DNA of 64,000 bases from an uncultured Muribaculaceae bacterium (GCA_964521685.1 CAZFTS010000004.1:6516-70515); one strand, 5' to 3'; counted from the stretch's first letter, positions 1-64,000 are shown. Numbers and translations are program-made. The notes: a model not told the origin generated them from the letters alone.

Positions 1-2
1 CA

Positions 3-446
3 TTTCCTGTCGGAAATATTACCGATGAAAACAAAAAACTTTTAAAGGTTACTAAAGAGTCTCTCTACCTTGGAATTGAGAAGGCTGTGGCCGGAAACAG
101 AATTGGTGATATCTCTTACGCAGTTCAGCAACATGTCGAGAAAAACGGATATTCCGTAGTGAGGGAGATGGTTGGACACGGGATCGGGAAAAAACTTCAC
201 GAAACACCTGAGGTTCCGAATTATGGCAGTAGGGGCCAGGGGAAACTGATACAGAATGGACTGGTTATCTGTATAGAGCCCATGGTAAATGCAGGAAGCA
301 GGGCAGTTCATCTGCATAATGACGGATGGACGCTCAGTACTGCTGATAAAAAGAACTCTGCACATTTCGAGCTGATGGTGGCAATTGTGAATGGTAAGCA
401 AAAGGTCTTATCTACTTTTGAGTATATTGAGAATAATAATATTTAA
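3..446 (+). CDS. map: Methionine aminopeptidase type I, C-terminal part (5' truncated by the window)
   Basis: Frame open from base 3. Motifs GHGIG..LHE.P, IEPM and SAHFE; lies directly upstream of infA as in the spc-alpha cluster. Confidence 0.93.
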   Translation, partial: FPVGNITDENKKLLKVTKESLYLGIEKAVAGNRIGDISYAVQQHVEKNGYSVVREMVGHGIGKKLHETPEVPNYGSRGQGKLIQNGLVICIEPMVNAGSRAVHLHNDGWTLSTADKKNSAHFELMVAIVNGKQKVLSTFEYIENNNI

Positions 447-464
447 TTATAAGGTTAATTTTGG

Positions 465-683
465 ATGGCAAAACAAGCTGCTATTGAAAAAGAGGGAACA
501 ATAATTGAAGCCCTGTCGAATGCGATGTTTCGCGTTGAGTTGGATAACGGGCATGTGATAATTGCCCATATCTCAGGAAAAATGAGAATGCACTACATAC
601 GTATTCTGCCAGGAGACAGAGTAAGAGTTGAGATGTCACCTTATGATTTAACAAAAGGAAGAATTTCTTTCAGATATAAATAA
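465..683 (+). CDS. infA: Translation initiation factor IF-1
   Basis: 72 aa with [18 protein letters not shown] and [10 protein letters not shown]. Confidence 0.99.
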
Positions 684-695
684 AATTGAAATAAT

Positions 696-812
696 ATGAA
701 AGTCAAAGCATCCATTAAGAAGCGCAGTGATGATTGCAAGATAGTAAAACGTAAAGGTCGCCTTTATGTGATCTGCAAGAAAACCCCTAAGTTCAAAATG
801 CGTCAGGGATAA
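696..812 (+). CDS. rpmJ: 50S ribosomal protein L36 (not in the ORF track)
   Basis: Manual translation [38 protein letters not shown] (38 aa), between infA and rpsM. Confidence 0.97.
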
Positions 813-848
813 TTTTTAATTGTAAACATTAAAGAGAATAGATAAATT

Positions 849-1226
849 ATGGCACGTATAGCCGGAGTTGATTTACCAAAAAACAAAAGAGGAGAGATAG
901 GTCTTACCTATATCTTCGGAATCGGACACAGTTCTGCCCAGAAAATCCTTGCCAAGAATGGTATCGATTTTAATACAAAGGTTAAGGACTGGAATGACGA
1001 TCAGATCGCTGCAATAAGGGCAACCATTTCAGAGGAGTATAAAATTGAAGGTGAGCTTCGATCTGCAGTTCAGACCAACATCAAGCGATTGATGGATATA
1101 GGTTGCTACAGAGGAATCCGTCACCGTCTCGGACTTCCTGTTCGTGGTCAGTCCACAAAGAACAACGCCCGCACAAGAAAGGGTAAGAAGAAAACTGTAG
1201 CTAACAAGAAGAAAGCAACTAAATAG
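849..1226 (+). CDS. rpsM: 30S ribosomal protein S13
   Basis: [10 protein letters not shown]...[28 protein letters not shown]. Confidence 0.99.
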
Positions 1227-1236
1227 AACCTAGATC

Positions 1237-1629
1237 ATGGCAAGAAAGACAGGAACATCAAATAAGAAAAAGATTGTAAAGGTTGATGCCTTTGGTCAGG
1301 CACACATTTCATCTACTTTTAACAACATCATTGTATCCCTCACAAACAGCACAGGCCAGGTTATTAGCTGGTCATCGGCAGGTAAGATGGGATTCAGAGG
1401 TTCAAAGAAGAACACACCATACGCAGCTCAGACAGCAGCGGAAGATTGTGCCAAGGTGGCTTATGATTTAGGTCTTCGTAAGGTTAAGGTCTATGTTAAG
1501 GGACCGGGAGCCGGACGTGAGTCTGCAATTCGTACTATTCACGGGGCAGGTATAGAGGTAACCGAGATCGTAGATGTTACCCCTCTTCCTCATAATGGAT
1601 GTCGTCCTAAAGGACGCCGGAGAGTTTAA
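1237..1629 (+). CDS. rpsK: 30S ribosomal protein S11
   Basis: [14 protein letters not shown] and [12 protein letters not shown]. Confidence 0.99.
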
Positions 1630-1659
1630 CCTTTTTAAAATCATAATAAACGATTTAAC

Positions 1660-2265
1660 ATGGCAAGATATACAGGGCCAACCACAAAAGTCGCCCGCAA
1701 ATTTGGAGAACCAATATTTGGACCGGACAAGAGCTACGAGAAGAAAAACTATCCTCCGGGACAGCATGGTCTGGCTAAAAAAAGAAAAAAGACATCTGAG
1801 TACGGAATTCAGTTGAAAGAGAAGCAAAAGGTAAAATATACCTATGGTCTTCTTGAGAGACAGTTCAGAAATCTGTATGAAAAAGCATCAAGAATGAAAG
1901 GACGTAAAGGTGAAAACCTTATTTTACTCCTTGAATCGAGAATTGACAATCTGGTTTACAGAATGGGAATTGCCCCAAGCCGCGCAGCAGCAAGACAGCT
2001 TGTTATACACCGTCATATTGTACTTGACGGTGAAGTTTGCAGTATTCCGTCAACCCTGGTAAAACCGGGTGATGTAATTGCAGTTCGCGAAAGGTCAAAG
2101 AGTTTAGAGGTTATTCAAAATAGCATTTCTCGTGGTTCCGCCAGACACTCCTGGATTGAGTGGGATGGTTCATCACTGACAGGTAAATATCTTAATTTAC
2201 CTCTAAGGAGCGAAGTCCCTGAGACTATAAACGAGCAGTTAATTGTTGAGTTATACTCTAAATAA
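1660..2265 (+). CDS. rpsD: 30S ribosomal protein S4
   Basis: [30 protein letters not shown]; no Zn-binding Cys. Confidence 0.99.
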
Positions 2266-2272
2266 TAAAAAA

Positions 2273-3283
2273 ATGGCAATTTTAGCATTTCAAAAACCCG
2301 ATAAGGTAATAATGCTTGACGCTACCGAAACATTCGGTCGCTTTGAGTTTCGTCCGCTGGAGCCGGGATACGGTATCACAGTTGGTAACGCTTTGCGCCG
2401 CATTCTTCTGTCGTCTCTTGAGGGTCATGCCATTACTGCAGTAAGATTTCAGGGTGTGGATCACGAGTTCGCAACAATCCCCGGAGTAATTGAAACTGTA
2501 GTTGACATTATTCTCAATCTGAAACAGGTTCGTTTTAAAAGAATGGTTGAAGGAGAGGACTCTGAAGTTGTGAATATCACAGTAAGCGGTAAACAACAGT
2601 TTACTGCAGAGGATATTTCAAAACAGCTTTCATCTTTCAAGGTTCTTAATCCGGATCTGCATATCTGTTCAATGGAACCTTCAGTAACCTTGTCAGTTGA
2701 ACTGAGAATAGGTAAAGGAAGAGGGTATGTTCCGGCTGAGGAGAATCGTCTTGAAGATGCTCCGTTCGGGCATATTCCGATAGATTCAATTTACACTCCT
2801 ATAAAGAATGTGAAGTACTCTGTTGAGAACTGGCGTGTTGAGCAGAAGACAGACTACGAAAAATTGAATTTAGAGATAACAACCGATGGTTCAATACATC
2901 CTAAAGATGCGCTGAAAGAGGCTGCGAAAATTCTTATCCACCACTTTATGTTGTTCTCGGATGAGAAGATCACCCTTGAGACTCCGGTTGAGGTTGTGAG
3001 CAATGAGCTGGATGAGGAGTCACTCCGCATGCGTCATCTGTTAATGACAAAACTGGCCGATATGGAGCTGTCTGTTCGTGCACTTAATTGTCTTAAGGCT
3101 GCCGATATTGACACTCTGGCCGATCTGGTTTCGCTTCAGAGGTCTGAATTGATGAAATTCAGAAACTTTGGTAAGAAATCTCTTTCGGAAATCGATAACC
3201 TTGTTGAGCGCTACAGACTCAATTTTGGTATGGATGTAACAAAGTATAATATTGAAAAGAAAGTATTGAAAAATGAGGCATAA
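2273..3283 (+). CDS. rpoA: RNA polymerase subunit alpha
   Basis: [21 protein letters not shown] and alpha-[23 protein letters not shown] at 2273 preferred over the upstream TTG. Confidence 0.99.
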
Positions 3284-3833
3284 CAAAACATTTAATCACT
3301 TGGGCCGCAAGAGCGGGCACCGTAAGGCTATGCTTGCCAATATGGCTTCGTCTCTTATATTGCACAAGAGAATCGAAACAACTCAGGCAAAGGCAAAAGC
3401 TCTCAGGGAATATATTGAACCTATCATCACTAAATCCAAAGATGATACTACTCACTCACGTCGTACTGTTTTTGCTTATCTTAAGCAAAAAGAGGCTGTT
3501 ACTGAGCTGTTCAGAGTAGTAGCACCAAAGATTGCCGATCGTCCGGGCGGATACACAAGAGTATTGAAACTTGGTTTCCGTAAAGGTGATGCTGCAGATA
3601 TAGCAATGATAGAGTTGGTTGACTTTAATGAGGCCGCTTTGGCATCGAGCCCTAAGGCTGAGGTTAAGAAGAGTACAACCCGCAGAAGCAGGGCTAAAAA
3701 GAGTGATTCGGCAGAATCGGCTCCGGCTGCAACTCCTGTGAAAAAAGAGACAAAAAAAGCTCCTAAAGCTGCAAAGGTAGAAGAGGCAGTTGAAACTCCT
3801 GAAACTGAAGAACAGACAGAGACAAAAGAGTAA
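3273..3833 (+). CDS. rplQ: 50S ribosomal protein L17 with a low-complexity K/A/E-rich C-terminal extension
   Basis: [20 protein letters not shown]; overlaps the end of rpoA by 11 nt. Confidence 0.98.
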
Positions 3834-3849
3834 TTTCATCTCATATGAT

Positions 3850-3889
3850 AGAAAAGGGAGTGATCATTAGATTGGTCACTCCCTTTTCT
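3850..3889 (+). terminator. Rho-independent terminator of the alpha operon
   Basis: AGAAAAGGGAGTGATCA-ttagat-TGGTCACTCCCTTTTCT: 17-bp stem with one G-U pair, just after the rplQ stop. Confidence 0.85.
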
Positions 3890-3985
3890 GTTGTGAACTA
3901 TTTATCCGGAAATTTATATTAATTTCGTTTGGGGTATACACCCGTATAGTTGTATTAAATAATGAAAACCTGATAAAATTTGAAT

Positions 3986-5077
3986 ATGAGAGTTGAAAAC
4001 CTGAAGAGCCTTGTGGGGAATACGCCACTGCTGGAGATAAAGTTCCTCTATAAAGGAGAGGAGAGAGTAATTTATGCTAAATCGGAAAACCTTAATATGA
4101 CCGGTAGTATAAAGGATAGAATGGCCTATGCAATATTGAAAAAATCGTATGAAACCGGAACACTGAAACCGGGAGCAACTATTATTGAGGCAACCAGTGG
4201 AAACACAGGAATCTCTTTTTGTGCAATGGGAAAGGCTTTGGGACACCCGGTAGTGATTTACATGCCCAACTGGCTAAGTGTAGAACGTTATAATCTCATT
4301 CAGAGTCTGGGGGCAAAGATCAACCTTGTTACCAAAGAGGAGGGGGGATTTCTGGGTAGTATAAAAATGTCTGAGGAGCTCGCAGCGAACATTGAAAACT
4401 CTTTTTTACCCAGACAGTTTTCAAATGATTATAACTCTCTGGCCCACTACGAGACAACCGGGCCTGAGATATGGAGTCAGCTAAGATTCAGGAATATTAT
4501 GCCGGACGCATTTGTTGCCGGAGTTGGAACCGGTGGAACAGTTATGGGAACCGGACGTTTCCTTAAGAAGATGAATCCAAAAATTAAGATTCATGCTCTT
4601 GAACCTGCAAATTCACCTACATTGACCACAGGCCACAAAGTTGGCAGCCATAGAATACAGGGTATTTCGGATGAGTTTATACCGGAGATTGTCAAGCTAA
4701 ATGAGCTAAACGAGATAATCCAGGTCGATGATGGAGATGCCATTATTATGGCCCAAAAGTTATCGGCGGAGTTGGGACTGGCAGTAGGAATCTCATCGGG
4801 AGCAAACTTTATCGGAGCGCTTATCGCTCAAAATATGATAAGTTCAAAAGCAAAAGTGGTTACAATCTTCTCTGATGATAATAAAAAGTATCTGAGCACC
4901 GACCTCATGAGACAAGAGCCTGTTAAAAGCAATTTTTATTCCAAAGAGATTAAACTTCTGGAGTTCAAAGCTATAAAGCGTGTTTGTATAACCTGTTGCG
5001 ACCCGGTAGAGTGCACAGGAGAGAGCAACCCTTCCTCATTTGAGTCAGGTAACCTTCCAAAATGTGTAAGGAGGTAA
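3986..5077 (+). CDS. PLP-dependent cysteine synthase family enzyme with a Cys-rich C-terminal tail
   Basis: VGNTPL, TGSIKDR (PLP Lys), [15 protein letters not shown] and GISSGAN motifs. Confidence 0.88.
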
Positions 5078-5080
5078 CTT

Positions 5081-6562
5081 TTACGCAATAAGCATTCCAA
5101 CCATTGCTGCAGACATAAGAGCCACAAGCGTTGCACCAAGCAGAGCCCTGAAACCGAAAGCCGATAATACCGGCTTTTGGTTGTTTGCCATACCTCCGAC
5201 TCCACCAATAAGAATACCTATGGATGCAAAATTTGCGAATCCGCAAAGCACATAAGTTGCCATAATTACTGACTTGGTAGATACAAATGCTCCGGTTTTA
5301 ATCATCTCAGCAAGACTTTGATAGCCAATAAACTCTGTCATTATGAGCTTCTCCCCCAGCAACCGTCCAACCAGATCGATGTCTGAACCTGAGACTCCGG
5401 TAAGCCATATAACAGGGGCAAAAAGGTAGGAGAGTAAAAATTGCATATTGAGTCCCGCAAATCTTCCATTTGTTAAATCGGCAATTACCGGATTTAAAGA
5501 TGTAATATCTCCGATTTTCATAAATATTGCATTAAAACCGGCTATTAAAGCATAAAAGACAAGGAGCATAGCACCAACGTTTGCGGCAAGTTTTAAACCG
5601 TCTGTAGTGCCGTTTGAGATTGCATCAAGAACATTTTTCCCGATCTTCTCCTTAGGAACCTCAACACTGTTGTCAATCTCCTCGGTCTGAGGTTTGATTA
5701 TTTTCGAGATTGCTATTGCACCCGGTGCCGCCATAATTGAGGCCGATAAGAGATGTTTTGCAAATTCAAGTTCAAGCATTTTATCACCATTGCCAAGCAT
5801 TCCGATGTATGCTGCCAGAACACCTCCGGCCATTGTTGCCATCCCTGCTGTCATAACCAACATGATTTCGCTTTTGGTCATTTTCGGGATATACTCTTTA
5901 ACCATAAGAGGGGCCTCAGTCTGCCCGAGGAATATATTACCAGCGGTTGAAAGCGATTCTGCACCCGATAATTTAAGAGATTTCGAGAGTAACCACGCCA
6001 TTGCCCAAACAATTCTTTGCAAAATTCCCAGGTAGAAGAAGAGGCTGGTAAGTGCAGAGAAGAATATGATTGTAGGAAGTATCTGCAATACAAAAATAAA
6101 ACCAAAACTATTTACGTTCATCAATGAGCCAAAGAGGAATGTTGAGCCCGCCTTGGTCCAGTCCAGCACTGCAACAAAGAGACTCCCCATAAACTCAAAT
6201 ACAGATTGGACTGCAGGAAATGCAATTACTGAAATAGCTACCAAAAATTGCATAGACAATGCAAAACCAACGGTTTTCCATTTAATCTTTCTTCGGTCAA
6301 CGCTGAAGATCCAGGCAATAAAAATAAGTGTTGCCATTCCGAGCAACCCTCTTATTATTGACCAGATATTGAATGCGAGCTCCTTTTCTGCAAGGATATC
6401 CTTGTACGGATTCTCCTTTATCGCAGGTGTTGCAGGAAGAGCTGCTTCTGTATTTATTGATTGTGTAAGTGTATCGGAAGATACCGCAGTACTGCTCTCC
6501 TGTGCAGGTAGTGCTGCCCATGTCAGGAGAGTGAATGTGATTATCAGAAATAGTTTTTTCAC
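5081..6562 (-). CDS. Concentrative nucleoside transporter (NupC/CNT family) with an N-terminal signal-like extension
   Basis: GNIFLGQTEAPL, MATMAGGV and LCGFANFASIGI. GTG start at 6562 preferred because the ORF-track TTG lies inside a -7 promoter box. Confidence 0.9.
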   Translation of the reverse strand: MKKLFLIITFTLLTWAALPAQESSTAVSSDTLTQSINTEAALPATPAIKENPYKDILAEKELAFNIWSIIRGLLGMATLIFIAWIFSVDRRKIKWKTVGFALSMQFLVAISVIAFPAVQSVFEFMGSLFVAVLDWTKAGSTFLFGSLMNVNSFGFIFVLQILPTIIFFSALTSLFFYLGILQRIVWAMAWLLSKSLKLSGAESLSTAGNIFLGQTEAPLMVKEYIPKMTKSEIMLVMTAGMATMAGGVLAAYIGMLGNGDKMLELEFAKHLLSASIMAAPGAIAISKIIKPQTEEIDNSVEVPKEKIGKNVLDAISNGTTDGLKLAANVGAMLLVFYALIAGFNAIFMKIGDITSLNPVIADLTNGRFAGLNMQFLLSYLFAPVIWLTGVSGSDIDLVGRLLGEKLIMTEFIGYQSLAEMIKTGAFVSTKSVIMATYVLCGFANFASIGILIGGVGGMANNQKPVLSAFGFRALLGATLVALMSAAMVGMLIA

Positions 6563-6592
6563 AGGTAATGTTTTTTGAGTTTCAACGAAGAG

Positions 6593-6622
6593 CAAATATA
6601 GCTATTATATTTATTATCTTTG
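6593..6622. promoter_or_regulatory. Divergent Bacteroidota -7 boxes (nupC-like gene / tgt)
   Basis: TATATTTG on - (6593-6600) and TATCTTTG on + (6615-6622) match TAnnTTTG. Confidence 0.65.
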
Positions 6623-6642
6623 GGGGTTGTTTGTAAAAGAGT

Positions 6643-7773
6643 ATGAGATTTGAAAAAATAGCCTGCGACCCCGAATCAGCTGCAAGGTGCGGGCTTGTAT
6701 ATACCGATCACGGAGTTATAGAGACCCCTGTTTTTATGCCGGTTGGCACTGTTGGATCGGTAAAGGCGGTTTACCACAGAGATCTTAAAGAGGATATTAA
6801 AGCGCAGATAATTCTGGGCAATACTTACCATTTATACCTCAGACCGGGAATTGACATAATCAAAAAAGCGGGAGGTCTTCATAAATTTATCTCATGGGAC
6901 AGGCCAATTCTCACGGACAGTGGAGGCTATCAGGTCTTTTCACTGGCAGAAAACCGGAAACTAACGGCAGAAGGGTGTATATTCCGGTCACATATTGACG
7001 GATCTAAACATCTGTTTACACCTGAGAATGTAGTTGATATTCAAAGAGTGATAGGTGCAGATATTATAATGGCACTAGACGAGTGCCCGCCGGGAGACTC
7101 GGACCACACATATGCTAAGAGATCTCTGAAACTTACACAGGAGTGGCTGGAGAGAGGCATCCGCCATTTCGACAATACAGAGCCGCTATATGGCTATTCT
7201 CAGACATTTTTCCCTATAATACAGGGTTGTGTATATCCCGATCTCAGAGCGCAAGCTGCCGAGCATGCATGCTCTCTGGGCAGGGAGGGGTATGCAATAG
7301 GGGGGTTGTCGGTTGGAGAGCCTGCCGAGGTGATGTATCAGATACTTGAGGTTCTTAACCCTCTTCTACCGCAGGACAAACCGCGCTATTTAATGGGAGT
7401 AGGTACCCCCGCAAATATTCTTGAAGCAATCGAAAGAGGTGTGGATATGTTTGATTGTGTGATGCCTACACGAAACGCCAGAAACGGAATGCTCTTTACC
7501 TCTGAGGGTATGATAAATATCAGGAATAAGAAATGGGCCGATGATTACTCTCCTATTGACGAAAATGGTACATCCTTTGTAGACTCTGCATATTCAAAGG
7601 CTTATCTGCGCCACCTCTTTATATCCGGAGAGATGCTTGCAGCACAGATTGCAAGTGAACACAACCTTGCCTTCTATATCAATCTGGTAAAAGAGGCACG
7701 CAACCACATAAAAAGAGGCACATTCAGGTCGTGGAAAAGAGATTATGTAAAATGCTTAGAAACAAAATTATAA
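6643..7773 (+). CDS. tgt: tRNA-guanine transglycosylase
   Basis: TPVFMPVGT, LGNTYHL, TDSGGYQVFS, GGLSVGE and DMFDCVMPTRNARNG. Confidence 0.98.
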   Translation: MRFEKIACDPESAARCGLVYTDHGVIETPVFMPVGTVGSVKAVYHRDLKEDIKAQIILGNTYHLYLRPGIDIIKKAGGLHKFISWDRPILTDSGGYQVFSLAENRKLTAEGCIFRSHIDGSKHLFTPENVVDIQRVIGADIIMALDECPPGDSDHTYAKRSLKLTQEWLERGIRHFDNTEPLYGYSQTFFPIIQGCVYPDLRAQAAEHACSLGREGYAIGGLSVGEPAEVMYQILEVLNPLLPQDKPRYLMGVGTPANILEAIERGVDMFDCVMPTRNARNGMLFTSEGMINIRNKKWADDYSPIDENGTSFVDSAYSKAYLRHLFISGEMLAAQIASEHNLAFYINLVKEARNHIKRGTFRSWKRDYVKCLETKL

Positions 7774-8862
7774 ATGAATTTCAGACCTACTATTCTGGAC
7801 AAATATATAATTAAGAAGTTTATAGGAACCTACTTCTTTGCGATTCTCATTTTCATTGTGATAGTGATAATTTTTGATGTAAGTGAGAAGATTGACAATT
7901 TTGTAGAGAAGGGGGCATCGCTTCAGGCAATAGTGATACAGTATTACGGGAACTTTGTTCCATATTTTATGAATATGTTCAATGCTCTGTTCATATTTAT
8001 CGCCGTTATTTTTTTTACCTCAAAGCTTGCCTCCCACAGCGAAATTGTTGCGATCCTGGCAGGAGGGATAAGTTTTAAACGTCTGCTCTATCCCTATTTT
8101 GTTTCGGCGATGTTCATTGCTATGCTCAGCCTTTTTATGAACCTCTTCGTTATTCCTCCGGCTAACAAGGTACGGCTTGAATTTACAGATAGATATATTA
8201 AAGATAAGTTCATAAACACCAGTAAGGATATACATCTTCAGATATCCCCGGGCACCTATGCCTATATTGAGTCGTTTAACAGCTGGAACAATATTGCCTC
8301 CAAGTTTACACTAGAGACTATTGAGGGGCATACTATCGTTTCAAAGTTAACTGCAGAGACCGCAGTCTGGGATACAACTTTCAACGGCTGGAAATTGTAT
8401 AAATATTATCTGAGAGAGAGCAGGGACGGTGTTCAGAAGATAACCCAAGGTGAGACAAAAGATACTGTAATTAACCTCTCTGTTAATGATTTCAACAAGA
8501 GGGACAATATTGTTGAGGCCTATAACTACCGAGAGCTGAATGAGCTTATAAGAACCCAGAAGATGCGGGGAGATAAACGGGTAATGTACTCCCAGATTGA
8601 GAAGCATACCCGGTTTGCATTGCCTTTTTCTGCATTTATTCTGACATTAATAGGGGTGTCGTTGTCAGCCAGGAAACGGAAAGGGGGAATCGGACTCAAT
8701 ATGGGAATCGGTCTGATGCTCAGCTTCTCATATATACTCTTTCTGAGATTCAGTCAGATGTTTGTCCATTCAGCAATACTGCCACCGTGGATAGCCCTTT
8801 GGGTGCCCAATATGCTTTATGCATTAATTGCACTCTATCTTTACAGGATTGCCCCTAAATAG
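7774..8862 (+). CDS. LptF/LptG family LPS export permease (LptG-like)
   Basis: ILDKYIIKKF start, SEIVAILAGGIS motif, 3 TM + periplasmic domain + 3 TM; follows tgt. Confidence 0.88.
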   Translation: MNFRPTILDKYIIKKFIGTYFFAILIFIVIVIIFDVSEKIDNFVEKGASLQAIVIQYYGNFVPYFMNMFNALFIFIAVIFFTSKLASHSEIVAILAGGISFKRLLYPYFVSAMFIAMLSLFMNLFVIPPANKVRLEFTDRYIKDKFINTSKDIHLQISPGTYAYIESFNSWNNIASKFTLETIEGHTIVSKLTAETAVWDTTFNGWKLYKYYLRESRDGVQKITQGETKDTVINLSVNDFNKRDNIVEAYNYRELNELIRTQKMRGDKRVMYSQIEKHTRFALPFSAFILTLIGVSLSARKRKGGIGLNMGIGLMLSFSYILFLRFSQMFVHSAILPPWIALWVPNMLYALIALYLYRIAPK

Positions 8863-9808
8863 CTTTAATTTTAGCACCGATAGCTTTGAGCATATCGTCT
8901 ACCATTAACTCCAGACTCCACTCCGGACTCCACCCCCACTCATTACGGGCACAGCTGTCGTCCATGGAATCGGGCCATGAAGCAGATATCCGCTCTTTAA
9001 CAGGATCAATATCATAACTGAATGTTGCACCCGGAACTCTCTTCCCTATAAGGGCAAACAGCTCTTTTGGAGAAAAGCTCATTGCGGTAACATTAAAGCT
9101 GTTTCTGTGAATAAGTCCCGATGGGTCACAATCCATAAGCTGGGTGCATGCGTTAAGTGCATCCGGCATATAGAGCATATCCATATAAGTGTTTTCAGGA
9201 ATAGGGCAGGTGTAGTGGCCGGTTTTTAAAATTTCATAGAAAACTTCGACAGCGTAATCGGTTGTGCCGCCACCGGGCAGACATCCGCTCGAAATTATTC
9301 CGGGAAATCTAACGCTTCTTGTATCTACACCAAAACGAGAATAGTAATAGTCGCTTAAAAGCTCTCCGGATACTTTGCATACACCGTAAATTGTATTTGG
9401 TCTCATTACAGTATCCTGCGGAGTATTGATATGCGGAGTGGAGTGACCGAATGCTCCGATGGAGCTAGGTGTAAAGACTGAACATTTGTACTCTCTTGCC
9501 AGTTCCAGCGAGTTTATGAGCGCACCCATGTTTATGTTCCAGGCCAGTTGCGGATCTCTCTCCCCGGTAGCTGATAATAGGGCTACAAGATTGTATATCC
9601 TGTCAATTCTGTTTTTTACAACCACATCTCTGAAGGCCTCCCTGTCAAGGGCATCAAGGAGTATCGCCCTGCTGAATTCATTCATCCGGGTAACATTCTC
9701 CTTTTTGAGATCTGCTGCTATTACATTATCTTCGCCATACAGAGACTGAAGATGCGGAATTAACTCGGTTCCAATCTGACCACCGGCGCCAACTACTAAA
9801 ATGTTCAT
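8855..9808 (-). CDS. SDR-type L-threonine 3-dehydrogenase (NAD-dependent epimerase family)
   Basis: GAGGQIG, ALLSATGE, YGVCK (YxxxK) and PGGGTTDYA. Confidence 0.85.
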   Translation of the reverse strand: MNILVVGAGGQIGTELIPHLQSLYGEDNVIAADLKKENVTRMNEFSRAILLDALDREAFRDVVVKNRIDRIYNLVALLSATGERDPQLAWNINMGALINSLELAREYKCSVFTPSSIGAFGHSTPHINTPQDTVMRPNTIYGVCKVSGELLSDYYYSRFGVDTRSVRFPGIISSGCLPGGGTTDYAVEVFYEILKTGHYTCPIPENTYMDMLYMPDALNACTQLMDCDPSGLIHRNSFNVTAMSFSPKELFALIGKRVPGATFSYDIDPVKERISASWPDSMDDSCARNEWGWSPEWSLELMVDDMLKAIGAKIKAI

Positions 9809-9850
9809 TCTATTTTAAGTTTAAATATATTCTGTAAGTAAAAAGCGGAG

Positions 9851-9900
9851 CAAAAGTAAGAATTTTATAGAAATTTTCTCTGTTTCTTTAATTAAATTTG
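9851..9900. promoter_or_regulatory. Divergent -7 boxes (threonine dehydrogenase / queG)
   Basis: TACTTTTG on - (9851-9858) and TAAATTTG on + (9893-9900). Confidence 0.6.
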
Positions 9901-9904
9901 TGCA

Positions 9905-10849
9905 ATGTGTAACGAGGAGCTTCATAACTATATTTTAAACCTGTCGGAAGAGACGGGCTTTGTAGCTTATGGGGCGGTGAAGGTGCAAAAGTTGACAGAG
10001 GAGAGGGATTACCTGGAGTCATATATCAATGATTCCTGCCACGCAACAATGGGTTATCTAGCCCGTAATCTTGATCTGAGAGAGGATCCCACTCTCCTTT
10101 TCGAGGGCGCAAAAAGTATTCTGGTTTTTCTTTTTTCATATAAACCAGCTCAAAGGACACACAAGGGATTACCGGCAATTGCCTCATATGCATATGGGCT
10201 TGATTATCACATTTTCATTAAAGAGAGGTTAAAGTTGTTGGCAGAAAAGATAAAGGAGCATCGTCCACAAATGAAATGCAGGGTTTTTACAGACTCTGCT
10301 CCGGTTTTTGAGAGAGCCCTTGCAAAACTTGCCGGGCTCGGGTTTATTGGCAAAAGTACTTTTCTTATAAGTAAAACCGCCGGAGTGCACACTTTAATCG
10401 GAACAATATTTATAAGTGAAGAGGTTTTATATAACGACTCTGTTGTAAAGGAAGGTTGCGGAAATTGCACAAAATGTATTGACGCCTGCCCGACCGGAGC
10501 CCTCACATCTCCATTCAGGCTTGATTCGCGAAAGTGCATATCTTACCAAACGATAGAGTCAAAACCTGAAGAGAGTGATCGACTGCTCCCGATTGAGAGG
10601 GGAGAGTACATTTTTGGCTGCGATATATGCCTCAACGCCTGTCCATGGTCATCCAGGGGAGTCGAAACCACACTAAATGAATTTACGCCGCTAAAAGACC
10701 CTCTGGGGAGAAGCATACTCAGTTACACTCCGGAAGATTGGATTAATTTAGGTGAGGAGCAATTCAGGGAGATCTTCTCTTGCTCTCCGCTTTTGAGAAC
10801 CGGATTACGGAAAATAAAAATGAATGTCCGACAAATTTCAAATATTTGA
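9905..10849 (+). CDS. queG: Epoxyqueuosine reductase
   Basis: YAYGLDYH, DSAPVFER, CGNCTKCIDACPTGA, CISY and GCDICLNACPW. Confidence 0.95.
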   Translation: MCNEELHNYILNLSEETGFVAYGAVKVQKLTEERDYLESYINDSCHATMGYLARNLDLREDPTLLFEGAKSILVFLFSYKPAQRTHKGLPAIASYAYGLDYHIFIKERLKLLAEKIKEHRPQMKCRVFTDSAPVFERALAKLAGLGFIGKSTFLISKTAGVHTLIGTIFISEEVLYNDSVVKEGCGNCTKCIDACPTGALTSPFRLDSRKCISYQTIESKPEESDRLLPIERGEYIFGCDICLNACPWSSRGVETTLNEFTPLKDPLGRSILSYTPEDWINLGEEQFREIFSCSPLLRTGLRKIKMNVRQISNI

Positions 10850-10851
10850 AA

Positions 10852-11781
10852 ATGAAATGGTATACCGAAATTGAGATTACCCCTTTAAAGGAGAGAATAA
10901 ATTACAGAGATGAAATTTTTTGTCTGGGGTCATGTTTTGCGGGAGAGATTGGAGCTATAATGCAGAATCTCAGGTTTAATATAACCGTTAACCCATTTGG
11001 AGTGCTTTTTAATCCGGGATCAGTTGCATTGGCAATCCGGAGGCTGATGAGCAGATCACATTTCAGTGAGGCAGATCTGTTAAAGAGCGGCGATATTTAT
11101 AAAAGTTTCAGCCACGGAAGTGAATTTGCATCCCTGAGTAAAGAGGAGTTTCTAAGTAAAAACAATGCAATACTGGAGAGAGCCTCCGATAACTTCAAGA
11201 ATAGCAACTGGATTATCCTTACGTTGGGAACCTCATGGGTTTATAAGTTGAAAAAGAGCGGGGAGATTGTATCCAACTGCCATAAACTTCCGGACTCTCT
11301 GTTTTCAAGGGTGTTGATGGAGCCCGATGAGATATTCGCAGATGTTGACAGCTGTATTAAGAAGAATCCGGGAAAGAGATGGATAATAACCGTCAGCCCG
11401 GTGAGGCATTTAAAGGATGGGGCAAACGGAAATCAGCTTAGTAAGGCAAGGCTGCTTCTTGCCACCGAAAGGTTGGCAAAAGAGAATGAAAATGTTTTTT
11501 ATTTTCCTGCATATGAGATTTTTATGGATGAACTCAGGGATTACAGATTTTATGCATCCGATATGGTACACCCGTCACAGGAGTCAATACAGTACATATG
11601 GCAACGTTTTATGAAATTTGTAATTGATGAGAGTAGTGATAAAATGATAAAACAGATAAGTGACCTGAATAACCTCATGAACCATAGGGTACTTTTTCCG
11701 GATAGTACGGAACATAAAAAACTTTTAGAGAAAATAGAGTCGCTTCAAAGAAAAATTGAGATGGAGTTGCTGAATTTATAG
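10852..11781 (+). CDS. GSCFA domain protein
   Basis: LGSCFA, NPFGVLFNP, TVSPVRH, YFPAYEI..DELRDYRFY..DMVHP. ATG at 10852. Confidence 0.9.
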   Translation: MKWYTEIEITPLKERINYRDEIFCLGSCFAGEIGAIMQNLRFNITVNPFGVLFNPGSVALAIRRLMSRSHFSEADLLKSGDIYKSFSHGSEFASLSKEEFLSKNNAILERASDNFKNSNWIILTLGTSWVYKLKKSGEIVSNCHKLPDSLFSRVLMEPDEIFADVDSCIKKNPGKRWIITVSPVRHLKDGANGNQLSKARLLLATERLAKENENVFYFPAYEIFMDELRDYRFYASDMVHPSQESIQYIWQRFMKFVIDESSDKMIKQISDLNNLMNHRVLFPDSTEHKKLLEKIESLQRKIEMELLNL

Positions 11782-11799
11782 GTTATTAAGGATTTTTTA

Positions 11800-11831
11800 T
11801 TTGGTTTTAATAATTAATCGATATATATTTG
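11800..11831 (+). promoter_or_regulatory. Full-consensus Bacteroidota housekeeping promoter for the HU gene
   Basis: TTTG (11800-11803), 20-nt spacer, TATATTTG (11824-11831). Confidence 0.8.
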
Positions 11832-11869
11832 TATAACCTCTAAACACTCAACATCCTAAACAATTTTTT

Positions 11870-12142
11870 ATGAACAAAGCAGAATTTATTTCAGCAATTG
11901 CAGAGAAGGCTGGCATTACTAAGTCTGATGCACACAAAGCGATGAACGCTTTTATGGAGGTGACAGGTGATACCCTGAAAAATGGAGAGGGGATCACGCT
12001 ACTGGGTTTTGGTACATTCAGTGTAAAAGGGAGACCTTCAAGAACAGTCAGAAACCCTCGGTCTGGTAACATGATTAAGGTTCCGGCCAAAAGGTTTGTG
12101 AGATTCAAAGCAGGTAGAACACTTGCAGGAAAAGTGAGCTAG
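11870..12142 (+). CDS. hup: Histone-like DNA-binding protein HU
   Basis: MNKAEFISAIAEK, GFGTFSV, RNPRSG..IKVPA. Confidence 0.95.
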   Translation: MNKAEFISAIAEKAGITKSDAHKAMNAFMEVTGDTLKNGEGITLLGFGTFSVKGRPSRTVRNPRSGNMIKVPAKRFVRFKAGRTLAGKVS

Positions 12143-12161
12143 CCATTCCGGAAAGGATGCG

Positions 12162-12191
12162 AAAGACGCTGCATTTTGTGGCGTCTTTTTT
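12162..12191 (+). terminator. Terminator after HU (possibly bidirectional with the convergent thiN)
   Basis: AAAGACGCtgc-attttgtg-GCGTCTTT followed by a T-run. Confidence 0.7.
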
Positions 12192-12215
12192 ATTGCCTGA
12201 AACTTACAAAGATTA

Positions 12216-12845
12216 TTAATATCCGATAAAAATTATAACCCGACCCTTTTCAAAAATGATTTCGAAATTATCATCGACAGATTCATTCAGCGTTGCCTTC
12301 CACCAGTTGTCAAAAATGACATTCTGAAGCGGAAACTTCAATCCGCGGGAGTTCATGCGGATACCATCCTCCAGCGCAAATATGGATATCTGACTGCCGA
12401 TTGTTGCGTTGAAAACTCCACCGCAGTTGACAGAGAAGAATTTACCGTAGTTTGTCCACATTGTCACAGGAATTTCGGTAATCTTTGAATAGTCGCTGAG
12501 TAATGAGATATTACCCAAAGTGTGGTCCTCTCTGAGTCCGGTTGCGCCAAGAATTGAGATTTTTGCCGGCCTCTTTTCCAGTGCCAGCATAAAGGCCTTT
12601 GTGAGATCATTTGTCTCCTGACAATCGGAATGATAAATGATAGATCGGTACCTCTCCTGAAGTTCAGGTGCAAGCGAATCCATGTCTCCGGCAATAATAT
12701 CCGGGATAATGCCTCTTTCGATTAGTTTACCTGCAGCTCCGTCGCAGGAGATGATGAATCCGGCACTCTCAAGAATTCCCAGAGGGATTTCATGCGAAGG
12801 AAAATCCCCGTCTGCCAAAATAACTATATCATCTATTGCGGACAT
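12216..12845 (-). CDS. thiN: Thiamine diphosphokinase
   Basis: CDGAA, GDMDS, QETNDLTKA and GATGLREDHTLGN. Confidence 0.92.
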   Translation of the reverse strand: MSAIDDIVILADGDFPSHEIPLGILESAGFIISCDGAAGKLIERGIIPDIIAGDMDSLAPELQERYRSIIYHSDCQETNDLTKAFMLALEKRPAKISILGATGLREDHTLGNISLLSDYSKITEIPVTMWTNYGKFFSVNCGGVFNATIGSQISIFALEDGIRMNSRGLKFPLQNVIFDNWWKATLNESVDDNFEIIFEKGRVIIFIGY

Positions 12846-12855
12846 AGTGAATTAA

Positions 12856-13830
12856 TTATATAAACTTATATGAACAAATATCTCTGGTGCCGGTCAGAAA
12901 CTCTTTTATCTCCAACCTTTTTTTACCTGCAACCTGTATTGAAGTTATTTTAACCGAGCCCGTCCCGCATCCCACCCTTAAAAAAGTTTTGTTATCGGAC
13001 TCTATCTCTCCGGGCTTTAATTCATTTTGAACAATTTCCTCTCCCTGATATGCAGGTAATGTTGAGAAGATTTTAACTGAAAGCTCCTTAAATCCATTAT
13101 TCAAGGTAGAGTATGCTGCCGGATACGGCGATAAACCTCTTATCAGGTTGATGATATCCGTTGCAGGGCTGCTCCAGTCAATCAAACCGGTCTCTTTAGT
13201 CAGTTTCGGTGCCTCTTTAAGTTGATTATCCTCGTTTACTATTTTGCTTTGCGGAGTTATCTCGGCTTTACCTGAGATAATTGACTCTATTGTCCTGATT
13301 ACCAGCTCTGATCCTAAGATCATAAGTTTATCGTGAAGTGTTCCGGCATTGTCAGATTCGGTTATTTCACACTCTTGCCGGGCAATAATTCCGCCGGTAT
13401 CAATTTTTTCATCAATCATAAATGTGGTTACACCGGTAACCCTCTCTCCGTTAATAATAGCGTGATTTATAGGAGCTGCACCACGATAGTCGGGCAGGAG
13501 GGATGCATGCAGATTAAATGTTCCTAACTTAGGTATTGACCACACCTCCAGGGGTAACATTCTGAAAGCCACCACAACAAAAAGATCGGCATTAAAACCT
13601 CTTAATTTATCGGTAAACTCTTTGTCTTTTAATGATAACGGTTGGAGAAGAGTCAGCCCCTTTTCAGATGCAAATTTCTTTACCGCACTCTCCGACATCT
13701 GCAACCCCCTTCCTGTAGGTTTGTCCGGAGCAGTTACAACTGCACAAACTTCATGTCCGGCATCAAGGATTGCCCTGAGCTGAGCTACAGCAAACTCCGG
13801 TGTACCCAGAAATACAATTTTACTTCCCAT
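12856..13830 (-). CDS. fmt: Methionyl-tRNA formyltransferase
   Basis: FLGTPEFA, PDKPTGRG and NLHASLLPDYRGAAPI. Confidence 0.98.
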   Translation of the reverse strand: MGSKIVFLGTPEFAVAQLRAILDAGHEVCAVVTAPDKPTGRGLQMSESAVKKFASEKGLTLLQPLSLKDKEFTDKLRGFNADLFVVVAFRMLPLEVWSIPKLGTFNLHASLLPDYRGAAPINHAIINGERVTGVTTFMIDEKIDTGGIIARQECEITESDNAGTLHDKLMILGSELVIRTIESIISGKAEITPQSKIVNEDNQLKEAPKLTKETGLIDWSSPATDIINLIRGLSPYPAAYSTLNNGFKELSVKIFSTLPAYQGEEIVQNELKPGEIESDNKTFLRVGCGTGSVKITSIQVAGKKRLEIKEFLTGTRDICSYKFI

Positions 13831-15277
13831 TTTCCTTCTCCCCTTTGTAACGGTTAATTTTTTCCATAACCTTATTGAAGAACATTATATATGAGTCGGC
13901 GTTAAACAGCGAGGAGTCTCTTGTAGATTTTAAGGTGAGATAGACACCTATCGGGAACAGGACCGCCGAAGAGATGAGGGTGCCCACCTCCGGCCCGATA
14001 ACTCCGTCGGTGGCCAGTTTCTTGCCGCTTATATCTACAACCCAGTAGATTACAAAGAACAGCATAGATACGATTACCGGAGTTCCAAGACCCCCTTTCC
14101 TTATAATTGCACCAAGCGGAGCTCCTATGAAGAAGAAGATAAAACAGGCGATTGAAAGTGTGAATTTCCGGAACCTCTCTATTCTTATTTTTCGTAATGG
14201 ATTGATATACTGAAACTCTTCAATCTGATAATTATCCAGAAGAGTTGTCGCAGTTTCTAATTGAGATATGGCCATATTGAGATGCCCCTTCTGTTCTCTG
14301 AGTGACTCCCACCTGAAAAGGGAGTCGTATTCAAAACTGCTTCTGTACTTATCGGTATATGCTGTATCAAGCTCTCTGCTGAACGAAAGTCCGCCACCCC
14401 CGATCAGATTTCTGTACTGGAACATATGAACCTTTTGATAGAGTGTGTCCAGTGAGTCCTTTGCCGATTTAAGCTGTTTTAAATTCTGAGCCATTATCTC
14501 ATTGCTGAACCTCCCCTCTTCAGACCGTTTAAATGAGTAGTCAGAAAAGATAATAAGCTCCTGCTTTGAGAATCCTACCCTTTGAAGGGTAAATGAGGAG
14601 TCGTTGGAGCCATACTCCCTTGGCTCCTCTTCGTATGAGTAACCGTCATAGAGCGAAAAAATGAGGTATTTTTTATCGGCAGAGAATTTTATGGAACCTG
14701 AATCGGCAAGTGTGAGGCTGGTATTACCCTTTCCATCTTTGTGGGAATAGACCATAATATCGAAGAGGGTCCCCCTCTCTTCATCTTTTGAGCCGATTCT
14801 GATATTATAACCGACCATTCCGTCATAAAAGATCCCTGTCGGAATTTTAATCTCATCCTTGGTTCTTTGAATATCGTCTCTGAGCGAGTATATTTTGTTG
14901 TAAGAGACCGGAATAAGATTATTGGATGCAAAAAAAGCTCCGATACTTATGAAGAAAGAGAGAATTATAAGCGGTGCAAGCACTCGTTGAAGCGGAATTC
15001 CTGCAGCTTTCATTGCAAGCAGTTCATTATCTTCACCCATCCCTCCCAATGTCATGATTGATGCAAGAAGCGTGGCAATAGGGAGTGCCAAAGGGATCAG
15101 AGTGGCAGATCCCCAGGCCAGAAACTCGATAATAACCCAGAAGCTGAGACCTTTACCAACAAGTTCGTCAATGTAGAGCCACAAAAATTGCAGCATCAGG
15201 GCAAATATCACAATGACAAAGGTTAGGATAAATGGTCCCAGAAAAGATTTAACAATGAACTGATCTAATTTTTTCAA
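13820..15277 (-). CDS. LptF/LptG family permease (LptF-like)
   Basis: KKLDQFIVKSF, NELLAMKAAGI and PLGAIIRKGGLG; TTG start. Confidence 0.88.
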   Translation of the reverse strand: MKKLDQFIVKSFLGPFILTFVIVIFALMLQFLWLYIDELVGKGLSFWVIIEFLAWGSATLIPLALPIATLLASIMTLGGMGEDNELLAMKAAGIPLQRVLAPLIILSFFISIGAFFASNNLIPVSYNKIYSLRDDIQRTKDEIKIPTGIFYDGMVGYNIRIGSKDEERGTLFDIMVYSHKDGKGNTSLTLADSGSIKFSADKKYLIFSLYDGYSYEEEPREYGSNDSSFTLQRVGFSKQELIIFSDYSFKRSEEGRFSNEIMAQNLKQLKSAKDSLDTLYQKVHMFQYRNLIGGGGLSFSRELDTAYTDKYRSSFEYDSLFRWESLREQKGHLNMAISQLETATTLLDNYQIEEFQYINPLRKIRIERFRKFTLSIACFIFFFIGAPLGAIIRKGGLGTPVIVSMLFFVIYWVVDISGKKLATDGVIGPEVGTLISSAVLFPIGVYLTLKSTRDSSLFNADSYIMFFNKVMEKINRYKGEKENGK

Positions 15278-15297
15278 CTGTACCCCTTTTTTTGCTA

Positions 15298-17913
15298 TTA
15301 CATTTGTGTAGCAATTTCAATGAGCTTATCAACTGCCAATTTTATGCCCTCTTTGTTTTTCCCACCGGCAGTTGCAAAGAAGTTCTGGCCACCACCACCT
15401 CCATTAATTAATTTTGCAGCCTCTCTTATATCTCTTGAGGCATTTTTGCCATGAGTGAGCAGATCTTCGGTATACATCAGAGCCAGTGAGGGTTTGTCCT
15501 GATCGGAGTAACCCGCAACAAAAACGGTGTTGGTACATTCCGATTTCAACATAAATGCGATATTCCTGACAACCTCGCTGTTCTGATTTCCTGTCAGAAC
15601 CATTACATCAACTCCGTTAATTGTCATTTTCTGCTCAGCTATCTTCTCTTTTAACGCAGATGCAACCTCTCTTCGCAACTCGTCAATCTCCCTTTTAAGG
15701 GCATCATTTTCATTTACGAGCTTATTTATTGACCCTTCCGGATTTGGAGCATTGCCAAGAATTCCCTTTACAGACTTGATCAGATCTTCATTTTCGTGCA
15801 CGATAGCCTCGGCATTCTCCCCCGTAGTGGCTTCGATTCTTCTTACCCCAGCTGCTATTGCCGATTCTGAGATAATTTTGAAGAGTCCTATATTACCGGT
15901 TGCACTGGTATGAGTTCCTCCGCACAATTCGATAGAATCCCCGAATTTGATGACCCTCACCTTATCGCCGTATTTTTCACCGAAAAGTGCTATAGCTCCC
16001 ATTCCTTTTGCCTCATCTACCGGAATGTCCCTGAATTCATCTCTTACAACATTACTTCTGATTTCACTGTTCACAATCATCTCCACTTTACGAAGATCCT
16101 CTTCCGAGATCTTTTCAAAATGGGAGAAGTCAAACCGGAAGCTTTTAGGCCCAACCCACGATCCTTTTTGCTCAATATGTGTTCCGAGTACAGAGCGGAG
16201 TGCCTTGTGCAGAAGGTGGGTTGCAGAGTGGTTGTTCGCAATGTTCTGCCTTCTGGCAGCGTTAACCGAAGCACTGAAACGGCATCCGGTATCTGAAGGC
16301 AGTTTGTCGGTTATATGAATATTGAGATTGTTCTCTTTCAGGGTGTTTGTAATCTCGGTAACCTCTCCCTGAGGGGATACGATAACTCCGGTATCACCTG
16401 TCTGACCACCACTTTCGGCATAGAAAGGGCTCTTATCAAAGACTAACTGATAATACTCTCTGTTTTTAGCAGCCACCTTCCGGTAGCGGATTATCTCTAC
16501 TACCTCTTCGGTTTTTTCATATCCCACGAATTCGAATGTTTTTCCCGGATTGACATCTATCCAGTCACCCTCCTGAGTAGAGGTTGCCTGACGGCTTCGC
16601 TCTTTTTGTTTCTCAAGTTCTTTTTCAAATGATTCGTGATCAATAGAATATCCATTCTCTCTGGCTATAAGTTCACTTAAATCAACAGGAAATCCGTAGG
16701 TATCGTAGAGCAAAAATGCCTCTTCTCCGGAGATCTTCTTTGAGTCTTTGTTCTTTTCGATCAATGAGTCCATCAGCTTAATCCCCTTTTCGAGGGTTCT
16801 GAGGAATGACTCCTCCTCCTCACGAATCACCTTTTCTACAAGATTTTGCTGGTGAACAAGTTCCGGGAAGGCACTTCCCATCTCTTTGACCAGGGTGGGA
16901 ACCAGTCTGCACAATAGCGGCTCAGATGAACCAAGGAATGTATATGCATATCTTACAGCTCTGCGTAAAATCCTGCGGATAACATATCCAGCCTTCACGT
17001 TTGAAGGGAGCTGACCATCGGCAATGGAGAAGCTGATTGCCCGGATATGGTCGGCAATAACTCTCATTGCAATTGATATCTGCGGAGTTTCATCATATCT
17101 CTTCCCTGAGAGGGTGGCAATTGAAGATATCAATCCTGTAAAGACATCGGTATCGTAGTTGCTCTTTTTCCCCTGCATGGCCATACAGAGTCTTTCGAGA
17201 CCCATTCCTGTGTCGACATGTTTCTGCGGAAGAGGGACAAGTTCACCGTTAGCCTTTCTGTTGTATTGAATAAACACAAGATTCCAGATCTCAATCACAA
17301 GATGGTGACCTTTATTGACAAGAGTGGCTCCATCCAGTTCTGCTCTCTCTTTCTCGTTCCTGATATCCACATGAATTTCACTGCAGGGACCACAAGGACC
17401 TGTATCGCCCATCTCCCAGAAATTATCCTTTTTATTACCATAGAGGATACGCTCCTTAGGCAGATATTTGCTCCACTGTTCACGAGCCTCGTCGTCGGCC
17501 GATATTCCATCTTCACTGCTGCCTTCAAACACAGTTGCATACAAACGTTCTTTGTCGAGTTTGTAAACCTCTGTAAGAAGCTCCCAGGCCCAGTCTATCG
17601 CCTCTTTTTTAAAATAGTCTCCGAAACTCCAGTTCCCGAGCATTTCAAACATTGTATGGTGGTAGGTGTCGTGGCCAACCTCTTCAAGATCATTATGTTT
17701 TCCACTTACTCTCAGACACTTCTGCGTGTCGGCCACCCTATTGTATGTTGCAGGGGTATTTCCCAGAAACCAATCTTTGAACTGATTCATCCCGGCGTTT
17801 GTGAACATAAGTGTCGGATCACCCTTAACAACCATTGGTGCCGAAGGGACAATTGTATGTCCCTTGCTTTCAAAGAATCTTAAAAAATTATCCCTGATCT
17901 CTCTTGATGTCAT
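15298..17913 (-). CDS. alaS: Alanine--tRNA ligase
   Basis: [32 protein letters not shown], editing-site HSATH and CGGTH, C-terminal GGGGG. Confidence 0.99.
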
Positions 17914-17951
17914 ATTTAATATTGATATTTATCTGTTTTCAAAATGAATCA

Positions 17952-17987
17952 CAAAAATAGGTTTTTTATTAAAATTATATAAATTTG
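17952..17987. promoter_or_regulatory. Divergent -7 boxes (alaS / M23 operon)
   Basis: TATTTTTG on - (17952-17959) and TAAATTTG on + (17980-17987). Confidence 0.65.
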
Positions 17988-18013
17988 CACGAAATAAAGG
18001 GGCGTTTTTAACA

Positions 18014-18976
18014 ATGGTAAAACAAAAGAGATACAAATTTAACCACGAAACTCTGGCCTACGAGATCCATAAGCTTTCGTTAAAAGACAGATTTTCAAAA
18101 GGTTTTGTTTTTTTCTTATTGAGTGTGGCGCTTTCGGTCGGTTACTATTTTATCTATACACAATATTTAAATCTCGAAACTCCAAAGACACTTTCACTCA
18201 AAAGGAGCAACGGAGAACTGGCAAACAGACTCGAACTAATTAACAGAAGATTTGAAAGCGCAAACAAGTCACTGGTTACACTTCAGATGAGAGACAACTA
18301 CGTGTATCGTCCAATCTTTGGTATGGAGGAGATATCTCAGGATGTGAGGAATGCAGGGTTTGGTGGCGTAGACAGGTATTCCCATCTTCAGAGTTTTGAA
18401 CATTCAGGTATTTTAAGCCGAACGGCTCTCAACCTGGATGTGCTTTACAAAAAGACATTTGTACAGACAAAATCTTTCGATGATTTATCTCTTCTGGCAA
18501 AGAATGCCGATGAGATGACTCTTTGCGTACCTGCCATACCTCCTCTCAATATTGCATCATCAAGAATAAGATATTCAAGTAGTTTTGGTTACAGAAAAGA
18601 TCCTTTCCACGGAGATTACAGAATGCATACCGGGGTTGATTTATCGGGACCGCAGGGGGAGCCGGTATACGCAACAGGCAACGGGCGAGTGGTCGACATA
18701 GGATTTGACTTTTTCGGCTACGGAAACTTTATCCTTGTAGATCACGGATTTGGTTATAAAACCCGTTATGCACACCTGAAATCGGCTCTGGTGACAATCG
18801 GAAGGGTTGTCAAAAGAGGGGAAGAGATTGCTGTTATGGGAAATACGGGACGTTCAAAAGGTCCACACCTTCATTACGAAGTTATATACAGAAACAGACC
18901 TGTTAATCCGCTCAACTATTACAACAGGGATATCAATGAAGAAGAATTCAGGAGTTTAATCTCTCCTAAGAGTTAG
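18014..18976 (+). CDS. M23 family metallopeptidase, membrane-anchored
   Basis: HTGVD, YAHL and GPHLHYEV motifs; N-terminal TM helix and coiled coil. Confidence 0.92.
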   Translation: MVKQKRYKFNHETLAYEIHKLSLKDRFSKGFVFFLLSVALSVGYYFIYTQYLNLETPKTLSLKRSNGELANRLELINRRFESANKSLVTLQMRDNYVYRPIFGMEEISQDVRNAGFGGVDRYSHLQSFEHSGILSRTALNLDVLYKKTFVQTKSFDDLSLLAKNADEMTLCVPAIPPLNIASSRIRYSSSFGYRKDPFHGDYRMHTGVDLSGPQGEPVYATGNGRVVDIGFDFFGYGNFILVDHGFGYKTRYAHLKSALVTIGRVVKRGEEIAVMGNTGRSKGPHLHYEVIYRNRPVNPLNYYNRDINEEEFRSLISPKS

Positions 18977-18981
18977 GAACC

Positions 18982-19932
18982 ATGAGCAGATATAAATTCA
19001 ACAGGGAGCAGCTTAAGTTTGTAGAGGAGAAACTTGGGCTCAGGGGGAGGGTAGCTTTAATTCTGAAATATGCAATTGGCAGCCTCCTTCTTGCAGTTTT
19101 GTATTACATAATTTTTGCTTCGCTTTTTAATACAAGGGCAGAAGAACGGCTTCTCAAAGAGAATGAGATACTGGCATCACAGTATGAAAGGGCTGCAGAG
19201 AAGATGGATATTCTGGATAATGTGATAAATGATCTTCAAAAAAGGGATAAAGAGATATATATGAGTATCTTTAAATCCTCGCCACCGGAACTTCTTTCGG
19301 AATACAATCCGAGATTATATATGCAGCTGGATACATCCTCGGACTTTTCACTGGTTAATTACACAGCTGACAGAGTGAAATTCACCGATTACCTTGCTGC
19401 CGAGCAGATGAAAAAAATAGAAAAGATCTATTCCGATCTTCAGTCAAACAGGAATCTCCTTTCCATACCTGCCTTATTACCAGTAAAAGAGCTCTCCGTA
19501 ACTCAGACTGGTGCCGGTATTGGCAGAAAGATCCATCCTTTTTACAAAACAATGAGCGAACACACCGGGTTGGATTTATTGCCGGGGATCGGGGCCGAGG
19601 TTGTTGCAACTGCGAACGGAACAGTTTCAAAACTTGTTAAATCGGATCGGGACAGAGGTAATCAGATTAGAATAAACCATGGAAATGGTTATGAGACATA
19701 CTATGCCCATCTTGGAGATATATTTGTGAGAGAGGGGCAGGTGGTCCAGAGAGGAGGAGTAATTGCAAGAGTGGGAAACAGCGGTCTCTCGTTTGCTCCG
19801 CATTTACATTATGAGGTGATTTACAATGGGAAGATCATGGATCCGGTGAATTATTTCTTTGCAGAGCTCAATCCGGGCAGCTACAAGGAGATGATGTTAA
19901 TTGCGCTCAACAGCGGACAGTCAATGGACTAG
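18982..19932 (+). CDS. Second M23 family metallopeptidase (tandem paralogue)
   Basis: HTGLD, YAHL and APHLHYEV. Confidence 0.9.
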   Translation: MSRYKFNREQLKFVEEKLGLRGRVALILKYAIGSLLLAVLYYIIFASLFNTRAEERLLKENEILASQYERAAEKMDILDNVINDLQKRDKEIYMSIFKSSPPELLSEYNPRLYMQLDTSSDFSLVNYTADRVKFTDYLAAEQMKKIEKIYSDLQSNRNLLSIPALLPVKELSVTQTGAGIGRKIHPFYKTMSEHTGLDLLPGIGAEVVATANGTVSKLVKSDRDRGNQIRINHGNGYETYYAHLGDIFVREGQVVQRGGVIARVGNSGLSFAPHLHYEVIYNGKIMDPVNYFFAELNPGSYKEMMLIALNSGQSMD

Positions 19933-19973
19933 TCCCCATAAAAATATTAAAGAAACCCTTTAATTCTTAACTT

Positions 19974-20312
19974 ATGCCATACAAAGAGTTTAAAATTGAA
20001 AAGCTTTACTATACGATAGGTGAAGTTGCAGAAATTCTGGATGAGAACACTTCTTTGGTAAGATTCTGGGCTCAGAAGTTTCCGGAGTTTATAAAGCCGG
20101 CCAGGAATAAAAAGGGTAACAGGCTTTTTACTGCCGATGATGTTACTAACTTCAGGATGATCCACTATCTTGTCAAGGAGCGTGGTATGACCCTTGAGGG
20201 GACGGCCAAAAGGCTTAAGGATAATAAAACCGGAGAGGACAGAAGGGTTGATGTGGTTGAGATTCTTAACGGGATTAAAGAGAGACTGAAAGAGGTGTCG
20301 GATTCGCTTTAG
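19974..20312 (+). CDS. MerR-family HTH transcriptional regulator (short form)
   Basis: YYTIGEVAE..SLVRFW..RNKKGNRLF. Confidence 0.88.
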   Translation: MPYKEFKIEKLYYTIGEVAEILDENTSLVRFWAQKFPEFIKPARNKKGNRLFTADDVTNFRMIHYLVKERGMTLEGTAKRLKDNKTGEDRRVDVVEILNGIKERLKEVSDSL

Positions 20313-20313
20313 T

Positions 20314-21090
20314 ATGAAGGTTTTTGAAATAATTAATGCAATTGAGGATTTTGCACCGGGAGAGCTTCAGGAGAGCTGGGATAATTCTGGTTTGATAATT
20401 GGTGATGCTGTCCGGGAGATTCAGTCTGTTTTGCTTGCTCTTGACTGTACACCTGAGCTCATTTCTGAAGCAATAGAGAGCGGAGCCGGTATGATTATTA
20501 CACACCATCCGCTTATATTTAAGGGGATTAAAAGAATAGGCACAAATACCGTTCAGGAGAGGATGATCTCTTCCCTTATTAAAAACGATATCGTACTCTA
20601 TTCAATGCATACGAACATTGATAAGGTACCAGAAGGAGTCAGCTATCTGATGGCAAAGAAGCTGGGATTGAGTAATCTCTCCATATTATTACCTGATAGC
20701 AGCGGTGAAAACGGGCTGGGTTTAGCCGGGGATCTGGAAAGGGATATGGAATTTTCAGAATTGACAGACCACTTGAAAAGGCTCTTTCCGGTGAAAACCT
20801 TGAGATTCTCAAAACCATTGAAGGGGAGTATCAGAAGAGTGGCGGTATGCGGAGGCAGCGGGGGGTCGATGATACAGGATGCAATAAAGGCTGGCGCTTC
20901 TGTTTATATTACCGGAGATCTCTCTTACCACAATTTTTTCTGCGAAGATGGATTTATGATAATTGATATTGGCCACTATGAGAGTGAAATAGATGTGCTG
21001 GAGCTGCTCATGTCTGTTATTTTGAAAAAAATACCTAACTTCGCAGTTCGTATTGCAAGAAATAATAATAATCCCATATACTACCAATAA
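20314..21090 (+). CDS. Nif3-like dinuclear metal centre protein (YbgI family)
   Basis: WDNSGL, ITHHPLIF, HTNID, GGSG and GHYESE. Confidence 0.92.
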   Translation: MKVFEIINAIEDFAPGELQESWDNSGLIIGDAVREIQSVLLALDCTPELISEAIESGAGMIITHHPLIFKGIKRIGTNTVQERMISSLIKNDIVLYSMHTNIDKVPEGVSYLMAKKLGLSNLSILLPDSSGENGLGLAGDLERDMEFSELTDHLKRLFPVKTLRFSKPLKGSIRRVAVCGGSGGSMIQDAIKAGASVYITGDLSYHNFFCEDGFMIIDIGHYESEIDVLELLMSVILKKIPNFAVRIARNNNNPIYYQ

Positions 21091-21095
21091 AGAAT

Positions 21096-21911
21096 ATGTG
21101 TGCAGCTAAAACAAAAGCAATGATAGATACTCCACTGGATGGCGGAACATTTATCTCATTACAAAAAAGCTCAGTAGAGGGAGATCTGAGCATGGAATCC
21201 AAACTTTTTCTGCTTTATAAACTTCAGCAAACTGATTCAAAGATAGATAAAATACACCTTCTCAGAGGGGAACTTCCATTGGAGGTTCAGGATCTGGAAG
21301 ATGATATTCTGGGTCTTAAGACCAGGGTTGAGAATCTGCAACAGGAGATTAAAGAGATAGAGAAGGGGATTGCCCAGAAGAAGATTGATCTCGAAAACTC
21401 AAAGACTCTCATTGAGAAGTACACCTCTCAACAGAACAATGTTAAAAATAACAGAGAGTATGATTCGCTTTCCAAAGAGATAGAGTTTCAGGGTCTTGAG
21501 GTTCAGTTATCCGAGAAGAGAATCAAGGAGAACACCCTGAATCTTGCCGATAAGAAGAATACTCTTGCCGAAACTATCAAAGCTCTTGATGAGAGAGGTC
21601 TGGATCTGGAGAATAAAAAGAGGGAGCTTGATTCGATAGTACTTGAGACTTCGAAAGAGGAGGAAGAATTATTGAAATACTCTCAGGAGATTCAGTCTCA
21701 GATTGATGCCAGGTTACTTGCGGCTTACAAGAAGGTTAGATCAAATGCAAGAAACGGTCTGGCTGTTGTTACGGTAAGAAGGGATTCATGCTCGGGATGT
21801 TTCAATAAAATACCGCCTCAAAGGCAGATGGATATTGCATCAAGCAAAAAAATCATTGTTTGCGAGTATTGTGGTAGAATCCTGGTTAGCGGAGAATTTG
21901 AAGCGGAGTAG
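21096..21911 (+). CDS. Coiled-coil protein with C4-type zinc ribbon
   Basis: Long coiled coil followed by CSGC...CEYCGRIL; follows the Nif3 gene. Confidence 0.88.
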   Translation: MCAAKTKAMIDTPLDGGTFISLQKSSVEGDLSMESKLFLLYKLQQTDSKIDKIHLLRGELPLEVQDLEDDILGLKTRVENLQQEIKEIEKGIAQKKIDLENSKTLIEKYTSQQNNVKNNREYDSLSKEIEFQGLEVQLSEKRIKENTLNLADKKNTLAETIKALDERGLDLENKKRELDSIVLETSKEEEELLKYSQEIQSQIDARLLAAYKKVRSNARNGLAVVTVRRDSCSGCFNKIPPQRQMDIASSKKIIVCEYCGRILVSGEFEAE

Positions 21912-23111
21912 ATGAAAACAGCGCCCTATACGTTAAGGGATCTGTTTTTTAAACATATAGCACAAACATCCCCCTCTCCTTTAGGAATTGAGATCCAAAG
22001 GGCAGAGGGGGTCTTCATATATACGCCTGAAGGGAGAAAAATAGTTGATCTTGTTTCGGGAGTGTGTGTTTCAAATACAGGTCACGGGAACAAGGAGATT
22101 ATCGATGCCATTGTCATGCAGGCAGAGAGCCATCTCCATCTTATGGTTTATGGTGAGATTATTCAGCCTCCCCAGGTTGAACATGCCGCTTTACTTACAT
22201 CGTTGCTTGACCCATCTCTCAACTCGGTCTATTATGTGAATTCGGGCAGCGAAGCAAATGAGGCTGCTCTTAAGCTGGCAAAAAGGGTGACGGGGAGGAG
22301 GGAGATGATTTCGTTCAAAGGGAGTTATCACGGAAGTACCCACGGAGCATTGAGCATGATGGGTGATGAGGAGTTTAAAAATTCATTCAGGCCACTTTTG
22401 CCGGGGGTGAGGCAAATCAGATTCAACTCATTTGAAGATCTCAATCTTATAACTGAAAGAACTGCATGTATCCTTGCCGAACCTGTAATGGCAGAGGCAG
22501 GCGTAATATCTCCTCAATCTGACTATCTTAAAGCATTGAGAGAGAGATGCACACAAACCGGGACGCTGCTTATTCTGGACGAAGTTCAGACCGGATTCGG
22601 CAGAACCGGTTCCCTTTTCTCACATCAGAAATATGGAATTGTTCCGGATATTATGACACTTGCAAAGGCGCTTGGGGGCGGAATGCCTCTGGGTGCATTG
22701 GTTGCCGGAGCAAATCTGACCAACGCTTTCACTTCGGATCCCGTGCTTGGTCATATAACCACTTTCGGAGGTCATCCGGTCTGTTGTGCCGCAGCTCTTG
22801 CATCTTTGAAATTCCTTTTAAAAGAGAATCTGCCTGGTCAGGTTAATGAAAAGAGTGCTATATTTGTAAATGGGCTCGCAGGGCATCCACTGGTAAAAGA
22901 AGTAAGAGCAGAGGGCCTTTTGATTGCCGTTGATCTTAAAAACGAGGAGTATGCAGGGAGAATCCTCTCTCTCTTGCTTGAAGAGGGGGTTATGAGTGAT
23001 TGGTTTTTATTTTATCCGACGGCTTTCAGAATTGCACCACCGCTTACAATAACCATCGAGGAGGTTTATTATGCCCTTGAAAGAGTTGTAAAGGCACTTA
23101 ACAGATTATAA
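21912..23111 (+). CDS. Class III PLP aminotransferase (acetylornithine aminotransferase-like)
   Basis: NSGSEANE, YHGST, DEVQTGFGRTG and LAKALGGG. Confidence 0.88.
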   Translation: MKTAPYTLRDLFFKHIAQTSPSPLGIEIQRAEGVFIYTPEGRKIVDLVSGVCVSNTGHGNKEIIDAIVMQAESHLHLMVYGEIIQPPQVEHAALLTSLLDPSLNSVYYVNSGSEANEAALKLAKRVTGRREMISFKGSYHGSTHGALSMMGDEEFKNSFRPLLPGVRQIRFNSFEDLNLITERTACILAEPVMAEAGVISPQSDYLKALRERCTQTGTLLILDEVQTGFGRTGSLFSHQKYGIVPDIMTLAKALGGGMPLGALVAGANLTNAFTSDPVLGHITTFGGHPVCCAAALASLKFLLKENLPGQVNEKSAIFVNGLAGHPLVKEVRAEGLLIAVDLKNEEYAGRILSLLLEEGVMSDWFLFYPTAFRIAPPLTITIEEVYYALERVVKALNRL

Positions 23112-23129
23112 AATAAGCACTTTTTTAAA

Positions 23130-24632
23130 ATGGCAAAAATTTCGGGGAGAGGTAAACCCAGAACGGAACCCAATATTGATGTACTAGGTCTTGAAATGGG
23201 AAAAAGACCACCTCAGGCAGTTGATATTGAGGAGGCAGTTTTGGGAGCATTGATGCTGGAGCCAACCGCAATAACCGATATTATTGATATTATCGGTCCC
23301 GACTGTTTTTACAAAGAGACGAACAAAAAGATCTTCGTTGCAATTTCATCTCTCGCATCGAGACATGCTCCGGTGGATATCTTCACTGTCTCCGAAGAGC
23401 TTAAAGGAAAGGGTGAGCTTGAGGGGATAGGCGGTGTTTCATACCTCAGCCAGTTAAGTATGAGAATAGGTGCGGCAGCCCATATTGACTATCATGCTAA
23501 GATACTGCTTCAGAAATATATACAGAGAGAGCTCATCTCTATTTCATATGGTGTGCAGAAAGAAGCTTTTGACGATGCCGTGTCGGTAGATGAACTACTT
23601 GACGGAACTCAGCAAAAGATCTTTACTCTCGCAGAGAGAAATATGCGCAAAGAGGCTCAGGTGGTGCAGTACGTCATTGGACAGGCAATTGATGACCTTG
23701 AGAAGACACAGATCCGCTCAGATGGTTTAAGCGGTGTGCCATCGGGATATACATCCATTGACAGAGTTACACTCGGATGGCAACCCTCCGATCTGATAAT
23801 TATTGCTGCCAGGCCCTCTATGGGTAAAACAGCCTTTGTGCTTACAATGGCCAGAAATATGACTGTAGAACATAAAGTTCCGGTTGCATTTTTTTCGCTG
23901 GAGATGTCCTCACTCCAACTGGTAAAGAGGTTAATGATAAGTGAAACCGGTCTTGATTCCGATAAAATCAAAGGGGGCAAAAAACTTAAAGACTATGAGT
24001 GGGAGCAGCTTCACACAAGGCTTAAGCAGCTTGTAAAGGCTCCGCTCTACATAGATGATACACCTTCACTTTCTATAAATGAACTGAGATCAAAAGCAAG
24101 AAAACTAGTTTCGATTCACGGGGTTAAGATGATTATTATTGACTACCTGCAACTTATGACAGGGCCTGCAGAGCTTAGAGGGATGAGAGAGCAGGAGGTA
24201 TCTGCAATATCGAGATCCCTTAAAGCTATTGCAAAGGAGTTGAATGTGCCGGTTATTGCTCTTTCGCAGCTGAGCAGAGCCGTTGAAACAAGGGGTGGAA
24301 CAAAACGCCCGCAATTGAGCGACCTCAGGGAGTCGGGTGCAATCGAACAGGATGCCGACCTTGTACTGTTTATCCACAGACAAGATTATTATAGTATCGG
24401 AGATGATAATCCGGCACTTAAAGGTGTGTCTGATATTATAATAGCTAAACACCGTAATGGTGAAGTTAAGGATGTGCAGCTTCGTTTCAGAAGCAACGAG
24501 GTTAAATTTGTCGATATGACTGATGCTGCCCTTGAGAGGGATCCGTTTGCATCTGCTGCCGTTGAGACATATCAGTCCAAAATGAACAAGGAGGAGTTTC
24601 TTTCAAATTCAGATTTTGACAAGGAGTTTTAG
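23130..24632 (+). CDS. dnaB: Replicative DNA helicase
   Basis: AARPSMGKT, IIDYLQLM, ALSQLSR and SDLRESGAIEQDAD. Confidence 0.99.
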   Translation: MAKISGRGKPRTEPNIDVLGLEMGKRPPQAVDIEEAVLGALMLEPTAITDIIDIIGPDCFYKETNKKIFVAISSLASRHAPVDIFTVSEELKGKGELEGIGGVSYLSQLSMRIGAAAHIDYHAKILLQKYIQRELISISYGVQKEAFDDAVSVDELLDGTQQKIFTLAERNMRKEAQVVQYVIGQAIDDLEKTQIRSDGLSGVPSGYTSIDRVTLGWQPSDLIIIAARPSMGKTAFVLTMARNMTVEHKVPVAFFSLEMSSLQLVKRLMISETGLDSDKIKGGKKLKDYEWEQLHTRLKQLVKAPLYIDDTPSLSINELRSKARKLVSIHGVKMIIIDYLQLMTGPAELRGMREQEVSAISRSLKAIAKELNVPVIALSQLSRAVETRGGTKRPQLSDLRESGAIEQDADLVLFIHRQDYYSIGDDNPALKGVSDIIIAKHRNGEVKDVQLRFRSNEVKFVDMTDAALERDPFASAAVETYQSKMNKEEFLSNSDFDKEF

Positions 24633-24635
24633 AGA

Positions 24636-25466
24636 ATGCGTCTTATCACTCTGCTCATATCACTTCTTTTTGCACTACCGGTTACCGGACAGCAGAGAGA
24701 TTGCGCACCTCTCATTACTGTTACGGAAAAGAACCGGGCTTACAAAGAGGGTGAGAAGCTGGTATATGTTATTAAATATACCTGGGGAGTCTTCAGAACA
24801 GATGTAGGTGAGGCTGTTACAAATCTGAACAGGAGTTACGACAGTGTAAACGGAGACCATTTTCACTCATTAATAACAGGATACAGCTATAAGTTTTACG
24901 ATGTCTTTTTCAGAATAAAAGACATATTCGAGTCAAAATTCAACACGACTAACGGACGTCCATTCTATTTTCACAGAGATATTTCGGAAGGGAAATACAG
25001 AATGAAAAATACTTACAGTTTTAATTCTGACTATTCAATCAACGCAAGAGTCAAACGTAAAGATGAACCGGAAAGGGTGATAACACTAAAAGGGAAGGAG
25101 TGTACCTTCGATTTGGTCTCTCTCTTTTATTACTCAAGAAATATAGATTTTGAGAATATACCGCCGGGTGTGGATCAGCCTGTATCGTTTGCAATTGATG
25201 ATGAGATTTTCAATCTTTACTATCGTTATATAGGGAAGGAGCAAAAGAGGGTGCCGGGAATGGGTGTGTACAGAACGTTGAAATTTGCTGCAAGGGTGGT
25301 GGCCGGAGAGGTTTTTGACGGTAAGGAGGAGTTGACTATCTGGGTAAGCGACGATGAGAATAAGGTTCCCTTGTATTTTGAGACGCCTATTATTGTCGGA
25401 AGGGTCTCCGGAAGATTGTCTCACTTTGAGAATCTGAAATTTCCATTAAGAAGTAAAATAAAATAA
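24636..25466 (+). CDS. Exported protein, DUF3108-like
   Basis: Signal peptide, GEKLVY..Y.WG and C-terminal IWVSDDENKVP. Confidence 0.65.
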   Translation: MRLITLLISLLFALPVTGQQRDCAPLITVTEKNRAYKEGEKLVYVIKYTWGVFRTDVGEAVTNLNRSYDSVNGDHFHSLITGYSYKFYDVFFRIKDIFESKFNTTNGRPFYFHRDISEGKYRMKNTYSFNSDYSINARVKRKDEPERVITLKGKECTFDLVSLFYYSRNIDFENIPPGVDQPVSFAIDDEIFNLYYRYIGKEQKRVPGMGVYRTLKFAARVVAGEVFDGKEELTIWVSDDENKVPLYFETPIIVGRVSGRLSHFENLKFPLRSKIK

Positions 25467-25491
25467 AACATACATATAACAATTATTGGCG

Positions 25492-25923
25492 ATGGGAAAG
25501 GGTGATATTATTAATCATGAGGGAGTTGTGAAAAAAATTGAAGATGGATTCATAACAGTCGGGATTTTAAACAAATCGGCCTGTTCTGCCTGCCACGCCA
25601 AGGGTGTATGCACCCTGGGTGATGAAAAAATAAAGGAGGTTGAGATCGAATACTCCGGATTTGATATCTATGAAACAGGGGAGCTGGTCAATGTGGTAAT
25701 GAAAAAGAGTATGGGATTTAAGGCTCTTTGGATATCTTATCTTACACCCCTTATAATTCTTTTGGTTTTATTAGTATCTTTGTCAGCCTTTAATGTCCCG
25801 GAATTAATTACAGGGTTAACAATAATCGCAGCTATATCTCTCTATTATTTTATTATTTGGATGTTAAGAGATAAACTAAAGAGAGAATTTGTTTTTACTA
25901 TTGAAAAACTTCAAATACAATGA
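25492..25923 (+). CDS. rseC: RseC/MucC family protein
   Basis: H.GVV, SACSACHAKGVC, two TM helices; precedes rnfB. Confidence 0.85.
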   Translation: MGKGDIINHEGVVKKIEDGFITVGILNKSACSACHAKGVCTLGDEKIKEVEIEYSGFDIYETGELVNVVMKKSMGFKALWISYLTPLIILLVLLVSLSAFNVPELITGLTIIAAISLYYFIIWMLRDKLKREFVFTIEKLQIQ

Positions 25924-26780
25924 CAACTACAATTATTTTTACAATTGTAAGCCTCACACTCCTTGGCCTTTTGCTGGCCCTGGTTCTCTATCTGGTTGCT
26001 CAGAAATTCAAAGTTGAAGAGGATCCCCGGATTGACGATGTCGAAGCAATTTTACCCGGAGCAAACTGCGGGGGTTGCGGTTTTGCAGGATGCAGAGCCT
26101 TCGCAGAAGGTTGTGTCAAGGCAGATTCTCTGGAGAGTCTGTACTGTCCTGTAGGGGGGAATGAGGTAATGAAAAATGTTGCCTCCTACCTCGGAATGGT
26201 GGTTGCCGAAAAGGTTCCTCAGATTGCTGTTGTAAGGTGTAACGGAAATTGCGACGTAAGGGATAAAACCGGATATTATGACGGATTCTCTTCATGTGCA
26301 GTAATGTCCAACCTCTATTCGGGAGATACAGGCTGCAGTTACGGATGTCTCGGACATGGTGATTGCGTGGCGGCCTGTACATTTGACGCAATAAGAATGG
26401 ATCCGAGGACCGGTTTGCCGGAAGTTGACGAGGAAAAGTGCACAGCTTGCGGAGCCTGTGTTAAGGCATGCCCTAAATTTATAATTGAGCTCAGAAATAA
26501 AGGGCCTAAAAACAGGAGGATCTTTGTTTCATGCATAAACAAAGATAAGGGAGGGGTGGCTAAAAAGTCCTGTGCCGTTGCGTGTATCGGATGTTTTAAG
26601 TGTCAGAAAGTGTGTGCATTTGATGCTATAACAATTGCCAGCAATCTGGCATACATAGATTACAACAAGTGCAAACTTTGCAGAAAGTGTGTAACTGAAT
26701 GTCCTACCCACTCAATATGGGAGGTAAACTTCCCTGTAAGGGTTCCGAAAAAAGAAGAGACCGTCATTGTTGAACAATAA
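25920..26780 (+). CDS. rnfB: Rnf complex subunit B
   Basis: N-terminal TM, LPGANCGGCGFAGC, multiple CxxCxxCxxxCP motifs. Confidence 0.95.
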   Translation: MTTTIIFTIVSLTLLGLLLALVLYLVAQKFKVEEDPRIDDVEAILPGANCGGCGFAGCRAFAEGCVKADSLESLYCPVGGNEVMKNVASYLGMVVAEKVPQIAVVRCNGNCDVRDKTGYYDGFSSCAVMSNLYSGDTGCSYGCLGHGDCVAACTFDAIRMDPRTGLPEVDEEKCTACGACVKACPKFIIELRNKGPKNRRIFVSCINKDKGGVAKKSCAVACIGCFKCQKVCAFDAITIASNLAYIDYNKCKLCRKCVTECPTHSIWEVNFPVRVPKKEETVIVEQ

Positions 26781-26791
26781 AAACATTATAT

Positions 26792-28129
26792 ATGAGCAGA
26801 ACATTTTCCATTGGAGGTGTGCATCCCAATGATCAAAAAATTTCCGCTAAAGCTTCAATAGAAGATTTTCCCCTGATGGAGACTGCATACATTTCCGTAT
26901 CGCAGCATCTGGGAGCCCCGGCCGAACCAATAGTTACAAAGGGTGACAAAGTTAAGACCGGGCAATTGATTGCAAAGGCAAATGGCTTTATATCTGCAAA
27001 TATTCACTCCTCTGTTTCCGGAACGGTGAACTCTGTTGAGCTGCTTCCTGATCTTGCTGGCAATATGGTTCAACATATTGTGGTCAAGGTTGAGGGTGAT
27101 GAGTGGGAAGAGGGGATTGACAGATCTCCCGAAATTGTCAGAGATATAACTATGGATGGCAAGCAGATTATCGAGAGGATTGCTGCCTGTGGAATCGTAG
27201 GTTTGGGCGGGGCTGCCTTTCCAACCCATATAAAACTCTCTCCTCCGCCAAACAAAAAAGCGGAGTATCTCATGATTAACGGCGCCGAATGCGAACCCTA
27301 CCTGACATCTGACTACCGCGTAATGGTTGAGCTGCCCGAGCAGATTCTTATTGGGACAAAGATCATGATGAAGGCTCTCAATGTAAAAAAGGCATACTTT
27401 GGTGTCGAAGAGAATAAACCTCTTGCTATTAAGAAGTTAAAAGAGGTTGCTTCGAAAGGTTATAAAGAGATTAAAATTGTATCGTTAAAAAAGAGATATC
27501 CTCAGGGAGGTGAAAAACAGCTTATAGATGCAATTCTTAAAAGAAGGGTACCATCACTTGGGTTGCCTATTGATACCGGTGTTGTAGTTCATAATGTGGG
27601 TACTGCACTTGCCGTTTATGAGGCTGTTCAGAAAAATAAACCTCTTATTGACGGGATTGTTACCGTTACGGGCAAATGCATGACCGAACAGAGAAACTTC
27701 AAACTTCGTGTCGGTACCAGCTTCGAAACGATAATGTATGCAATCGGAGGTTTTCCCAAGGATGCGGTTAAGCTTGTAAATGGCGGGCCAATGATGGGTA
27801 AGGCGGTCTCAAAAATTGAGGCGGCTTCCGTGAAGAGTACATCTGCACTTTTGCTTTTAACTGAAGATGAGACAAGAAGAGGAAAAGAGGGAAATTGCAT
27901 CCGCTGTGCGAAATGCGTAGATGCCTGTCCTATGGGACTTGAGCCTTATCTTCTGAACAGGCTATCAAGAGCTTCAAGGCTTGAAGATCTGGAGTTGAAT
28001 ATGGTTCATGATTGTATTGAATGCGGATGTTGTATGTACACATGTCCTGCAAATATTCCATTGCTGGACACAATACGTTTGTCGAAAAACCAGGTGTTAA
28101 AAATATTAAGAAGCCGTCCTAAAAAGTAA
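26792..28129 (+). CDS. rnfC: Rnf complex subunit C
   Basis: GIVGLGGAAFPT, NGAECEPYLTSD, YPQGGEKQL, GGPMMG and two ferredoxin motifs. Confidence 0.97.
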   Translation: MSRTFSIGGVHPNDQKISAKASIEDFPLMETAYISVSQHLGAPAEPIVTKGDKVKTGQLIAKANGFISANIHSSVSGTVNSVELLPDLAGNMVQHIVVKVEGDEWEEGIDRSPEIVRDITMDGKQIIERIAACGIVGLGGAAFPTHIKLSPPPNKKAEYLMINGAECEPYLTSDYRVMVELPEQILIGTKIMMKALNVKKAYFGVEENKPLAIKKLKEVASKGYKEIKIVSLKKRYPQGGEKQLIDAILKRRVPSLGLPIDTGVVVHNVGTALAVYEAVQKNKPLIDGIVTVTGKCMTEQRNFKLRVGTSFETIMYAIGGFPKDAVKLVNGGPMMGKAVSKIEAASVKSTSALLLLTEDETRRGKEGNCIRCAKCVDACPMGLEPYLLNRLSRASRLEDLELNMVHDCIECGCCMYTCPANIPLLDTIRLSKNQVLKILRSRPKK

Positions 28130-28139
28130 CAGAAAACTT

Positions 28140-29141
28140 ATGAAAAAACTTTTAGTATCACCTGCACCTCATATTCATGGGAGTGAGAGCACGAGAAGCC
28201 TCATGAGAGACGTAATAATTGCACTTTCGCCCTCGTTGCTTGTCTCAATCTACTTCTTTGGATTCTCTGCCATAAAATTGGCTTTTGTTGGTGCAATAAC
28301 TTGTGTTCTTGTAGAATACGCAATTCAAAAATATATTATCAGGGAGAAACCATCGGTAAAGGACTACTCTGCAGCACTTACCGGATTGCTTCTTGCCCTT
28401 AATCTCCCTCCTAACTCGCCGTGGTGGATTGTCTTTATAGGCTCACTTGTAGCAATCGGTGTTGCGAAGATGAGCTTTGGCGGGCTTGGGCAAAACCTCT
28501 TTAATCCAGCTTTGGTCGGACGTGTCTTTTTGCTGGTTTCGTTTCCGGTGATAATGACAGACTGGACAACACCGGAATCCTGGTTCAGAGAAGGGATTGA
28601 CTCAAACACAGGCGCTACGGCTCTCTCAATTGTGAAAGAGGGGCTTGGTAAAGGGATGACAATGGATCAGATTTTTGCCGAACATAACTTCTCTTATGCA
28701 CAGATGCTTTTCAGTAAAATAGGCGGTTCCGTAGGTGAGGTATCGGCATTTGCTCTTCTGCTTGGATTTGGTTATCTGCTTATAAGAAGAGTTATCAGAC
28801 CTCATATTCCGCTTTCGGTAATAGGAAGTGTCGTTATCTTTTCAGGAATCTTCTGGCTCATAGATCCTGATCATAATCCTGACCCTATCTTCACAATTCT
28901 TACAGGAGGTATACTTATAGGTTCAATATTTATGGCTACCGATTATGTTACATCCCCGATGAGCACAAAAGGAATGATAATCTTTGGTGCCGGAATCGGG
29001 ATACTCACGGTACTCATCAGAAATTTCGGGGCTTACCCTGAGGGGATCTCATTTGCAATACTTATAATGAATGCGACAGTCCCGTTGTTGAATAACTTTT
29101 TCAAACCTGACAGATTCGGGAAGGAGGTAAAAAATGGCTAA
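28140..29141 (+). CDS. rnfD: Rnf complex subunit D
   Basis: FGGLGQNLFNPALVGR, TGAT flavinylation motif, FMATDYVTSP. Confidence 0.96.
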   Translation: MKKLLVSPAPHIHGSESTRSLMRDVIIALSPSLLVSIYFFGFSAIKLAFVGAITCVLVEYAIQKYIIREKPSVKDYSAALTGLLLALNLPPNSPWWIVFIGSLVAIGVAKMSFGGLGQNLFNPALVGRVFLLVSFPVIMTDWTTPESWFREGIDSNTGATALSIVKEGLGKGMTMDQIFAEHNFSYAQMLFSKIGGSVGEVSAFALLLGFGYLLIRRVIRPHIPLSVIGSVVIFSGIFWLIDPDHNPDPIFTILTGGILIGSIFMATDYVTSPMSTKGMIIFGAGIGILTVLIRNFGAYPEGISFAILIMNATVPLLNNFFKPDRFGKEVKNG

Positions 29142-29730
29142 AGAGTCTTCACTTAAAAATATGGTTATAACTCTATCTGCAATAACCTTAATTTCTTCGG
29201 CGTTGTTAGGTGGTGTATATGCTGTGACAAAAGGCCCGATTGATGCTGCACTTACTGCTAAAACAAACAGTGCAATTGCAAGTGTGGCGCCTAAGTTTGA
29301 TAATGATCCTTCATCTGAAGTTCAGACAGTAGAGTATGCGGGGAAATCCTATAAAGCCTATCCTGCTAAAAGCGGGGGTGAGATTGCCGGTTACGCTATA
29401 GAGAGCTACTCATCGGGATTTGGTGGAAGAATCTCGTTAATGGTAGGTTTTAATATAAACGGAACTATAAACTCAATTTCGGTGCTCGGACATACCGAAA
29501 CTCCGGGTCTGGGAGATAAGATTGAACCTAAAAAGAGCGATTTCGGGGTTCAGTTCCAGGGTAAAAATCCTGAGGAGTTCAGAATGATTGTAAAAAAAGA
29601 TGGCGGAGATGTAGATGCAATAACTGCATCAACAATTACATCCAGAGCCTATTGTGAAGCTGTGAACACAGCCTGGGAGGTCTTTAAATTGTGTGCCGGA
29701 AAGCAAAATAAGGAGGTGAATAATGAGTAA
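29134..29730 (+). CDS. rnfG: Rnf complex subunit G
   Basis: HTETPGLG and VDAITASTITS. Confidence 0.95.
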   Translation: MAKESSLKNMVITLSAITLISSALLGGVYAVTKGPIDAALTAKTNSAIASVAPKFDNDPSSEVQTVEYAGKSYKAYPAKSGGEIAGYAIESYSSGFGGRISLMVGFNINGTINSISVLGHTETPGLGDKIEPKKSDFGVQFQGKNPEEFRMIVKKDGGDVDAITASTITSRAYCEAVNTAWEVFKLCAGKQNKEVNNE

Positions 29731-30310
29731 GCTAAAACTAATAACCAAGGGTATTTTTAAAGAGAACCCGATATTTGTACTGATGCTTGGAATGTGTCCT
29801 ACACTAGGTACTACAACATCAGCAATAAATGGTATGGGAATGGGTCTGGCAACCACATTTGTTCTTATCATGTCCAATATGGCAATTTCATCAATCTCCG
29901 GATTCATACCGAATAAAGTCAGAATTCCTTCTTACATTGTTGTAATAGCTGCTTTTGTTACAATACTTCAGCTTCTGATGCAGGCCTACACCCCGGGTTT
30001 ATATGCGACACTAGGTCTTTTTATCCCCCTTATTGTAGTAAACTGCATTGTTTTAGGAAGGGCAGAGGCATTTGCCTCAAAAAACGGAGTTCTTGATTCT
30101 GCTCTTGACGGAATAGGAATCGGCATAGGTTTTACTATGGCTCTTACTGTCCTGGGTGCTGTTAGAGAGCTCCTTGGAAGCGCATCTGTTTTTGGCATTA
30201 AACTAATTAATGCCGATGGTATGCTGGTTTTTGTTCTTGCTCCGGGAGCATTTATAGCCTTAGGCTATCTGCTCGTTATTTTCAATAAATATAAATCTAA
30301 GATCTCTTAA
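29723..30310 (+). CDS. rnfE: Rnf complex subunit E
   Basis: LGMCPTL and [18 protein letters not shown]. Confidence 0.96.
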
Positions 30311-30321
30311 CAGAAATTACC

Positions 30322-30921
30322 ATGGAATATATTCTTATAATTATATCGGCAGTTTTTGTAAACAACATCCTGTTGTCTCAATTCCTGGGGGTTTGTCCTT
30401 TTCTGGGAGTTTCCAATAAAGTAAGTACAGCCGCAGGTATGTCGGGTGCTGTTACCTTTGTTATGGCAGTAGCAACTCTTGTGACATATATCCTTCAGTA
30501 CTATGTGCTGGTTCCGCTGGGCATTGAGTTTATGCAAACTGTAACTTTCATTGTGGTTATCGCCTCTCTTGTTCAGATGGTTGAGATTATCATGAAAAAG
30601 CTGAGCCCGTCGCTGTATCAGGCACTTGGTATCTTTTTACCATTGATCACAACCAACTGTGCGGTTCTTGGAGTTGCAATCCTCGTTGTTTCGAAGGAGT
30701 TTACATTCGGAGGAGATCCGCATATGTTAAATATGGCACAATCTGTTGTTTTCGCCACTGCAAATGCACTGGGATTCGGGCTTGCAATGATACTTTTTGC
30801 AGGTATCCGTGAACAACTTGAGCTTAACAATGTTCCTAAAGCATTAAAGGGTGCTCCTATAGCACTTATTACGGCTGGTATTCTTGCTCTTGCCTTTATG
30901 GGATTTGCAGGACTTGTTTAA
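30322..30921 (+). CDS. rnfA: Rnf complex subunit A
   Basis: [11 protein letters not shown] and [12 protein letters not shown]. Confidence 0.96.
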
Positions 30922-30936
30922 TATAAACTTTTTGGA

Positions 30937-31212
30937 ATGGTTAAAACTTTAAAGGAAATTGAGCAGATTTTAAGAGAAGAGGGTGTTGCAAAAGCACATG
31001 AAGAACTTGAAAAATTCCTTCAAAAGGAGCCTGATAATTCTCAGGGGTGGTATCTTTTAGGGGGGATATACAGAAGAGAGCAGCAGTGGGGAGAGGCAAT
31101 CAACGCTCTTAACCGTGCAAAGTTCCTTGACCCGGCAGGCCCTGCAGCTCATGCAATTGAACATATTTATGAGATTCTGAGTTTCCAGAATACCGATCTG
31201 ATGAACCCTTGA
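30937..31212 (+). CDS. Small tetratricopeptide-repeat protein
   Basis: PDNSQGWYLLGGIY...EAINALNRA..LDP, a TPR-like helix pair. Confidence 0.75.
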   Translation: MVKTLKEIEQILREEGVAKAHEELEKFLQKEPDNSQGWYLLGGIYRREQQWGEAINALNRAKFLDPAGPAAHAIEHIYEILSFQNTDLMNP

Positions 31213-31216
31213 GTCT

Positions 31217-32725
31217 CTAAAGTTCCTCACTTTTATAGAAATAACCTATGGGATCTCCTATCTTAAATGTAAGAGATTCGATTGGAGTATTCACACCGGG
31301 GAAAAACTCAACTTCAATTGATCCTGCACCATCTACATTTATAGAAAATGTATCACCTTTTTTATGACGCATCTCCGATTTTACAGATTTAAGGGAGAAA
31401 AAGAGTTTCCCCTCTTTTTGTGTAATTAACACATCTCCGAAATCCTCTTTGTGGTATGTTCCGGTATAGAGTTCCCCTCTTTTTGGAGGGAGGGTATCCT
31501 TTGTCTCCCGCTTCGGAGTGGTTGGAGATGGTTTCATAAATTGCGAAAGATAGTGTTGCCTCCAGTCTCTCTCATCGGTTCCTCTGTACATATCAATCAG
31601 CTCCCTTGCTATGGCCAGATGTGGATTTGTGGTATTCCCGGCATTTGTCAGAATTGCAAATCCCATCTTTAACTCAGGGACAAAACCAACAAGGGCAGTA
31701 TAACCATATGCAAGTCCGGTGTGGCGGATAAGCCTTCCGGCGACTCCCTGCTCTATTGTCCAACCCTGAGCATAATTGCTTAAAGAGGTTGAATCCCATG
31801 CCGATATTGTTTGAGGTACAAAAAGATATCTGTGATTCTCTTTTGAGATTATTGTTTTACCGTTAAAGACTCCGCCATTGAGATGCATCTTAAGCCAGTT
31901 ACCCATATCTCTGGCAGTTGACATAACAAATCCTGCCGGAGCTACTGCCGAAAGCCATCTGAATCCATTAAGAGTGTCTGTTCTGAGCGAGAATTTAATG
32001 GAATCCCCATCTTTGTAATGTCTGTGGCCGGCTGCGAGTTTTGCAGATGTTTTAAATGCCTTGCCTCCTGTGGTGGTTGAGTTCATCTCAAGTGGTTTAA
32101 AAAGCCTCTCCTTTATGGCATCGTCCCAGCTCATCCCGGTATATTTTTCGATAATTTTAGCGCTTACGGTGTACATAGCGTTATTGTAGGCATAAGTCGT
32201 TCTGAAACTGTAGGTAGGTTTAATATGGCGGAGCAGCCTGTATATCTCATCCCGGCTGTAACCAAAGTGCGGCAGATCGTCGGCGGCATATGCATTGAAG
32301 CCGGTCTTGTGAACCATTATATCCTTCACCAGAAAATTTTTGGTAACCCAGGGATCATACAGCATAAAATCGGGAAGGTGGTTAACCACGGTATCACTCC
32401 ACTTTACCTTGCCCTCGTCAATAACGGAAGCAAGGAGTGCTGCTGTAAAAGCTTTTGAAGTAGAAGCAATTACAAATTGTGTATCGGGTGTTATATTTTC
32501 ACCTTTTGAGGTGTAGTCGCTCTTTCCGTAGCCGTTCAGAAATGCCACCTCGCCATCTTTAACGACAACTATGGACATACCCGGCAGATTCCACTCCCTG
32601 AATACTTCTTTGCATAGTTTATCAACCATCTCCGGGGTAACCCTCTGTTGACCGGTTCCCTGCACCGAGATTAGAAGAGCAAGCAAAAGGGATGATACTC
32701 TTAAAAAGCATTTAATACTTTTCAT
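31217..32725 (-). CDS. Exported serine hydrolase, beta-lactamase/PBP fold, with a C-terminal accessory domain
   Basis: Signal peptide, STSK (SxxK), YNN and HTG motifs. Confidence 0.87.
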   Translation of the reverse strand: MKSIKCFLRVSSLLLALLISVQGTGQQRVTPEMVDKLCKEVFREWNLPGMSIVVVKDGEVAFLNGYGKSDYTSKGENITPDTQFVIASTSKAFTAALLASVIDEGKVKWSDTVVNHLPDFMLYDPWVTKNFLVKDIMVHKTGFNAYAADDLPHFGYSRDEIYRLLRHIKPTYSFRTTYAYNNAMYTVSAKIIEKYTGMSWDDAIKERLFKPLEMNSTTTGGKAFKTSAKLAAGHRHYKDGDSIKFSLRTDTLNGFRWLSAVAPAGFVMSTARDMGNWLKMHLNGGVFNGKTIISKENHRYLFVPQTISAWDSTSLSNYAQGWTIEQGVAGRLIRHTGLAYGYTALVGFVPELKMGFAILTNAGNTTNPHLAIARELIDMYRGTDERDWRQHYLSQFMKPSPTTPKRETKDTLPPKRGELYTGTYHKEDFGDVLITQKEGKLFFSLKSVKSEMRHKKGDTFSINVDGAGSIEVEFFPGVNTPIESLTFKIGDPIGYFYKSEEL

Positions 32726-32727
32726 AA

Positions 32728-33381
32728 TTATGATTTTTTATTGTTAAAATGGACCATTTCGGTTGCCAGCCCCTCAATCTCCTCTTTGTTGTGAGTTACA
32801 TGGATAATTGTCCTGCCACTCTCTTTAATAATCTTTAGCAGCTCTGAAGCATCTGCCCTAAGCTCGTGATCAAGAGCTGAGAGGGGTTCATCGAGTAAAA
32901 GTAATTCCGGATCACCGGCAATTGCCCTGGCAAGTGCAACTCTCTGCTTCTCCCCGCCGGACAATCCCTCCGGCACTCTGTGAAGCAGGTGCTTTATTGA
33001 TAAAAGGGCAGATAGTTCTGCTATTTTCACGGCTCTGTTGTCTGAGGATATCCCCTTCATCCTGAGCGGAAAAGCAATGTTTTCAAAAACTGTCATATGA
33101 GGGAAAAGGGCATAATCCTGGAAGAGCAAAGCTACCGGTCTTCTCCTTGCCGGTAAAGATGTATAGTCTGTTCCATTGATTATTACCGACCCCTTATCTG
33201 CCCTTCTGATTCCTGACAGGAGCTCCATAAACAGAGATTTACCCGATCCGGAAGGTCCGAAAAGTGCAAGATAACCACCCCTATCCAGCGTAATATCCAC
33301 CGGACCCAAGGTGAACTCTCCAATTGAGTAGACAAGATTCTTCACCACTAAAAACTTGCTGTCTTCAAACTTTTCCTCCAT
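32728..33381 (-). CDS. ABC ATPase, WtpC/ModC-like oxyanion transporter
   Basis: GPSGSGKS, FQDYALFPHM, LSGGEKQR and LLDEP; directly downstream of the permease; no C-terminal regulatory domain. Confidence 0.85.
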   Translation of the reverse strand: MEEKFEDSKFLVVKNLVYSIGEFTLGPVDITLDRGGYLALFGPSGSGKSLFMELLSGIRRADKGSVIINGTDYTSLPARRRPVALLFQDYALFPHMTVFENIAFPLRMKGISSDNRAVKIAELSALLSIKHLLHRVPEGLSGGEKQRVALARAIAGDPELLLLDEPLSALDHELRADASELLKIIKESGRTIIHVTHNKEEIEGLATEMVHFNNKKS

Positions 33382-33382
33382 C

Positions 33383-34165
33383 CTATCTTTTTTTTGAATA
33401 CAATCTCAAAACTATAAAAACGATAAGGGTTATTGTTACAAATATTGCTGCTACCGGTCTGGCATAGTCCAGCCCGAATGAGTTAAAACGGTCAAAAATC
33501 ATTACAGGGGTGGTCATAGGGTGGTAAGCTACAATCACGACTGCTCCAAATTCACTCATCCCCCTTGCAAACATCAGTACCAGACCTGTTACTATAGAGC
33601 GACAGGCTAATGGAAGCGAGATCTCCCGGAATACTGTAACCGGTTTTGCACCAAGAGTCTCAGCAGCTTTTTCAAGCCTCTCGGGGACAGCCGCAAATCC
33701 ATCCCGGGCCGAATTTATGAGAAAAGGAATGCTGACAAAGGCCATTGCCAGCCCTATTGCAAATGGAGATCCAACAAGTGTTAACCCTGCAGAAGAGGCC
33801 ATTGACCCCAGAAGCGAATCCCTGGAGATAAAACCTAAAATGGCAATCCCGGCAGCAGAATGGGGGATAACGACGGGAATATCAATGATTGCCTCAACCA
33901 CCCTCTTTAATGGAAACTGCTTTCGGGCAAGAACATATGCAAGCGGAAGAGCAAAAATGGCAGCAACCATCGTAGCAACTGCAGATATTAGTAAAGTTCT
34001 TATTATACTTGCACTTACAAGTGGATCTCTGATCGTTTCAAAAAGCTCAGGGGATTTGACCGAGAGAAACATTCCGGTCAGAGGGGCAATAATAAAGAGC
34101 AGAACCAGGGCAGCCAGGATTATGAACACAATCCGGAAGGTATTATATGATCCATGTTCTCTCAT
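33383..34165 (-). CDS. ABC permease, WtpB/ModB-like tungstate/molybdate transporter
   Basis: IDIPVVIPHSAAGIA, LEKAAETLGA (EAA motif) and ARGMSEFGAVVIVAYHP. ATG at 34165 preferred. Confidence 0.82.
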   Translation of the reverse strand: MREHGSYNTFRIVFIILAALVLLFIIAPLTGMFLSVKSPELFETIRDPLVSASIIRTLLISAVATMVAAIFALPLAYVLARKQFPLKRVVEAIIDIPVVIPHSAAGIAILGFISRDSLLGSMASSAGLTLVGSPFAIGLAMAFVSIPFLINSARDGFAAVPERLEKAAETLGAKPVTVFREISLPLACRSIVTGLVLMFARGMSEFGAVVIVAYHPMTTPVMIFDRFNSFGLDYARPVAAIFVTITLIVFIVLRLYSKKR

Positions 34166-34170
34166 CAAAG

Positions 34171-34197
34171 CAAAGATAGACAATTTTTATATCTTTG
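34171..34197. promoter_or_regulatory. Divergent -7 boxes (permease / metalloprotease)
   Basis: TATCTTTG on - (34171-34178) and TATCTTTG on + (34190-34197). Confidence 0.65.
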
Positions 34198-34227
34198 TTT
34201 TCAGTAACATATAAACCAGCCACTTTT

Positions 34228-36744
34228 ATGATTAAATTTAAAAAGTTAACCGTGCTGGTAATCACACTGTTTTTGATATCTTCAGTCACAGTTTCGGTTG
34301 CCCAGCCAAACCGCACCAGGGTTGCTCCTCCGCAGGAAAATCCCAAAGAGTCTCAGGACACAGTAAAAAAAGCACCTGAAAAGGGAATTCCTATTATTGA
34401 AAAATTTATTAAACCGGGAACAACCTCTATGAAGGGGCTTACGACAGTCTATTCACAGGAGGGACGCTTCTTTATTAACATCAACGACTCTCTTTTCGGG
34501 AGAGACATCATCATGGTTACAAGAATTTCAAAGGCAGCAGCCGGAATCAGATCGGATTTCGACGGATATGCCGGTGACCAGGTAAACTCAGCTATGTTCA
34601 GATTTGAAAAGGGTCCGAACAATAAAATCTTTTTGAGAAAGACTCTTAACAGAGAGCGCTCCAAGGATAGTACCCAGGCGATGTATGCAGCACTTGAGAG
34701 GTCAAATCTTGCAGCAATAACCGCATCATTCGAAATTAAGGCGCAATCTCCGGACAAGAAGGATAATATTATTGACGTAACAGACTTCTTTAACAGCGAT
34801 TCTGAGTCTCTCTTTTTCAGAAAAAGGACCAAAACTAATTTCAGACTTGGTGCACCCGTAAAAGAGAGTACCTACATAGCATCAATAACAACATATCCAA
34901 TAAATACCGAGGTTAAGACTCAAAAGACCTATATGCTTGCAGATGGAGGTGAGACCGCCACTTATGAGCTAAACAACTCGTTTGTTCTTTTACCTGAGGT
35001 GCCTATGGTTTCCCGTTATGCCCATGAGAGAGTAGGTTATTTCACAACAGGTTATACCGATTTCGATCAGAATCCTCAGGGAATTAAGAAAATTCAGATG
35101 ATCACCCGCTGGAGACTTGAACCAAAACCGGGTGATATTGAAAAATATAAAAAAGGGGAACTGGTAGAACCAGTAAAACCGATAGTTTTCTACATAGACC
35201 CTGCAACTCCAAAAGAGTGGGTGCCATACCTTATACAGGGTGTGAATGACTGGCAGAAGGTCTTTGAAAAGGCTGGCTTCAAAAATGCAATTTACGCACT
35301 TGAAGCTCCTACCAAAGAACAAAATCCGGAATGGTCGCTTGAAGATGCAAGGTTTTCGGCAATTGTTTACAAACCATCTGATATTCCAAATGCCAGCGGC
35401 CCTCATGTAAATGACCCTAGGTCGGGAGAGATTATAGAGAGCCATATCAACTGGTATCATAATGTTATGTCTCTGTTAAGAAACTGGTATATGATTCAGT
35501 GCGGACCCGTTGATCCTGCTGCCAGAAAGATGATGTTTGACAAAGAGTTGATGGGACAGCTAATAAGATTTGTCTCTTCACACGAAGTTGGACACACACT
35601 TGGGTTAAGACATAATTTCGGAGGAACTGCCTTTTATACAGTTGATCAGCTGAGAGATAAAGAGTTTCTGAAAGAGAACGGCCACACCACCTCGATTATG
35701 GACTACTCCCGATTCAACTATGTTGCACAACCGGAAGATAGCATTCCGAGAGAGCTGCTATTCCCAAGATTGGGACATTATGATGATTGGGCTATTGAGT
35801 GGGGTTACCGTCGTTTCCCGGATATCAACTGTCCTGTAAAGGAGTTGCCGAAAATTAACAGGTGGATTATTGAAAAAACAAACGATGACAGATATTGGTT
35901 TGGTACTGAGAGCAGTGCAAACGATCCAAGACTTCAGGCCGAGGATCTTGGCAGTAATCAGATGGAAGCCAATGAACTGGGTATAAAAAACCTGAAAATC
36001 GTTATGGCCGGCCTTGGTGAGTGGACTAAGGAGCCGAATGAAGATTACGAGAATCTGAGGACAATGCATTCAGAGGTAAATAATCAGTTCAGAAGATATA
36101 TAGGACATGTGGCAAAGTGGATTGGAGGTATTTATCTGGATCCGAAAACCGTTGAGATGGATGGTGATGTTAACATTCCTGTTGAGAGGGAAAAACAGAT
36201 TGAAGCTATGGACTTCCTCAACAGAAATCTGTTTGTAAACACCCCTTTGTGGATTGTACCCCAGGAGTATATGAACAAATTCCCAAGCAGGAACGAGCTA
36301 TTTTTTGAGAGAGCCTATTCAACTGCATTAAGTTCGATCCTTAGCCGCCGCGTATTGATGAATCTTGTATCTGCCGAGGCAGCAATGGGTAAAAATGCTT
36401 ACACCGTTGAAGAGATGTTCAAATCCCTGAACGATGTTATAATGCCGAATCTTGGAAGTTCAAGGGCGGTGGATAATTATAAGAGGGTGCTTCAGAAGGT
36501 CTATGTAACAACTCTCTGTGATGTATTTACAGGAGCTGCGACTGCAGAGAGAATGGGGCCGGTCATAAAGCCAACTTCAAATCCTAAGGATATGACGGAG
36601 TGTTCGGCTATAACCTACAAACAACTTAACTGGCTCTATAACATGCTGAACAAAACTTACTCAAGAGACTTTCTCACATCGGCGCACAATAAGTATCTTA
36701 CTCGTTATATCGAGAAGACACTCAATTCCAATCCTGCAGAGTAG
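34228..36744 (+). CDS. Exported zinc-dependent metalloprotease (metzincin, EcxA-like Bacteroidota family)
   Basis: Signal peptide, HEVGHTLGLRHNF, Met-turn SIMDY and DPRSGEII. Confidence 0.9.
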   Translation: MIKFKKLTVLVITLFLISSVTVSVAQPNRTRVAPPQENPKESQDTVKKAPEKGIPIIEKFIKPGTTSMKGLTTVYSQEGRFFININDSLFGRDIIMVTRISKAAAGIRSDFDGYAGDQVNSAMFRFEKGPNNKIFLRKTLNRERSKDSTQAMYAALERSNLAAITASFEIKAQSPDKKDNIIDVTDFFNSDSESLFFRKRTKTNFRLGAPVKESTYIASITTYPINTEVKTQKTYMLADGGETATYELNNSFVLLPEVPMVSRYAHERVGYFTTGYTDFDQNPQGIKKIQMITRWRLEPKPGDIEKYKKGELVEPVKPIVFYIDPATPKEWVPYLIQGVNDWQKVFEKAGFKNAIYALEAPTKEQNPEWSLEDARFSAIVYKPSDIPNASGPHVNDPRSGEIIESHINWYHNVMSLLRNWYMIQCGPVDPAARKMMFDKELMGQLIRFVSSHEVGHTLGLRHNFGGTAFYTVDQLRDKEFLKENGHTTSIMDYSRFNYVAQPEDSIPRELLFPRLGHYDDWAIEWGYRRFPDINCPVKELPKINRWIIEKTNDDRYWFGTESSANDPRLQAEDLGSNQMEANELGIKNLKIVMAGLGEWTKEPNEDYENLRTMHSEVNNQFRRYIGHVAKWIGGIYLDPKTVEMDGDVNIPVEREKQIEAMDFLNRNLFVNTPLWIVPQEYMNKFPSRNELFFERAYSTALSSILSRRVLMNLVSAEAAMGKNAYTVEEMFKSLNDVIMPNLGSSRAVDNYKRVLQKVYVTTLCDVFTGAATAERMGPVIKPTSNPKDMTECSAITYKQLNWLYNMLNKTYSRDFLTSAHNKYLTRYIEKTLNSNPAE

Positions 36745-36760
36745 TTTTTAAGGGGAAATT

Positions 36761-36804
36761 AAAAGATGGGGCCGGTACTTTCAATGGGTATCGAGCCCCA
36801 TTTT
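36761..36804. terminator. Hairpin between convergent genes, probably a bidirectional terminator overlapping the MOSC-MogA stop codon
   Basis: aaaagATGGGGCcggtac...gtatcgaGCCCCATtttc. Confidence 0.5.
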
Positions 36805-37713
36805 CATGTAAAAGAGGTGCTCCATCAATGGAGTTATCTCATTCATATACTCTCTGACCGCCTTTACACTACCCGGGAGGGTGAAGATAAATGTCTCTCC
36901 CATAACACCGGCTACCCCTCTGCTTAAAAGCGCCGCCGGCATATTTGTCCCATATTTGACCCTGATATACTCCATTATGCCCGGAATCTCATAATCAATC
37001 AGAGTTTTTACAACCTCCGGAGTGATATCCGACGGCCCCACTCCGGTACCGCCGGTGGTGAATATGAAGTTGTAACTCTCCCCGGTAAACTCCTCTATAA
37101 GCTCTTTAAGAAGCTGGGCATTATCAGGTATAAGTCTGTAAATATTAACACACTCCCGACAGTTCTCAGAGCTGTAATTGGTGAGCAGATTCAGAATCTC
37201 AGGACCGCTTTTATCGGGATATTCGCCTGCAGATGCTCTGGTGCTGAGTGTTATAACGGCTATTTTGAATTTGTATGGTAAATAGCGTAGTGTATCTCCT
37301 TCGGAGATTTCACCGGTAGTTACAACCTTTGCAAAAACTCCCTCTTTGGGCATCACGCATGCTCCAGTCTCCCTATAGATTGCACAACCTCCGCCGTGAC
37401 ACTTTTTACCGATTTGGGTAATCATCAGTTTTACACCGTTACCTTCAATTGTATCCCCGGGGCGGCACTCATTCATCTTCATTCCGGAAACGGTGAGGTT
37501 TTCGGCAAACTCTCCGGGCAGATACTCTCTGCCGTTTGTTAAGGCAAACTCATCGATACTCTCTTTGGAAAGAAGACTTATCTGCCTGTGCCAATCTCCC
37601 GAATGGGCATCATTTACAATACCGTCCCGCCTCACTTTCACACTCTTGCAGGGCCTTTTTACGGTTCCTTTTTCTTCGGATATATTTACAGATATTACCT
37701 TTAACTCTTTCAT
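36781..37713 (-). CDS. MOSC domain fused to a MogA/MoaB-like molybdopterin adenylyltransferase
   Basis: N-terminal HRQISLL, PGEFAENL, QIGKKCH..CAI..C.MPKEG; C-terminal TTGGTGVGPSDITPE and LPGS. Confidence 0.88.
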   Translation of the reverse strand: MKELKVISVNISEEKGTVKRPCKSVKVRRDGIVNDAHSGDWHRQISLLSKESIDEFALTNGREYLPGEFAENLTVSGMKMNECRPGDTIEGNGVKLMITQIGKKCHGGGCAIYRETGACVMPKEGVFAKVVTTGEISEGDTLRYLPYKFKIAVITLSTRASAGEYPDKSGPEILNLLTNYSSENCRECVNIYRLIPDNAQLLKELIEEFTGESYNFIFTTGGTGVGPSDITPEVVKTLIDYEIPGIMEYIRVKYGTNMPAALLSRGVAGVMGETFIFTLPGSVKAVREYMNEITPLMEHLFYMKMGLDTH

Positions 37714-37717
37714 CTGA

Positions 37718-38194
37718 TCATTTTGATTTAATACTCTTTTTCTCTTTGGAGATTAACCTTACATTGGTTATTACCATTTGCTTATCTACAGCTTTGCACA
37801 TGTCGTAAATGGTTAGCAATGATCCGTTTACTGCACTGAGAGCCTCCATTTCGGCCCCTGTATTTCCGTCACAGGAGATGAAACTTTCAACTATGATGCC
37901 ATTATCAACAATTGTGAATGAGATGTCGGCAACATTGATAATGAGAGGATGACACAAAGGGATGGATTCGGAACACCTTTTAGCGGCCATAATTCCCGCC
38001 ACCTTTGCAATTGTGAGTACTGACCCCTTTTCGATATTATTTCCGGCAATAAGTTTTATTGTATTATTATCCAGGGTAATTTTTCCCGATGCGCGGGCCT
38101 CTCTCCTTTGTATCGGTTTACCACCGACATCAACCATCTTTACCTCACCTTTTGAGTCAAGATGTGTAAAACAGGATTCTTTGTTTTGTTTCAT
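37718..38194 (-). CDS. moaC: Cyclic pyranopterin monophosphate synthase
   Basis: THLD..G.VKMVDVG, IPLCHP, TGAEMEAL and TIYDMCKAVD. Confidence 0.95.
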   Translation of the reverse strand: MKQNKESCFTHLDSKGEVKMVDVGGKPIQRREARASGKITLDNNTIKLIAGNNIEKGSVLTIAKVAGIMAAKRCSESIPLCHPLIINVADISFTIVDNGIIVESFISCDGNTGAEMEALSAVNGSLLTIYDMCKAVDKQMVITNVRLISKEKKSIKSK

Positions 38195-38209
38195 GATCAG
38201 AGGTTTTAG

Positions 38210-39010
38210 TTATCCACCTATGTTATAAAATTGGCCGGAGTTGTTGTGACCCCCCTTTTCGGGTTTTCTGTTTACAGCCATCTCTATCGCTTTTCGTGCT
38301 CCGAATTTTGTTGTGTCTATCTCTATGTTGCTGAACAGGCAGGGCTTTAACATTCCGGTAGAGGTAAGTCTCAATCTGTTGCATTTGGTACAATCTCCTC
38401 CCGACCCTCCTGAAACGATCCCGAATTCACCCCTCTCAAGATCCATTTTTGGAATGAATCTCACCTCACATCCTCTCTCCAGGGCATAACGTGCAACATC
38501 TCCCGCATCAGGTTCATTTATACTTTTATCAACCACACAGTTTATCTTTACCGGATTTAACCCTGCTTTTTGAGCAGCCTCAATACCTCTGAATACCTGA
38601 TTAACATCACCTCCTCTGGTTATCTCCCTGTAATGAAGAGGGTTGGTAGCATCAAGACTGATGTTTACCCGCATTAATCCAGCTTTTTTCAGATCATGGG
38701 CAAACTGAGATAGAAGTGTGCCGTTTGTGGTCATTGAGAGGTCTTTAACTCCTTCAATCGAGGAGAGCATTGAGATTAAGTCCGTAATTCCTTTTCTTAC
38801 CAGCGGTTCCCCGCCCGTAATTCTGATCTTATCTATACCCATTGAGACCGCCTCTTTTGTAAACTCCACAATCCGGGAAAATGAGAGAATCTCCGAATGG
38901 TCTACCAGCTTTACACCATCTTCCGGCATACAGTATGTGCATCTGAGGTTACATCTGTCAGTTACGGATATCCTCAGATAATTTATTATGCGCCCATTAC
39001 AATCAACCAT
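38210..39010 (-). CDS. moaA: GTP 3',8-cyclase (radical SAM), short form
   Basis: YLRISVTDRCNLRCTYC, TGGEP, CxxCNRLRL..KPCL and terminal IGG. Confidence 0.92.
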   Translation of the reverse strand: MVDCNGRIINYLRISVTDRCNLRCTYCMPEDGVKLVDHSEILSFSRIVEFTKEAVSMGIDKIRITGGEPLVRKGITDLISMLSSIEGVKDLSMTTNGTLLSQFAHDLKKAGLMRVNISLDATNPLHYREITRGGDVNQVFRGIEAAQKAGLNPVKINCVVDKSINEPDAGDVARYALERGCEVRFIPKMDLERGEFGIVSGGSGGDCTKCNRLRLTSTGMLKPCLFSNIEIDTTKFGARKAIEMAVNRKPEKGGHNNSGQFYNIGG

Positions 39011-39548
39011 TGTTAACTCCCCTCATCTTTTTTACAATATCCCACAGCACTACTCCCACAGATACCGAGACATTAAGCGAGTGTTTTGTCCCGTACTGAG
39101 GAATCTCAATTGTACCATCACCGAGATCGATAACCTCCTGCATAACACCCTTTACCTCGTTGCCGAAAACCAGTGCATACTTTTCGCCCCTTACAGGAGA
39201 GAAGTTTTCAAGTGAGGTGGAGTTCTCGGTTTGCTCAACCGACCAGACTCTGTAACCATCTTTTTTAAGAGCTGTTACAGCATCGGTACTCTTTTCGAAA
39301 TAGACCCATTCAACACTCTCCTCGGCCCCAAGGGCTGCCTTTCTGATTTCGGCAGAGGGGGGTATGGCACAGATTCCGCACAGAACCACCTTTTCAATTG
39401 CAAATGCATCGGCAGTCCTGAAAGATGCCCCGATATTATGCTGGCTCCTTATGTTATCCAAAACAATTACCAAAGAGGTTTTTTCTGCATCGCGAAACTC
39501 TTCCGCCGAGCTTCTGTTAAGCTCGCAATTGTCCAATTTCCTGTACAA
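39003..39548 (-). CDS. SpoU/TrmH family RNA methyltransferase
   Basis: LDNIRSQHNIGA.FRTAD, FGNEVKG and IPQYGTKHSLNVSV. Confidence 0.9.
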   Translation of the reverse strand: MYRKLDNCELNRSSAEEFRDAEKTSLVIVLDNIRSQHNIGASFRTADAFAIEKVVLCGICAIPPSAEIRKAALGAEESVEWVYFEKSTDAVTALKKDGYRVWSVEQTENSTSLENFSPVRGEKYALVFGNEVKGVMQEVIDLGDGTIEIPQYGTKHSLNVSVSVGVVLWDIVKKMRGVNNG

Positions 39549-39566
39549 AATCTTATATTAATTTAT

Positions 39567-39582
39567 TATATTTGCAAATATA
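39567..39582. promoter_or_regulatory. Perfect 16-bp palindrome made of two abutting -7 boxes (bidirectional promoter)
   Basis: TATATTTGCAAATATA reads TATATTTG on both strands, between divergent genes. Confidence 0.7.
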
Positions 39583-39614
39583 GGGAATAAACAACTCATC
39601 TAAAACTGAAAAAT

Positions 39615-39785
39615 ATGGAAGCAAAAGTTTCAATCAAGCTTATCCAGAATGGACCTGCCAAAGTTGAGGGACCTGTTACAGTAATTCATCCGGATGGCAG
39701 AGAGGAGCAGAAGAGCAGCTGCTATATATGCCGTTGCGGGAAATCCCAGAATAAACCATGGTGTGATGGCTCACACGCAAAATAG
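39615..39785 (+). CDS. CDGSH iron-sulfur domain protein, 56 aa (not in the ORF track)
   Basis: MEAKVSIKLIQNGPAKVEGPVTVIHPDGREEQKSSCYICRCGKSQNKPWCDGSHAK, containing the full CxC..S..P.CDGSH motif. Confidence 0.92.
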   Translation: MEAKVSIKLIQNGPAKVEGPVTVIHPDGREEQKSSCYICRCGKSQNKPWCDGSHAK

Positions 39786-39858
39786 TATTAAAAAATTCAA
39801 TCTGTTGTTAAACTTTTTTCATTTATTGTTGTCAAAGGTTGGATAAATATGACCATAA

Positions 39859-40965
39859 ATGAAAAGGATTCAAAAAACTCTGCTTTATATAAGCATACCA
39901 GCGCTGTTGCTGATTTCGGTATTAGTTTATAATTCGATTTCCCGCAAACCTGTTGCAGAGCCACAGGCTGCAAAACCCTCTGTTCAAATAGGACAGCCAC
40001 CTGCATCTCGTCCCGGCGGCGGAGCCAGAACTCTCCCTGTTTCGGTTTACATTGCAGAAGAGATGGACAAGGAGGATGGGACAATGAGAATCGGAAACAT
40101 TGTTGCAAAAGAGCGGGTAGAAATTGTAAGCGAGTTATCCGGCAGGGTCATCGAAATAAATTTCACAGAGGGACAACATGTTAAAAAAGGACAGGTACTT
40201 ATCAGATTAAATGATGATGAGTTACTTGTCCAGCTTACTAAGGCCGAATATCAGTACGCCTTGCTTGAGCAAAGGCTGGGCAGACAGAAGATCCTTCTTG
40301 AAAAAGATGCAGTCAGCCGCGAAGAGTACGACAAGGTTTTGACTGAGTACAACGTTCTCAAACAGGATATTGAACAACTCAAAATCCGGATTGAGAAGAT
40401 GAAGGTGAGGGCCCCTTTCGACGGAGTTGTCGGGTTCAGGGATATCAGCCTGGGGGCTTTTTTACAGCCAGGATCAAGAGTAACAAATCTGGTGGATATA
40501 GCTAATCTCATTATTGAAGTTGCAATTCCTGAAAAATATGTGAATAACAACCTCTTTGGAAACGAGCTTACATTTACCGTAGAGGGAAACAGCAAAAATT
40601 ACAGAGCAAATGTTTATGCAGTGGACCCTCAGATAGAGGTGAAAACCCGTACAGTTATGATAAGGGCCAGATATGTGAACAATGATAATAAATTACGTCC
40701 CGGAATGTCTGCCAGGGTCACCCTTAATACAAGTGCAGGTACAAGAAATGTATATGTACCTAATCAGGCTGTTGTTCCTGATGTTAAGGGGCGTTCGGTC
40801 TGGGTAGTTAAAGAGGGTAAGGCTAAACTTATTCCGGTTATGACCGGAAGCAGAACAGCAGATATGCTGGAGATTATCTCAGGAATAAGCAGAGGCGATA
40901 CTGTGATAACAACAGGTCTGATGCAACTTAGAGATGGAATTACAATTACTCCGGTAAACCTTTAA
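39859..40965 (+). CDS. RND efflux periplasmic adaptor (MFP)
   Basis: N-terminal TM, SGRVIEI..EGQHVKKG, APFDG and LRPGMSA. Confidence 0.93.
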   Translation: MKRIQKTLLYISIPALLLISVLVYNSISRKPVAEPQAAKPSVQIGQPPASRPGGGARTLPVSVYIAEEMDKEDGTMRIGNIVAKERVEIVSELSGRVIEINFTEGQHVKKGQVLIRLNDDELLVQLTKAEYQYALLEQRLGRQKILLEKDAVSREEYDKVLTEYNVLKQDIEQLKIRIEKMKVRAPFDGVVGFRDISLGAFLQPGSRVTNLVDIANLIIEVAIPEKYVNNNLFGNELTFTVEGNSKNYRANVYAVDPQIEVKTRTVMIRARYVNNDNKLRPGMSARVTLNTSAGTRNVYVPNQAVVPDVKGRSVWVVKEGKAKLIPVMTGSRTADMLEIISGISRGDTVITTGLMQLRDGITITPVNL

Positions 40966-40975
40966 TTATTTATCA

Positions 40976-43900
40976 ATGAGTATATCTACAACAACAATAA
41001 ACAGACCTGTACTAGCAACAGTTATGAGTCTGCTCATAGTAATTTTCGGCGCAATAGGATATACATCACTTGGGGTCAGGGACTATCCGAGTGTAGATAA
41101 TCCGGTTATATCTGTCAGATGTTCTTTCACTGGAGCAAATGCCGATGTTATCGAAACACAGATAACCGAGCCGCTGGAGGCAGCTGTAAACGGGATCCCC
41201 GGAATCCGTGCAATTTCAAGTACAAGCCGGGATGGTTCCAGCTCCATCAATATCGAATTTAACCTCGAAGTTGATCTCGAGACTGCAGCAAATGATGTAA
41301 GAGACAAGGTTTCGGGTGCAATGAGAATGTTACCTCAGGATGTTGACCCCCCTGTTGTCGAAAAGTCGGATGCAGATGCGCAACCTATCTACACGATAAC
41401 CCTTTCCAGCAAAACGAGAGACATTATTAATCTAAGCGAGTTTGCAGAGGTAAATTTTAAAGAGAGGTTACAGACTATAAGTGGAGTTAGCAGCGTAGGA
41501 GTTTGGGGATCAAAAAGATACTCTGTACGTATGAGAATGGACCCGCTTCTTCTTGCTGCTTATAAGATTACCCCGCTGGATGTAAGGCAGGCTGTATCGA
41601 GAGAAAATGTCGAGCTTCCTTCCGGAATGATTGAAGGATCGACAATGGAGCTTACAGTCAGAACATTGGGTCGCTTACGCTCAATTGAAGATTTTAACAA
41701 TCTCATTATTTCAAGAAGCGGTGACAGAGTTGTCCGATTCTCCGATATAGGAACTGCCGAGGTTGATGCAGAGAACACCAGATCAATTCTAAAAAGAAAT
41801 GGTGTACCAATGGTTGCCATAGTTCTTGTTCCGCAACCGGGTGCTAACTATATTAATATTGTTGATGCTGCAAAGGCTTCAGTTGCAGAACTTCAGAAGA
41901 GTTTGCCTGAAGATATTGAGGTAGGGGTGGGATTTGACAATACCATCTTTATAAGAGACTCTATAAGTGAGGTAAAGATTACCATACTGCAGGCATTTAT
42001 ACTGGTTATCCTTATCATCTTCCTCTTTTTAAGAAACTGGAGAACTACTTTAATCCCAATCCTGGCAATTCCGGTCTCCCTTGTAGGCGCATTCTTTATA
42101 ATGTATCTTGCGGGATTCTCTATAAATATTCTTACACTTCTCGCAATTGTTCTTTCAATAGGACTGGTTGTGGACGATGCAATTGTGGTTATGGAGAATA
42201 TTTACACCAAGATAGAAAGGGGGGTTAATCCTAAAGAGGCGGCAATTGAGGGGTCAAAAGAGATATTCTTTGCAGTAATTGCAACTACGATCACGCTGGT
42301 TGCTGTATTTTTTCCGATTGTCTTTCTTCAGGGTGTAACCGGCAGGTTATTCAGAGAGTTTTCCATAGTTATTGCGGGGGCAGTTCTGATATCAAGCTTT
42401 GTTGCTCTAACCTTAACACCAATGATCTCCAGCAAACTTTTAAAGAGGGGTTCAACGGAGGGTTGGTTTTACACCCTTACCGAGCCATTCTTTAAAGGGT
42501 TGAACAGTATCTACAGCCGTTCGCTTCAAGCATTTATGAGAAAAAGATGGATGGCAATAGTTTTTCTCATTGTATCCCTCGGCTTTATTGTATATATGTG
42601 GTTGACAATTCCTTCCGAAATGGCTCCCCTGGAAGACCGATCAATGATTAATGTTTCAAGTACTGCTCAGGAGGGTGCAACATTTGACTACATGAGAAGG
42701 TATACCGATGATTTGCTAGATGAGATTGAGAGCTCCGTGCCCGAAACCAACGGCGTTTTGCAGATGGTTGGCATGGGAGGCCGAAACAGGGCAAACTTCC
42801 AGGTATCACTGGTGTCACCTGATGAGCGGAGCAGAAGCCAGCAACAGATTGCCGATGATCTTACACCAAAGGTAGCTAAGTTTACAGGCGCAAGAAGTTT
42901 TGTTAATCAACAACAAACATTTGGAGGCAGAAGAGGAGGAATGCCGGTGCAGTATGTAATACAGGCAAAAAATCTCGATTCCCTCAAAGTTGTAATACCA
43001 ATCTTTCTGAATGAAGTGGCCAAAAGCGACGTTTTTGCAAACTCAGATATTAACCTAAGATTCACAAAACCTGAAATCAGTATAAGTATTGACCGGGATA
43101 AAGCATCTCTGATGGGGGTTTCTATTCAGAATATTGCCCAGACACTGCAACTTTCAATGAGTGAACAGAGAATCGGATACTTTATCAGAAACGGCAAGCA
43201 GTACCAGATAATGAGCCAGATAGACCAGAGCATGCGAAATAAGCCGGTCGATCTTGCAAATATCTATGTCAGAAACGATGCAGGAGAGCTGGTTCAGCTG
43301 GACAACCTTATAAAAATGGAGGAGAGCAGCACGCCACCTCAGCTTTTCAGGTATAACCGTTTTGTTTCGGCAACAATTTCTGCTTCTTTGTCAAAAGGTT
43401 ACACTTTAGGACAGGGGATAGAGGAGATGGACAAAATTGCCGACAGAGTTCTCAATCCGGATGATTTCTCTACAACTCTCTCCGGTCAATCCAAGGATTT
43501 TGTAGAGAGTACCTCAAGTTTGCTGTTTGCTTTCGTACTGGCACTAATTCTCATCTATCTTGTTCTTTCGGCGCAGTTTGAGAGTTTCCGCGATCCTTTA
43601 ATTATAATGCTTACTGTTCCGTTAGCACTCATTGGGGCACTTATCTCCATGAAAACTACAGGTCAGACCCTTAACATCTTCAGTCAGATTGGTCTCATAA
43701 TGCTGATAGGGCTTGTCTCCAAAAACGGTATTCTTATGGTTGAATTTGCCAACCAGCGAAAACTGTCGGGTTTAAATAAGTTTGATGCAATTCTTGATTC
43801 GGCAGCATCCAGATTCCGGCCAATTCTTATGACCAGCCTTTCAACCATACTTGGTATCCTCCCGATGGTATTCGCCTCCGGTGCCGGTGCCGAGAGCCGG

Positions 43901-44023
43901 ATCTCAATGGGGGTAACCGTTGCAGGAGGAATGATATTTTCGACATTCTTTACCCTCTATATCATCCCGGCGATGTACTCCTTTATATCTTCATCTAAAG
44001 CTAATTTCGAAGAGAAAAAATGA
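40976..44023 (+). CDS. RND efflux permease (AcrB/MdtB family)
   Basis: 1015 aa with GLVVDDAIVVMENI, SKNGILMVEFA and RFRPILMT. Confidence 0.96.
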   Translation: MSISTTTINRPVLATVMSLLIVIFGAIGYTSLGVRDYPSVDNPVISVRCSFTGANADVIETQITEPLEAAVNGIPGIRAISSTSRDGSSSINIEFNLEVDLETAANDVRDKVSGAMRMLPQDVDPPVVEKSDADAQPIYTITLSSKTRDIINLSEFAEVNFKERLQTISGVSSVGVWGSKRYSVRMRMDPLLLAAYKITPLDVRQAVSRENVELPSGMIEGSTMELTVRTLGRLRSIEDFNNLIISRSGDRVVRFSDIGTAEVDAENTRSILKRNGVPMVAIVLVPQPGANYINIVDAAKASVAELQKSLPEDIEVGVGFDNTIFIRDSISEVKITILQAFILVILIIFLFLRNWRTTLIPILAIPVSLVGAFFIMYLAGFSINILTLLAIVLSIGLVVDDAIVVMENIYTKIERGVNPKEAAIEGSKEIFFAVIATTITLVAVFFPIVFLQGVTGRLFREFSIVIAGAVLISSFVALTLTPMISSKLLKRGSTEGWFYTLTEPFFKGLNSIYSRSLQAFMRKRWMAIVFLIVSLGFIVYMWLTIPSEMAPLEDRSMINVSSTAQEGATFDYMRRYTDDLLDEIESSVPETNGVLQMVGMGGRNRANFQVSLVSPDERSRSQQQIADDLTPKVAKFTGARSFVNQQQTFGGRRGGMPVQYVIQAKNLDSLKVVIPIFLNEVAKSDVFANSDINLRFTKPEISISIDRDKASLMGVSIQNIAQTLQLSMSEQRIGYFIRNGKQYQIMSQIDQSMRNKPVDLANIYVRNDAGELVQLDNLIKMEESSTPPQLFRYNRFVSATISASLSKGYTLGQGIEEMDKIADRVLNPDDFSTTLSGQSKDFVESTSSLLFAFVLALILIYLVLSAQFESFRDPLIIMLTVPLALIGALISMKTTGQTLNIFSQIGLIMLIGLVSKNGILMVEFANQRKLSGLNKFDAILDSAASRFRPILMTSLSTILGILPMVFASGAGAESRISMGVTVAGGMIFSTFFTLYIIPAMYSFISSSKANFEEKK

Positions 44024-45345
44024 AAATAAAGACATTTTTAACCATATCGGTCCTGATATTAACCACAACTCTTAAGGGCGAACCTCAGCAGGAGTTGAAG
44101 AAGAGTCTCTCACTGGAAGAGTGTATAAGTAAAGCAATTGAGGCAAACTACTCGGTTGTGATTTCTGAAAACAACCTTGAAATAACCCGCAATAATGTAA
44201 CGCTGGAGCCTTTTCTCCCCTCTTTATCATTAAGTTCAAGACAGAGCGACAGCAGGACAAATCAGAAAAACTACCAGAGTGACGGAACTATTCAGAACTC
44301 TGTTGTAAAGAGCACCTCTTTTATAAACGGAGCATCTTTGAACTGGAGACTGTTTGATGGATTTTCAATGTTTGCGACCAGAGAGAAGCAACAGGAGCTT
44401 CTGGCTCAGGGTGAGTATAACTTCCGCTCGGTTGTTGAGAATCTTATAATGAAGATATCTTCCCAGTACTATTCGATAATAAGTCTGCAAAACCAGGTAA
44501 ACCTTCTAAACGAGCTGGTTAATATATCCCAGATTAGGTATAACCAGGCTCTTACACGCTACAATATCGGAAGCGATTCGGGGCTTGAGTATAAACAGGC
44601 AAAAATCTATCTGAACAGCGACTCTTCAAAATTAATGCTTCAGAAGGAGAACCTTAAAAATGCCTATCTTGAGCTTTATGCGATGATGAATATCTCTTTT
44701 GAATCGGATTACATAATAAATGATTCGATTATTCCTGAGTCACAGTTAGATCTCAGGAATCTGCTTGAAATGGCAAACGAGAACAACACCTCCCTGAACG
44801 CACTTAAGGCAGGTGAAAGAGTGGCGCAACTTGATACTAAAGTGGCTATCTCGTCAAGATATCCTACATTAGACTTTTCGGCAGGTTACAATTACAACAT
44901 TAACAGAAGCCAGTTAATACCTTCAAAATTTAATGAATCGGATGGTATGAACTGGGGCTTTTCTATCTCTTTCCCGATCTTTAACGGTAACGAGATAAAC
45001 AGAAAGATTAAAAATGCCAGACTTGCCCAGGAGAATGCCAGACTCTCACTGCAAAAAGCTCAGCAGGATATGGAAAGCGAATTGAGACAGCTATATAACC
45101 TTTATTCGAATAGTTTAAGATTGATAGAGTTTGAAGAGGAGAGTCGTGAGAGCGCATACCTTAATCTTGAGGCTGCAATGGAGAAGTACCGCCTGGGATC
45201 ACTCAGTGGTATTGAGTTCAGAGATTATCAGTTATCATATCTTGATGCTTCGGACAGAAAACTGAGGGCTTTGTACCAGACAAAGATTTCGGAGATAACG
45301 CTGCACTTGATGGCAGGAGAGCTTTACAATATAAAGGACAAATAG
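44020..45345 (+). CDS. TolC family outer membrane factor
   Basis: Signal peptide and repeated OMF helices (YPTLDF, PIFNG); third gene of the RND operon. Confidence 0.9.
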   Translation: MKIKTFLTISVLILTTTLKGEPQQELKKSLSLEECISKAIEANYSVVISENNLEITRNNVTLEPFLPSLSLSSRQSDSRTNQKNYQSDGTIQNSVVKSTSFINGASLNWRLFDGFSMFATREKQQELLAQGEYNFRSVVENLIMKISSQYYSIISLQNQVNLLNELVNISQIRYNQALTRYNIGSDSGLEYKQAKIYLNSDSSKLMLQKENLKNAYLELYAMMNISFESDYIINDSIIPESQLDLRNLLEMANENNTSLNALKAGERVAQLDTKVAISSRYPTLDFSAGYNYNINRSQLIPSKFNESDGMNWGFSISFPIFNGNEINRKIKNARLAQENARLSLQKAQQDMESELRQLYNLYSNSLRLIEFEEESRESAYLNLEAAMEKYRLGSLSGIEFRDYQLSYLDASDRKLRALYQTKISEITLHLMAGELYNIKDK

Positions 45346-45394
45346 TGAACCTTTTTTAGCAAAAACTGTTCTTATAGCAATCCAATTTATTGTT

Positions 45395-47821
45395 ATGAGA
45401 ACATTTTTTAATTTATATAAATACAGAACTTTAAAAGTAGTTTTTACACTGCTTGCCTCTTTGACGTTTATGTCAGAAATATTTGCAGAAGAGGTTGCAA
45501 AGGAGTTTACCCTCAATGGAGTTGTAATTGATAAAGAGACAAGGGAGCCGGTGGCTTTTGCCACTGTATCTATCTGGAAAGGAACTAAATATGCAATAAG
45601 CGACTCTGAAGGAAAGTTTCAGATCAGTAATGTTCCGGCAGGGGCATACAGAATACAGGTAGATATCCTCGGTTACAATCAGTACATCTCGGAGGAGTTT
45701 ATGATTTCAAATGCAGGATATTTTGTAAGGGCGGAGATTGAGCAGGAGAGTCGCCTTCTGAATCAGATCACTGTCAAGCCAAAGGCCGATCCATTCAGGA
45801 GATTTCCTGAAAGCCCTCTTTCTCAGAGAAGCATTGGAGTTCAGGAGATTGAGCGTAATCCCGGAGCAAACAGGGATATTTCCAGAGTAGTAGGCTCACT
45901 GCCGGGTGTAGGTTCTGTGACCGCAGGAGGTTACAGAAACGATCTTTTGGTGAGAGGAGGGGGCCCCTCTGAAAACAAATTCTTTCTGGACGGAATAGAG
46001 ATACCTACAATTAACCACTTTAGTACACAGGGTTCATCGGGAGGTCCTGTGGGAATAATTGATGCCGACTTTATAAGAGAGGTCGATTTTTATGGAGGGA
46101 CATTCCCTGTCAACAAGGGGGGTGCAATTAGTTCAGTGCTGGATTTCAAACTTAAAGATGGCGACCCGGTAAACAATAATTACAAGTTTACCCTTGGCGC
46201 TTCGGAGGCGGGAATCAGTTCAAACGGACATCTTTCAAAAAGAACAAACTATATTGTATCTGCAAGGACCTCCTATCTTCAATTTTTATTTAAGGCTATA
46301 GGACTCCCATTTTTGCCATCATTCACCGATGCTCAGTTTAAAGTTGAGACCCGTTTCGATAATAAACACGAGCTTACAATACTTGGCCTGGCAGGATTTG
46401 ATAATATGTCCCTCAACAGTGATACCGGAGGAAAAGAGGAGAATGAGTATATTCTTGCATATTTGCCTGTTATTCAGCAGGAGGTCTTTACACTAGGTGC
46501 AGCCTACAGGTATTTCTACGGAAAAAACAATCTGAATCTGTATCTGAGCCATAGTTATCTCAATAACAGAAACACAAAGTACAGAAACAATGACGAATCA
46601 ACCGAAAGTAATTTAACCCTCAGATATAAATCTGTTGAACAGGAGACAAAATTCAGACTGGAAAATATCTCAAGAATGTCGGATTTCAGACTAACAGCAG
46701 GCTTTGGGGCCGATTTGCCTCAATATTCAAATGATACATATCAGAAGGTTTTCTTAAGTCAACCGGTAACAATTAACTACAATAGTGATCTTAGTTTTGT
46801 AAAGTACGCGCTCTTTACCAACGTCAACTATACATCACCGAATAAAAAGATTTCGGTTAATCTTGGAGCGAGGGCAGATGGAAACAGCTTTTCATCCCAC
46901 ATGTCAAATCCGCTGAATCAACTTTCACCAAGACTCTCATTTTCATATGAATTTGCAAGGAATCTCTATCTTAACTGGGCAATCGGCAAGTATTATCAGT
47001 TGCCTCCGCTAACGGCAATGGGCTTCAGAGATAATGCAGGAGAGCTAGTTAACAAAGATCTGAAATACATTAAATCGTATCAGGCGGCTTTGGGTGTTGA
47101 TTTCAGAAACAGTGAAGGATTTCAGTTTGGAGTAGAGTTTTTCCATAAACTCAATTATAACGGACTATACTCGGTCAATGACTCAATTCCGGTTGAGGGG
47201 AAAGCTACTAATTACGGAGTGGTTGGAAATGAAGAGATCTCATCACAACTTGAAAGTAAGGCCTTTGGGGCAGAGTTCTCTTTCAGATGGTTTGTTTCCG
47301 ATAAGTTTAACCTCATAAGCTCTATTACATTATTCAGAAGTCAGTTTAAAAACAATGACGGGCAATGGAATCCAAACAGCTGGGATAACAGAAGGCTCAT
47401 GACAATTTCCGGAGGGTACAAACTTCCGGGAGAGGTAGTGATTGGTGCAAAATTCCGCTACTCAGGGGGAAGCCCTTACACTCCGCTCGATGAGGTGAGA
47501 TCTTCATATGTTGCCGCCTGGGATGCTTCCGGAAGGGCCTACAGAGATAATTCGCAATATAATTCACTATATCTGAAACAATTCAATCAACTGGACGTGA
47601 GAGTTGACAAGGAGTTTTACTTTAAGAAGTTTGCATTAAAGGTCTATCTGGATATTCAGAATGCACTTAATAAAAAGTACAAAGAGTCAGATGTTCTGGT
47701 AAGTACCGGAAGAGTTATCAACCCACAGGCACCATACAGTGAGCAGAGATATGAGATGAAGAGAATTTCGATCGAGAATGGGGTATTACTCCCTTCAATT
47801 GGTGTTACCGTTGAATTTTAA
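45395..47821 (+). CDS. TonB-dependent receptor with a carboxypeptidase-regulatory-like N-terminal domain
   Basis: GVVIDKETREP, plug motif LLVRGGGPSEN..LDGIEIP, C-terminal Phe. Confidence 0.9.
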   Translation: MRTFFNLYKYRTLKVVFTLLASLTFMSEIFAEEVAKEFTLNGVVIDKETREPVAFATVSIWKGTKYAISDSEGKFQISNVPAGAYRIQVDILGYNQYISEEFMISNAGYFVRAEIEQESRLLNQITVKPKADPFRRFPESPLSQRSIGVQEIERNPGANRDISRVVGSLPGVGSVTAGGYRNDLLVRGGGPSENKFFLDGIEIPTINHFSTQGSSGGPVGIIDADFIREVDFYGGTFPVNKGGAISSVLDFKLKDGDPVNNNYKFTLGASEAGISSNGHLSKRTNYIVSARTSYLQFLFKAIGLPFLPSFTDAQFKVETRFDNKHELTILGLAGFDNMSLNSDTGGKEENEYILAYLPVIQQEVFTLGAAYRYFYGKNNLNLYLSHSYLNNRNTKYRNNDESTESNLTLRYKSVEQETKFRLENISRMSDFRLTAGFGADLPQYSNDTYQKVFLSQPVTINYNSDLSFVKYALFTNVNYTSPNKKISVNLGARADGNSFSSHMSNPLNQLSPRLSFSYEFARNLYLNWAIGKYYQLPPLTAMGFRDNAGELVNKDLKYIKSYQAALGVDFRNSEGFQFGVEFFHKLNYNGLYSVNDSIPVEGKATNYGVVGNEEISSQLESKAFGAEFSFRWFVSDKFNLISSITLFRSQFKNNDGQWNPNSWDNRRLMTISGGYKLPGEVVIGAKFRYSGGSPYTPLDEVRSSYVAAWDASGRAYRDNSQYNSLYLKQFNQLDVRVDKEFYFKKFALKVYLDIQNALNKKYKESDVLVSTGRVINPQAPYSEQRYEMKRISIENGVLLPSIGVTVEF

Positions 47822-49120
47822 TTCAAAAAGATCTCTCTCAGGCCACTTTGGAACCTTTTGAAGCGCACCTCTGAAGAGGGCATCAATATAGTTAGGAAAC
47901 CGGGCTCCCTTCCAGGAGCTCGTGTTTGTTATAAATACCCACGAGTAGCCATTCGGGCTGTACTTTATGAGTGCACTTGTACCGGATAATGTGCCGCTTC
48001 TTGTCCAGTCACCTGCTGCCGTACATTTTGCCCATCCGATTGGCAGATTGGATGGGTCAGATGTGGTCATAATGCGTACACTCTTTCTTGAGAGGATATC
48101 CGTAACACCATCACGGCCATCTATAGCCGCCACCAGTTTGAGTAACTCGGAGGGCGATGCTACCCATCCACCGGCTCCGTAAAGTGCTGTTATATTATTC
48201 CCGCCGTACCACCGGGGCATCATCTTCATACTCCCGTCAAAGGCCTCTACCTGCTCCTCATCGGCAGGACCATAATACTTTACCTCATTCGGGAATTTTT
48301 CTTTGTAACTATTACCTGCAATATGCATATCATAGACCCCGGCAGGAATCAGTATTTCTTCTTTAACATAATCTTCGTAATCCAACCCTGTTACCTTCTC
48401 AATTACTTTGGAGAGTATAAGGTATCCTACATTGGAATAGCGGGTCCCTGAACCTGGTTTGTAGCCCAATCGTTTTGTCAGGACATATGAAATTATCTCA
48501 TCGGTATTCATGGCTCTGTTAAACCCCTGCTCCCGTGCAATCTGCCCCAGACTAAACATCGGATCACCCGCTCTTACAGAAAAGCCCCCTTTGTGTCTGA
48601 GAAGCTGTTCTATTGTTATCTCTTTAAATCTGACATCTTTGAAGTTGCGGAATTTGGCATCATCCAGAATGGAGTTCTCTCCGAAAACTTTTGAGTTAAG
48701 TGAAATCTTCCCCTTTTCACAAAGTTTCATAATGGCAGTTGCAGTAATAAGCTTGGATACCGAGGCAATTCTGAAAATATGTCTCACCTCTGTCTTCTCC
48801 TGTCTCTCTTTATCGGCCCATCCGTAACCTTTTGCATAGATAAGCTTCTCGTCTTTCATAATTGCAAGCGATGCCCCGTTGATCTCCCATTTTCTCATGA
48901 AACTCTCAATCTGAGTATCCATCTTCTGGGTCTCCTTAAGGTCTGAGAGTTCATTGCTCAAAATGTGATTTAGTGCCACGGGGAAATCATCCTCATCACC
49001 TGGTTGTATTGCCTCTATTAAACCAAAACCGCCTGTCGAGACTATTACAACAGCGCTTAAAATGACCAGAATGAATATAAATAAAAGATGTTTTTTTCTT
49101 TTGGATGAGCCTCTTTTCAT
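47795..49120 (-). CDS. Membrane-anchored serine hydrolase, beta-lactamase fold
   Basis: SVSK (SxxK), LLRH and YSN motifs; overlaps the end of the TonB receptor by 27 nt. Confidence 0.85.
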   Translation of the reverse strand: MKRGSSKRKKHLLFIFILVILSAVVIVSTGGFGLIEAIQPGDEDDFPVALNHILSNELSDLKETQKMDTQIESFMRKWEINGASLAIMKDEKLIYAKGYGWADKERQEKTEVRHIFRIASVSKLITATAIMKLCEKGKISLNSKVFGENSILDDAKFRNFKDVRFKEITIEQLLRHKGGFSVRAGDPMFSLGQIAREQGFNRAMNTDEIISYVLTKRLGYKPGSGTRYSNVGYLILSKVIEKVTGLDYEDYVKEEILIPAGVYDMHIAGNSYKEKFPNEVKYYGPADEEQVEAFDGSMKMMPRWYGGNNITALYGAGGWVASPSELLKLVAAIDGRDGVTDILSRKSVRIMTTSDPSNLPIGWAKCTAAGDWTRSGTLSGTSALIKYSPNGYSWVFITNTSSWKGARFPNYIDALFRGALQKVPKWPERDLFELKFNGNTN

Positions 49121-49157
49121 TCTCCAAATTTAGAAAAAAGAGTTTAATCTCCCTTAA

Positions 49158-49859
49158 TTATTCAAGAGAAAACCTTACGGTAACCTGGTGTTCCAGCTTG
49201 ATCTTCTGGAAATCGGGCTGACTCTCGGATACTGACAATTCGCCGGCAACGTTACTGTCCAATGCTCTTTTATAGCTTGTTGTCAAATATAAACTTCTTG
49301 GAAAACTTGCATAGCTTTGGATAAAGATTGCCTTCCCAACCTTCCGTCCAAGGGCTTCAGCAACTGCCCCGGCACTCTTTTTTGCATTTACGGCAGCCAT
49401 TGCCATCACCTCCCGTCCTGCCTCTTCAAAGTTGGAGAGTTCTGCTTTGGTAATGTTTATATCGGTAATTGCAGCCTGCTCCATCTGTTCAAACAGGGAT
49501 ATCAGCTGAGGAGTTCCGTTTACTATAACTATGTAGGATTTTGTCATTAGGATGGAGTTTTTCCTGAGCAGATATTTTTCCAGAGAGGTGTTTATATCCT
49601 TAATCTGCACACTTTTCTGAATATCAATTCCAATAGCGGTAAACCGCTTAAAAAGATCCCTCTCTTGTTTCTCGATTGAAGATTTGCCTTTACTATCCCT
49701 TTCCGTGATTGTTATCTCCAGGAATATTTTGTCGGGAGCATACTCTTTTTCTGCCCTTCCGGCTACTTCGATGTAGTTTTCATCAATAAAGTTCTTCTCC
49801 TGAGCCACACCGGCCGACAGGATAAACATAAATGCCGTAAATAAAATCAATCTTCTCAT
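49158..49859 (-). CDS. SIMPL (DUF541) domain exported protein
   Basis: Signal peptide, IEVAGRAEKEYAPD, A..NAKKSA..VAEALG. Confidence 0.8.
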   Translation of the reverse strand: MRRLILFTAFMFILSAGVAQEKNFIDENYIEVAGRAEKEYAPDKIFLEITITERDSKGKSSIEKQERDLFKRFTAIGIDIQKSVQIKDINTSLEKYLLRKNSILMTKSYIVIVNGTPQLISLFEQMEQAAITDINITKAELSNFEEAGREVMAMAAVNAKKSAGAVAEALGRKVGKAIFIQSYASFPRSLYLTTSYKRALDSNVAGELSVSESQPDFQKIKLEHQVTVRFSLE

Positions 49860-49863
49860 CTCT

Positions 49864-51027
49864 TTAATCTTTATTTAAATTAATTTTTTGTTTTCTGTAA
49901 ATACCCGGGGTAATTCCGGTCTCTTTTCTGAATACTCTCATGAAAGAGCTTAATGATGCAAAACCCGATTGTTCTGCAATATAGTCCAAAACATAACAAT
50001 TCTCATCAAGAAGCAGCTTTTTTGAATACTCAATGCGGTACCTGTTAACAAGATCGGAGAAATTTGTTTTGAATTCACTGTTCACAATTGACGATATATA
50101 TGACCTGTTAGTTTTTAATTTATCGCATATGTCTGTAATCCTTAGGTTGTTATTGCGGAATATCTGCTCTTGCTCAAGCAGAAATATAAGTTCGCCAGAT
50201 AATTTACCCCGTATTTCATCGCCTGCGTACCTGTTAGAGTTTACATTATCCTTAAGCAGATCCCTTTCATAATTGACAATCGAGTAGCGTTGCCTGAATC
50301 CCAGAAATCCAATGGAGTAGAGCACGATACTGAAGAGCAGGGAAGGAATCATAAGCAACATCGATTCCTTTATAAAGAAAGCTTTTCCCAGGGTATTTAC
50401 AACAAGGGAAAAGAGTGCCGCACTAACCATAGCAACCATAATGTCCCTTGCCCATGCTAATGTTTTCTCTTCGGTAGATGAGTAGAACTCCGCTATTTTC
50501 TTTTCATAAGCAGATATCAGCTTCCAGCTTTGAAAAACCGAAGGTATTATCTGAATTGTAAAAACCACCCTGCTCATCTTATAAAGAAATATCTGCATTT
50601 TACCTATTGAAGAGAAGGTGAAACTAATGTTCTCTTTGTACTCCATCCTGAGGATGAAAGCCTCCAGCTCTTCCGGACTCATAATAACAAAAGAGAGTGC
50701 AGATGTTATGCCAAAAAAGAGTGCAGGAGTAAATATCAGCAGATCTTTCAGGGATGCTCCTCCCTCTTTGGCAACCGCCTTTATATAGATGTAAAACATC
50801 GGGAAAACAGAGAGGGATGTTAAAGTATAGAGGGGATCCAGAAATGCATATAGCCAGTAGTTTTTTGAAAAAAATATGGCATGTGAAGCATATAGTATTG
50901 TTGCGAGAAACATAAATAGAGCAAGAATAGACCTTGGCTTGTCTGAAGAGCGGGAATCTAACATGAGAGCGACGGCCCAGAAAAGGGTTACAAACATCGG
51001 GAGTGTGAATACAATCTGCTCTAACAT
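49864..51027 (-). CDS. Membrane-bound AraC-family regulator
   Basis: Multiple TM helices followed by NRSYISSIVN..NFSDLVNRYRIE and SGFASLSSFMRVFRK.TGITP. Confidence 0.9.
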   Translation of the reverse strand: MLEQIVFTLPMFVTLFWAVALMLDSRSSDKPRSILALFMFLATILYASHAIFFSKNYWLYAFLDPLYTLTSLSVFPMFYIYIKAVAKEGGASLKDLLIFTPALFFGITSALSFVIMSPEELEAFILRMEYKENISFTFSSIGKMQIFLYKMSRVVFTIQIIPSVFQSWKLISAYEKKIAEFYSSTEEKTLAWARDIMVAMVSAALFSLVVNTLGKAFFIKESMLLMIPSLLFSIVLYSIGFLGFRQRYSIVNYERDLLKDNVNSNRYAGDEIRGKLSGELIFLLEQEQIFRNNNLRITDICDKLKTNRSYISSIVNSEFKTNFSDLVNRYRIEYSKKLLLDENCYVLDYIAEQSGFASLSSFMRVFRKETGITPGIYRKQKINLNKD

Positions 51028-51057
51028 CTCTAAAAATTTTATTCACAAATTTAAGCA

Positions 51058-51179
51058 AAACATTTATCTCTGAGATTTTTTGACAAACGCCACAAATACA
51101 GTAACTTAATTTCAAGCTCGGTTCTGTTTAAGTGTTTAGATATCAATGTTTTGTCAAAAAATCTCAGAGATATATGTTT
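51058..51179. repeat. 122-bp element bounded by 30-bp inverted repeats (29/30 identical)
   Basis: AAACATTTATCTCTGAGATTTTTTGACAAA (51058-51087) versus the reverse complement of 51150-51179; 62-nt spacer. Confidence 0.9.
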
Positions 51180-51269
51180 CACCCGCCTTTAATTATCTCA
51201 TGTAAAGATTGGAAAGTCAATCCATTTCAATTACACTGCAAAAAGTTCAACTATGTAACTTAAAATTGC

Positions 51270-51277
51270 TATATTTG
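51270..51277 (+). promoter_or_regulatory. -7 box upstream of hydrogenase operon 1
   Basis: TATATTTG about 145 nt before the ATG, followed by the inverted repeat TGCAATT-N7-AATTGCA (51280-51300). Confidence 0.55.
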
Positions 51278-51420
51278 ATTGCAATTATTTTAAAATTGCA
51301 ACTTACACCTGTGAGAATGTAATTAAAAGTGTGAAAAGGTTAAGTGTGGCTTTACAAGTTCCTTGATTCCCAGAGATTTCAGTTGAACTAGATACAAACC
51401 AAAAAACTTAAAGGAAGCCT

Positions 51421-51957
51421 ATGAACACAAAAGACGAGAACTATGTCGATAGATCTTCTATCGACGAGATTATCTCCAGGCACAAAGGTAAACCGGGTGA
51501 GTTGCTTACCGTAATGGAGGAGATCCAGGAGGCGAGTGAATTCAAATATCTGGATACCGAGAGTCTGGATTATCTCTCTGCCAAAACAAAAGTGCCGCTT
51601 TCACAAATTTACAGCGTTGCCACTTTCTACTCATTTTTTAACTTAAAACCTCAGGGGAAACACACAGTGATTGTGTGCAGGGGAACTGCCTGTCACACTA
51701 AGGGATCCAAAGTGCTGTTGGATGACCTCTCTGCCCTTCCGGGATGTAAAGATGCGCTGGAGGCAGGAGAGACCAGTTTCACTACCGATGACAGACTCAT
51801 TACCGTAAAAACAGTTGCATGCTTTGGCCAATGTGCCCTGGCTCCAGTTGTTGCAGTAGACGGAGTTATCTATAGCAATGTAACATCGGAACAGATTAAG
51901 AAAATTTTACAAAACTTACAGGAGGATAATAGAGATGAGAATATCAGACTTTGCTAA
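51421..51957 (+). CDS. hydC: [FeFe]-hydrogenase 1 gamma subunit (NuoE/HydC-like, 2Fe-2S)
   Basis: VATFYSFF, CRGTAC and CFGQCALAP. Confidence 0.9.
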   Translation: MNTKDENYVDRSSIDEIISRHKGKPGELLTVMEEIQEASEFKYLDTESLDYLSAKTKVPLSQIYSVATFYSFFNLKPQGKHTVIVCRGTACHTKGSKVLLDDLSALPGCKDALEAGETSFTTDDRLITVKTVACFGQCALAPVVAVDGVIYSNVTSEQIKKILQNLQEDNRDENIRLC

Positions 51958-54900
51958 GCTAACGGAGTTAAAGGAGAGAGCGTCAAAGAAAATCCTTCCT
52001 GATAAACCTTATGTTGCTATAGGAATGGGCACCTGCGGAATCGGACGTGGTGCCGAGGTGCTGTTTGACAGTTTCGAGAGGATAATTAAAGAGAGAAATC
52101 TTGATATAATTCTCAAAAAAACAGGATGTTTCGGCTTTTGTGCCGAGGAGCCGCTTATAAACATCTACATACCCGGCAAGCCCCTTATAATAATGCACAG
52201 AGTCTCTGAAAATGACGTTGTCCCAATCGTAATCGGAATAGAAAAGGGGATAATGCCTTACAGAAATATAATGTGCAGAATTGAGGAGTGGGACTTTATC
52301 ACAGGTAAATTTAAATTCGGAGAGGGCTTGACCGAGTATCCGCTCTGGAACGAGGTTCCTTTCTTTAAATGGCAAAAGAAGATAGTTTTAAGAAATTGTG
52401 GCCTTATTGTTCCGGATGATATTGAGGAGTATATTGCAGTCGGAGGTTTCTTCCCTCTTTACAAAGCCCTCCATGAAATGAATCCGGCCTCTGTAATTGA
52501 AGAGGTTAAAGGTTCAAAACTAAGGGGTCGCGGTGGTGCTGGTTTTCCTACAGGAGTTAAATGGGAGCTTATGGCTAAAGTTGAGGCCGATCAGAAGTAC
52601 ATTATTTGCAATGCCGACGAGGGTGACCCGGGAGCTTTTATGAACAGAAACGAAATCGAGAGTGATCCGTTTATGTTAATCGAAGGAATGACAATTGGTG
52701 CTTTTGCAATGGGAGCTTCAAAGGGCGTTGTCTATATCAGAGCAGAATATCCGCTTGCAGTTCAAAGACTTAAAGGCGCTATAAAACAAGCAAAAGAGCA
52801 TGGTCTGCTTGGTGATAATATACTTAATTCGGGATTTAATTTTAATATTGATATTGTTGAAGGTGCCGGAGCATTTGTTTGCGGCGAGGAGACTGCGTTG
52901 ATACACAGTATTGAGGGTCGGTCAGGCCGTCCGACTCCACGTCCACCTTATCCGGCACAAAAGGGTCTGTATGGGAAACCTACTAACATCAACAACGTTG
53001 AGACATGGTGCAATGTTCCAGTAATTATCTCCAAAGGTGGCGAATGGTTGACCGGAACAGGTACAGAAAAAAGCCCGGGAACAAAAGTATTTTCACTGGT
53101 AGGAAAGGTAAGAAACACAGGTCTGGTTGAACTCCCGCTGGGATCAACACTTGAGACGATAGTGTTTAAAATCGGAGAGGGCACCGGTTCACACAAGAGG
53201 GTTAAAGCTGTTCAGACAGGAGGACCATCTGGAGGTTGTATTCCGGTTGAGTATCTGAATACTCCAGTTGATTATGAGTCTCTGAATTCGCTTGGGACCA
53301 TTATGGGTTCGGGAGGTATGGTTGTCATGGATGAAGATAACTGTATGGTAGACGTAGCCCGCTACTTTACCGAGTTTTCTAATGGTGAGTCCTGCGGTAA
53401 ATGTACACCATGCCGGGAAGGTCTTGCCCAGACTCTCTCTATCCTTAACAGGGTTACTGAAGGTAATGCAAATGCCGAGGATATTGATAAACTAATTAAA
53501 CTGGGACAAGTTATTAAAAGCACTGCTCTGTGTGGTCTTGGACAGACAGCTCCGAATCCGGTTCTGACAACTTTGAGATACTTCAGGGATGAGTACGATC
53601 ACCATATGATTGAGAAGAAGTGTGAACCGGGAATCTGCCATTCACTCTTTACTGCATTGTGTATCAACAGCTGCCCTATGCATATGAATATCCCGAGATA
53701 TCTGCAGCTGCTCAAGGAAGATAAGATTGAAGATGCATTTGAATCGACACTCAGAGATAATCCGCTTCCATCAACTATCGGACGTATCTGTCACTTTCAC
53801 TGTCAGATGAAGTGTCTGCGCGAAACTATAGATGCTCCTGTTTCACAGGGCGATATCCACAGATATATCTCCGATACGGTTTATAAAGAGGGTAAGGCTC
53901 AGAAGATTTATAACAGGCTCATTAAAGAGAAGCTTTCTCCGACTTATAAGAAGATTGCAATTATCGGAGGAGGACCTGCCGGTCTTACTTCTGCTTTCTA
54001 CCTGGTGAGGTTGGGTCATGACGTTACAATATTTGAATCTGAGAGTGCAGCCGGAGGTATTTTACGTTGGGGAATTCCAAAATACAGATTACCACTTGAA
54101 ACCCTGGATAGTGAAATTCAGTTTATTAAAGATTTGGGTGTCCATTTTGTGTTTAATACCACCGTTGGAAAAGATATTACTTTGGAAGAGCTTGAAAGAG
54201 ACTATCATAAGGTAATAATTGCTATAGGTGCGCATAAGGATGTAATGCTCAACATTGAGGGTAACCACCTTGAGGGGGTAATCTCCGGAATGGATTTCCT
54301 TAAAGATGTTTCAAAGGGTGTAAATCCAAATATCGGTAAAAATGTGGTGGTTATAGGTGCAGGTAACGTAGCAATCGATGCTGCCAGAACTGCTCACCGA
54401 TTCGGTGCCGAGGTAACTGTGGTATACAGAAGGTTAAAATCTGATATGCCTGCAAATAAGGACGAGATTAAAGAGGCCGAAATTGAGGGTGTTAACTATC
54501 TGTTCCTGAGTAACCCTAAAGAGATCCTGGCAGATGTTAACGATAGAGTGAGAGGTATTGAGCTTACAAAGATGAATTGTGGCGATATTGACCTTTCGAA
54601 CCGTCGTAAACCTGTACCTACCGGTGAATCGTTTATTATTGGTTGCGATACAGTTATCATGGCTGTCGGTGAAGAGGTTGAGGCTCCGTTTATTAAGGAG
54701 TTCGGCATAAAGGTTCACTCAGATGGTACCATCTACGCCGACCACTTTACATTTGAGACCAACCATCCTAAGGTTTATGCAATTGGTGATGCAGTAACCG
54801 GTCCGGCAACTGCTGCCGAGGCTATGGGTATTGCTAAGAAGGCTGCCGAGATGATTGATTACAAGCTCATGAATAAGAGACGTTTCCATAAATTGTTCAG

Positions 54901-55099
54901 AGGATTTGATTATAGCGACGATGTTCCGCTCAAACCAGAGGGAGGCAACCGCCACTATTCAATCAAACGACCACTCGAAGAGAGAATTGGTAATTTCAAA
55001 GAGATTAATCTTGGTTATTCAAGAGAGCAGGCTTATGCCGAGGCTTCAAGGTGTCTGCGTTGCGATGTCAGGGTAACCGTTAACAATGAGGAGGAATAA
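51935..55099 (+). CDS. hydB: [FeFe]-hydrogenase 1 beta subunit: thioredoxin-like Fe-S domain + NuoF/HydB core + GltD/NfnB-like FAD/NADP(H) oxidoreductase fusion
   Basis: GRGGAGFPTG, NADEGDPGAFM, GGPSGG, ESCGKCTPCREG; then CINSCP, GRICHFHCQMKC, GGGPAG, GAGNVAID..YRR and EASRCLRC. Confidence 0.9.
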   Translation: MRISDFAKLTELKERASKKILPDKPYVAIGMGTCGIGRGAEVLFDSFERIIKERNLDIILKKTGCFGFCAEEPLINIYIPGKPLIIMHRVSENDVVPIVIGIEKGIMPYRNIMCRIEEWDFITGKFKFGEGLTEYPLWNEVPFFKWQKKIVLRNCGLIVPDDIEEYIAVGGFFPLYKALHEMNPASVIEEVKGSKLRGRGGAGFPTGVKWELMAKVEADQKYIICNADEGDPGAFMNRNEIESDPFMLIEGMTIGAFAMGASKGVVYIRAEYPLAVQRLKGAIKQAKEHGLLGDNILNSGFNFNIDIVEGAGAFVCGEETALIHSIEGRSGRPTPRPPYPAQKGLYGKPTNINNVETWCNVPVIISKGGEWLTGTGTEKSPGTKVFSLVGKVRNTGLVELPLGSTLETIVFKIGEGTGSHKRVKAVQTGGPSGGCIPVEYLNTPVDYESLNSLGTIMGSGGMVVMDEDNCMVDVARYFTEFSNGESCGKCTPCREGLAQTLSILNRVTEGNANAEDIDKLIKLGQVIKSTALCGLGQTAPNPVLTTLRYFRDEYDHHMIEKKCEPGICHSLFTALCINSCPMHMNIPRYLQLLKEDKIEDAFESTLRDNPLPSTIGRICHFHCQMKCLRETIDAPVSQGDIHRYISDTVYKEGKAQKIYNRLIKEKLSPTYKKIAIIGGGPAGLTSAFYLVRLGHDVTIFESESAAGGILRWGIPKYRLPLETLDSEIQFIKDLGVHFVFNTTVGKDITLEELERDYHKVIIAIGAHKDVMLNIEGNHLEGVISGMDFLKDVSKGVNPNIGKNVVVIGAGNVAIDAARTAHRFGAEVTVVYRRLKSDMPANKDEIKEAEIEGVNYLFLSNPKEILADVNDRVRGIELTKMNCGDIDLSNRRKPVPTGESFIIGCDTVIMAVGEEVEAPFIKEFGIKVHSDGTIYADHFTFETNHPKVYAIGDAVTGPATAAEAMGIAKKAAEMIDYKLMNKRRFHKLFRGFDYSDDVPLKPEGGNRHYSIKRPLEERIGNFKEINLGYSREQAYAEASRCLRCDVRVTVNNEEE

Positions 55100-55101
55100 T
55101 T

Positions 55102-56874
55102 ATGGAAAAAAAGAAAATAGGTGTAAAAATTGACGGAAGGGATTACAACGTGGGTTCGGGTAAGACCATCCTTGAGGCCTGTAAAGAGGTGGGGATTAAA
55201 ATTCCCTCACTCTGTTATCTGAAAGATGTTTCGCATAACGCCTCCTGCGCTATTTGCGTGGTTGATGTAAAAGGTGCCAAATCTATGGTACGTTCATGCG
55301 TTACCTCTGTAGGAGAGGGGATGGAGATTACGACCCACTCTCCGGCAATAAATCAGGCCAGAAAACTAAATCTGGAACTTATACTTGCCAACCACCCGAA
55401 AGAGTGTCTAATCTGCGAGAGAAACGGCAATTGTGAACTACAGACTCTGTGTTCCGACCTAGGTATGACAGAGACAGCCTTCCCTCGTACCAAACCGAAC
55501 GAGGCTATGGATGAGACATCACTCTCTTTGGTAAGAAATCCGGACAAATGTATACTTTGCGGTCGTTGTATTGCGGTTTGTGCCGATGTTCAGACTGTTT
55601 ACGCAATCGATTTTGCCGGAAGGGGTTTGAGAAGCAAGGTATCTACCTACCAGCACAGAGGACTTGGAAATGTTGCATGTACAAACTGCGGCCAGTGTGC
55701 ACTGGTTTGTCCGACAGCTGCAATTGTCGAGAAGGATGATACTGCTGCCGTATTTGCCGATATCTACAATAAGGATAAGGTAGTTGTTGTTCAGACTGCT
55801 CCTGCAATCAGAGTTGGTATCGGTGAGGCTATGGGTATGGCAGAGGGGGCTCTGGTTACCGGGAAGATGGTTGCCTCCCTGAGAAAGCTTGGTTTTGATA
55901 AAGTGTTTGACACTCAGTTTACAGCCGACCTCACAATTATGGAGGAGGGACACGAACTCATAAGCAGAATTAAAAATGGCGGAACCCTGCCTATGGTTAC
56001 CTCATGCTCGCCGGGGTGGATCAAGTTCATCGAACACTTCTTCCCTAAATCGCTTAAACATCTCTCTACCTGCAAATCGCCGCAGCAGATGTTCGGTGCG
56101 GTTGCCAAGACATACTATGCCGAGAAGCTGAACATCGATCCGCGCAAACTGGTAGTTGTCTCGATAATGCCTTGTACTGCAAAGAAATTTGAGTGCAAGC
56201 GTCCAGAGATGAACTCTGCATTCCATTACTGGAAGGATAAACTCAATCTGACAGAGAAGGAGAACTTCTATGATGTAGATTATGTTCTTACCACCCGCGA
56301 ACTGGCCAAGATGTTCAAAAAGACCGGTGTTGACTTCAGCTCTCTTAAAGAGGAGGAGTTTGACCATCCGCTTGGAATCTCAACCGGGGCCGGAGTTATC
56401 TTCGGAGCAACCGGTGGTGTTATGGAGGCTGCTGTGAGAACCGCATACGAAGTGCTTACCGGTAGACCGCTGGAGAAGATAGATCTGAACATTGTCAGAG
56501 GATTTGAAGGCATTAAGGAGGCCGAACTTGACATAGACGGTACAAAAATCAAGGTAGCCGTAGCTCACACCCTGAAAAATGCAAGAGCGCTGTTCGATCA
56601 GATAGAAGAGGGCAAATCTCCGTATGCATTTATTGAGGTGATGACCTGTCCGGGCGGATGTCTGGGAGGTGGTGGTCAGGCAATTCCAACTACCTGGGAG
56701 ATCAGACAGAAGAGGGCAGATTCAATCTATAAAGAGGATACCCTTCATGCAATTCGTAAATCTCATGAAAATCCGGCGATTGTAGCTATCTACAAAGAGT
56801 TCCTGAAAGAGCCTCTGGGACACCACTCACATGAGCTGCTTCACACAGAGTATGTAGAGAGAGGGATCTATTAA
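55102..56874 (+). CDS. hydA: [FeFe]-hydrogenase 1 catalytic subunit (group A, 2Fe-2S plus three 4Fe-4S plus H-cluster)
   Basis: P1 TSCSPGW, P2 MPCTAKKFE, P3 EVMTCPGGCLGGGGQ; HxxxCxxCxxxxxC and two ferredoxin motifs. Confidence 0.96.
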   Translation: MEKKKIGVKIDGRDYNVGSGKTILEACKEVGIKIPSLCYLKDVSHNASCAICVVDVKGAKSMVRSCVTSVGEGMEITTHSPAINQARKLNLELILANHPKECLICERNGNCELQTLCSDLGMTETAFPRTKPNEAMDETSLSLVRNPDKCILCGRCIAVCADVQTVYAIDFAGRGLRSKVSTYQHRGLGNVACTNCGQCALVCPTAAIVEKDDTAAVFADIYNKDKVVVVQTAPAIRVGIGEAMGMAEGALVTGKMVASLRKLGFDKVFDTQFTADLTIMEEGHELISRIKNGGTLPMVTSCSPGWIKFIEHFFPKSLKHLSTCKSPQQMFGAVAKTYYAEKLNIDPRKLVVVSIMPCTAKKFECKRPEMNSAFHYWKDKLNLTEKENFYDVDYVLTTRELAKMFKKTGVDFSSLKEEEFDHPLGISTGAGVIFGATGGVMEAAVRTAYEVLTGRPLEKIDLNIVRGFEGIKEAELDIDGTKIKVAVAHTLKNARALFDQIEEGKSPYAFIEVMTCPGGCLGGGGQAIPTTWEIRQKRADSIYKEDTLHAIRKSHENPAIVAIYKEFLKEPLGHHSHELLHTEYVERGIY

Positions 56875-56897
56875 CAGAATCCTACTGTTTTAAAGTT

Positions 56898-56934
56898 GAC
56901 CGGTCCGGTATTTTTACCGACCGGTCTCTTTTTT
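56898..56934 (+). terminator. Terminator of hydrogenase operon 1
   Basis: GACCGGTcCGGTA-tttt-TACCGACCGGTC followed by tcTTTTTT. Confidence 0.8.
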
Positions 56935-57008
56935 ACTTGCATATCAGGGATTATCTTTCTAATTTTGAGTAAAATTCGGGCCCGTTGCAAACTCTAATAC
57001 CTCTAAAA

Positions 57009-57377
57009 ATGGAAATCGTAAGACTAACATCATGCAGTACATCATTTGATGCAAACATAATAAAATCGAAACTTGGAGATGCTGGAATTGAGTGCTTTAT
57101 CACAAATGAAAATTTCAGCACCATCTATCCCTTTCTTACAAGTGGTATTGATATAATGGTCAACGAGACCGATCTTGAGAGGGCTAAAGAGGTTATTTCT
57201 GATATTCCTGAAAAAGAGATTGTTTGCCCGAAATGTGGTTCGAAAAATGTAAAAATGGGTCTCGGTTCAAATCCAATAAAAAAGATTTTCCTGATTCTGA
57301 TTGCAGTACTATCTTTCAGCCCTGTCGGGAATGTGAAGGCGCAATACAGATGCAAAGATTGCAAAACCCTGTTTTAA
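57009..57377 (+). CDS. DUF2007-like putative signal-transduction protein with a zinc ribbon and a TM segment
   Basis: ANIIKSKLGDAGIECF..E, then CPKCGS, a hydrophobic segment and CKDC. TAATTTTG box at 56960-56967. Confidence 0.75.
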   Translation: MEIVRLTSCSTSFDANIIKSKLGDAGIECFITNENFSTIYPFLTSGIDIMVNETDLERAKEVISDIPEKEIVCPKCGSKNVKMGLGSNPIKKIFLILIAVLSFSPVGNVKAQYRCKDCKTLF

Positions 57378-57378
57378 T

Positions 57379-57411
57379 AAAAAAAGGTGGCTTATCGGAA
57401 GCCACCCTTTT
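57379..57411. terminator. Bidirectional terminator between the DUF2007-like gene and hydA2
   Basis: A-run, GGTGGCTT-atcgg-AAGCCACC, then cTTTT. Confidence 0.82.
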
Positions 57412-57435
57412 ACTTGAATACTGATTTGTAATTAT

Positions 57436-59226
57436 TTACCGACGTTTGCGCAGGGTGTATTTTGTGTGCAGGAGCTTGTGGGATACTTCGCCGCATGGTT
57501 TTACAAGGAAGTCCTGGTAAATCTTAACAACTTCGGGGTTGAGGTGTGACTTTCTGAGCGGCATGCCGGCGTCTTCGGCGTAGATGGCTGCTGCTCTTTT
57601 TGCACGTATCTCAGGGCTGGTTGGCAGTGGTTGACCGCCGCCACCGAGACATCCGCCCGGACATGCCATGAACTCGATGAAGTGGTAGTTGGCTTTTCCG
57701 TTTTTTACATCATCCATCAATGTTTTTGCATTGGCAAGCCCGTGTGCTATTGCACATTTTAGTTCGACACCTTCAAGGAAGCTCCACTCTTTGAGGGTGT
57801 TCTCGATTTTGATGGTTGCCTGTCTCATACCTTCAATACCGCGAACAGGGGTTATGTTGAGGTTTTCAAACGGTACTTCACGACCTGTAACCAGTTCATA
57901 AGCAGTTCTGAGTGCAGCCTCCATAACACCACCGGTTGCTCCGAAGATTACGCCGGCTCCGGTAGATTCTCCCATAAGCCTGTCATAGTGGGCATCTTCA
58001 AGCTTAAGGAAGTCAATTCCTGCCTGTTTAATCATAATTGCAAGCTCGCGGGTAGTAAGAACATAATCTACATCCCGGTATCCGCTATCGTGCATCTCAG
58101 GACGGTTTGCCTCAAATTTCTTGGCGGTACATGGCATTATAGAGACAGAGATTATGTTTGCAGGGTCCAGATTTCTGGCTTTTGCATAGTAGGTTTTAAC
58201 CAGCGCACCAAACATCTGCTGAGGCGATTTGCAAGTCGAGAGATTTCCGAGATACTCCGGATACATATGTTCGATGAACTTGATCCAGCCTGGTGAACAG
58301 GATGTAGCCATCGGAAGTTTTACAGTAGGATCTTTATCTACCAGAGCCTTTTTAAGTCTGGTCAAAAGCTCTGTCCCCTCTTCCATAATGGTGAGGTCGG
58401 CTGTAAAGTCTGTGTCCATAACGGCATCGAATCCAAGCCTTTTCAGTGCAGATACCATCTTGCCGGTAACTCTTTCACCCGGGTCGAAACCAAGCTCTTC
58501 TCCCAATCCGACACGCACTGCAGGAGCTGTCTGAACAACCACATGTTTGGTTTTATCGGCAATAGCACTCCACACCTCTTCAATGTAGTTCTTCTCTACA
58601 AGTGCTCCGGTAGGGCAGTGGTTAATACACTGTCCGCAGTTTGTACAGACAACATCGTTCATCGCCTTCTCAAAGAAGGTTGTGATTTTTGCATGCTCGC
58701 CTTTGTATGACATTGTGAGAGCATTTACCCCCTGAAGTTCGGCACAGGTGCGAACACACCTCTGGCAACGGATACATTTGCTGTCATCCTTAATAATGGA
58801 TGGAGAGAACATATCAATTGTGTAGTTGTGGTATGGAACAAGATTTATAAAATCCTGGTTCATTATCTTATACTCAGATGCCAGATTCTGAAGCTCGCAT
58901 TTTCCGTTTTTGTAACAACTTGTACAATCGGCATTGTGTTCGGAAAGGAGCAATTCAATTATATGTTTCCTTGAATTCCGAACCTTTAAAGAGTTAGTAA
59001 GAACCTCCATACCCTCTTCACAAGGGGTAGCGCAGGCCGGTGAAAGTCTCTTTTGACCTACCAGTTCAACAACGCAAACCCTGCAGTTTCCCGATACACA
59101 AAGATCTTTGTGGTAACAGAGAGTGGGTACGATTACTCCTGCCTGACGGGCTGCCTCAAGAATAGAGGCACCTTTAGCAACCTCTACGGTCGCTCCGTTT
59201 ATAGTTATTTTCAGATTTTTTCCCAT
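57436..59226 (-). CDS. hydA: [FeFe]-hydrogenase 2 catalytic subunit (group A)
   Basis: TSCSPGW, MPCTAKKFE and EFMACPGGCLGGGGQP; full F-domain Cys motifs. Confidence 0.97.
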   Translation of the reverse strand: MGKNLKITINGATVEVAKGASILEAARQAGVIVPTLCYHKDLCVSGNCRVCVVELVGQKRLSPACATPCEEGMEVLTNSLKVRNSRKHIIELLLSEHNADCTSCYKNGKCELQNLASEYKIMNQDFINLVPYHNYTIDMFSPSIIKDDSKCIRCQRCVRTCAELQGVNALTMSYKGEHAKITTFFEKAMNDVVCTNCGQCINHCPTGALVEKNYIEEVWSAIADKTKHVVVQTAPAVRVGLGEELGFDPGERVTGKMVSALKRLGFDAVMDTDFTADLTIMEEGTELLTRLKKALVDKDPTVKLPMATSCSPGWIKFIEHMYPEYLGNLSTCKSPQQMFGALVKTYYAKARNLDPANIISVSIMPCTAKKFEANRPEMHDSGYRDVDYVLTTRELAIMIKQAGIDFLKLEDAHYDRLMGESTGAGVIFGATGGVMEAALRTAYELVTGREVPFENLNITPVRGIEGMRQATIKIENTLKEWSFLEGVELKCAIAHGLANAKTLMDDVKNGKANYHFIEFMACPGGCLGGGGQPLPTSPEIRAKRAAAIYAEDAGMPLRKSHLNPEVVKIYQDFLVKPCGEVSHKLLHTKYTLRKRR

Positions 59227-59244
59227 AAAAATAATTTTTGCAGA

Positions 59245-60429
59245 TTAGTAAATCATCTCCTCTCTGAAGTTTTCAACAATTGATGAAAACGAGTTACCTA
59301 CCGATTGGCCCAGACCACATTTGGCAGTAAACTGCATAGTCTCGGCAAGTTTAAGCATTTTGTCCAGATACTGTGCATTCTTCTCTCCTCTCTTAACGGC
59401 CTTAATCCCTCTGAGAAGCTGCTGGCAACCAACCCTGCATGGGGTGCATTGGCCGCAGGACTCCTCTGCAAAGAAATTGAGATAGTTATCGAGAACATTG
59501 TACATAGATCTGGAACTGTTGAACAACATCATAGAGCCCCCGGTAGGAAGTGAAATTCCCACCAGTTTACCCTGGAATCCTATGTTTGTCTCTGCAAACC
59601 GTTTTCTTGGAACAAGGAATCCGGAAGCACCACCAACCTGTACAGCTTTGGTATCATCATCGCCGAACTCCTCAACGAAATCGGCAAGACTCATACCTAA
59701 CTCAAGCTCATAAATACCAGGTTTCGGAGTATCTCCCGACACCGAAAACAGTTTTGTTCCTCTGGAGTACTGAACTCCAAGATCGTAAAATCTTTTGGAA
59801 CCATATTTGAATATTGTATAGGTGTGCGCAAGAGTCTCTACGTTGTTGATAACGGTTGGCCTGCCCATATATCCCGAAACTGATGGATAAGGAGGTTTGT
59901 TTCTTGGCTCTCCACGTTTACCCTCCATCGATTCGAAAAGTGCAGTCTCTTCACCGCAGATATAGGCACCGCTTCCCATGAAAATTTTAATGGTGAAGTC
60001 GAACTTAATCTCTTTGCAATAGTATTCAAATTCTTTAATTGCTTTTAAAAGCTCGGGCTTCAGGAAGGTATACTCACCTCTGAGGTAAATGTATCCCTCT
60101 TTCGCTCCGATAACATACCCGCATATTGCAATAGCCGTCAATACTTTAAAAGGCACCTTGGATAAAATTTCCCTATCTTTGAAGGTTCCAGGTTCTCCTT
60201 CGTCGGCATTGCAAATAACATATTTAACACTACTCTTCTCCTCTGCCGAAACCTTCCACTTTAACCCTGTCGGAAATCCGGCTCCCCCTCTTCCTTTTAG
60301 TTCGGAGCTGATCAACTCGTTTATCAGCTCTTGTTGCGGACGGCTGATACTTTTGCTCAGCACCTCTTCCCAATCATTCTCATTATTGAAAATGAAATCG
60401 GCCCTCTTAAGTTGATAACTAGTTGACAT
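59245..60429 (-). CDS. hydB: [FeFe]-hydrogenase 2 beta subunit, minimal NuoF-like (FMN/NADH, one 4Fe-4S)
   Basis: 394 aa; GRGGAGFPTG, NADEGEPGTFKD, PPYP, GGASG, ESCGQCTPCRVG; ends shortly after CGLG. Confidence 0.92.
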   Translation of the reverse strand: MSTSYQLKRADFIFNNENDWEEVLSKSISRPQQELINELISSELKGRGGAGFPTGLKWKVSAEEKSSVKYVICNADEGEPGTFKDREILSKVPFKVLTAIAICGYVIGAKEGYIYLRGEYTFLKPELLKAIKEFEYYCKEIKFDFTIKIFMGSGAYICGEETALFESMEGKRGEPRNKPPYPSVSGYMGRPTVINNVETLAHTYTIFKYGSKRFYDLGVQYSRGTKLFSVSGDTPKPGIYELELGMSLADFVEEFGDDDTKAVQVGGASGFLVPRKRFAETNIGFQGKLVGISLPTGGSMMLFNSSRSMYNVLDNYLNFFAEESCGQCTPCRVGCQQLLRGIKAVKRGEKNAQYLDKMLKLAETMQFTAKCGLGQSVGNSFSSIVENFREEMIY

Positions 60430-60910
60430 TGTTTACATCCTCATCTTTTCGATTCATGTACATAGTAAGAATTTCACGAACCTTCTCAGGTGTAAGGTCG
60501 GTGTAGGCCTCGTTGTTTATGAGCATTGCAGGAGCTTTATGGCAAAGTCCCAAACAGTTGGTCTGTAGTAAAGAGAATAACCCATCCTGGGTTGTCTCCC
60601 CGATTTTAATCTTTAACATATCTTCTATTGCAAGCAGAATCTGCTTTTCTCCCTTCATGGAGCAGGTGATGGTTTTGCACACCCGAATGATGTTTTTACC
60701 CATCTTTTTGTAATCCAGAAAAGAGTAGAAGGTTGCGGTTCCATAAACTTCAGTCGCCGGAAGGTCCAGCTCCCTTGCAATTTCGATCATTGAATATTCG
60801 GAAAGATATCTCTCCTGTTCAACGACCCCCTGCAAAATCGGAAGCAGATTATGCCTCTCACGACCGTGCTTGTCGGCAAGCTCTTTAATGAGCTCAATAA
60901 TTGGTTTCAT
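60419..60910 (-). CDS. hydC: [FeFe]-hydrogenase 2 gamma subunit (NuoE/HydC-like)
   Basis: TATFYSF, CKTITC and CLGLCHKAP. ATG at 60910 preferred. Confidence 0.9.
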   Translation of the reverse strand: MKPIIELIKELADKHGRERHNLLPILQGVVEQERYLSEYSMIEIARELDLPATEVYGTATFYSFLDYKKMGKNIIRVCKTITCSMKGEKQILLAIEDMLKIKIGETTQDGLFSLLQTNCLGLCHKAPAMLINNEAYTDLTPEKVREILTMYMNRKDEDVNNVN

Positions 60911-61105
60911 CCAAAAAATATTTTGGTGGATAGTAATTTTGAGAAACCCAATTAAGGGTCTTTTGAAATCAACAAACCCCACATTGGAAGTTTGCAGAAG
61001 AAGGTCTTCAAAGTTAAGTTTTAATAAACGCAGCTCCTCCTTTGGGAGCAGACTTTAATTCCAACACAAAATGTGCAGTTCAAAATTTACAGGTGTAAAT
61101 ATAAG

Positions 61106-61137
61106 AAAAAAAAAGATACCTGACTTACAGAGCAGGT
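61106..61137 (-). terminator. Weak terminator after the histidine kinase
   Basis: On the minus strand ACCTG...CAGGT is followed by atcTTTTTTTTT. Confidence 0.4.
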
Positions 61138-63965
61138 CAACGTGAGTTGCGTGGAAGAGTGAATGAAAAACTACTTCCCTTTCCTTTAATACTTTCTGCA
61201 TGGATTTCGCACCCATGTTTTGATATGAACTCTTTGCATAGTATTAATCCCAAACCTGTTCCGGCTTCATTCTCGGTACCGCGCGTAGAGTAGAAGCTAT
61301 CCAGCCGGAAAAGATTGTCAATCTCCCTTTGTGACATTCCGCTGCCGTTATCGGAGACAGTTATAAGAGTGTGTTCGTCTTCGTTCATGGCCATTATCTT
61401 TACTTCTCCTCCTCTTGGAGTGAATTTAAGCGCATTTGAAACCAGATTTCGAAGGACTGAACTAACCATGGCCTTATCGGCAAAGCAGATTATGCTCTTC
61501 GGAACATGACTGACTATCTGGATAGATTTTTGATATGCATTATAGCGTGAAAGCGCAACAACTTCATCTACAATCTGTGAAAGTCTCATAAATTCCGGAT
61601 TGAACTCCATCCTTCCAGTCTGGGATCTTGACCACTCCAGCAGGTTTGTAAGCAGATTCATTGCTTTTACGGAGGAGTCCTTCATAATTGAAGTATACTC
61701 TTCGAGGGTATCGTACTCTTTTTTGCGTATCTGTTCGCTTAAAAGCTCTCCAATACCAATAATGCTGTTGAACGGACTTTTAAGGTCGTGTGCAATTATT
61801 GAGAAGAATTTGTCTTTTGTCGCATTAAGTTCGGCAAGTCTTGCTTCGCTCTCACGGAGCGCATCTTCGGCCTCTTTACGAGAAGTGATGTCTGTTATAA
61901 ATCCCTCCAAATGTGTGAGTTCTCCGTGCTTATCGAAAATTCCCCGACCCTGCTCCCATACCCATTTTACCTTACCGTCTGCCGTAATAATCTTGTACTC
62001 TTCCTGAAAAAAGGTGCCGGGGATAAGTGAGCTTTGCCATTTATTCCAAATGGCCTCCCTGAAATCGGGATGTATTATATCATTGTATGAGAGTTTATTA
62101 TTCATCGTAAGCTCTTCAGGTCTGTATCCGGTCACTTCGAGGCACTTCTCACTCAGGTAAAACATTGTCCAGTTAAGATCGAGTGCACATTTATATACAA
62201 ACCCAGGAAGATTATCTATCAAAGATGCTTTCTCTCTCTCGCTCTCAGTTAATCTCTCTTCAGTCTGACGTTTTTTGGTAATATCTCTCCAGGTTGCAAT
62301 AAAACCGTCACCAAATTTTGAAGCCTTTATCTCAAAAGCTCTTTTAAGTCGCCGACCTGCATAGTTGTCTTCATAAACGACAGATTCTTTCTCAACAACA
62401 TTTCCCGTCTCTACCAACTTAACATATTCGTCAAAAAGTCCCGTTGGTTTGTGTGCAGGGAGCAATTCACATAAACCTTTTCCAATTTGTTCCCCGGCAC
62501 TCATATTATTTAATTCGCACCCCTTGGGATTAATATAGTCAATTCTGAAATCAACAATCCTGTTTTTGTCATCCCTGATTGAGGAGTACATACCGAATGC
62601 ATCCAGAAGATTATCTATTGAGCTTTTGAATTTTCTTTCAAAGGCAATTAGTGCCTCAGAGATCTTTTTATACTCGCTTATGTCCTGGAATGCTCCGTGT
62701 ACTTTTACAATCTTACCGGTCTCATTTCTGACAGCTTCGGCATTAGTTCTTACCCATTTTCTCTTACCGGCAGATGTTATTATCTCCATCTCGAGGTCGT
62801 AAGGAGTTCCGTTCACGGAACATTCGCGATAAGCTTTTGCAATTTCTGACCTCCACTCAGGCGCATAAAAATTAATACCTTGCTCAACTGTAGGAGAGAA
62901 GCCCGGTTGAACTTCATGTATTTCGGCAACTACATCGGACCATGTAACAATATTCTCCTCAATATTGACTGTCCATCCGCCAAATTTAGCTGTTTCTCCA
63001 GCAATTCTTAAAAGGGTGTAGTTGTTTTTTAACTCCTCTTCCGCTACTCTTCTTCTTGTTATATCTTTGGAAAAAACTGCAACACTTTCTACTTTTCCTT
63101 TGAGAGAGGTAATGGGGTGGATAGAGTATTCATTCCAGAATCCACCTCTGGAATCCTCTCCATAAACAGGCTTTCCTGTTTTTATTACCTCAGATACACT
63201 TTTAAAACGGAGTGCACCTACCTCTTTAGGAAGCAGTTTAAAGACATTTTTCCCGATAAGATAATCCCGGGTGGTATTCAACCTTTTGGCATGTGCTTCG
63301 TTACAATCTATAACCACCCCGTTCTTGTCCAGAAGAATAATAATATCGTCGGTTGACTCCATAATGGCTCTTACGTTTGCTTCGGAGTTTCTGAACCTCT
63401 CTTCGTTTCTTTCGGCCTCCAATCTCTTAAGGGTGACTGATGCTTGTCTTACAAATGTTTCAATAATCTCACGGTGAGAAAGATCATTCCCTTTCCTGAA
63501 AATTAAAACCGCATTTGCATACATACGATTTTCAATCATAAATGCAACTCCGTAGATTGCACTAAGATTGACTAGCTTTTCCAGGGAACGGGATATTGTT
63601 TTCGGAATGGTCCGGAAAGAAAGTTCGTGGATTCCATTATCAAATTTATGTATATATCCGCTTTTTAATTCAAGAATAGAGGAGTCGACTTTGTAAGTTT
63701 TTCCTATTGGATTGTAACCAAGTATGGAGATGATTCTATCGATTAAGCCGGGAGGAGAGATAAAAACCTCTGTTCGACTAGTCTCCTGTTTGTCATCTAA
63801 AGAGTTGACAATAATAATGGCCTCGGGATTTAATTCTTTAAGGGAATCTCCAATAAACCGATAAATAGAATCTCCTATTTCGGAAGAGGCGAATTTTATC
63901 GCTGTTCCTGATAGAAAAGCCAGAGCGCTCCGGGTGTTATCCTGATTCTGATTGGCCGGCTTCAT
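61137..63965 (-). CDS. Cytoplasmic multi-PAS sensor histidine kinase
   Basis: Several PAS/PAC repeats ending in DIT/DIS; H-box AHDLKSPF, N-box NLVSNALKF, DNGSG and GTGLGL; no TM segments. Confidence 0.93.
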   Translation of the reverse strand: MKPANQNQDNTRSALAFLSGTAIKFASSEIGDSIYRFIGDSLKELNPEAIIIVNSLDDKQETSRTEVFISPPGLIDRIISILGYNPIGKTYKVDSSILELKSGYIHKFDNGIHELSFRTIPKTISRSLEKLVNLSAIYGVAFMIENRMYANAVLIFRKGNDLSHREIIETFVRQASVTLKRLEAERNEERFRNSEANVRAIMESTDDIIILLDKNGVVIDCNEAHAKRLNTTRDYLIGKNVFKLLPKEVGALRFKSVSEVIKTGKPVYGEDSRGGFWNEYSIHPITSLKGKVESVAVFSKDITRRRVAEEELKNNYTLLRIAGETAKFGGWTVNIEENIVTWSDVVAEIHEVQPGFSPTVEQGINFYAPEWRSEIAKAYRECSVNGTPYDLEMEIITSAGKRKWVRTNAEAVRNETGKIVKVHGAFQDISEYKKISEALIAFERKFKSSIDNLLDAFGMYSSIRDDKNRIVDFRIDYINPKGCELNNMSAGEQIGKGLCELLPAHKPTGLFDEYVKLVETGNVVEKESVVYEDNYAGRRLKRAFEIKASKFGDGFIATWRDITKKRQTEERLTESEREKASLIDNLPGFVYKCALDLNWTMFYLSEKCLEVTGYRPEELTMNNKLSYNDIIHPDFREAIWNKWQSSLIPGTFFQEEYKIITADGKVKWVWEQGRGIFDKHGELTHLEGFITDITSRKEAEDALRESEARLAELNATKDKFFSIIAHDLKSPFNSIIGIGELLSEQIRKKEYDTLEEYTSIMKDSSVKAMNLLTNLLEWSRSQTGRMEFNPEFMRLSQIVDEVVALSRYNAYQKSIQIVSHVPKSIICFADKAMVSSVLRNLVSNALKFTPRGGEVKIMAMNEDEHTLITVSDNGSGMSQREIDNLFRLDSFYSTRGTENEAGTGLGLILCKEFISKHGCEIHAESIKGKGSSFSFTLPRNSR

Positions 63966-64000
63966 AACTGAATATTTTATCCCCGCAAAGTATAAGATAA

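Follow-up and report, generated by a model that had tools for sequence, protein, structure and literature searches.

A predicted group A3 [FeFe]-hydrogenase with a GltD-type module in place of the HydB ferredoxin domain: possible ferredoxin-free coupling of H2 to NAD+ and NADP+

The stretch of DNA analyzed here (64,000 nucleotides from an uncultured Muribaculaceae bacterium; the window) carries hydC, a hydB::gltD fusion and hydA, which by gene order and domain content encode a heterotrimeric group A3 [FeFe]-hydrogenase. We give nearly even weight to the reading that this enzyme couples 2 H2 + NAD+ + NADP+ <=> NADH + NADPH + 2 H+ at its FMN core, without ferredoxin.

RESULTS

Genes and domains of the locus

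Three consecutive plus-strand ORFs encode proteins of 178, 1054 and 590 aa. The first-pass annotation had read them as a trimeric [FeFe]-hydrogenase with a GltD-type beta subunit, and the ORFs, the Pfam domains and every motif it named were indeed in place. It had also considered a misassembled junction; this was excluded by an independent 51.9-kb contig (run X7), which crosses the junction and spans 51000-56097 with 0 differences. The features are as follows.

51421..51957, + strand: hydC, NuoE-like, 178 aa (PF01257, E 3.6e-39), with [2Fe-2S] C1 ligands C86, C91, C134 and C138
51935..55099, + strand: hydB::gltD fusion, 1054 aa, a single ORF (ORF call, Pfam, homolog alignments, spanning contig)
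51998..52294, + strand: N-terminal thioredoxin-like domain of HydB with B5 site C34, C65, C69 and E72, predicted zinc or [2Fe-2S] (aligned with the N termini of 9n5u_B, 7t2r_B and 9bov_B; residues invariant)
52505..53233, + strand: FMN/NAD(H) domain and SLBB loop with GRGGAGFP, D228, AFM, N237, F314, E319, R336, Y339 and GGPSG (PF01512)
53336..53638, + strand: four-helix bundle with B1 [4Fe-4S] (C487, C490, C493, C533) and B2 zinc site (C470, H557, C563, C568) (PF10589)
53636..53890, + strand: DPD_II-type cluster domain with predicted distal [4Fe-4S] (C576, C627, C1040, C1043) and FAD-proximal [4Fe-4S] (C580, C619, C623, His642 at nt 53858) (PF14691; clusters assigned by homology from alignment to 9bov_A, 8oh5_C, 9n5u_A and 5jca_L)
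53951..54829, + strand: FAD/NADP(H) two-Rossmann module with GGGPAG, R718, GAGNVA, YRR and GDAVTGP (PF07992; motifs)
55040..55066, + strand: C-terminal EAxRCLRCD motif, which holds the first two ligands of the GltD fold in permuted position (alignment with 5jca_L)
55102..56874, + strand: hydA, 590 aa, with [2Fe-2S], His-ligated [4Fe-4S], 2x[4Fe-4S] and H-cluster (Pfam, NCBIfam, motifs)
57436..60982, - strand: neighboring, convergent second hydrogenase cluster of hydC, a short 394-aa hydB (GEPGTFKD, GGASG) and hydA, not part of the fusion enzyme (ORFs, Pfam, motifs, criteria of Losey et al.)

All four C1 cysteines are invariant in the 32/32 aligned HydC C-terminal domains. HydA has the intact H-cluster that had been noticed, with motifs P1-P3 (TSCSPGW, MPCTAKKFE and EVMTCPGGCLGGGGQ) as in group A3 catalytic subunits, and it passes NCBIfam NF040763 with 858 bits (cutoff, 765); Pfam, NCBIfam and motif inspection revealed no C-terminal [2Fe-2S] domain. 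HydDB assigns A3 to enzymes with a NuoF domain in the adjacent gene and A2 to those with GltD but without NuoF. PF01512 and PF10589 are found in the gene adjoining hydA, although the rule names the downstream gene and hydB lies upstream.

The HydB core keeps signature residues of bifurcating enzymes

A Pfam search of the 1054-aa protein confirmed the proposed architecture with three active sites (Complex1_51K, 191-362; NADH_4Fe-4S, 473-557; Fer4_20 [DPD_II], 568-652; Pyr_redox_2, 673-965) and gave no match to a ferredoxin-type Fer4 dicluster. In contrast, the Bfu family as defined by Schut et al. 2022 uses NAD(H) and ferredoxin in strict coupling, and its BfuB contains the ferredoxin-type domain of B3/B4 (IPR017896). 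The remainder of the Bfu core is there, that is, B1-FMN-C1 with AFM, the Phe281 equivalent, GGPSG and the B2 zinc site. The thioredoxin-like N-terminal domain and the NuoF-core motifs were found where they had been described: GDPGAFM at 230-236, GGPSG at 429-433 and the B2 site as DNC470...H557-x5-C563-x4-C568, as well as PPYP instead of PPFP at 337-340. The B5-equivalent site is a 3C1E zinc site in Csac NfnB, and B2 is a 3C1H zinc site in Bfu structures; each B1 and B2 ligand is kept in 120/120 homologs. In the FMN/NAD domain, the counterparts are D195, A201-M203, F281, E286 and R303 of Tsi NfnB, counted from the alignment and published text. F314, E319 and R336 are invariant in 74/74 aligned sequences, as is the NAD-site residue K209 among homologs.

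According to Losey et al. 2020, bifurcating beta subunits have A/E at 232, M at 234, GGPSG and Phe at T. maritima position 367. The fusion has A234, M236 and GGPSG (120/120 homologs each) but Y339 at the last position (Tyr in 103 and Phe in 17 of the 120). Since the bifurcating Tsi NfnB has Tyr too, Phe or Tyr at this position is, judged from the alignment, not diagnostic of bifurcation. The non-bifurcating S. wolfei Hyd1ABC and S. aciditrophicus HydAB (PMC7311640) likewise lack B3/B4 and have Tyr at F367, but they have T/S at 232, K/S/A at 234 and no GGPSG, unlike the fusion with its A, M and GGPSG. The fusion enzyme and HydABC (FeFe-Bfu; T. maritima 7p5h, A. woodii 7q4v, T. kivui 8a6t) have HydC, HydA and the core of HydB as far as its zinc site in common (phmmer E 1e-155 to 1e-179; Foldseek); the fusion enzyme differs in the missing B3/B4 domain, the GltD module and an Asn after AFM.

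The module is of the permuted StnC/NfnA type

The 486-aa module stands in place of B3/B4. A roughly 480-aa module with GGGPAG and GAGNVA..YRR had been noticed near 53650, and Pfam and the motifs (GGGPAG, 678-683; GAGNVA, 808-813; YRR, 831-833) substantiate it, with the first module cysteine at nt 53660. This cysteine follows the last zinc cysteine by 8 residues (13 in the canonical HydB of the same genome), and by alignment the module begins where B3/B4 begin in canonical HydB. GxGxxA is the proposed NADP-type signature in StnC, and the NADP motifs are invariant among the 120 homologs.

The N-terminal residues 13-48 of NfnL (5jca_L) align at the C-terminal CxxC of the fusion, whereas StnC and Csac NfnA align colinearly. 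By its ligand order, the module is thus classified as circularly permuted StnC/NfnA type and not as bifurcating NfnL type, and its best sequence and fold matches are indeed the StnC/Nfn-Bfu modules (S. ovata 8oh5, C. saccharolyticus 9bov, T. sibiricus 9n5u). The tuning position of the proximal cluster is Lys in StnC and Glu in NfnL but His (His642) in 120/120 homologs. StnABC/Nfn-Bfu enzymes likewise combine a HydBC-type core with a permuted, non-bifurcating GltD module, but they carry it on their A subunit, at the mid-potential side, use ferredoxin and lack an H-cluster, whereas in the fusion enzyme the B subunit bears it and H2 serves as third substrate. NfnL/NfnB of NfnSL (P. furiosus 5jca, T. 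maritima 4ylf) shares the FAD/NADP fold, two [4Fe-4S] clusters and an Arg beside FAD but is unpermuted and requires NfnS, and its FAD bifurcates.

Zheng and Huang (2024) proposed the FAD as a second, NfnL-like bifurcation center, at which NADPH electrons would divide, one branch leading to the hydrogenase and the other to a further acceptor, perhaps via a docking NfnS. R718, the equivalent of NfnL R201, is present in 120/120 homologs (the deciding feature being the distance from Arg to FAD N5), the fold resembles NfnL with an rmsd of 1.6 A, and nfnL lies immediately before hydC in four loci labeled Omnitrophota. However, non-bifurcating StnC has the same Arg (R239), the neighboring nfnL genes carry their own Glu ligand, and no NfnS-like gene was seen among the ORFs beside our locus; in the 94%-complete genome, a PF10418 search for such a partner gave a single weak match, in a 1093-aa frame. 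The topology is permuted, and in a quick maximum-likelihood tree 17 His-type modules (SH-aLRT, 99) stood apart from five NfnL rows (100). Because the proximal ligand is His in all 120 homologs (Lys in 16/31 wider fusions) rather than the Glu of NfnL, we consider a second bifurcation site improbable.

The distal cluster of NfnL reduces ferredoxin. This would favor an NAD- and ferredoxin- (or flavodoxin-) dependent bifurcating hydrogenase in which ferredoxin docks at the distal cluster of the GltD module and NADP(H) is extra or vestigial, as suggested for an archaeal hybrid enzyme. We regard this as very unlikely: there is no B3/B4 domain to form the ferredoxin site, the NADP motifs do not vary, the distal cluster, bound to the core, would point inward, and a canonical HydB is present elsewhere in the genome. 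Ferredoxin binds between HydC and B3/B4, and its direct reduction by C1 is not possible (PMC12018979); the loss of the B3/B4 domain from the fusion favors a ferredoxin-free enzyme.

Since the module resembles StnC and Stn takes NADPH as its mid-potential donor, the polarity could also be reversed, with protons as low-potential sink (2 NADPH + NAD+ + H+ -> NADH + H2 + 2 NADP+), giving a transhydrogenase akin to Stn but with H2 instead of ferredoxin. Although the calculated reaction is favorable up to very high H2, in the solved Bfu enzymes the A subunit is described as feeding the mid-potential side via B1 while low-potential electrons go to the C-terminal domain, and the module is attached here opposite to what reversed polarity requires. 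This is the least probable of the alternatives.

Distribution and FMN-less relatives

The fusion was present in 71/72 related loci. HydC with all C1 ligands lay upstream in 64/71; the remaining seven begin at a contig edge. Fusion genes were found in 13/15 genomes of the same genus, and 9/400 Bacteroidota genomes had a junction match. They are common in anaerobic Bacteroidales, and the architecture is widespread.

Three complete proteins (P0218, P0221, P0224), which may be SfrB or FdhB relatives, consist of the B1 bundle and the GltD module without FMN domain, a layout from which the fusion differs by its FMN domain. All three are colinear with fusion residues 441-1043, P0221 at 37% identity, and therefore wiring of the GltD module probably does not require FMN. 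The FMN/NAD loop is eroded in several full-length representatives; given these and the FMN-less proteins, the module can apparently work without FMN or the C1 gate. A structure model of residues 441-1046 (pTM 0.86) packs bundle and module confidently and suggests that the module sits fixed on the B1 bundle, whereas the B3/B4 domain is mobile.

All this would suit an uncoupled NADP(H)-linked hydrogenase, in which the module is wired to the B1/HydA clusters, or FMN and C1 act as a mere wire. H2 + NADP+ <=> NADPH would run alone, with NAD+ reduction at FMN separate or minor and a possible one-way transhydrogenase leak from NADPH to NAD+. The Moorella NADP-dependent FdhB, in the part of its description available (PMC5736913), has such a layout of 4Fe-4S and NADP domains. 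N237, which by motif spacing stands where an Asp of Aquifex NuoF touches the nicotinamide via a water, also speaks for it, being Asn in 120/120 homologs and in 68/68 covered loci. However, 14/114 core-only representatives have Asn as well, and some of these end in a normal ferredoxin tail, so N237 is no marker of lost coupling. Moreover, K209, A234, M236, F314, E319, R336 and GGPSG are all invariant, HydC and the thioredoxin domain are kept across the fusion loci, and an ungated three-way wire would empty the NADPH pool. An uncoupled enzyme is therefore a serious if doubtful possibility; the coupled NAD+ and NADP+ reading, which the first-pass annotation had also proposed, is only slightly ahead of it.

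DISCUSSION

In the coupled reaction, electrons would pass from the H-cluster via the HydA clusters and B1 to FMN, which would transfer a hydride to NAD+. From gated C1 of HydC, electrons would move singly through the distal cluster and the His-ligated proximal one to FAD and NADP+; this FAD is predicted to be a plain, StnC-like two-electron/one-electron converter and not a second bifurcation site. Spelled out in full, and put forward more tentatively, the HydBC flavobicluster may split H2 electrons between NAD+ and NADP+ in a strict 1:1 ratio, the low-potential pair traveling via the His-ligated [4Fe-4S] to FAD of the same chain. Such an enzyme would be an H2-driven or H2-venting soluble transhydrogenase tuned to ~100 Pa H2 and marked in Bacteroidota, Omnitrophota and Planctomycetota by His642 together with Asn237.

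With E' values of -280 and -370 mV (PMC10482914), the calculated equilibrium H2 is 98 Pa for the coupled reaction, as opposed to 3 Pa with only NAD and 3.3 kPa with only NADP. The gap between NAD and NADP is ~90 mV, and strict coupling gains only ~9 kJ/mol per branch at 100 Pa. H2 production is the likely direction in a fermentative Bacteroidales lineage; NADPH oxidation would drag NADH oxidation along up to ~100 Pa H2 and leave reduced ferredoxin for Rnf. Points against the coupled reading are the FMN-less relatives, the eroded FMN/NAD loops, the confident packing of bundle and module, N237, Y339, the ~90 mV gap and the fact that HydF and HydG were not found in the 94%-complete genome.

The architecture itself is not new. 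The first-pass annotation knew of no characterized hydrogenase of this kind, and indeed we found none, nor any laboratory test of the fusion, in the literature as far as it was accessible, but the novelty it implied was overstated: the architecture was described from genomes, without biochemistry, as "sub-type I BfuB" (Zheng and Huang 2024, mSystems, PMC11406978), a GltD-bearing HydB has been modeled (PMC11216029), and such genes are widespread. By domain order our locus is a sub-type I BfuABC: B5, FMN, Nqo1/SLBB and B1/B2 are followed by DPD_II and a C-terminal FAD/NAD(P) domain that stand in for B3/B4, HydA is of M3a type without C-terminal [2Fe-2S], and other hydrogenase sub-types occur in the same genome, all as described there. 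The accessible part of that paper reports sub-type I for Hydrogenedentota, with nearest homologs in other phyla; it does not name Bacteroidota for it, and beside its second FAD bifurcation center it takes up neither the permuted topology nor the His/Lys ligand nor NADP+ as replacement for ferredoxin. What our alignments would add is the permuted StnC/NfnA module type, His at the tuning position in 120/120 homologs and the FMN-less colinear relatives. The archaeal group F hybrid [FeFe]/[NiFe] hydrogenase (Greening et al. 2024, PMC11216029) also has a HydB with glutamate synthase domain beside HydC but is, in the text available, a five-subunit complex with ferredoxin as proposed acceptor, its HydB module modeled and not assayed.

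In the Bfu-family enzymes described, ferredoxin is the low-potential partner, and how a single FMN bifurcates is still open in the field (PMC11829005, PMC12018979). If the coupled reading is true, the enzyme, having nucleotides at both exits with ~90 mV between them, would reveal if the conformational gate can run without ferredoxin, and small molecules alone could suffice to assay it. An H2-to-NADPH enzyme free of a ferredoxin requirement would also be useful in cofactor regeneration. HydDB-style rules class the fusion genes as NAD- and ferredoxin-dependent A3 enzymes although the usual ferredoxin site is impossible; with an enzyme of the coupled kind, metabolic models would change.

The neighboring 394-aa HydB is, unlike the fusion, of the type of non-bifurcating NADH-dependent hydrogenases (PMC7311640), and its hydrogenase is predicted to be NADH only. 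A third coupling would fit this genome, since a predicted NADH-only and a canonical NADH- and ferredoxin-dependent hydrogenase, RnfC and zwf are already encoded in it.

Identification of the hydC-hydB::gltD-hydA operon

The hydrogenase is encoded by three ORFs at 51421..56874, as the first-pass annotation had proposed, and these overlap or sit two bases apart:

51421-51957, hydC, NuoE/HydC-like, 178 aa (ORF call)
51935-55099, hydB::gltD fusion, 1054 aa (ORF call and domain search)
55102-56874, hydA, group A HydA, 590 aa (ORF call and motifs)

Every H-cluster motif was found in HydA, in line with the trimeric hydrogenase with an intact H-cluster that had been postulated. The claim that the ferredoxin domain of the beta subunit is swapped for a GltD-like flavoenzyme also held, since the domain search of the 1054-aa protein returned Complex1_51K, NADH_4Fe-4S, Fer4_20 and Pyr_redox_2, in this order, and no ferredoxin-type dicluster. 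Compared with solved structures, residues ~27 to 577 match HydB, NfnB and StnB chains and residues ~575 to 1046 match NfnA, StnC and NfnL chains; no PDB chain among them spans both halves (best TMq, 0.49).

Misassembly of the junction, or a chance fusion, was ruled out by homologs, by a contig of sequencing run X7 and by other genome loci. The best 120 of 8,000 candidates scored in a protein search, which are the basis of all homolog counts, have 971 to 1074 aa, are 60 to 94% identical and contain both halves in every case. The 51.9-kb contig of run X7 covers positions 51000 to 56097 and crosses the junction with zero differences. The NuoF core and the GltD part are in one frame in 71 of the 72 genome loci recovered with the GltD part; L072 is a stand-alone GltD-like gene. 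These loci are closely related to one another and are no independent counts. A survey of co-occurrence, suggested in the first-pass annotation, found hydA next after the fusion in 66 of the 71 loci and hydC upstream in 64 (62 by script, two more, L055 and L067, by inspection). A contig edge comes after the fusion in the remaining 5 loci and before it in the remaining 7. By record label, the loci come from Bacteroidales, Paludibacter, Omnitrophota and Planctomycetes, and those near-identical DNA runs whose habitat is labeled are metagenomes from wastewater and microbial fuel cells. The module was found in 13/15 same-genus genomes, and the junction matched in 9/400 Bacteroidota genomes (8 with hydC-hydB::gltD-hydA, 1 with a different system). 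In one Rikenellaceae MAG (L040, 5330-8582), a frameshift inside the module splits hydB::gltD, by assembly error or decay.

The full stretch from 51000 to 57400 is spanned by no listed piece, and at 53568-53781 run X11 is nearly devoid of coverage; neither point speaks against the junction. Related strains (~90 to 95% identical) contributed RNA-library contigs (X15, X16 and X17) that cover the operon and the junction, but contigs cannot show transcription or its level and were therefore not counted as expression. Scans for promoters (25 versus 17.9 ± 4.0) and terminators (12 versus 10.1 ± 3.4) were no better than shuffles. The operon is real, conserved and intact.

The FMN/NAD core of the beta subunit

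The FMN/NAD site residues named for the T. sibiricus NfnB structure (PMC12018979) are all kept: D228, the AFM motif, F314, E319, R336 and GGPSG. The equivalent of E319 is described there as the NADH-selecting Glu. Ligands of B1, the [4Fe-4S] cluster in the four-helix bundle, and of the B2 zinc site were present in 120/120 of the best homologs, and three Cys and one Glu in the N-terminal domain match those of the B5 site that binds zinc in C. saccharolyticus NfnB (PMC11829005). There are two departures from the core pattern, Y339 and N237. PPYP (Y339) was considered as a sign of non-bifurcation and rejected, since it is not diagnostic in the alignment to structures and the best 120 homologs. 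N237 replaces an Asp in 120/120 of the same homologs and in 68/68 covered loci; by motif spacing, it is equivalent to Asp103 of Aquifex NuoF, for which a water-mediated contact with nicotinamide is reported (PMC6560083). As a marker exclusive to the fusion, N237 was ruled out: 14/114 core-only representatives also have Asn, and Lys-type fusions have Asp.

The GltD-like module

Alignments show the module to be circularly permuted, with the N-terminal motif of NfnL, the bifurcating FAD subunit, falling on the C terminus of the fusion, whereas StnC and C. saccharolyticus NfnA align colinearly. The module therefore contributes two [4Fe-4S] sites, and its first Cys follows the last zinc ligand by 8 residues (13 in the canonical HydB of the same genome). 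The predicted NADP-type dinucleotide motif was confirmed, with GxGxxA and YRR conserved in the best 120 homologs. The FAD-proximal cluster has one non-Cys ligand position, occupied by Lys in StnC/NfnA but by Glu in NfnL, and mutation of this residue strongly affects activity (PMC11829005, PMC12018979 and PMC10482914). At this position the fusion has His642, conserved in 120/120 of the best homologs and in 69/71 loci (2 not matched). Among the best 150 50%-identity representatives, 31 combine a NuoF part with the module; 16 of these carry Lys at this position, 7 His, 5 Glu and 1 Gly, and 2 could not be scored. A tree of 44 modules (44/44 rows kept) unites 17 His-type rows in a clade (SH-aLRT, 99) that is separate from the NfnL rows (100), and two more His rows fall outside this clade. 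The tree comes from a quick search with SH-aLRT only and has a largely unresolved backbone, so that the order of events cannot be read from it.

We infer a non-bifurcating NADP(H) converter of the StnC type. A second bifurcation center at the FAD was proposed, without biochemistry, by Zheng & Huang 2024 (PMC11406978); in contrast to NfnL, the fusion has His and not Glu, and FAD bifurcation appears improbable. Five other NuoF-GltD fusions (P0129, P0139, P0147, P0154 and P0180) have altered or eroded FMN/NAD loops and an NfnL-like Glu ligand and are candidates for a variant in which FAD, not FMN, could bifurcate. Four fusions of 1030 to 1130 aa (P0146, P0151, P0206 and P0212) combine eroded FMN loops with a Lys ligand; the two whose sequences were read, P0146 and P0151, have lost part of the B1 cysteines and gained extra C-terminal Fe-S motifs.

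Comparison with known enzymes

The enzyme is an A3 hydrogenase, with a core like HydABC and a tail like StnC. We found no characterized hydrogenase of this architecture, as the first-pass annotation had stated, but the architecture itself is not new: it has been described in silico by Zheng & Huang 2024, who name exactly this BfuB sub-type I, with 45 gene clusters in the supplement, and the fusion has the domains of that definition. The Bfu types of Schut et al. are defined on BfuA, not on an extra flavin domain of BfuB (PMC9304861, accessible part). No biochemical study was found in the literature searched, whose coverage largely excludes subscription journals; passages from PMC11216029, PMC7483475, PMC6288185, PMC5736913, PMC5037454 and PMC10327494 were also drawn on. 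Unlike enzymes of the Bfu definition, the fusion lacks B3/B4, the ferredoxin-type domain of canonical HydB; retained ferredoxin use is quite unlikely.

Possible coupling of H2 to NAD and NADP

Electrons in Bfu enzymes reach B1 from the A subunit; NAD+ receives a hydride from FMN, and low-potential electrons are ferried to the C-terminal clusters of the B subunit by the mobile C1 domain, [2Fe-2S] of HydC (PMC11829005 and PMC10482914). For the fusion enzyme, gene content and residues are observed, and cofactor occupancy, wiring, coupling and direction are proposals. With the module in place of these C-terminal clusters, H2 would be the middle couple, with NAD high and NADP low. With cellular potentials of -280 mV (NAD) and -370 mV (NADP), the computed H2 balance was 98 Pa for the coupled reaction, 3 Pa for NAD alone and 3.3 kPa for NADP alone. 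An anaerobe could thereby vent NADH together with NADPH and spare ferredoxin for Rnf; in the other direction, NADPH would be made from H2 above ~100 Pa. A reversed polarity, in which NADPH would be the mid-potential donor and protons the low-potential sink, is very improbable. Coupling of H2 to NAD plus NADP is our leading, still tentative, reading, close to an even chance.

The main rival, an uncoupled NADP-linked enzyme, is a serious but somewhat less probable possibility, and FMN-less relatives count against coupling. Three complete representatives of 650 to 655 aa (P0218, P0221 and P0224) consist of the B1 bundle and the module without an FMN domain; P0221 is colinear with fusion residues 441 to 1043 (37% identity). 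None of the FMN-less proteins had an NCBIfam match above the cut-off. Their layout is presumably that of SfrB or Moorella FdhB. In some other full-length forms, the FMN loop is eroded. A model of residues 441 to 1046 (50 sequences; pLDDT, 90.5; pTM, 0.86) suggests that B1 bundle and module pack as one unit. Taken together, the module can probably pass electrons to and from B1 or the alpha subunit with neither FMN nor C1. The full-length AlphaFold model (pLDDT, 80.9; pTM, 0.57; linker 566-582, <50) does not give the orientation of the halves. A five-subunit complex with NfnSL is not supported, since nfnL adjoins only 4/72 loci (plus a partial GltD-like ORF in L062). The function of the fusion enzyme is directly testable, and such a test gains focus from the His ligand, from the Asn and from the relatives that lack FMN.

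Other hydrogenases and redox genes of the genome

The host genome (3.2 Mb, 94% complete) encodes three multimeric [FeFe]-hydrogenases: the fusion, a convergent neighbor and a canonical cluster on contig C13.

57436-60982, minus strand, second trimeric [FeFe]-hydrogenase, convergent on the fusion operon, 394-aa HydB

The HydB of the neighbor has TFKD and GGASG, a non-bifurcating pattern by the criteria of PMC7311640, and is predicted to be of the NADH-only type. Among the 72 loci, 25 short HydB ORFs of this type lie upstream, downstream or inverted; thus, the pairing is kept and the orientation is not. A second H-cluster gene of varying orientation is in the fetched flank of 35/71 fusion loci. 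The canonical bifurcating cluster (L073, 2705-10806; 597-aa HydB) has the order hydD-hydB-hydA-hydC, with an hcp-like gene after it and, before hydD, a kinase-like gene, an Fe-S hydrogenase-like regulator and likely DRTGG/PHP genes.

The genome has RnfC, zwf, hydE and an NfnL-like gene. Although it carries three [FeFe]-hydrogenase clusters, searches for hydF and hydG found neither. This is likely an assembly gap, since hydG is over the cut-off in 9/15 same-genus genomes, and one of these, the single-contig G011, has the fusion as well. Some 20 kb upstream of the fusion operon, on its own contig, six genes at 25920-30921 (plus strand), an RnfB-like gene first and with rnfC, are likely an rnf operon. 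The NfnL-like gene (L075, contig C88, 113-1495; Glu ligand) is at the start of a 4-kb contig. No clear NfnS was found in the genome, and the partner was probably lost at the contig edge, since four relatives each have an extra 284- to 302-aa NAD_binding_1 frame. An HdrA-like/MvhD-like cluster (L074, contig C10, 1987-9387, minus strand) encodes a 930-aa HdrA-like protein with an inserted permuted GltD module (Lys ligand), then a second HdrA-like gene and a membrane Fe-S gene. In genome G061 (L085, 1840-12499), an Asp/Lys-type NuoF-GltD fusion lies between a 498-aa NuoE fusion and a >985-aa Fe-S flavoprotein without an H-cluster match; here the same beta subunit design would serve a non-hydrogenase partner.

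A small DUF2007 and zinc-ribbon gene and a terminator-like hairpin (57386-57406) lie between the converging hydrogenase clusters (56985-57406). A gene for a membrane-bound AraC-type protein (49864-51027, minus strand) is divergent from hydC, and one for a multi-PAS histidine kinase (61137-63965, minus strand) is just upstream of the second cluster; both are possible regulators.
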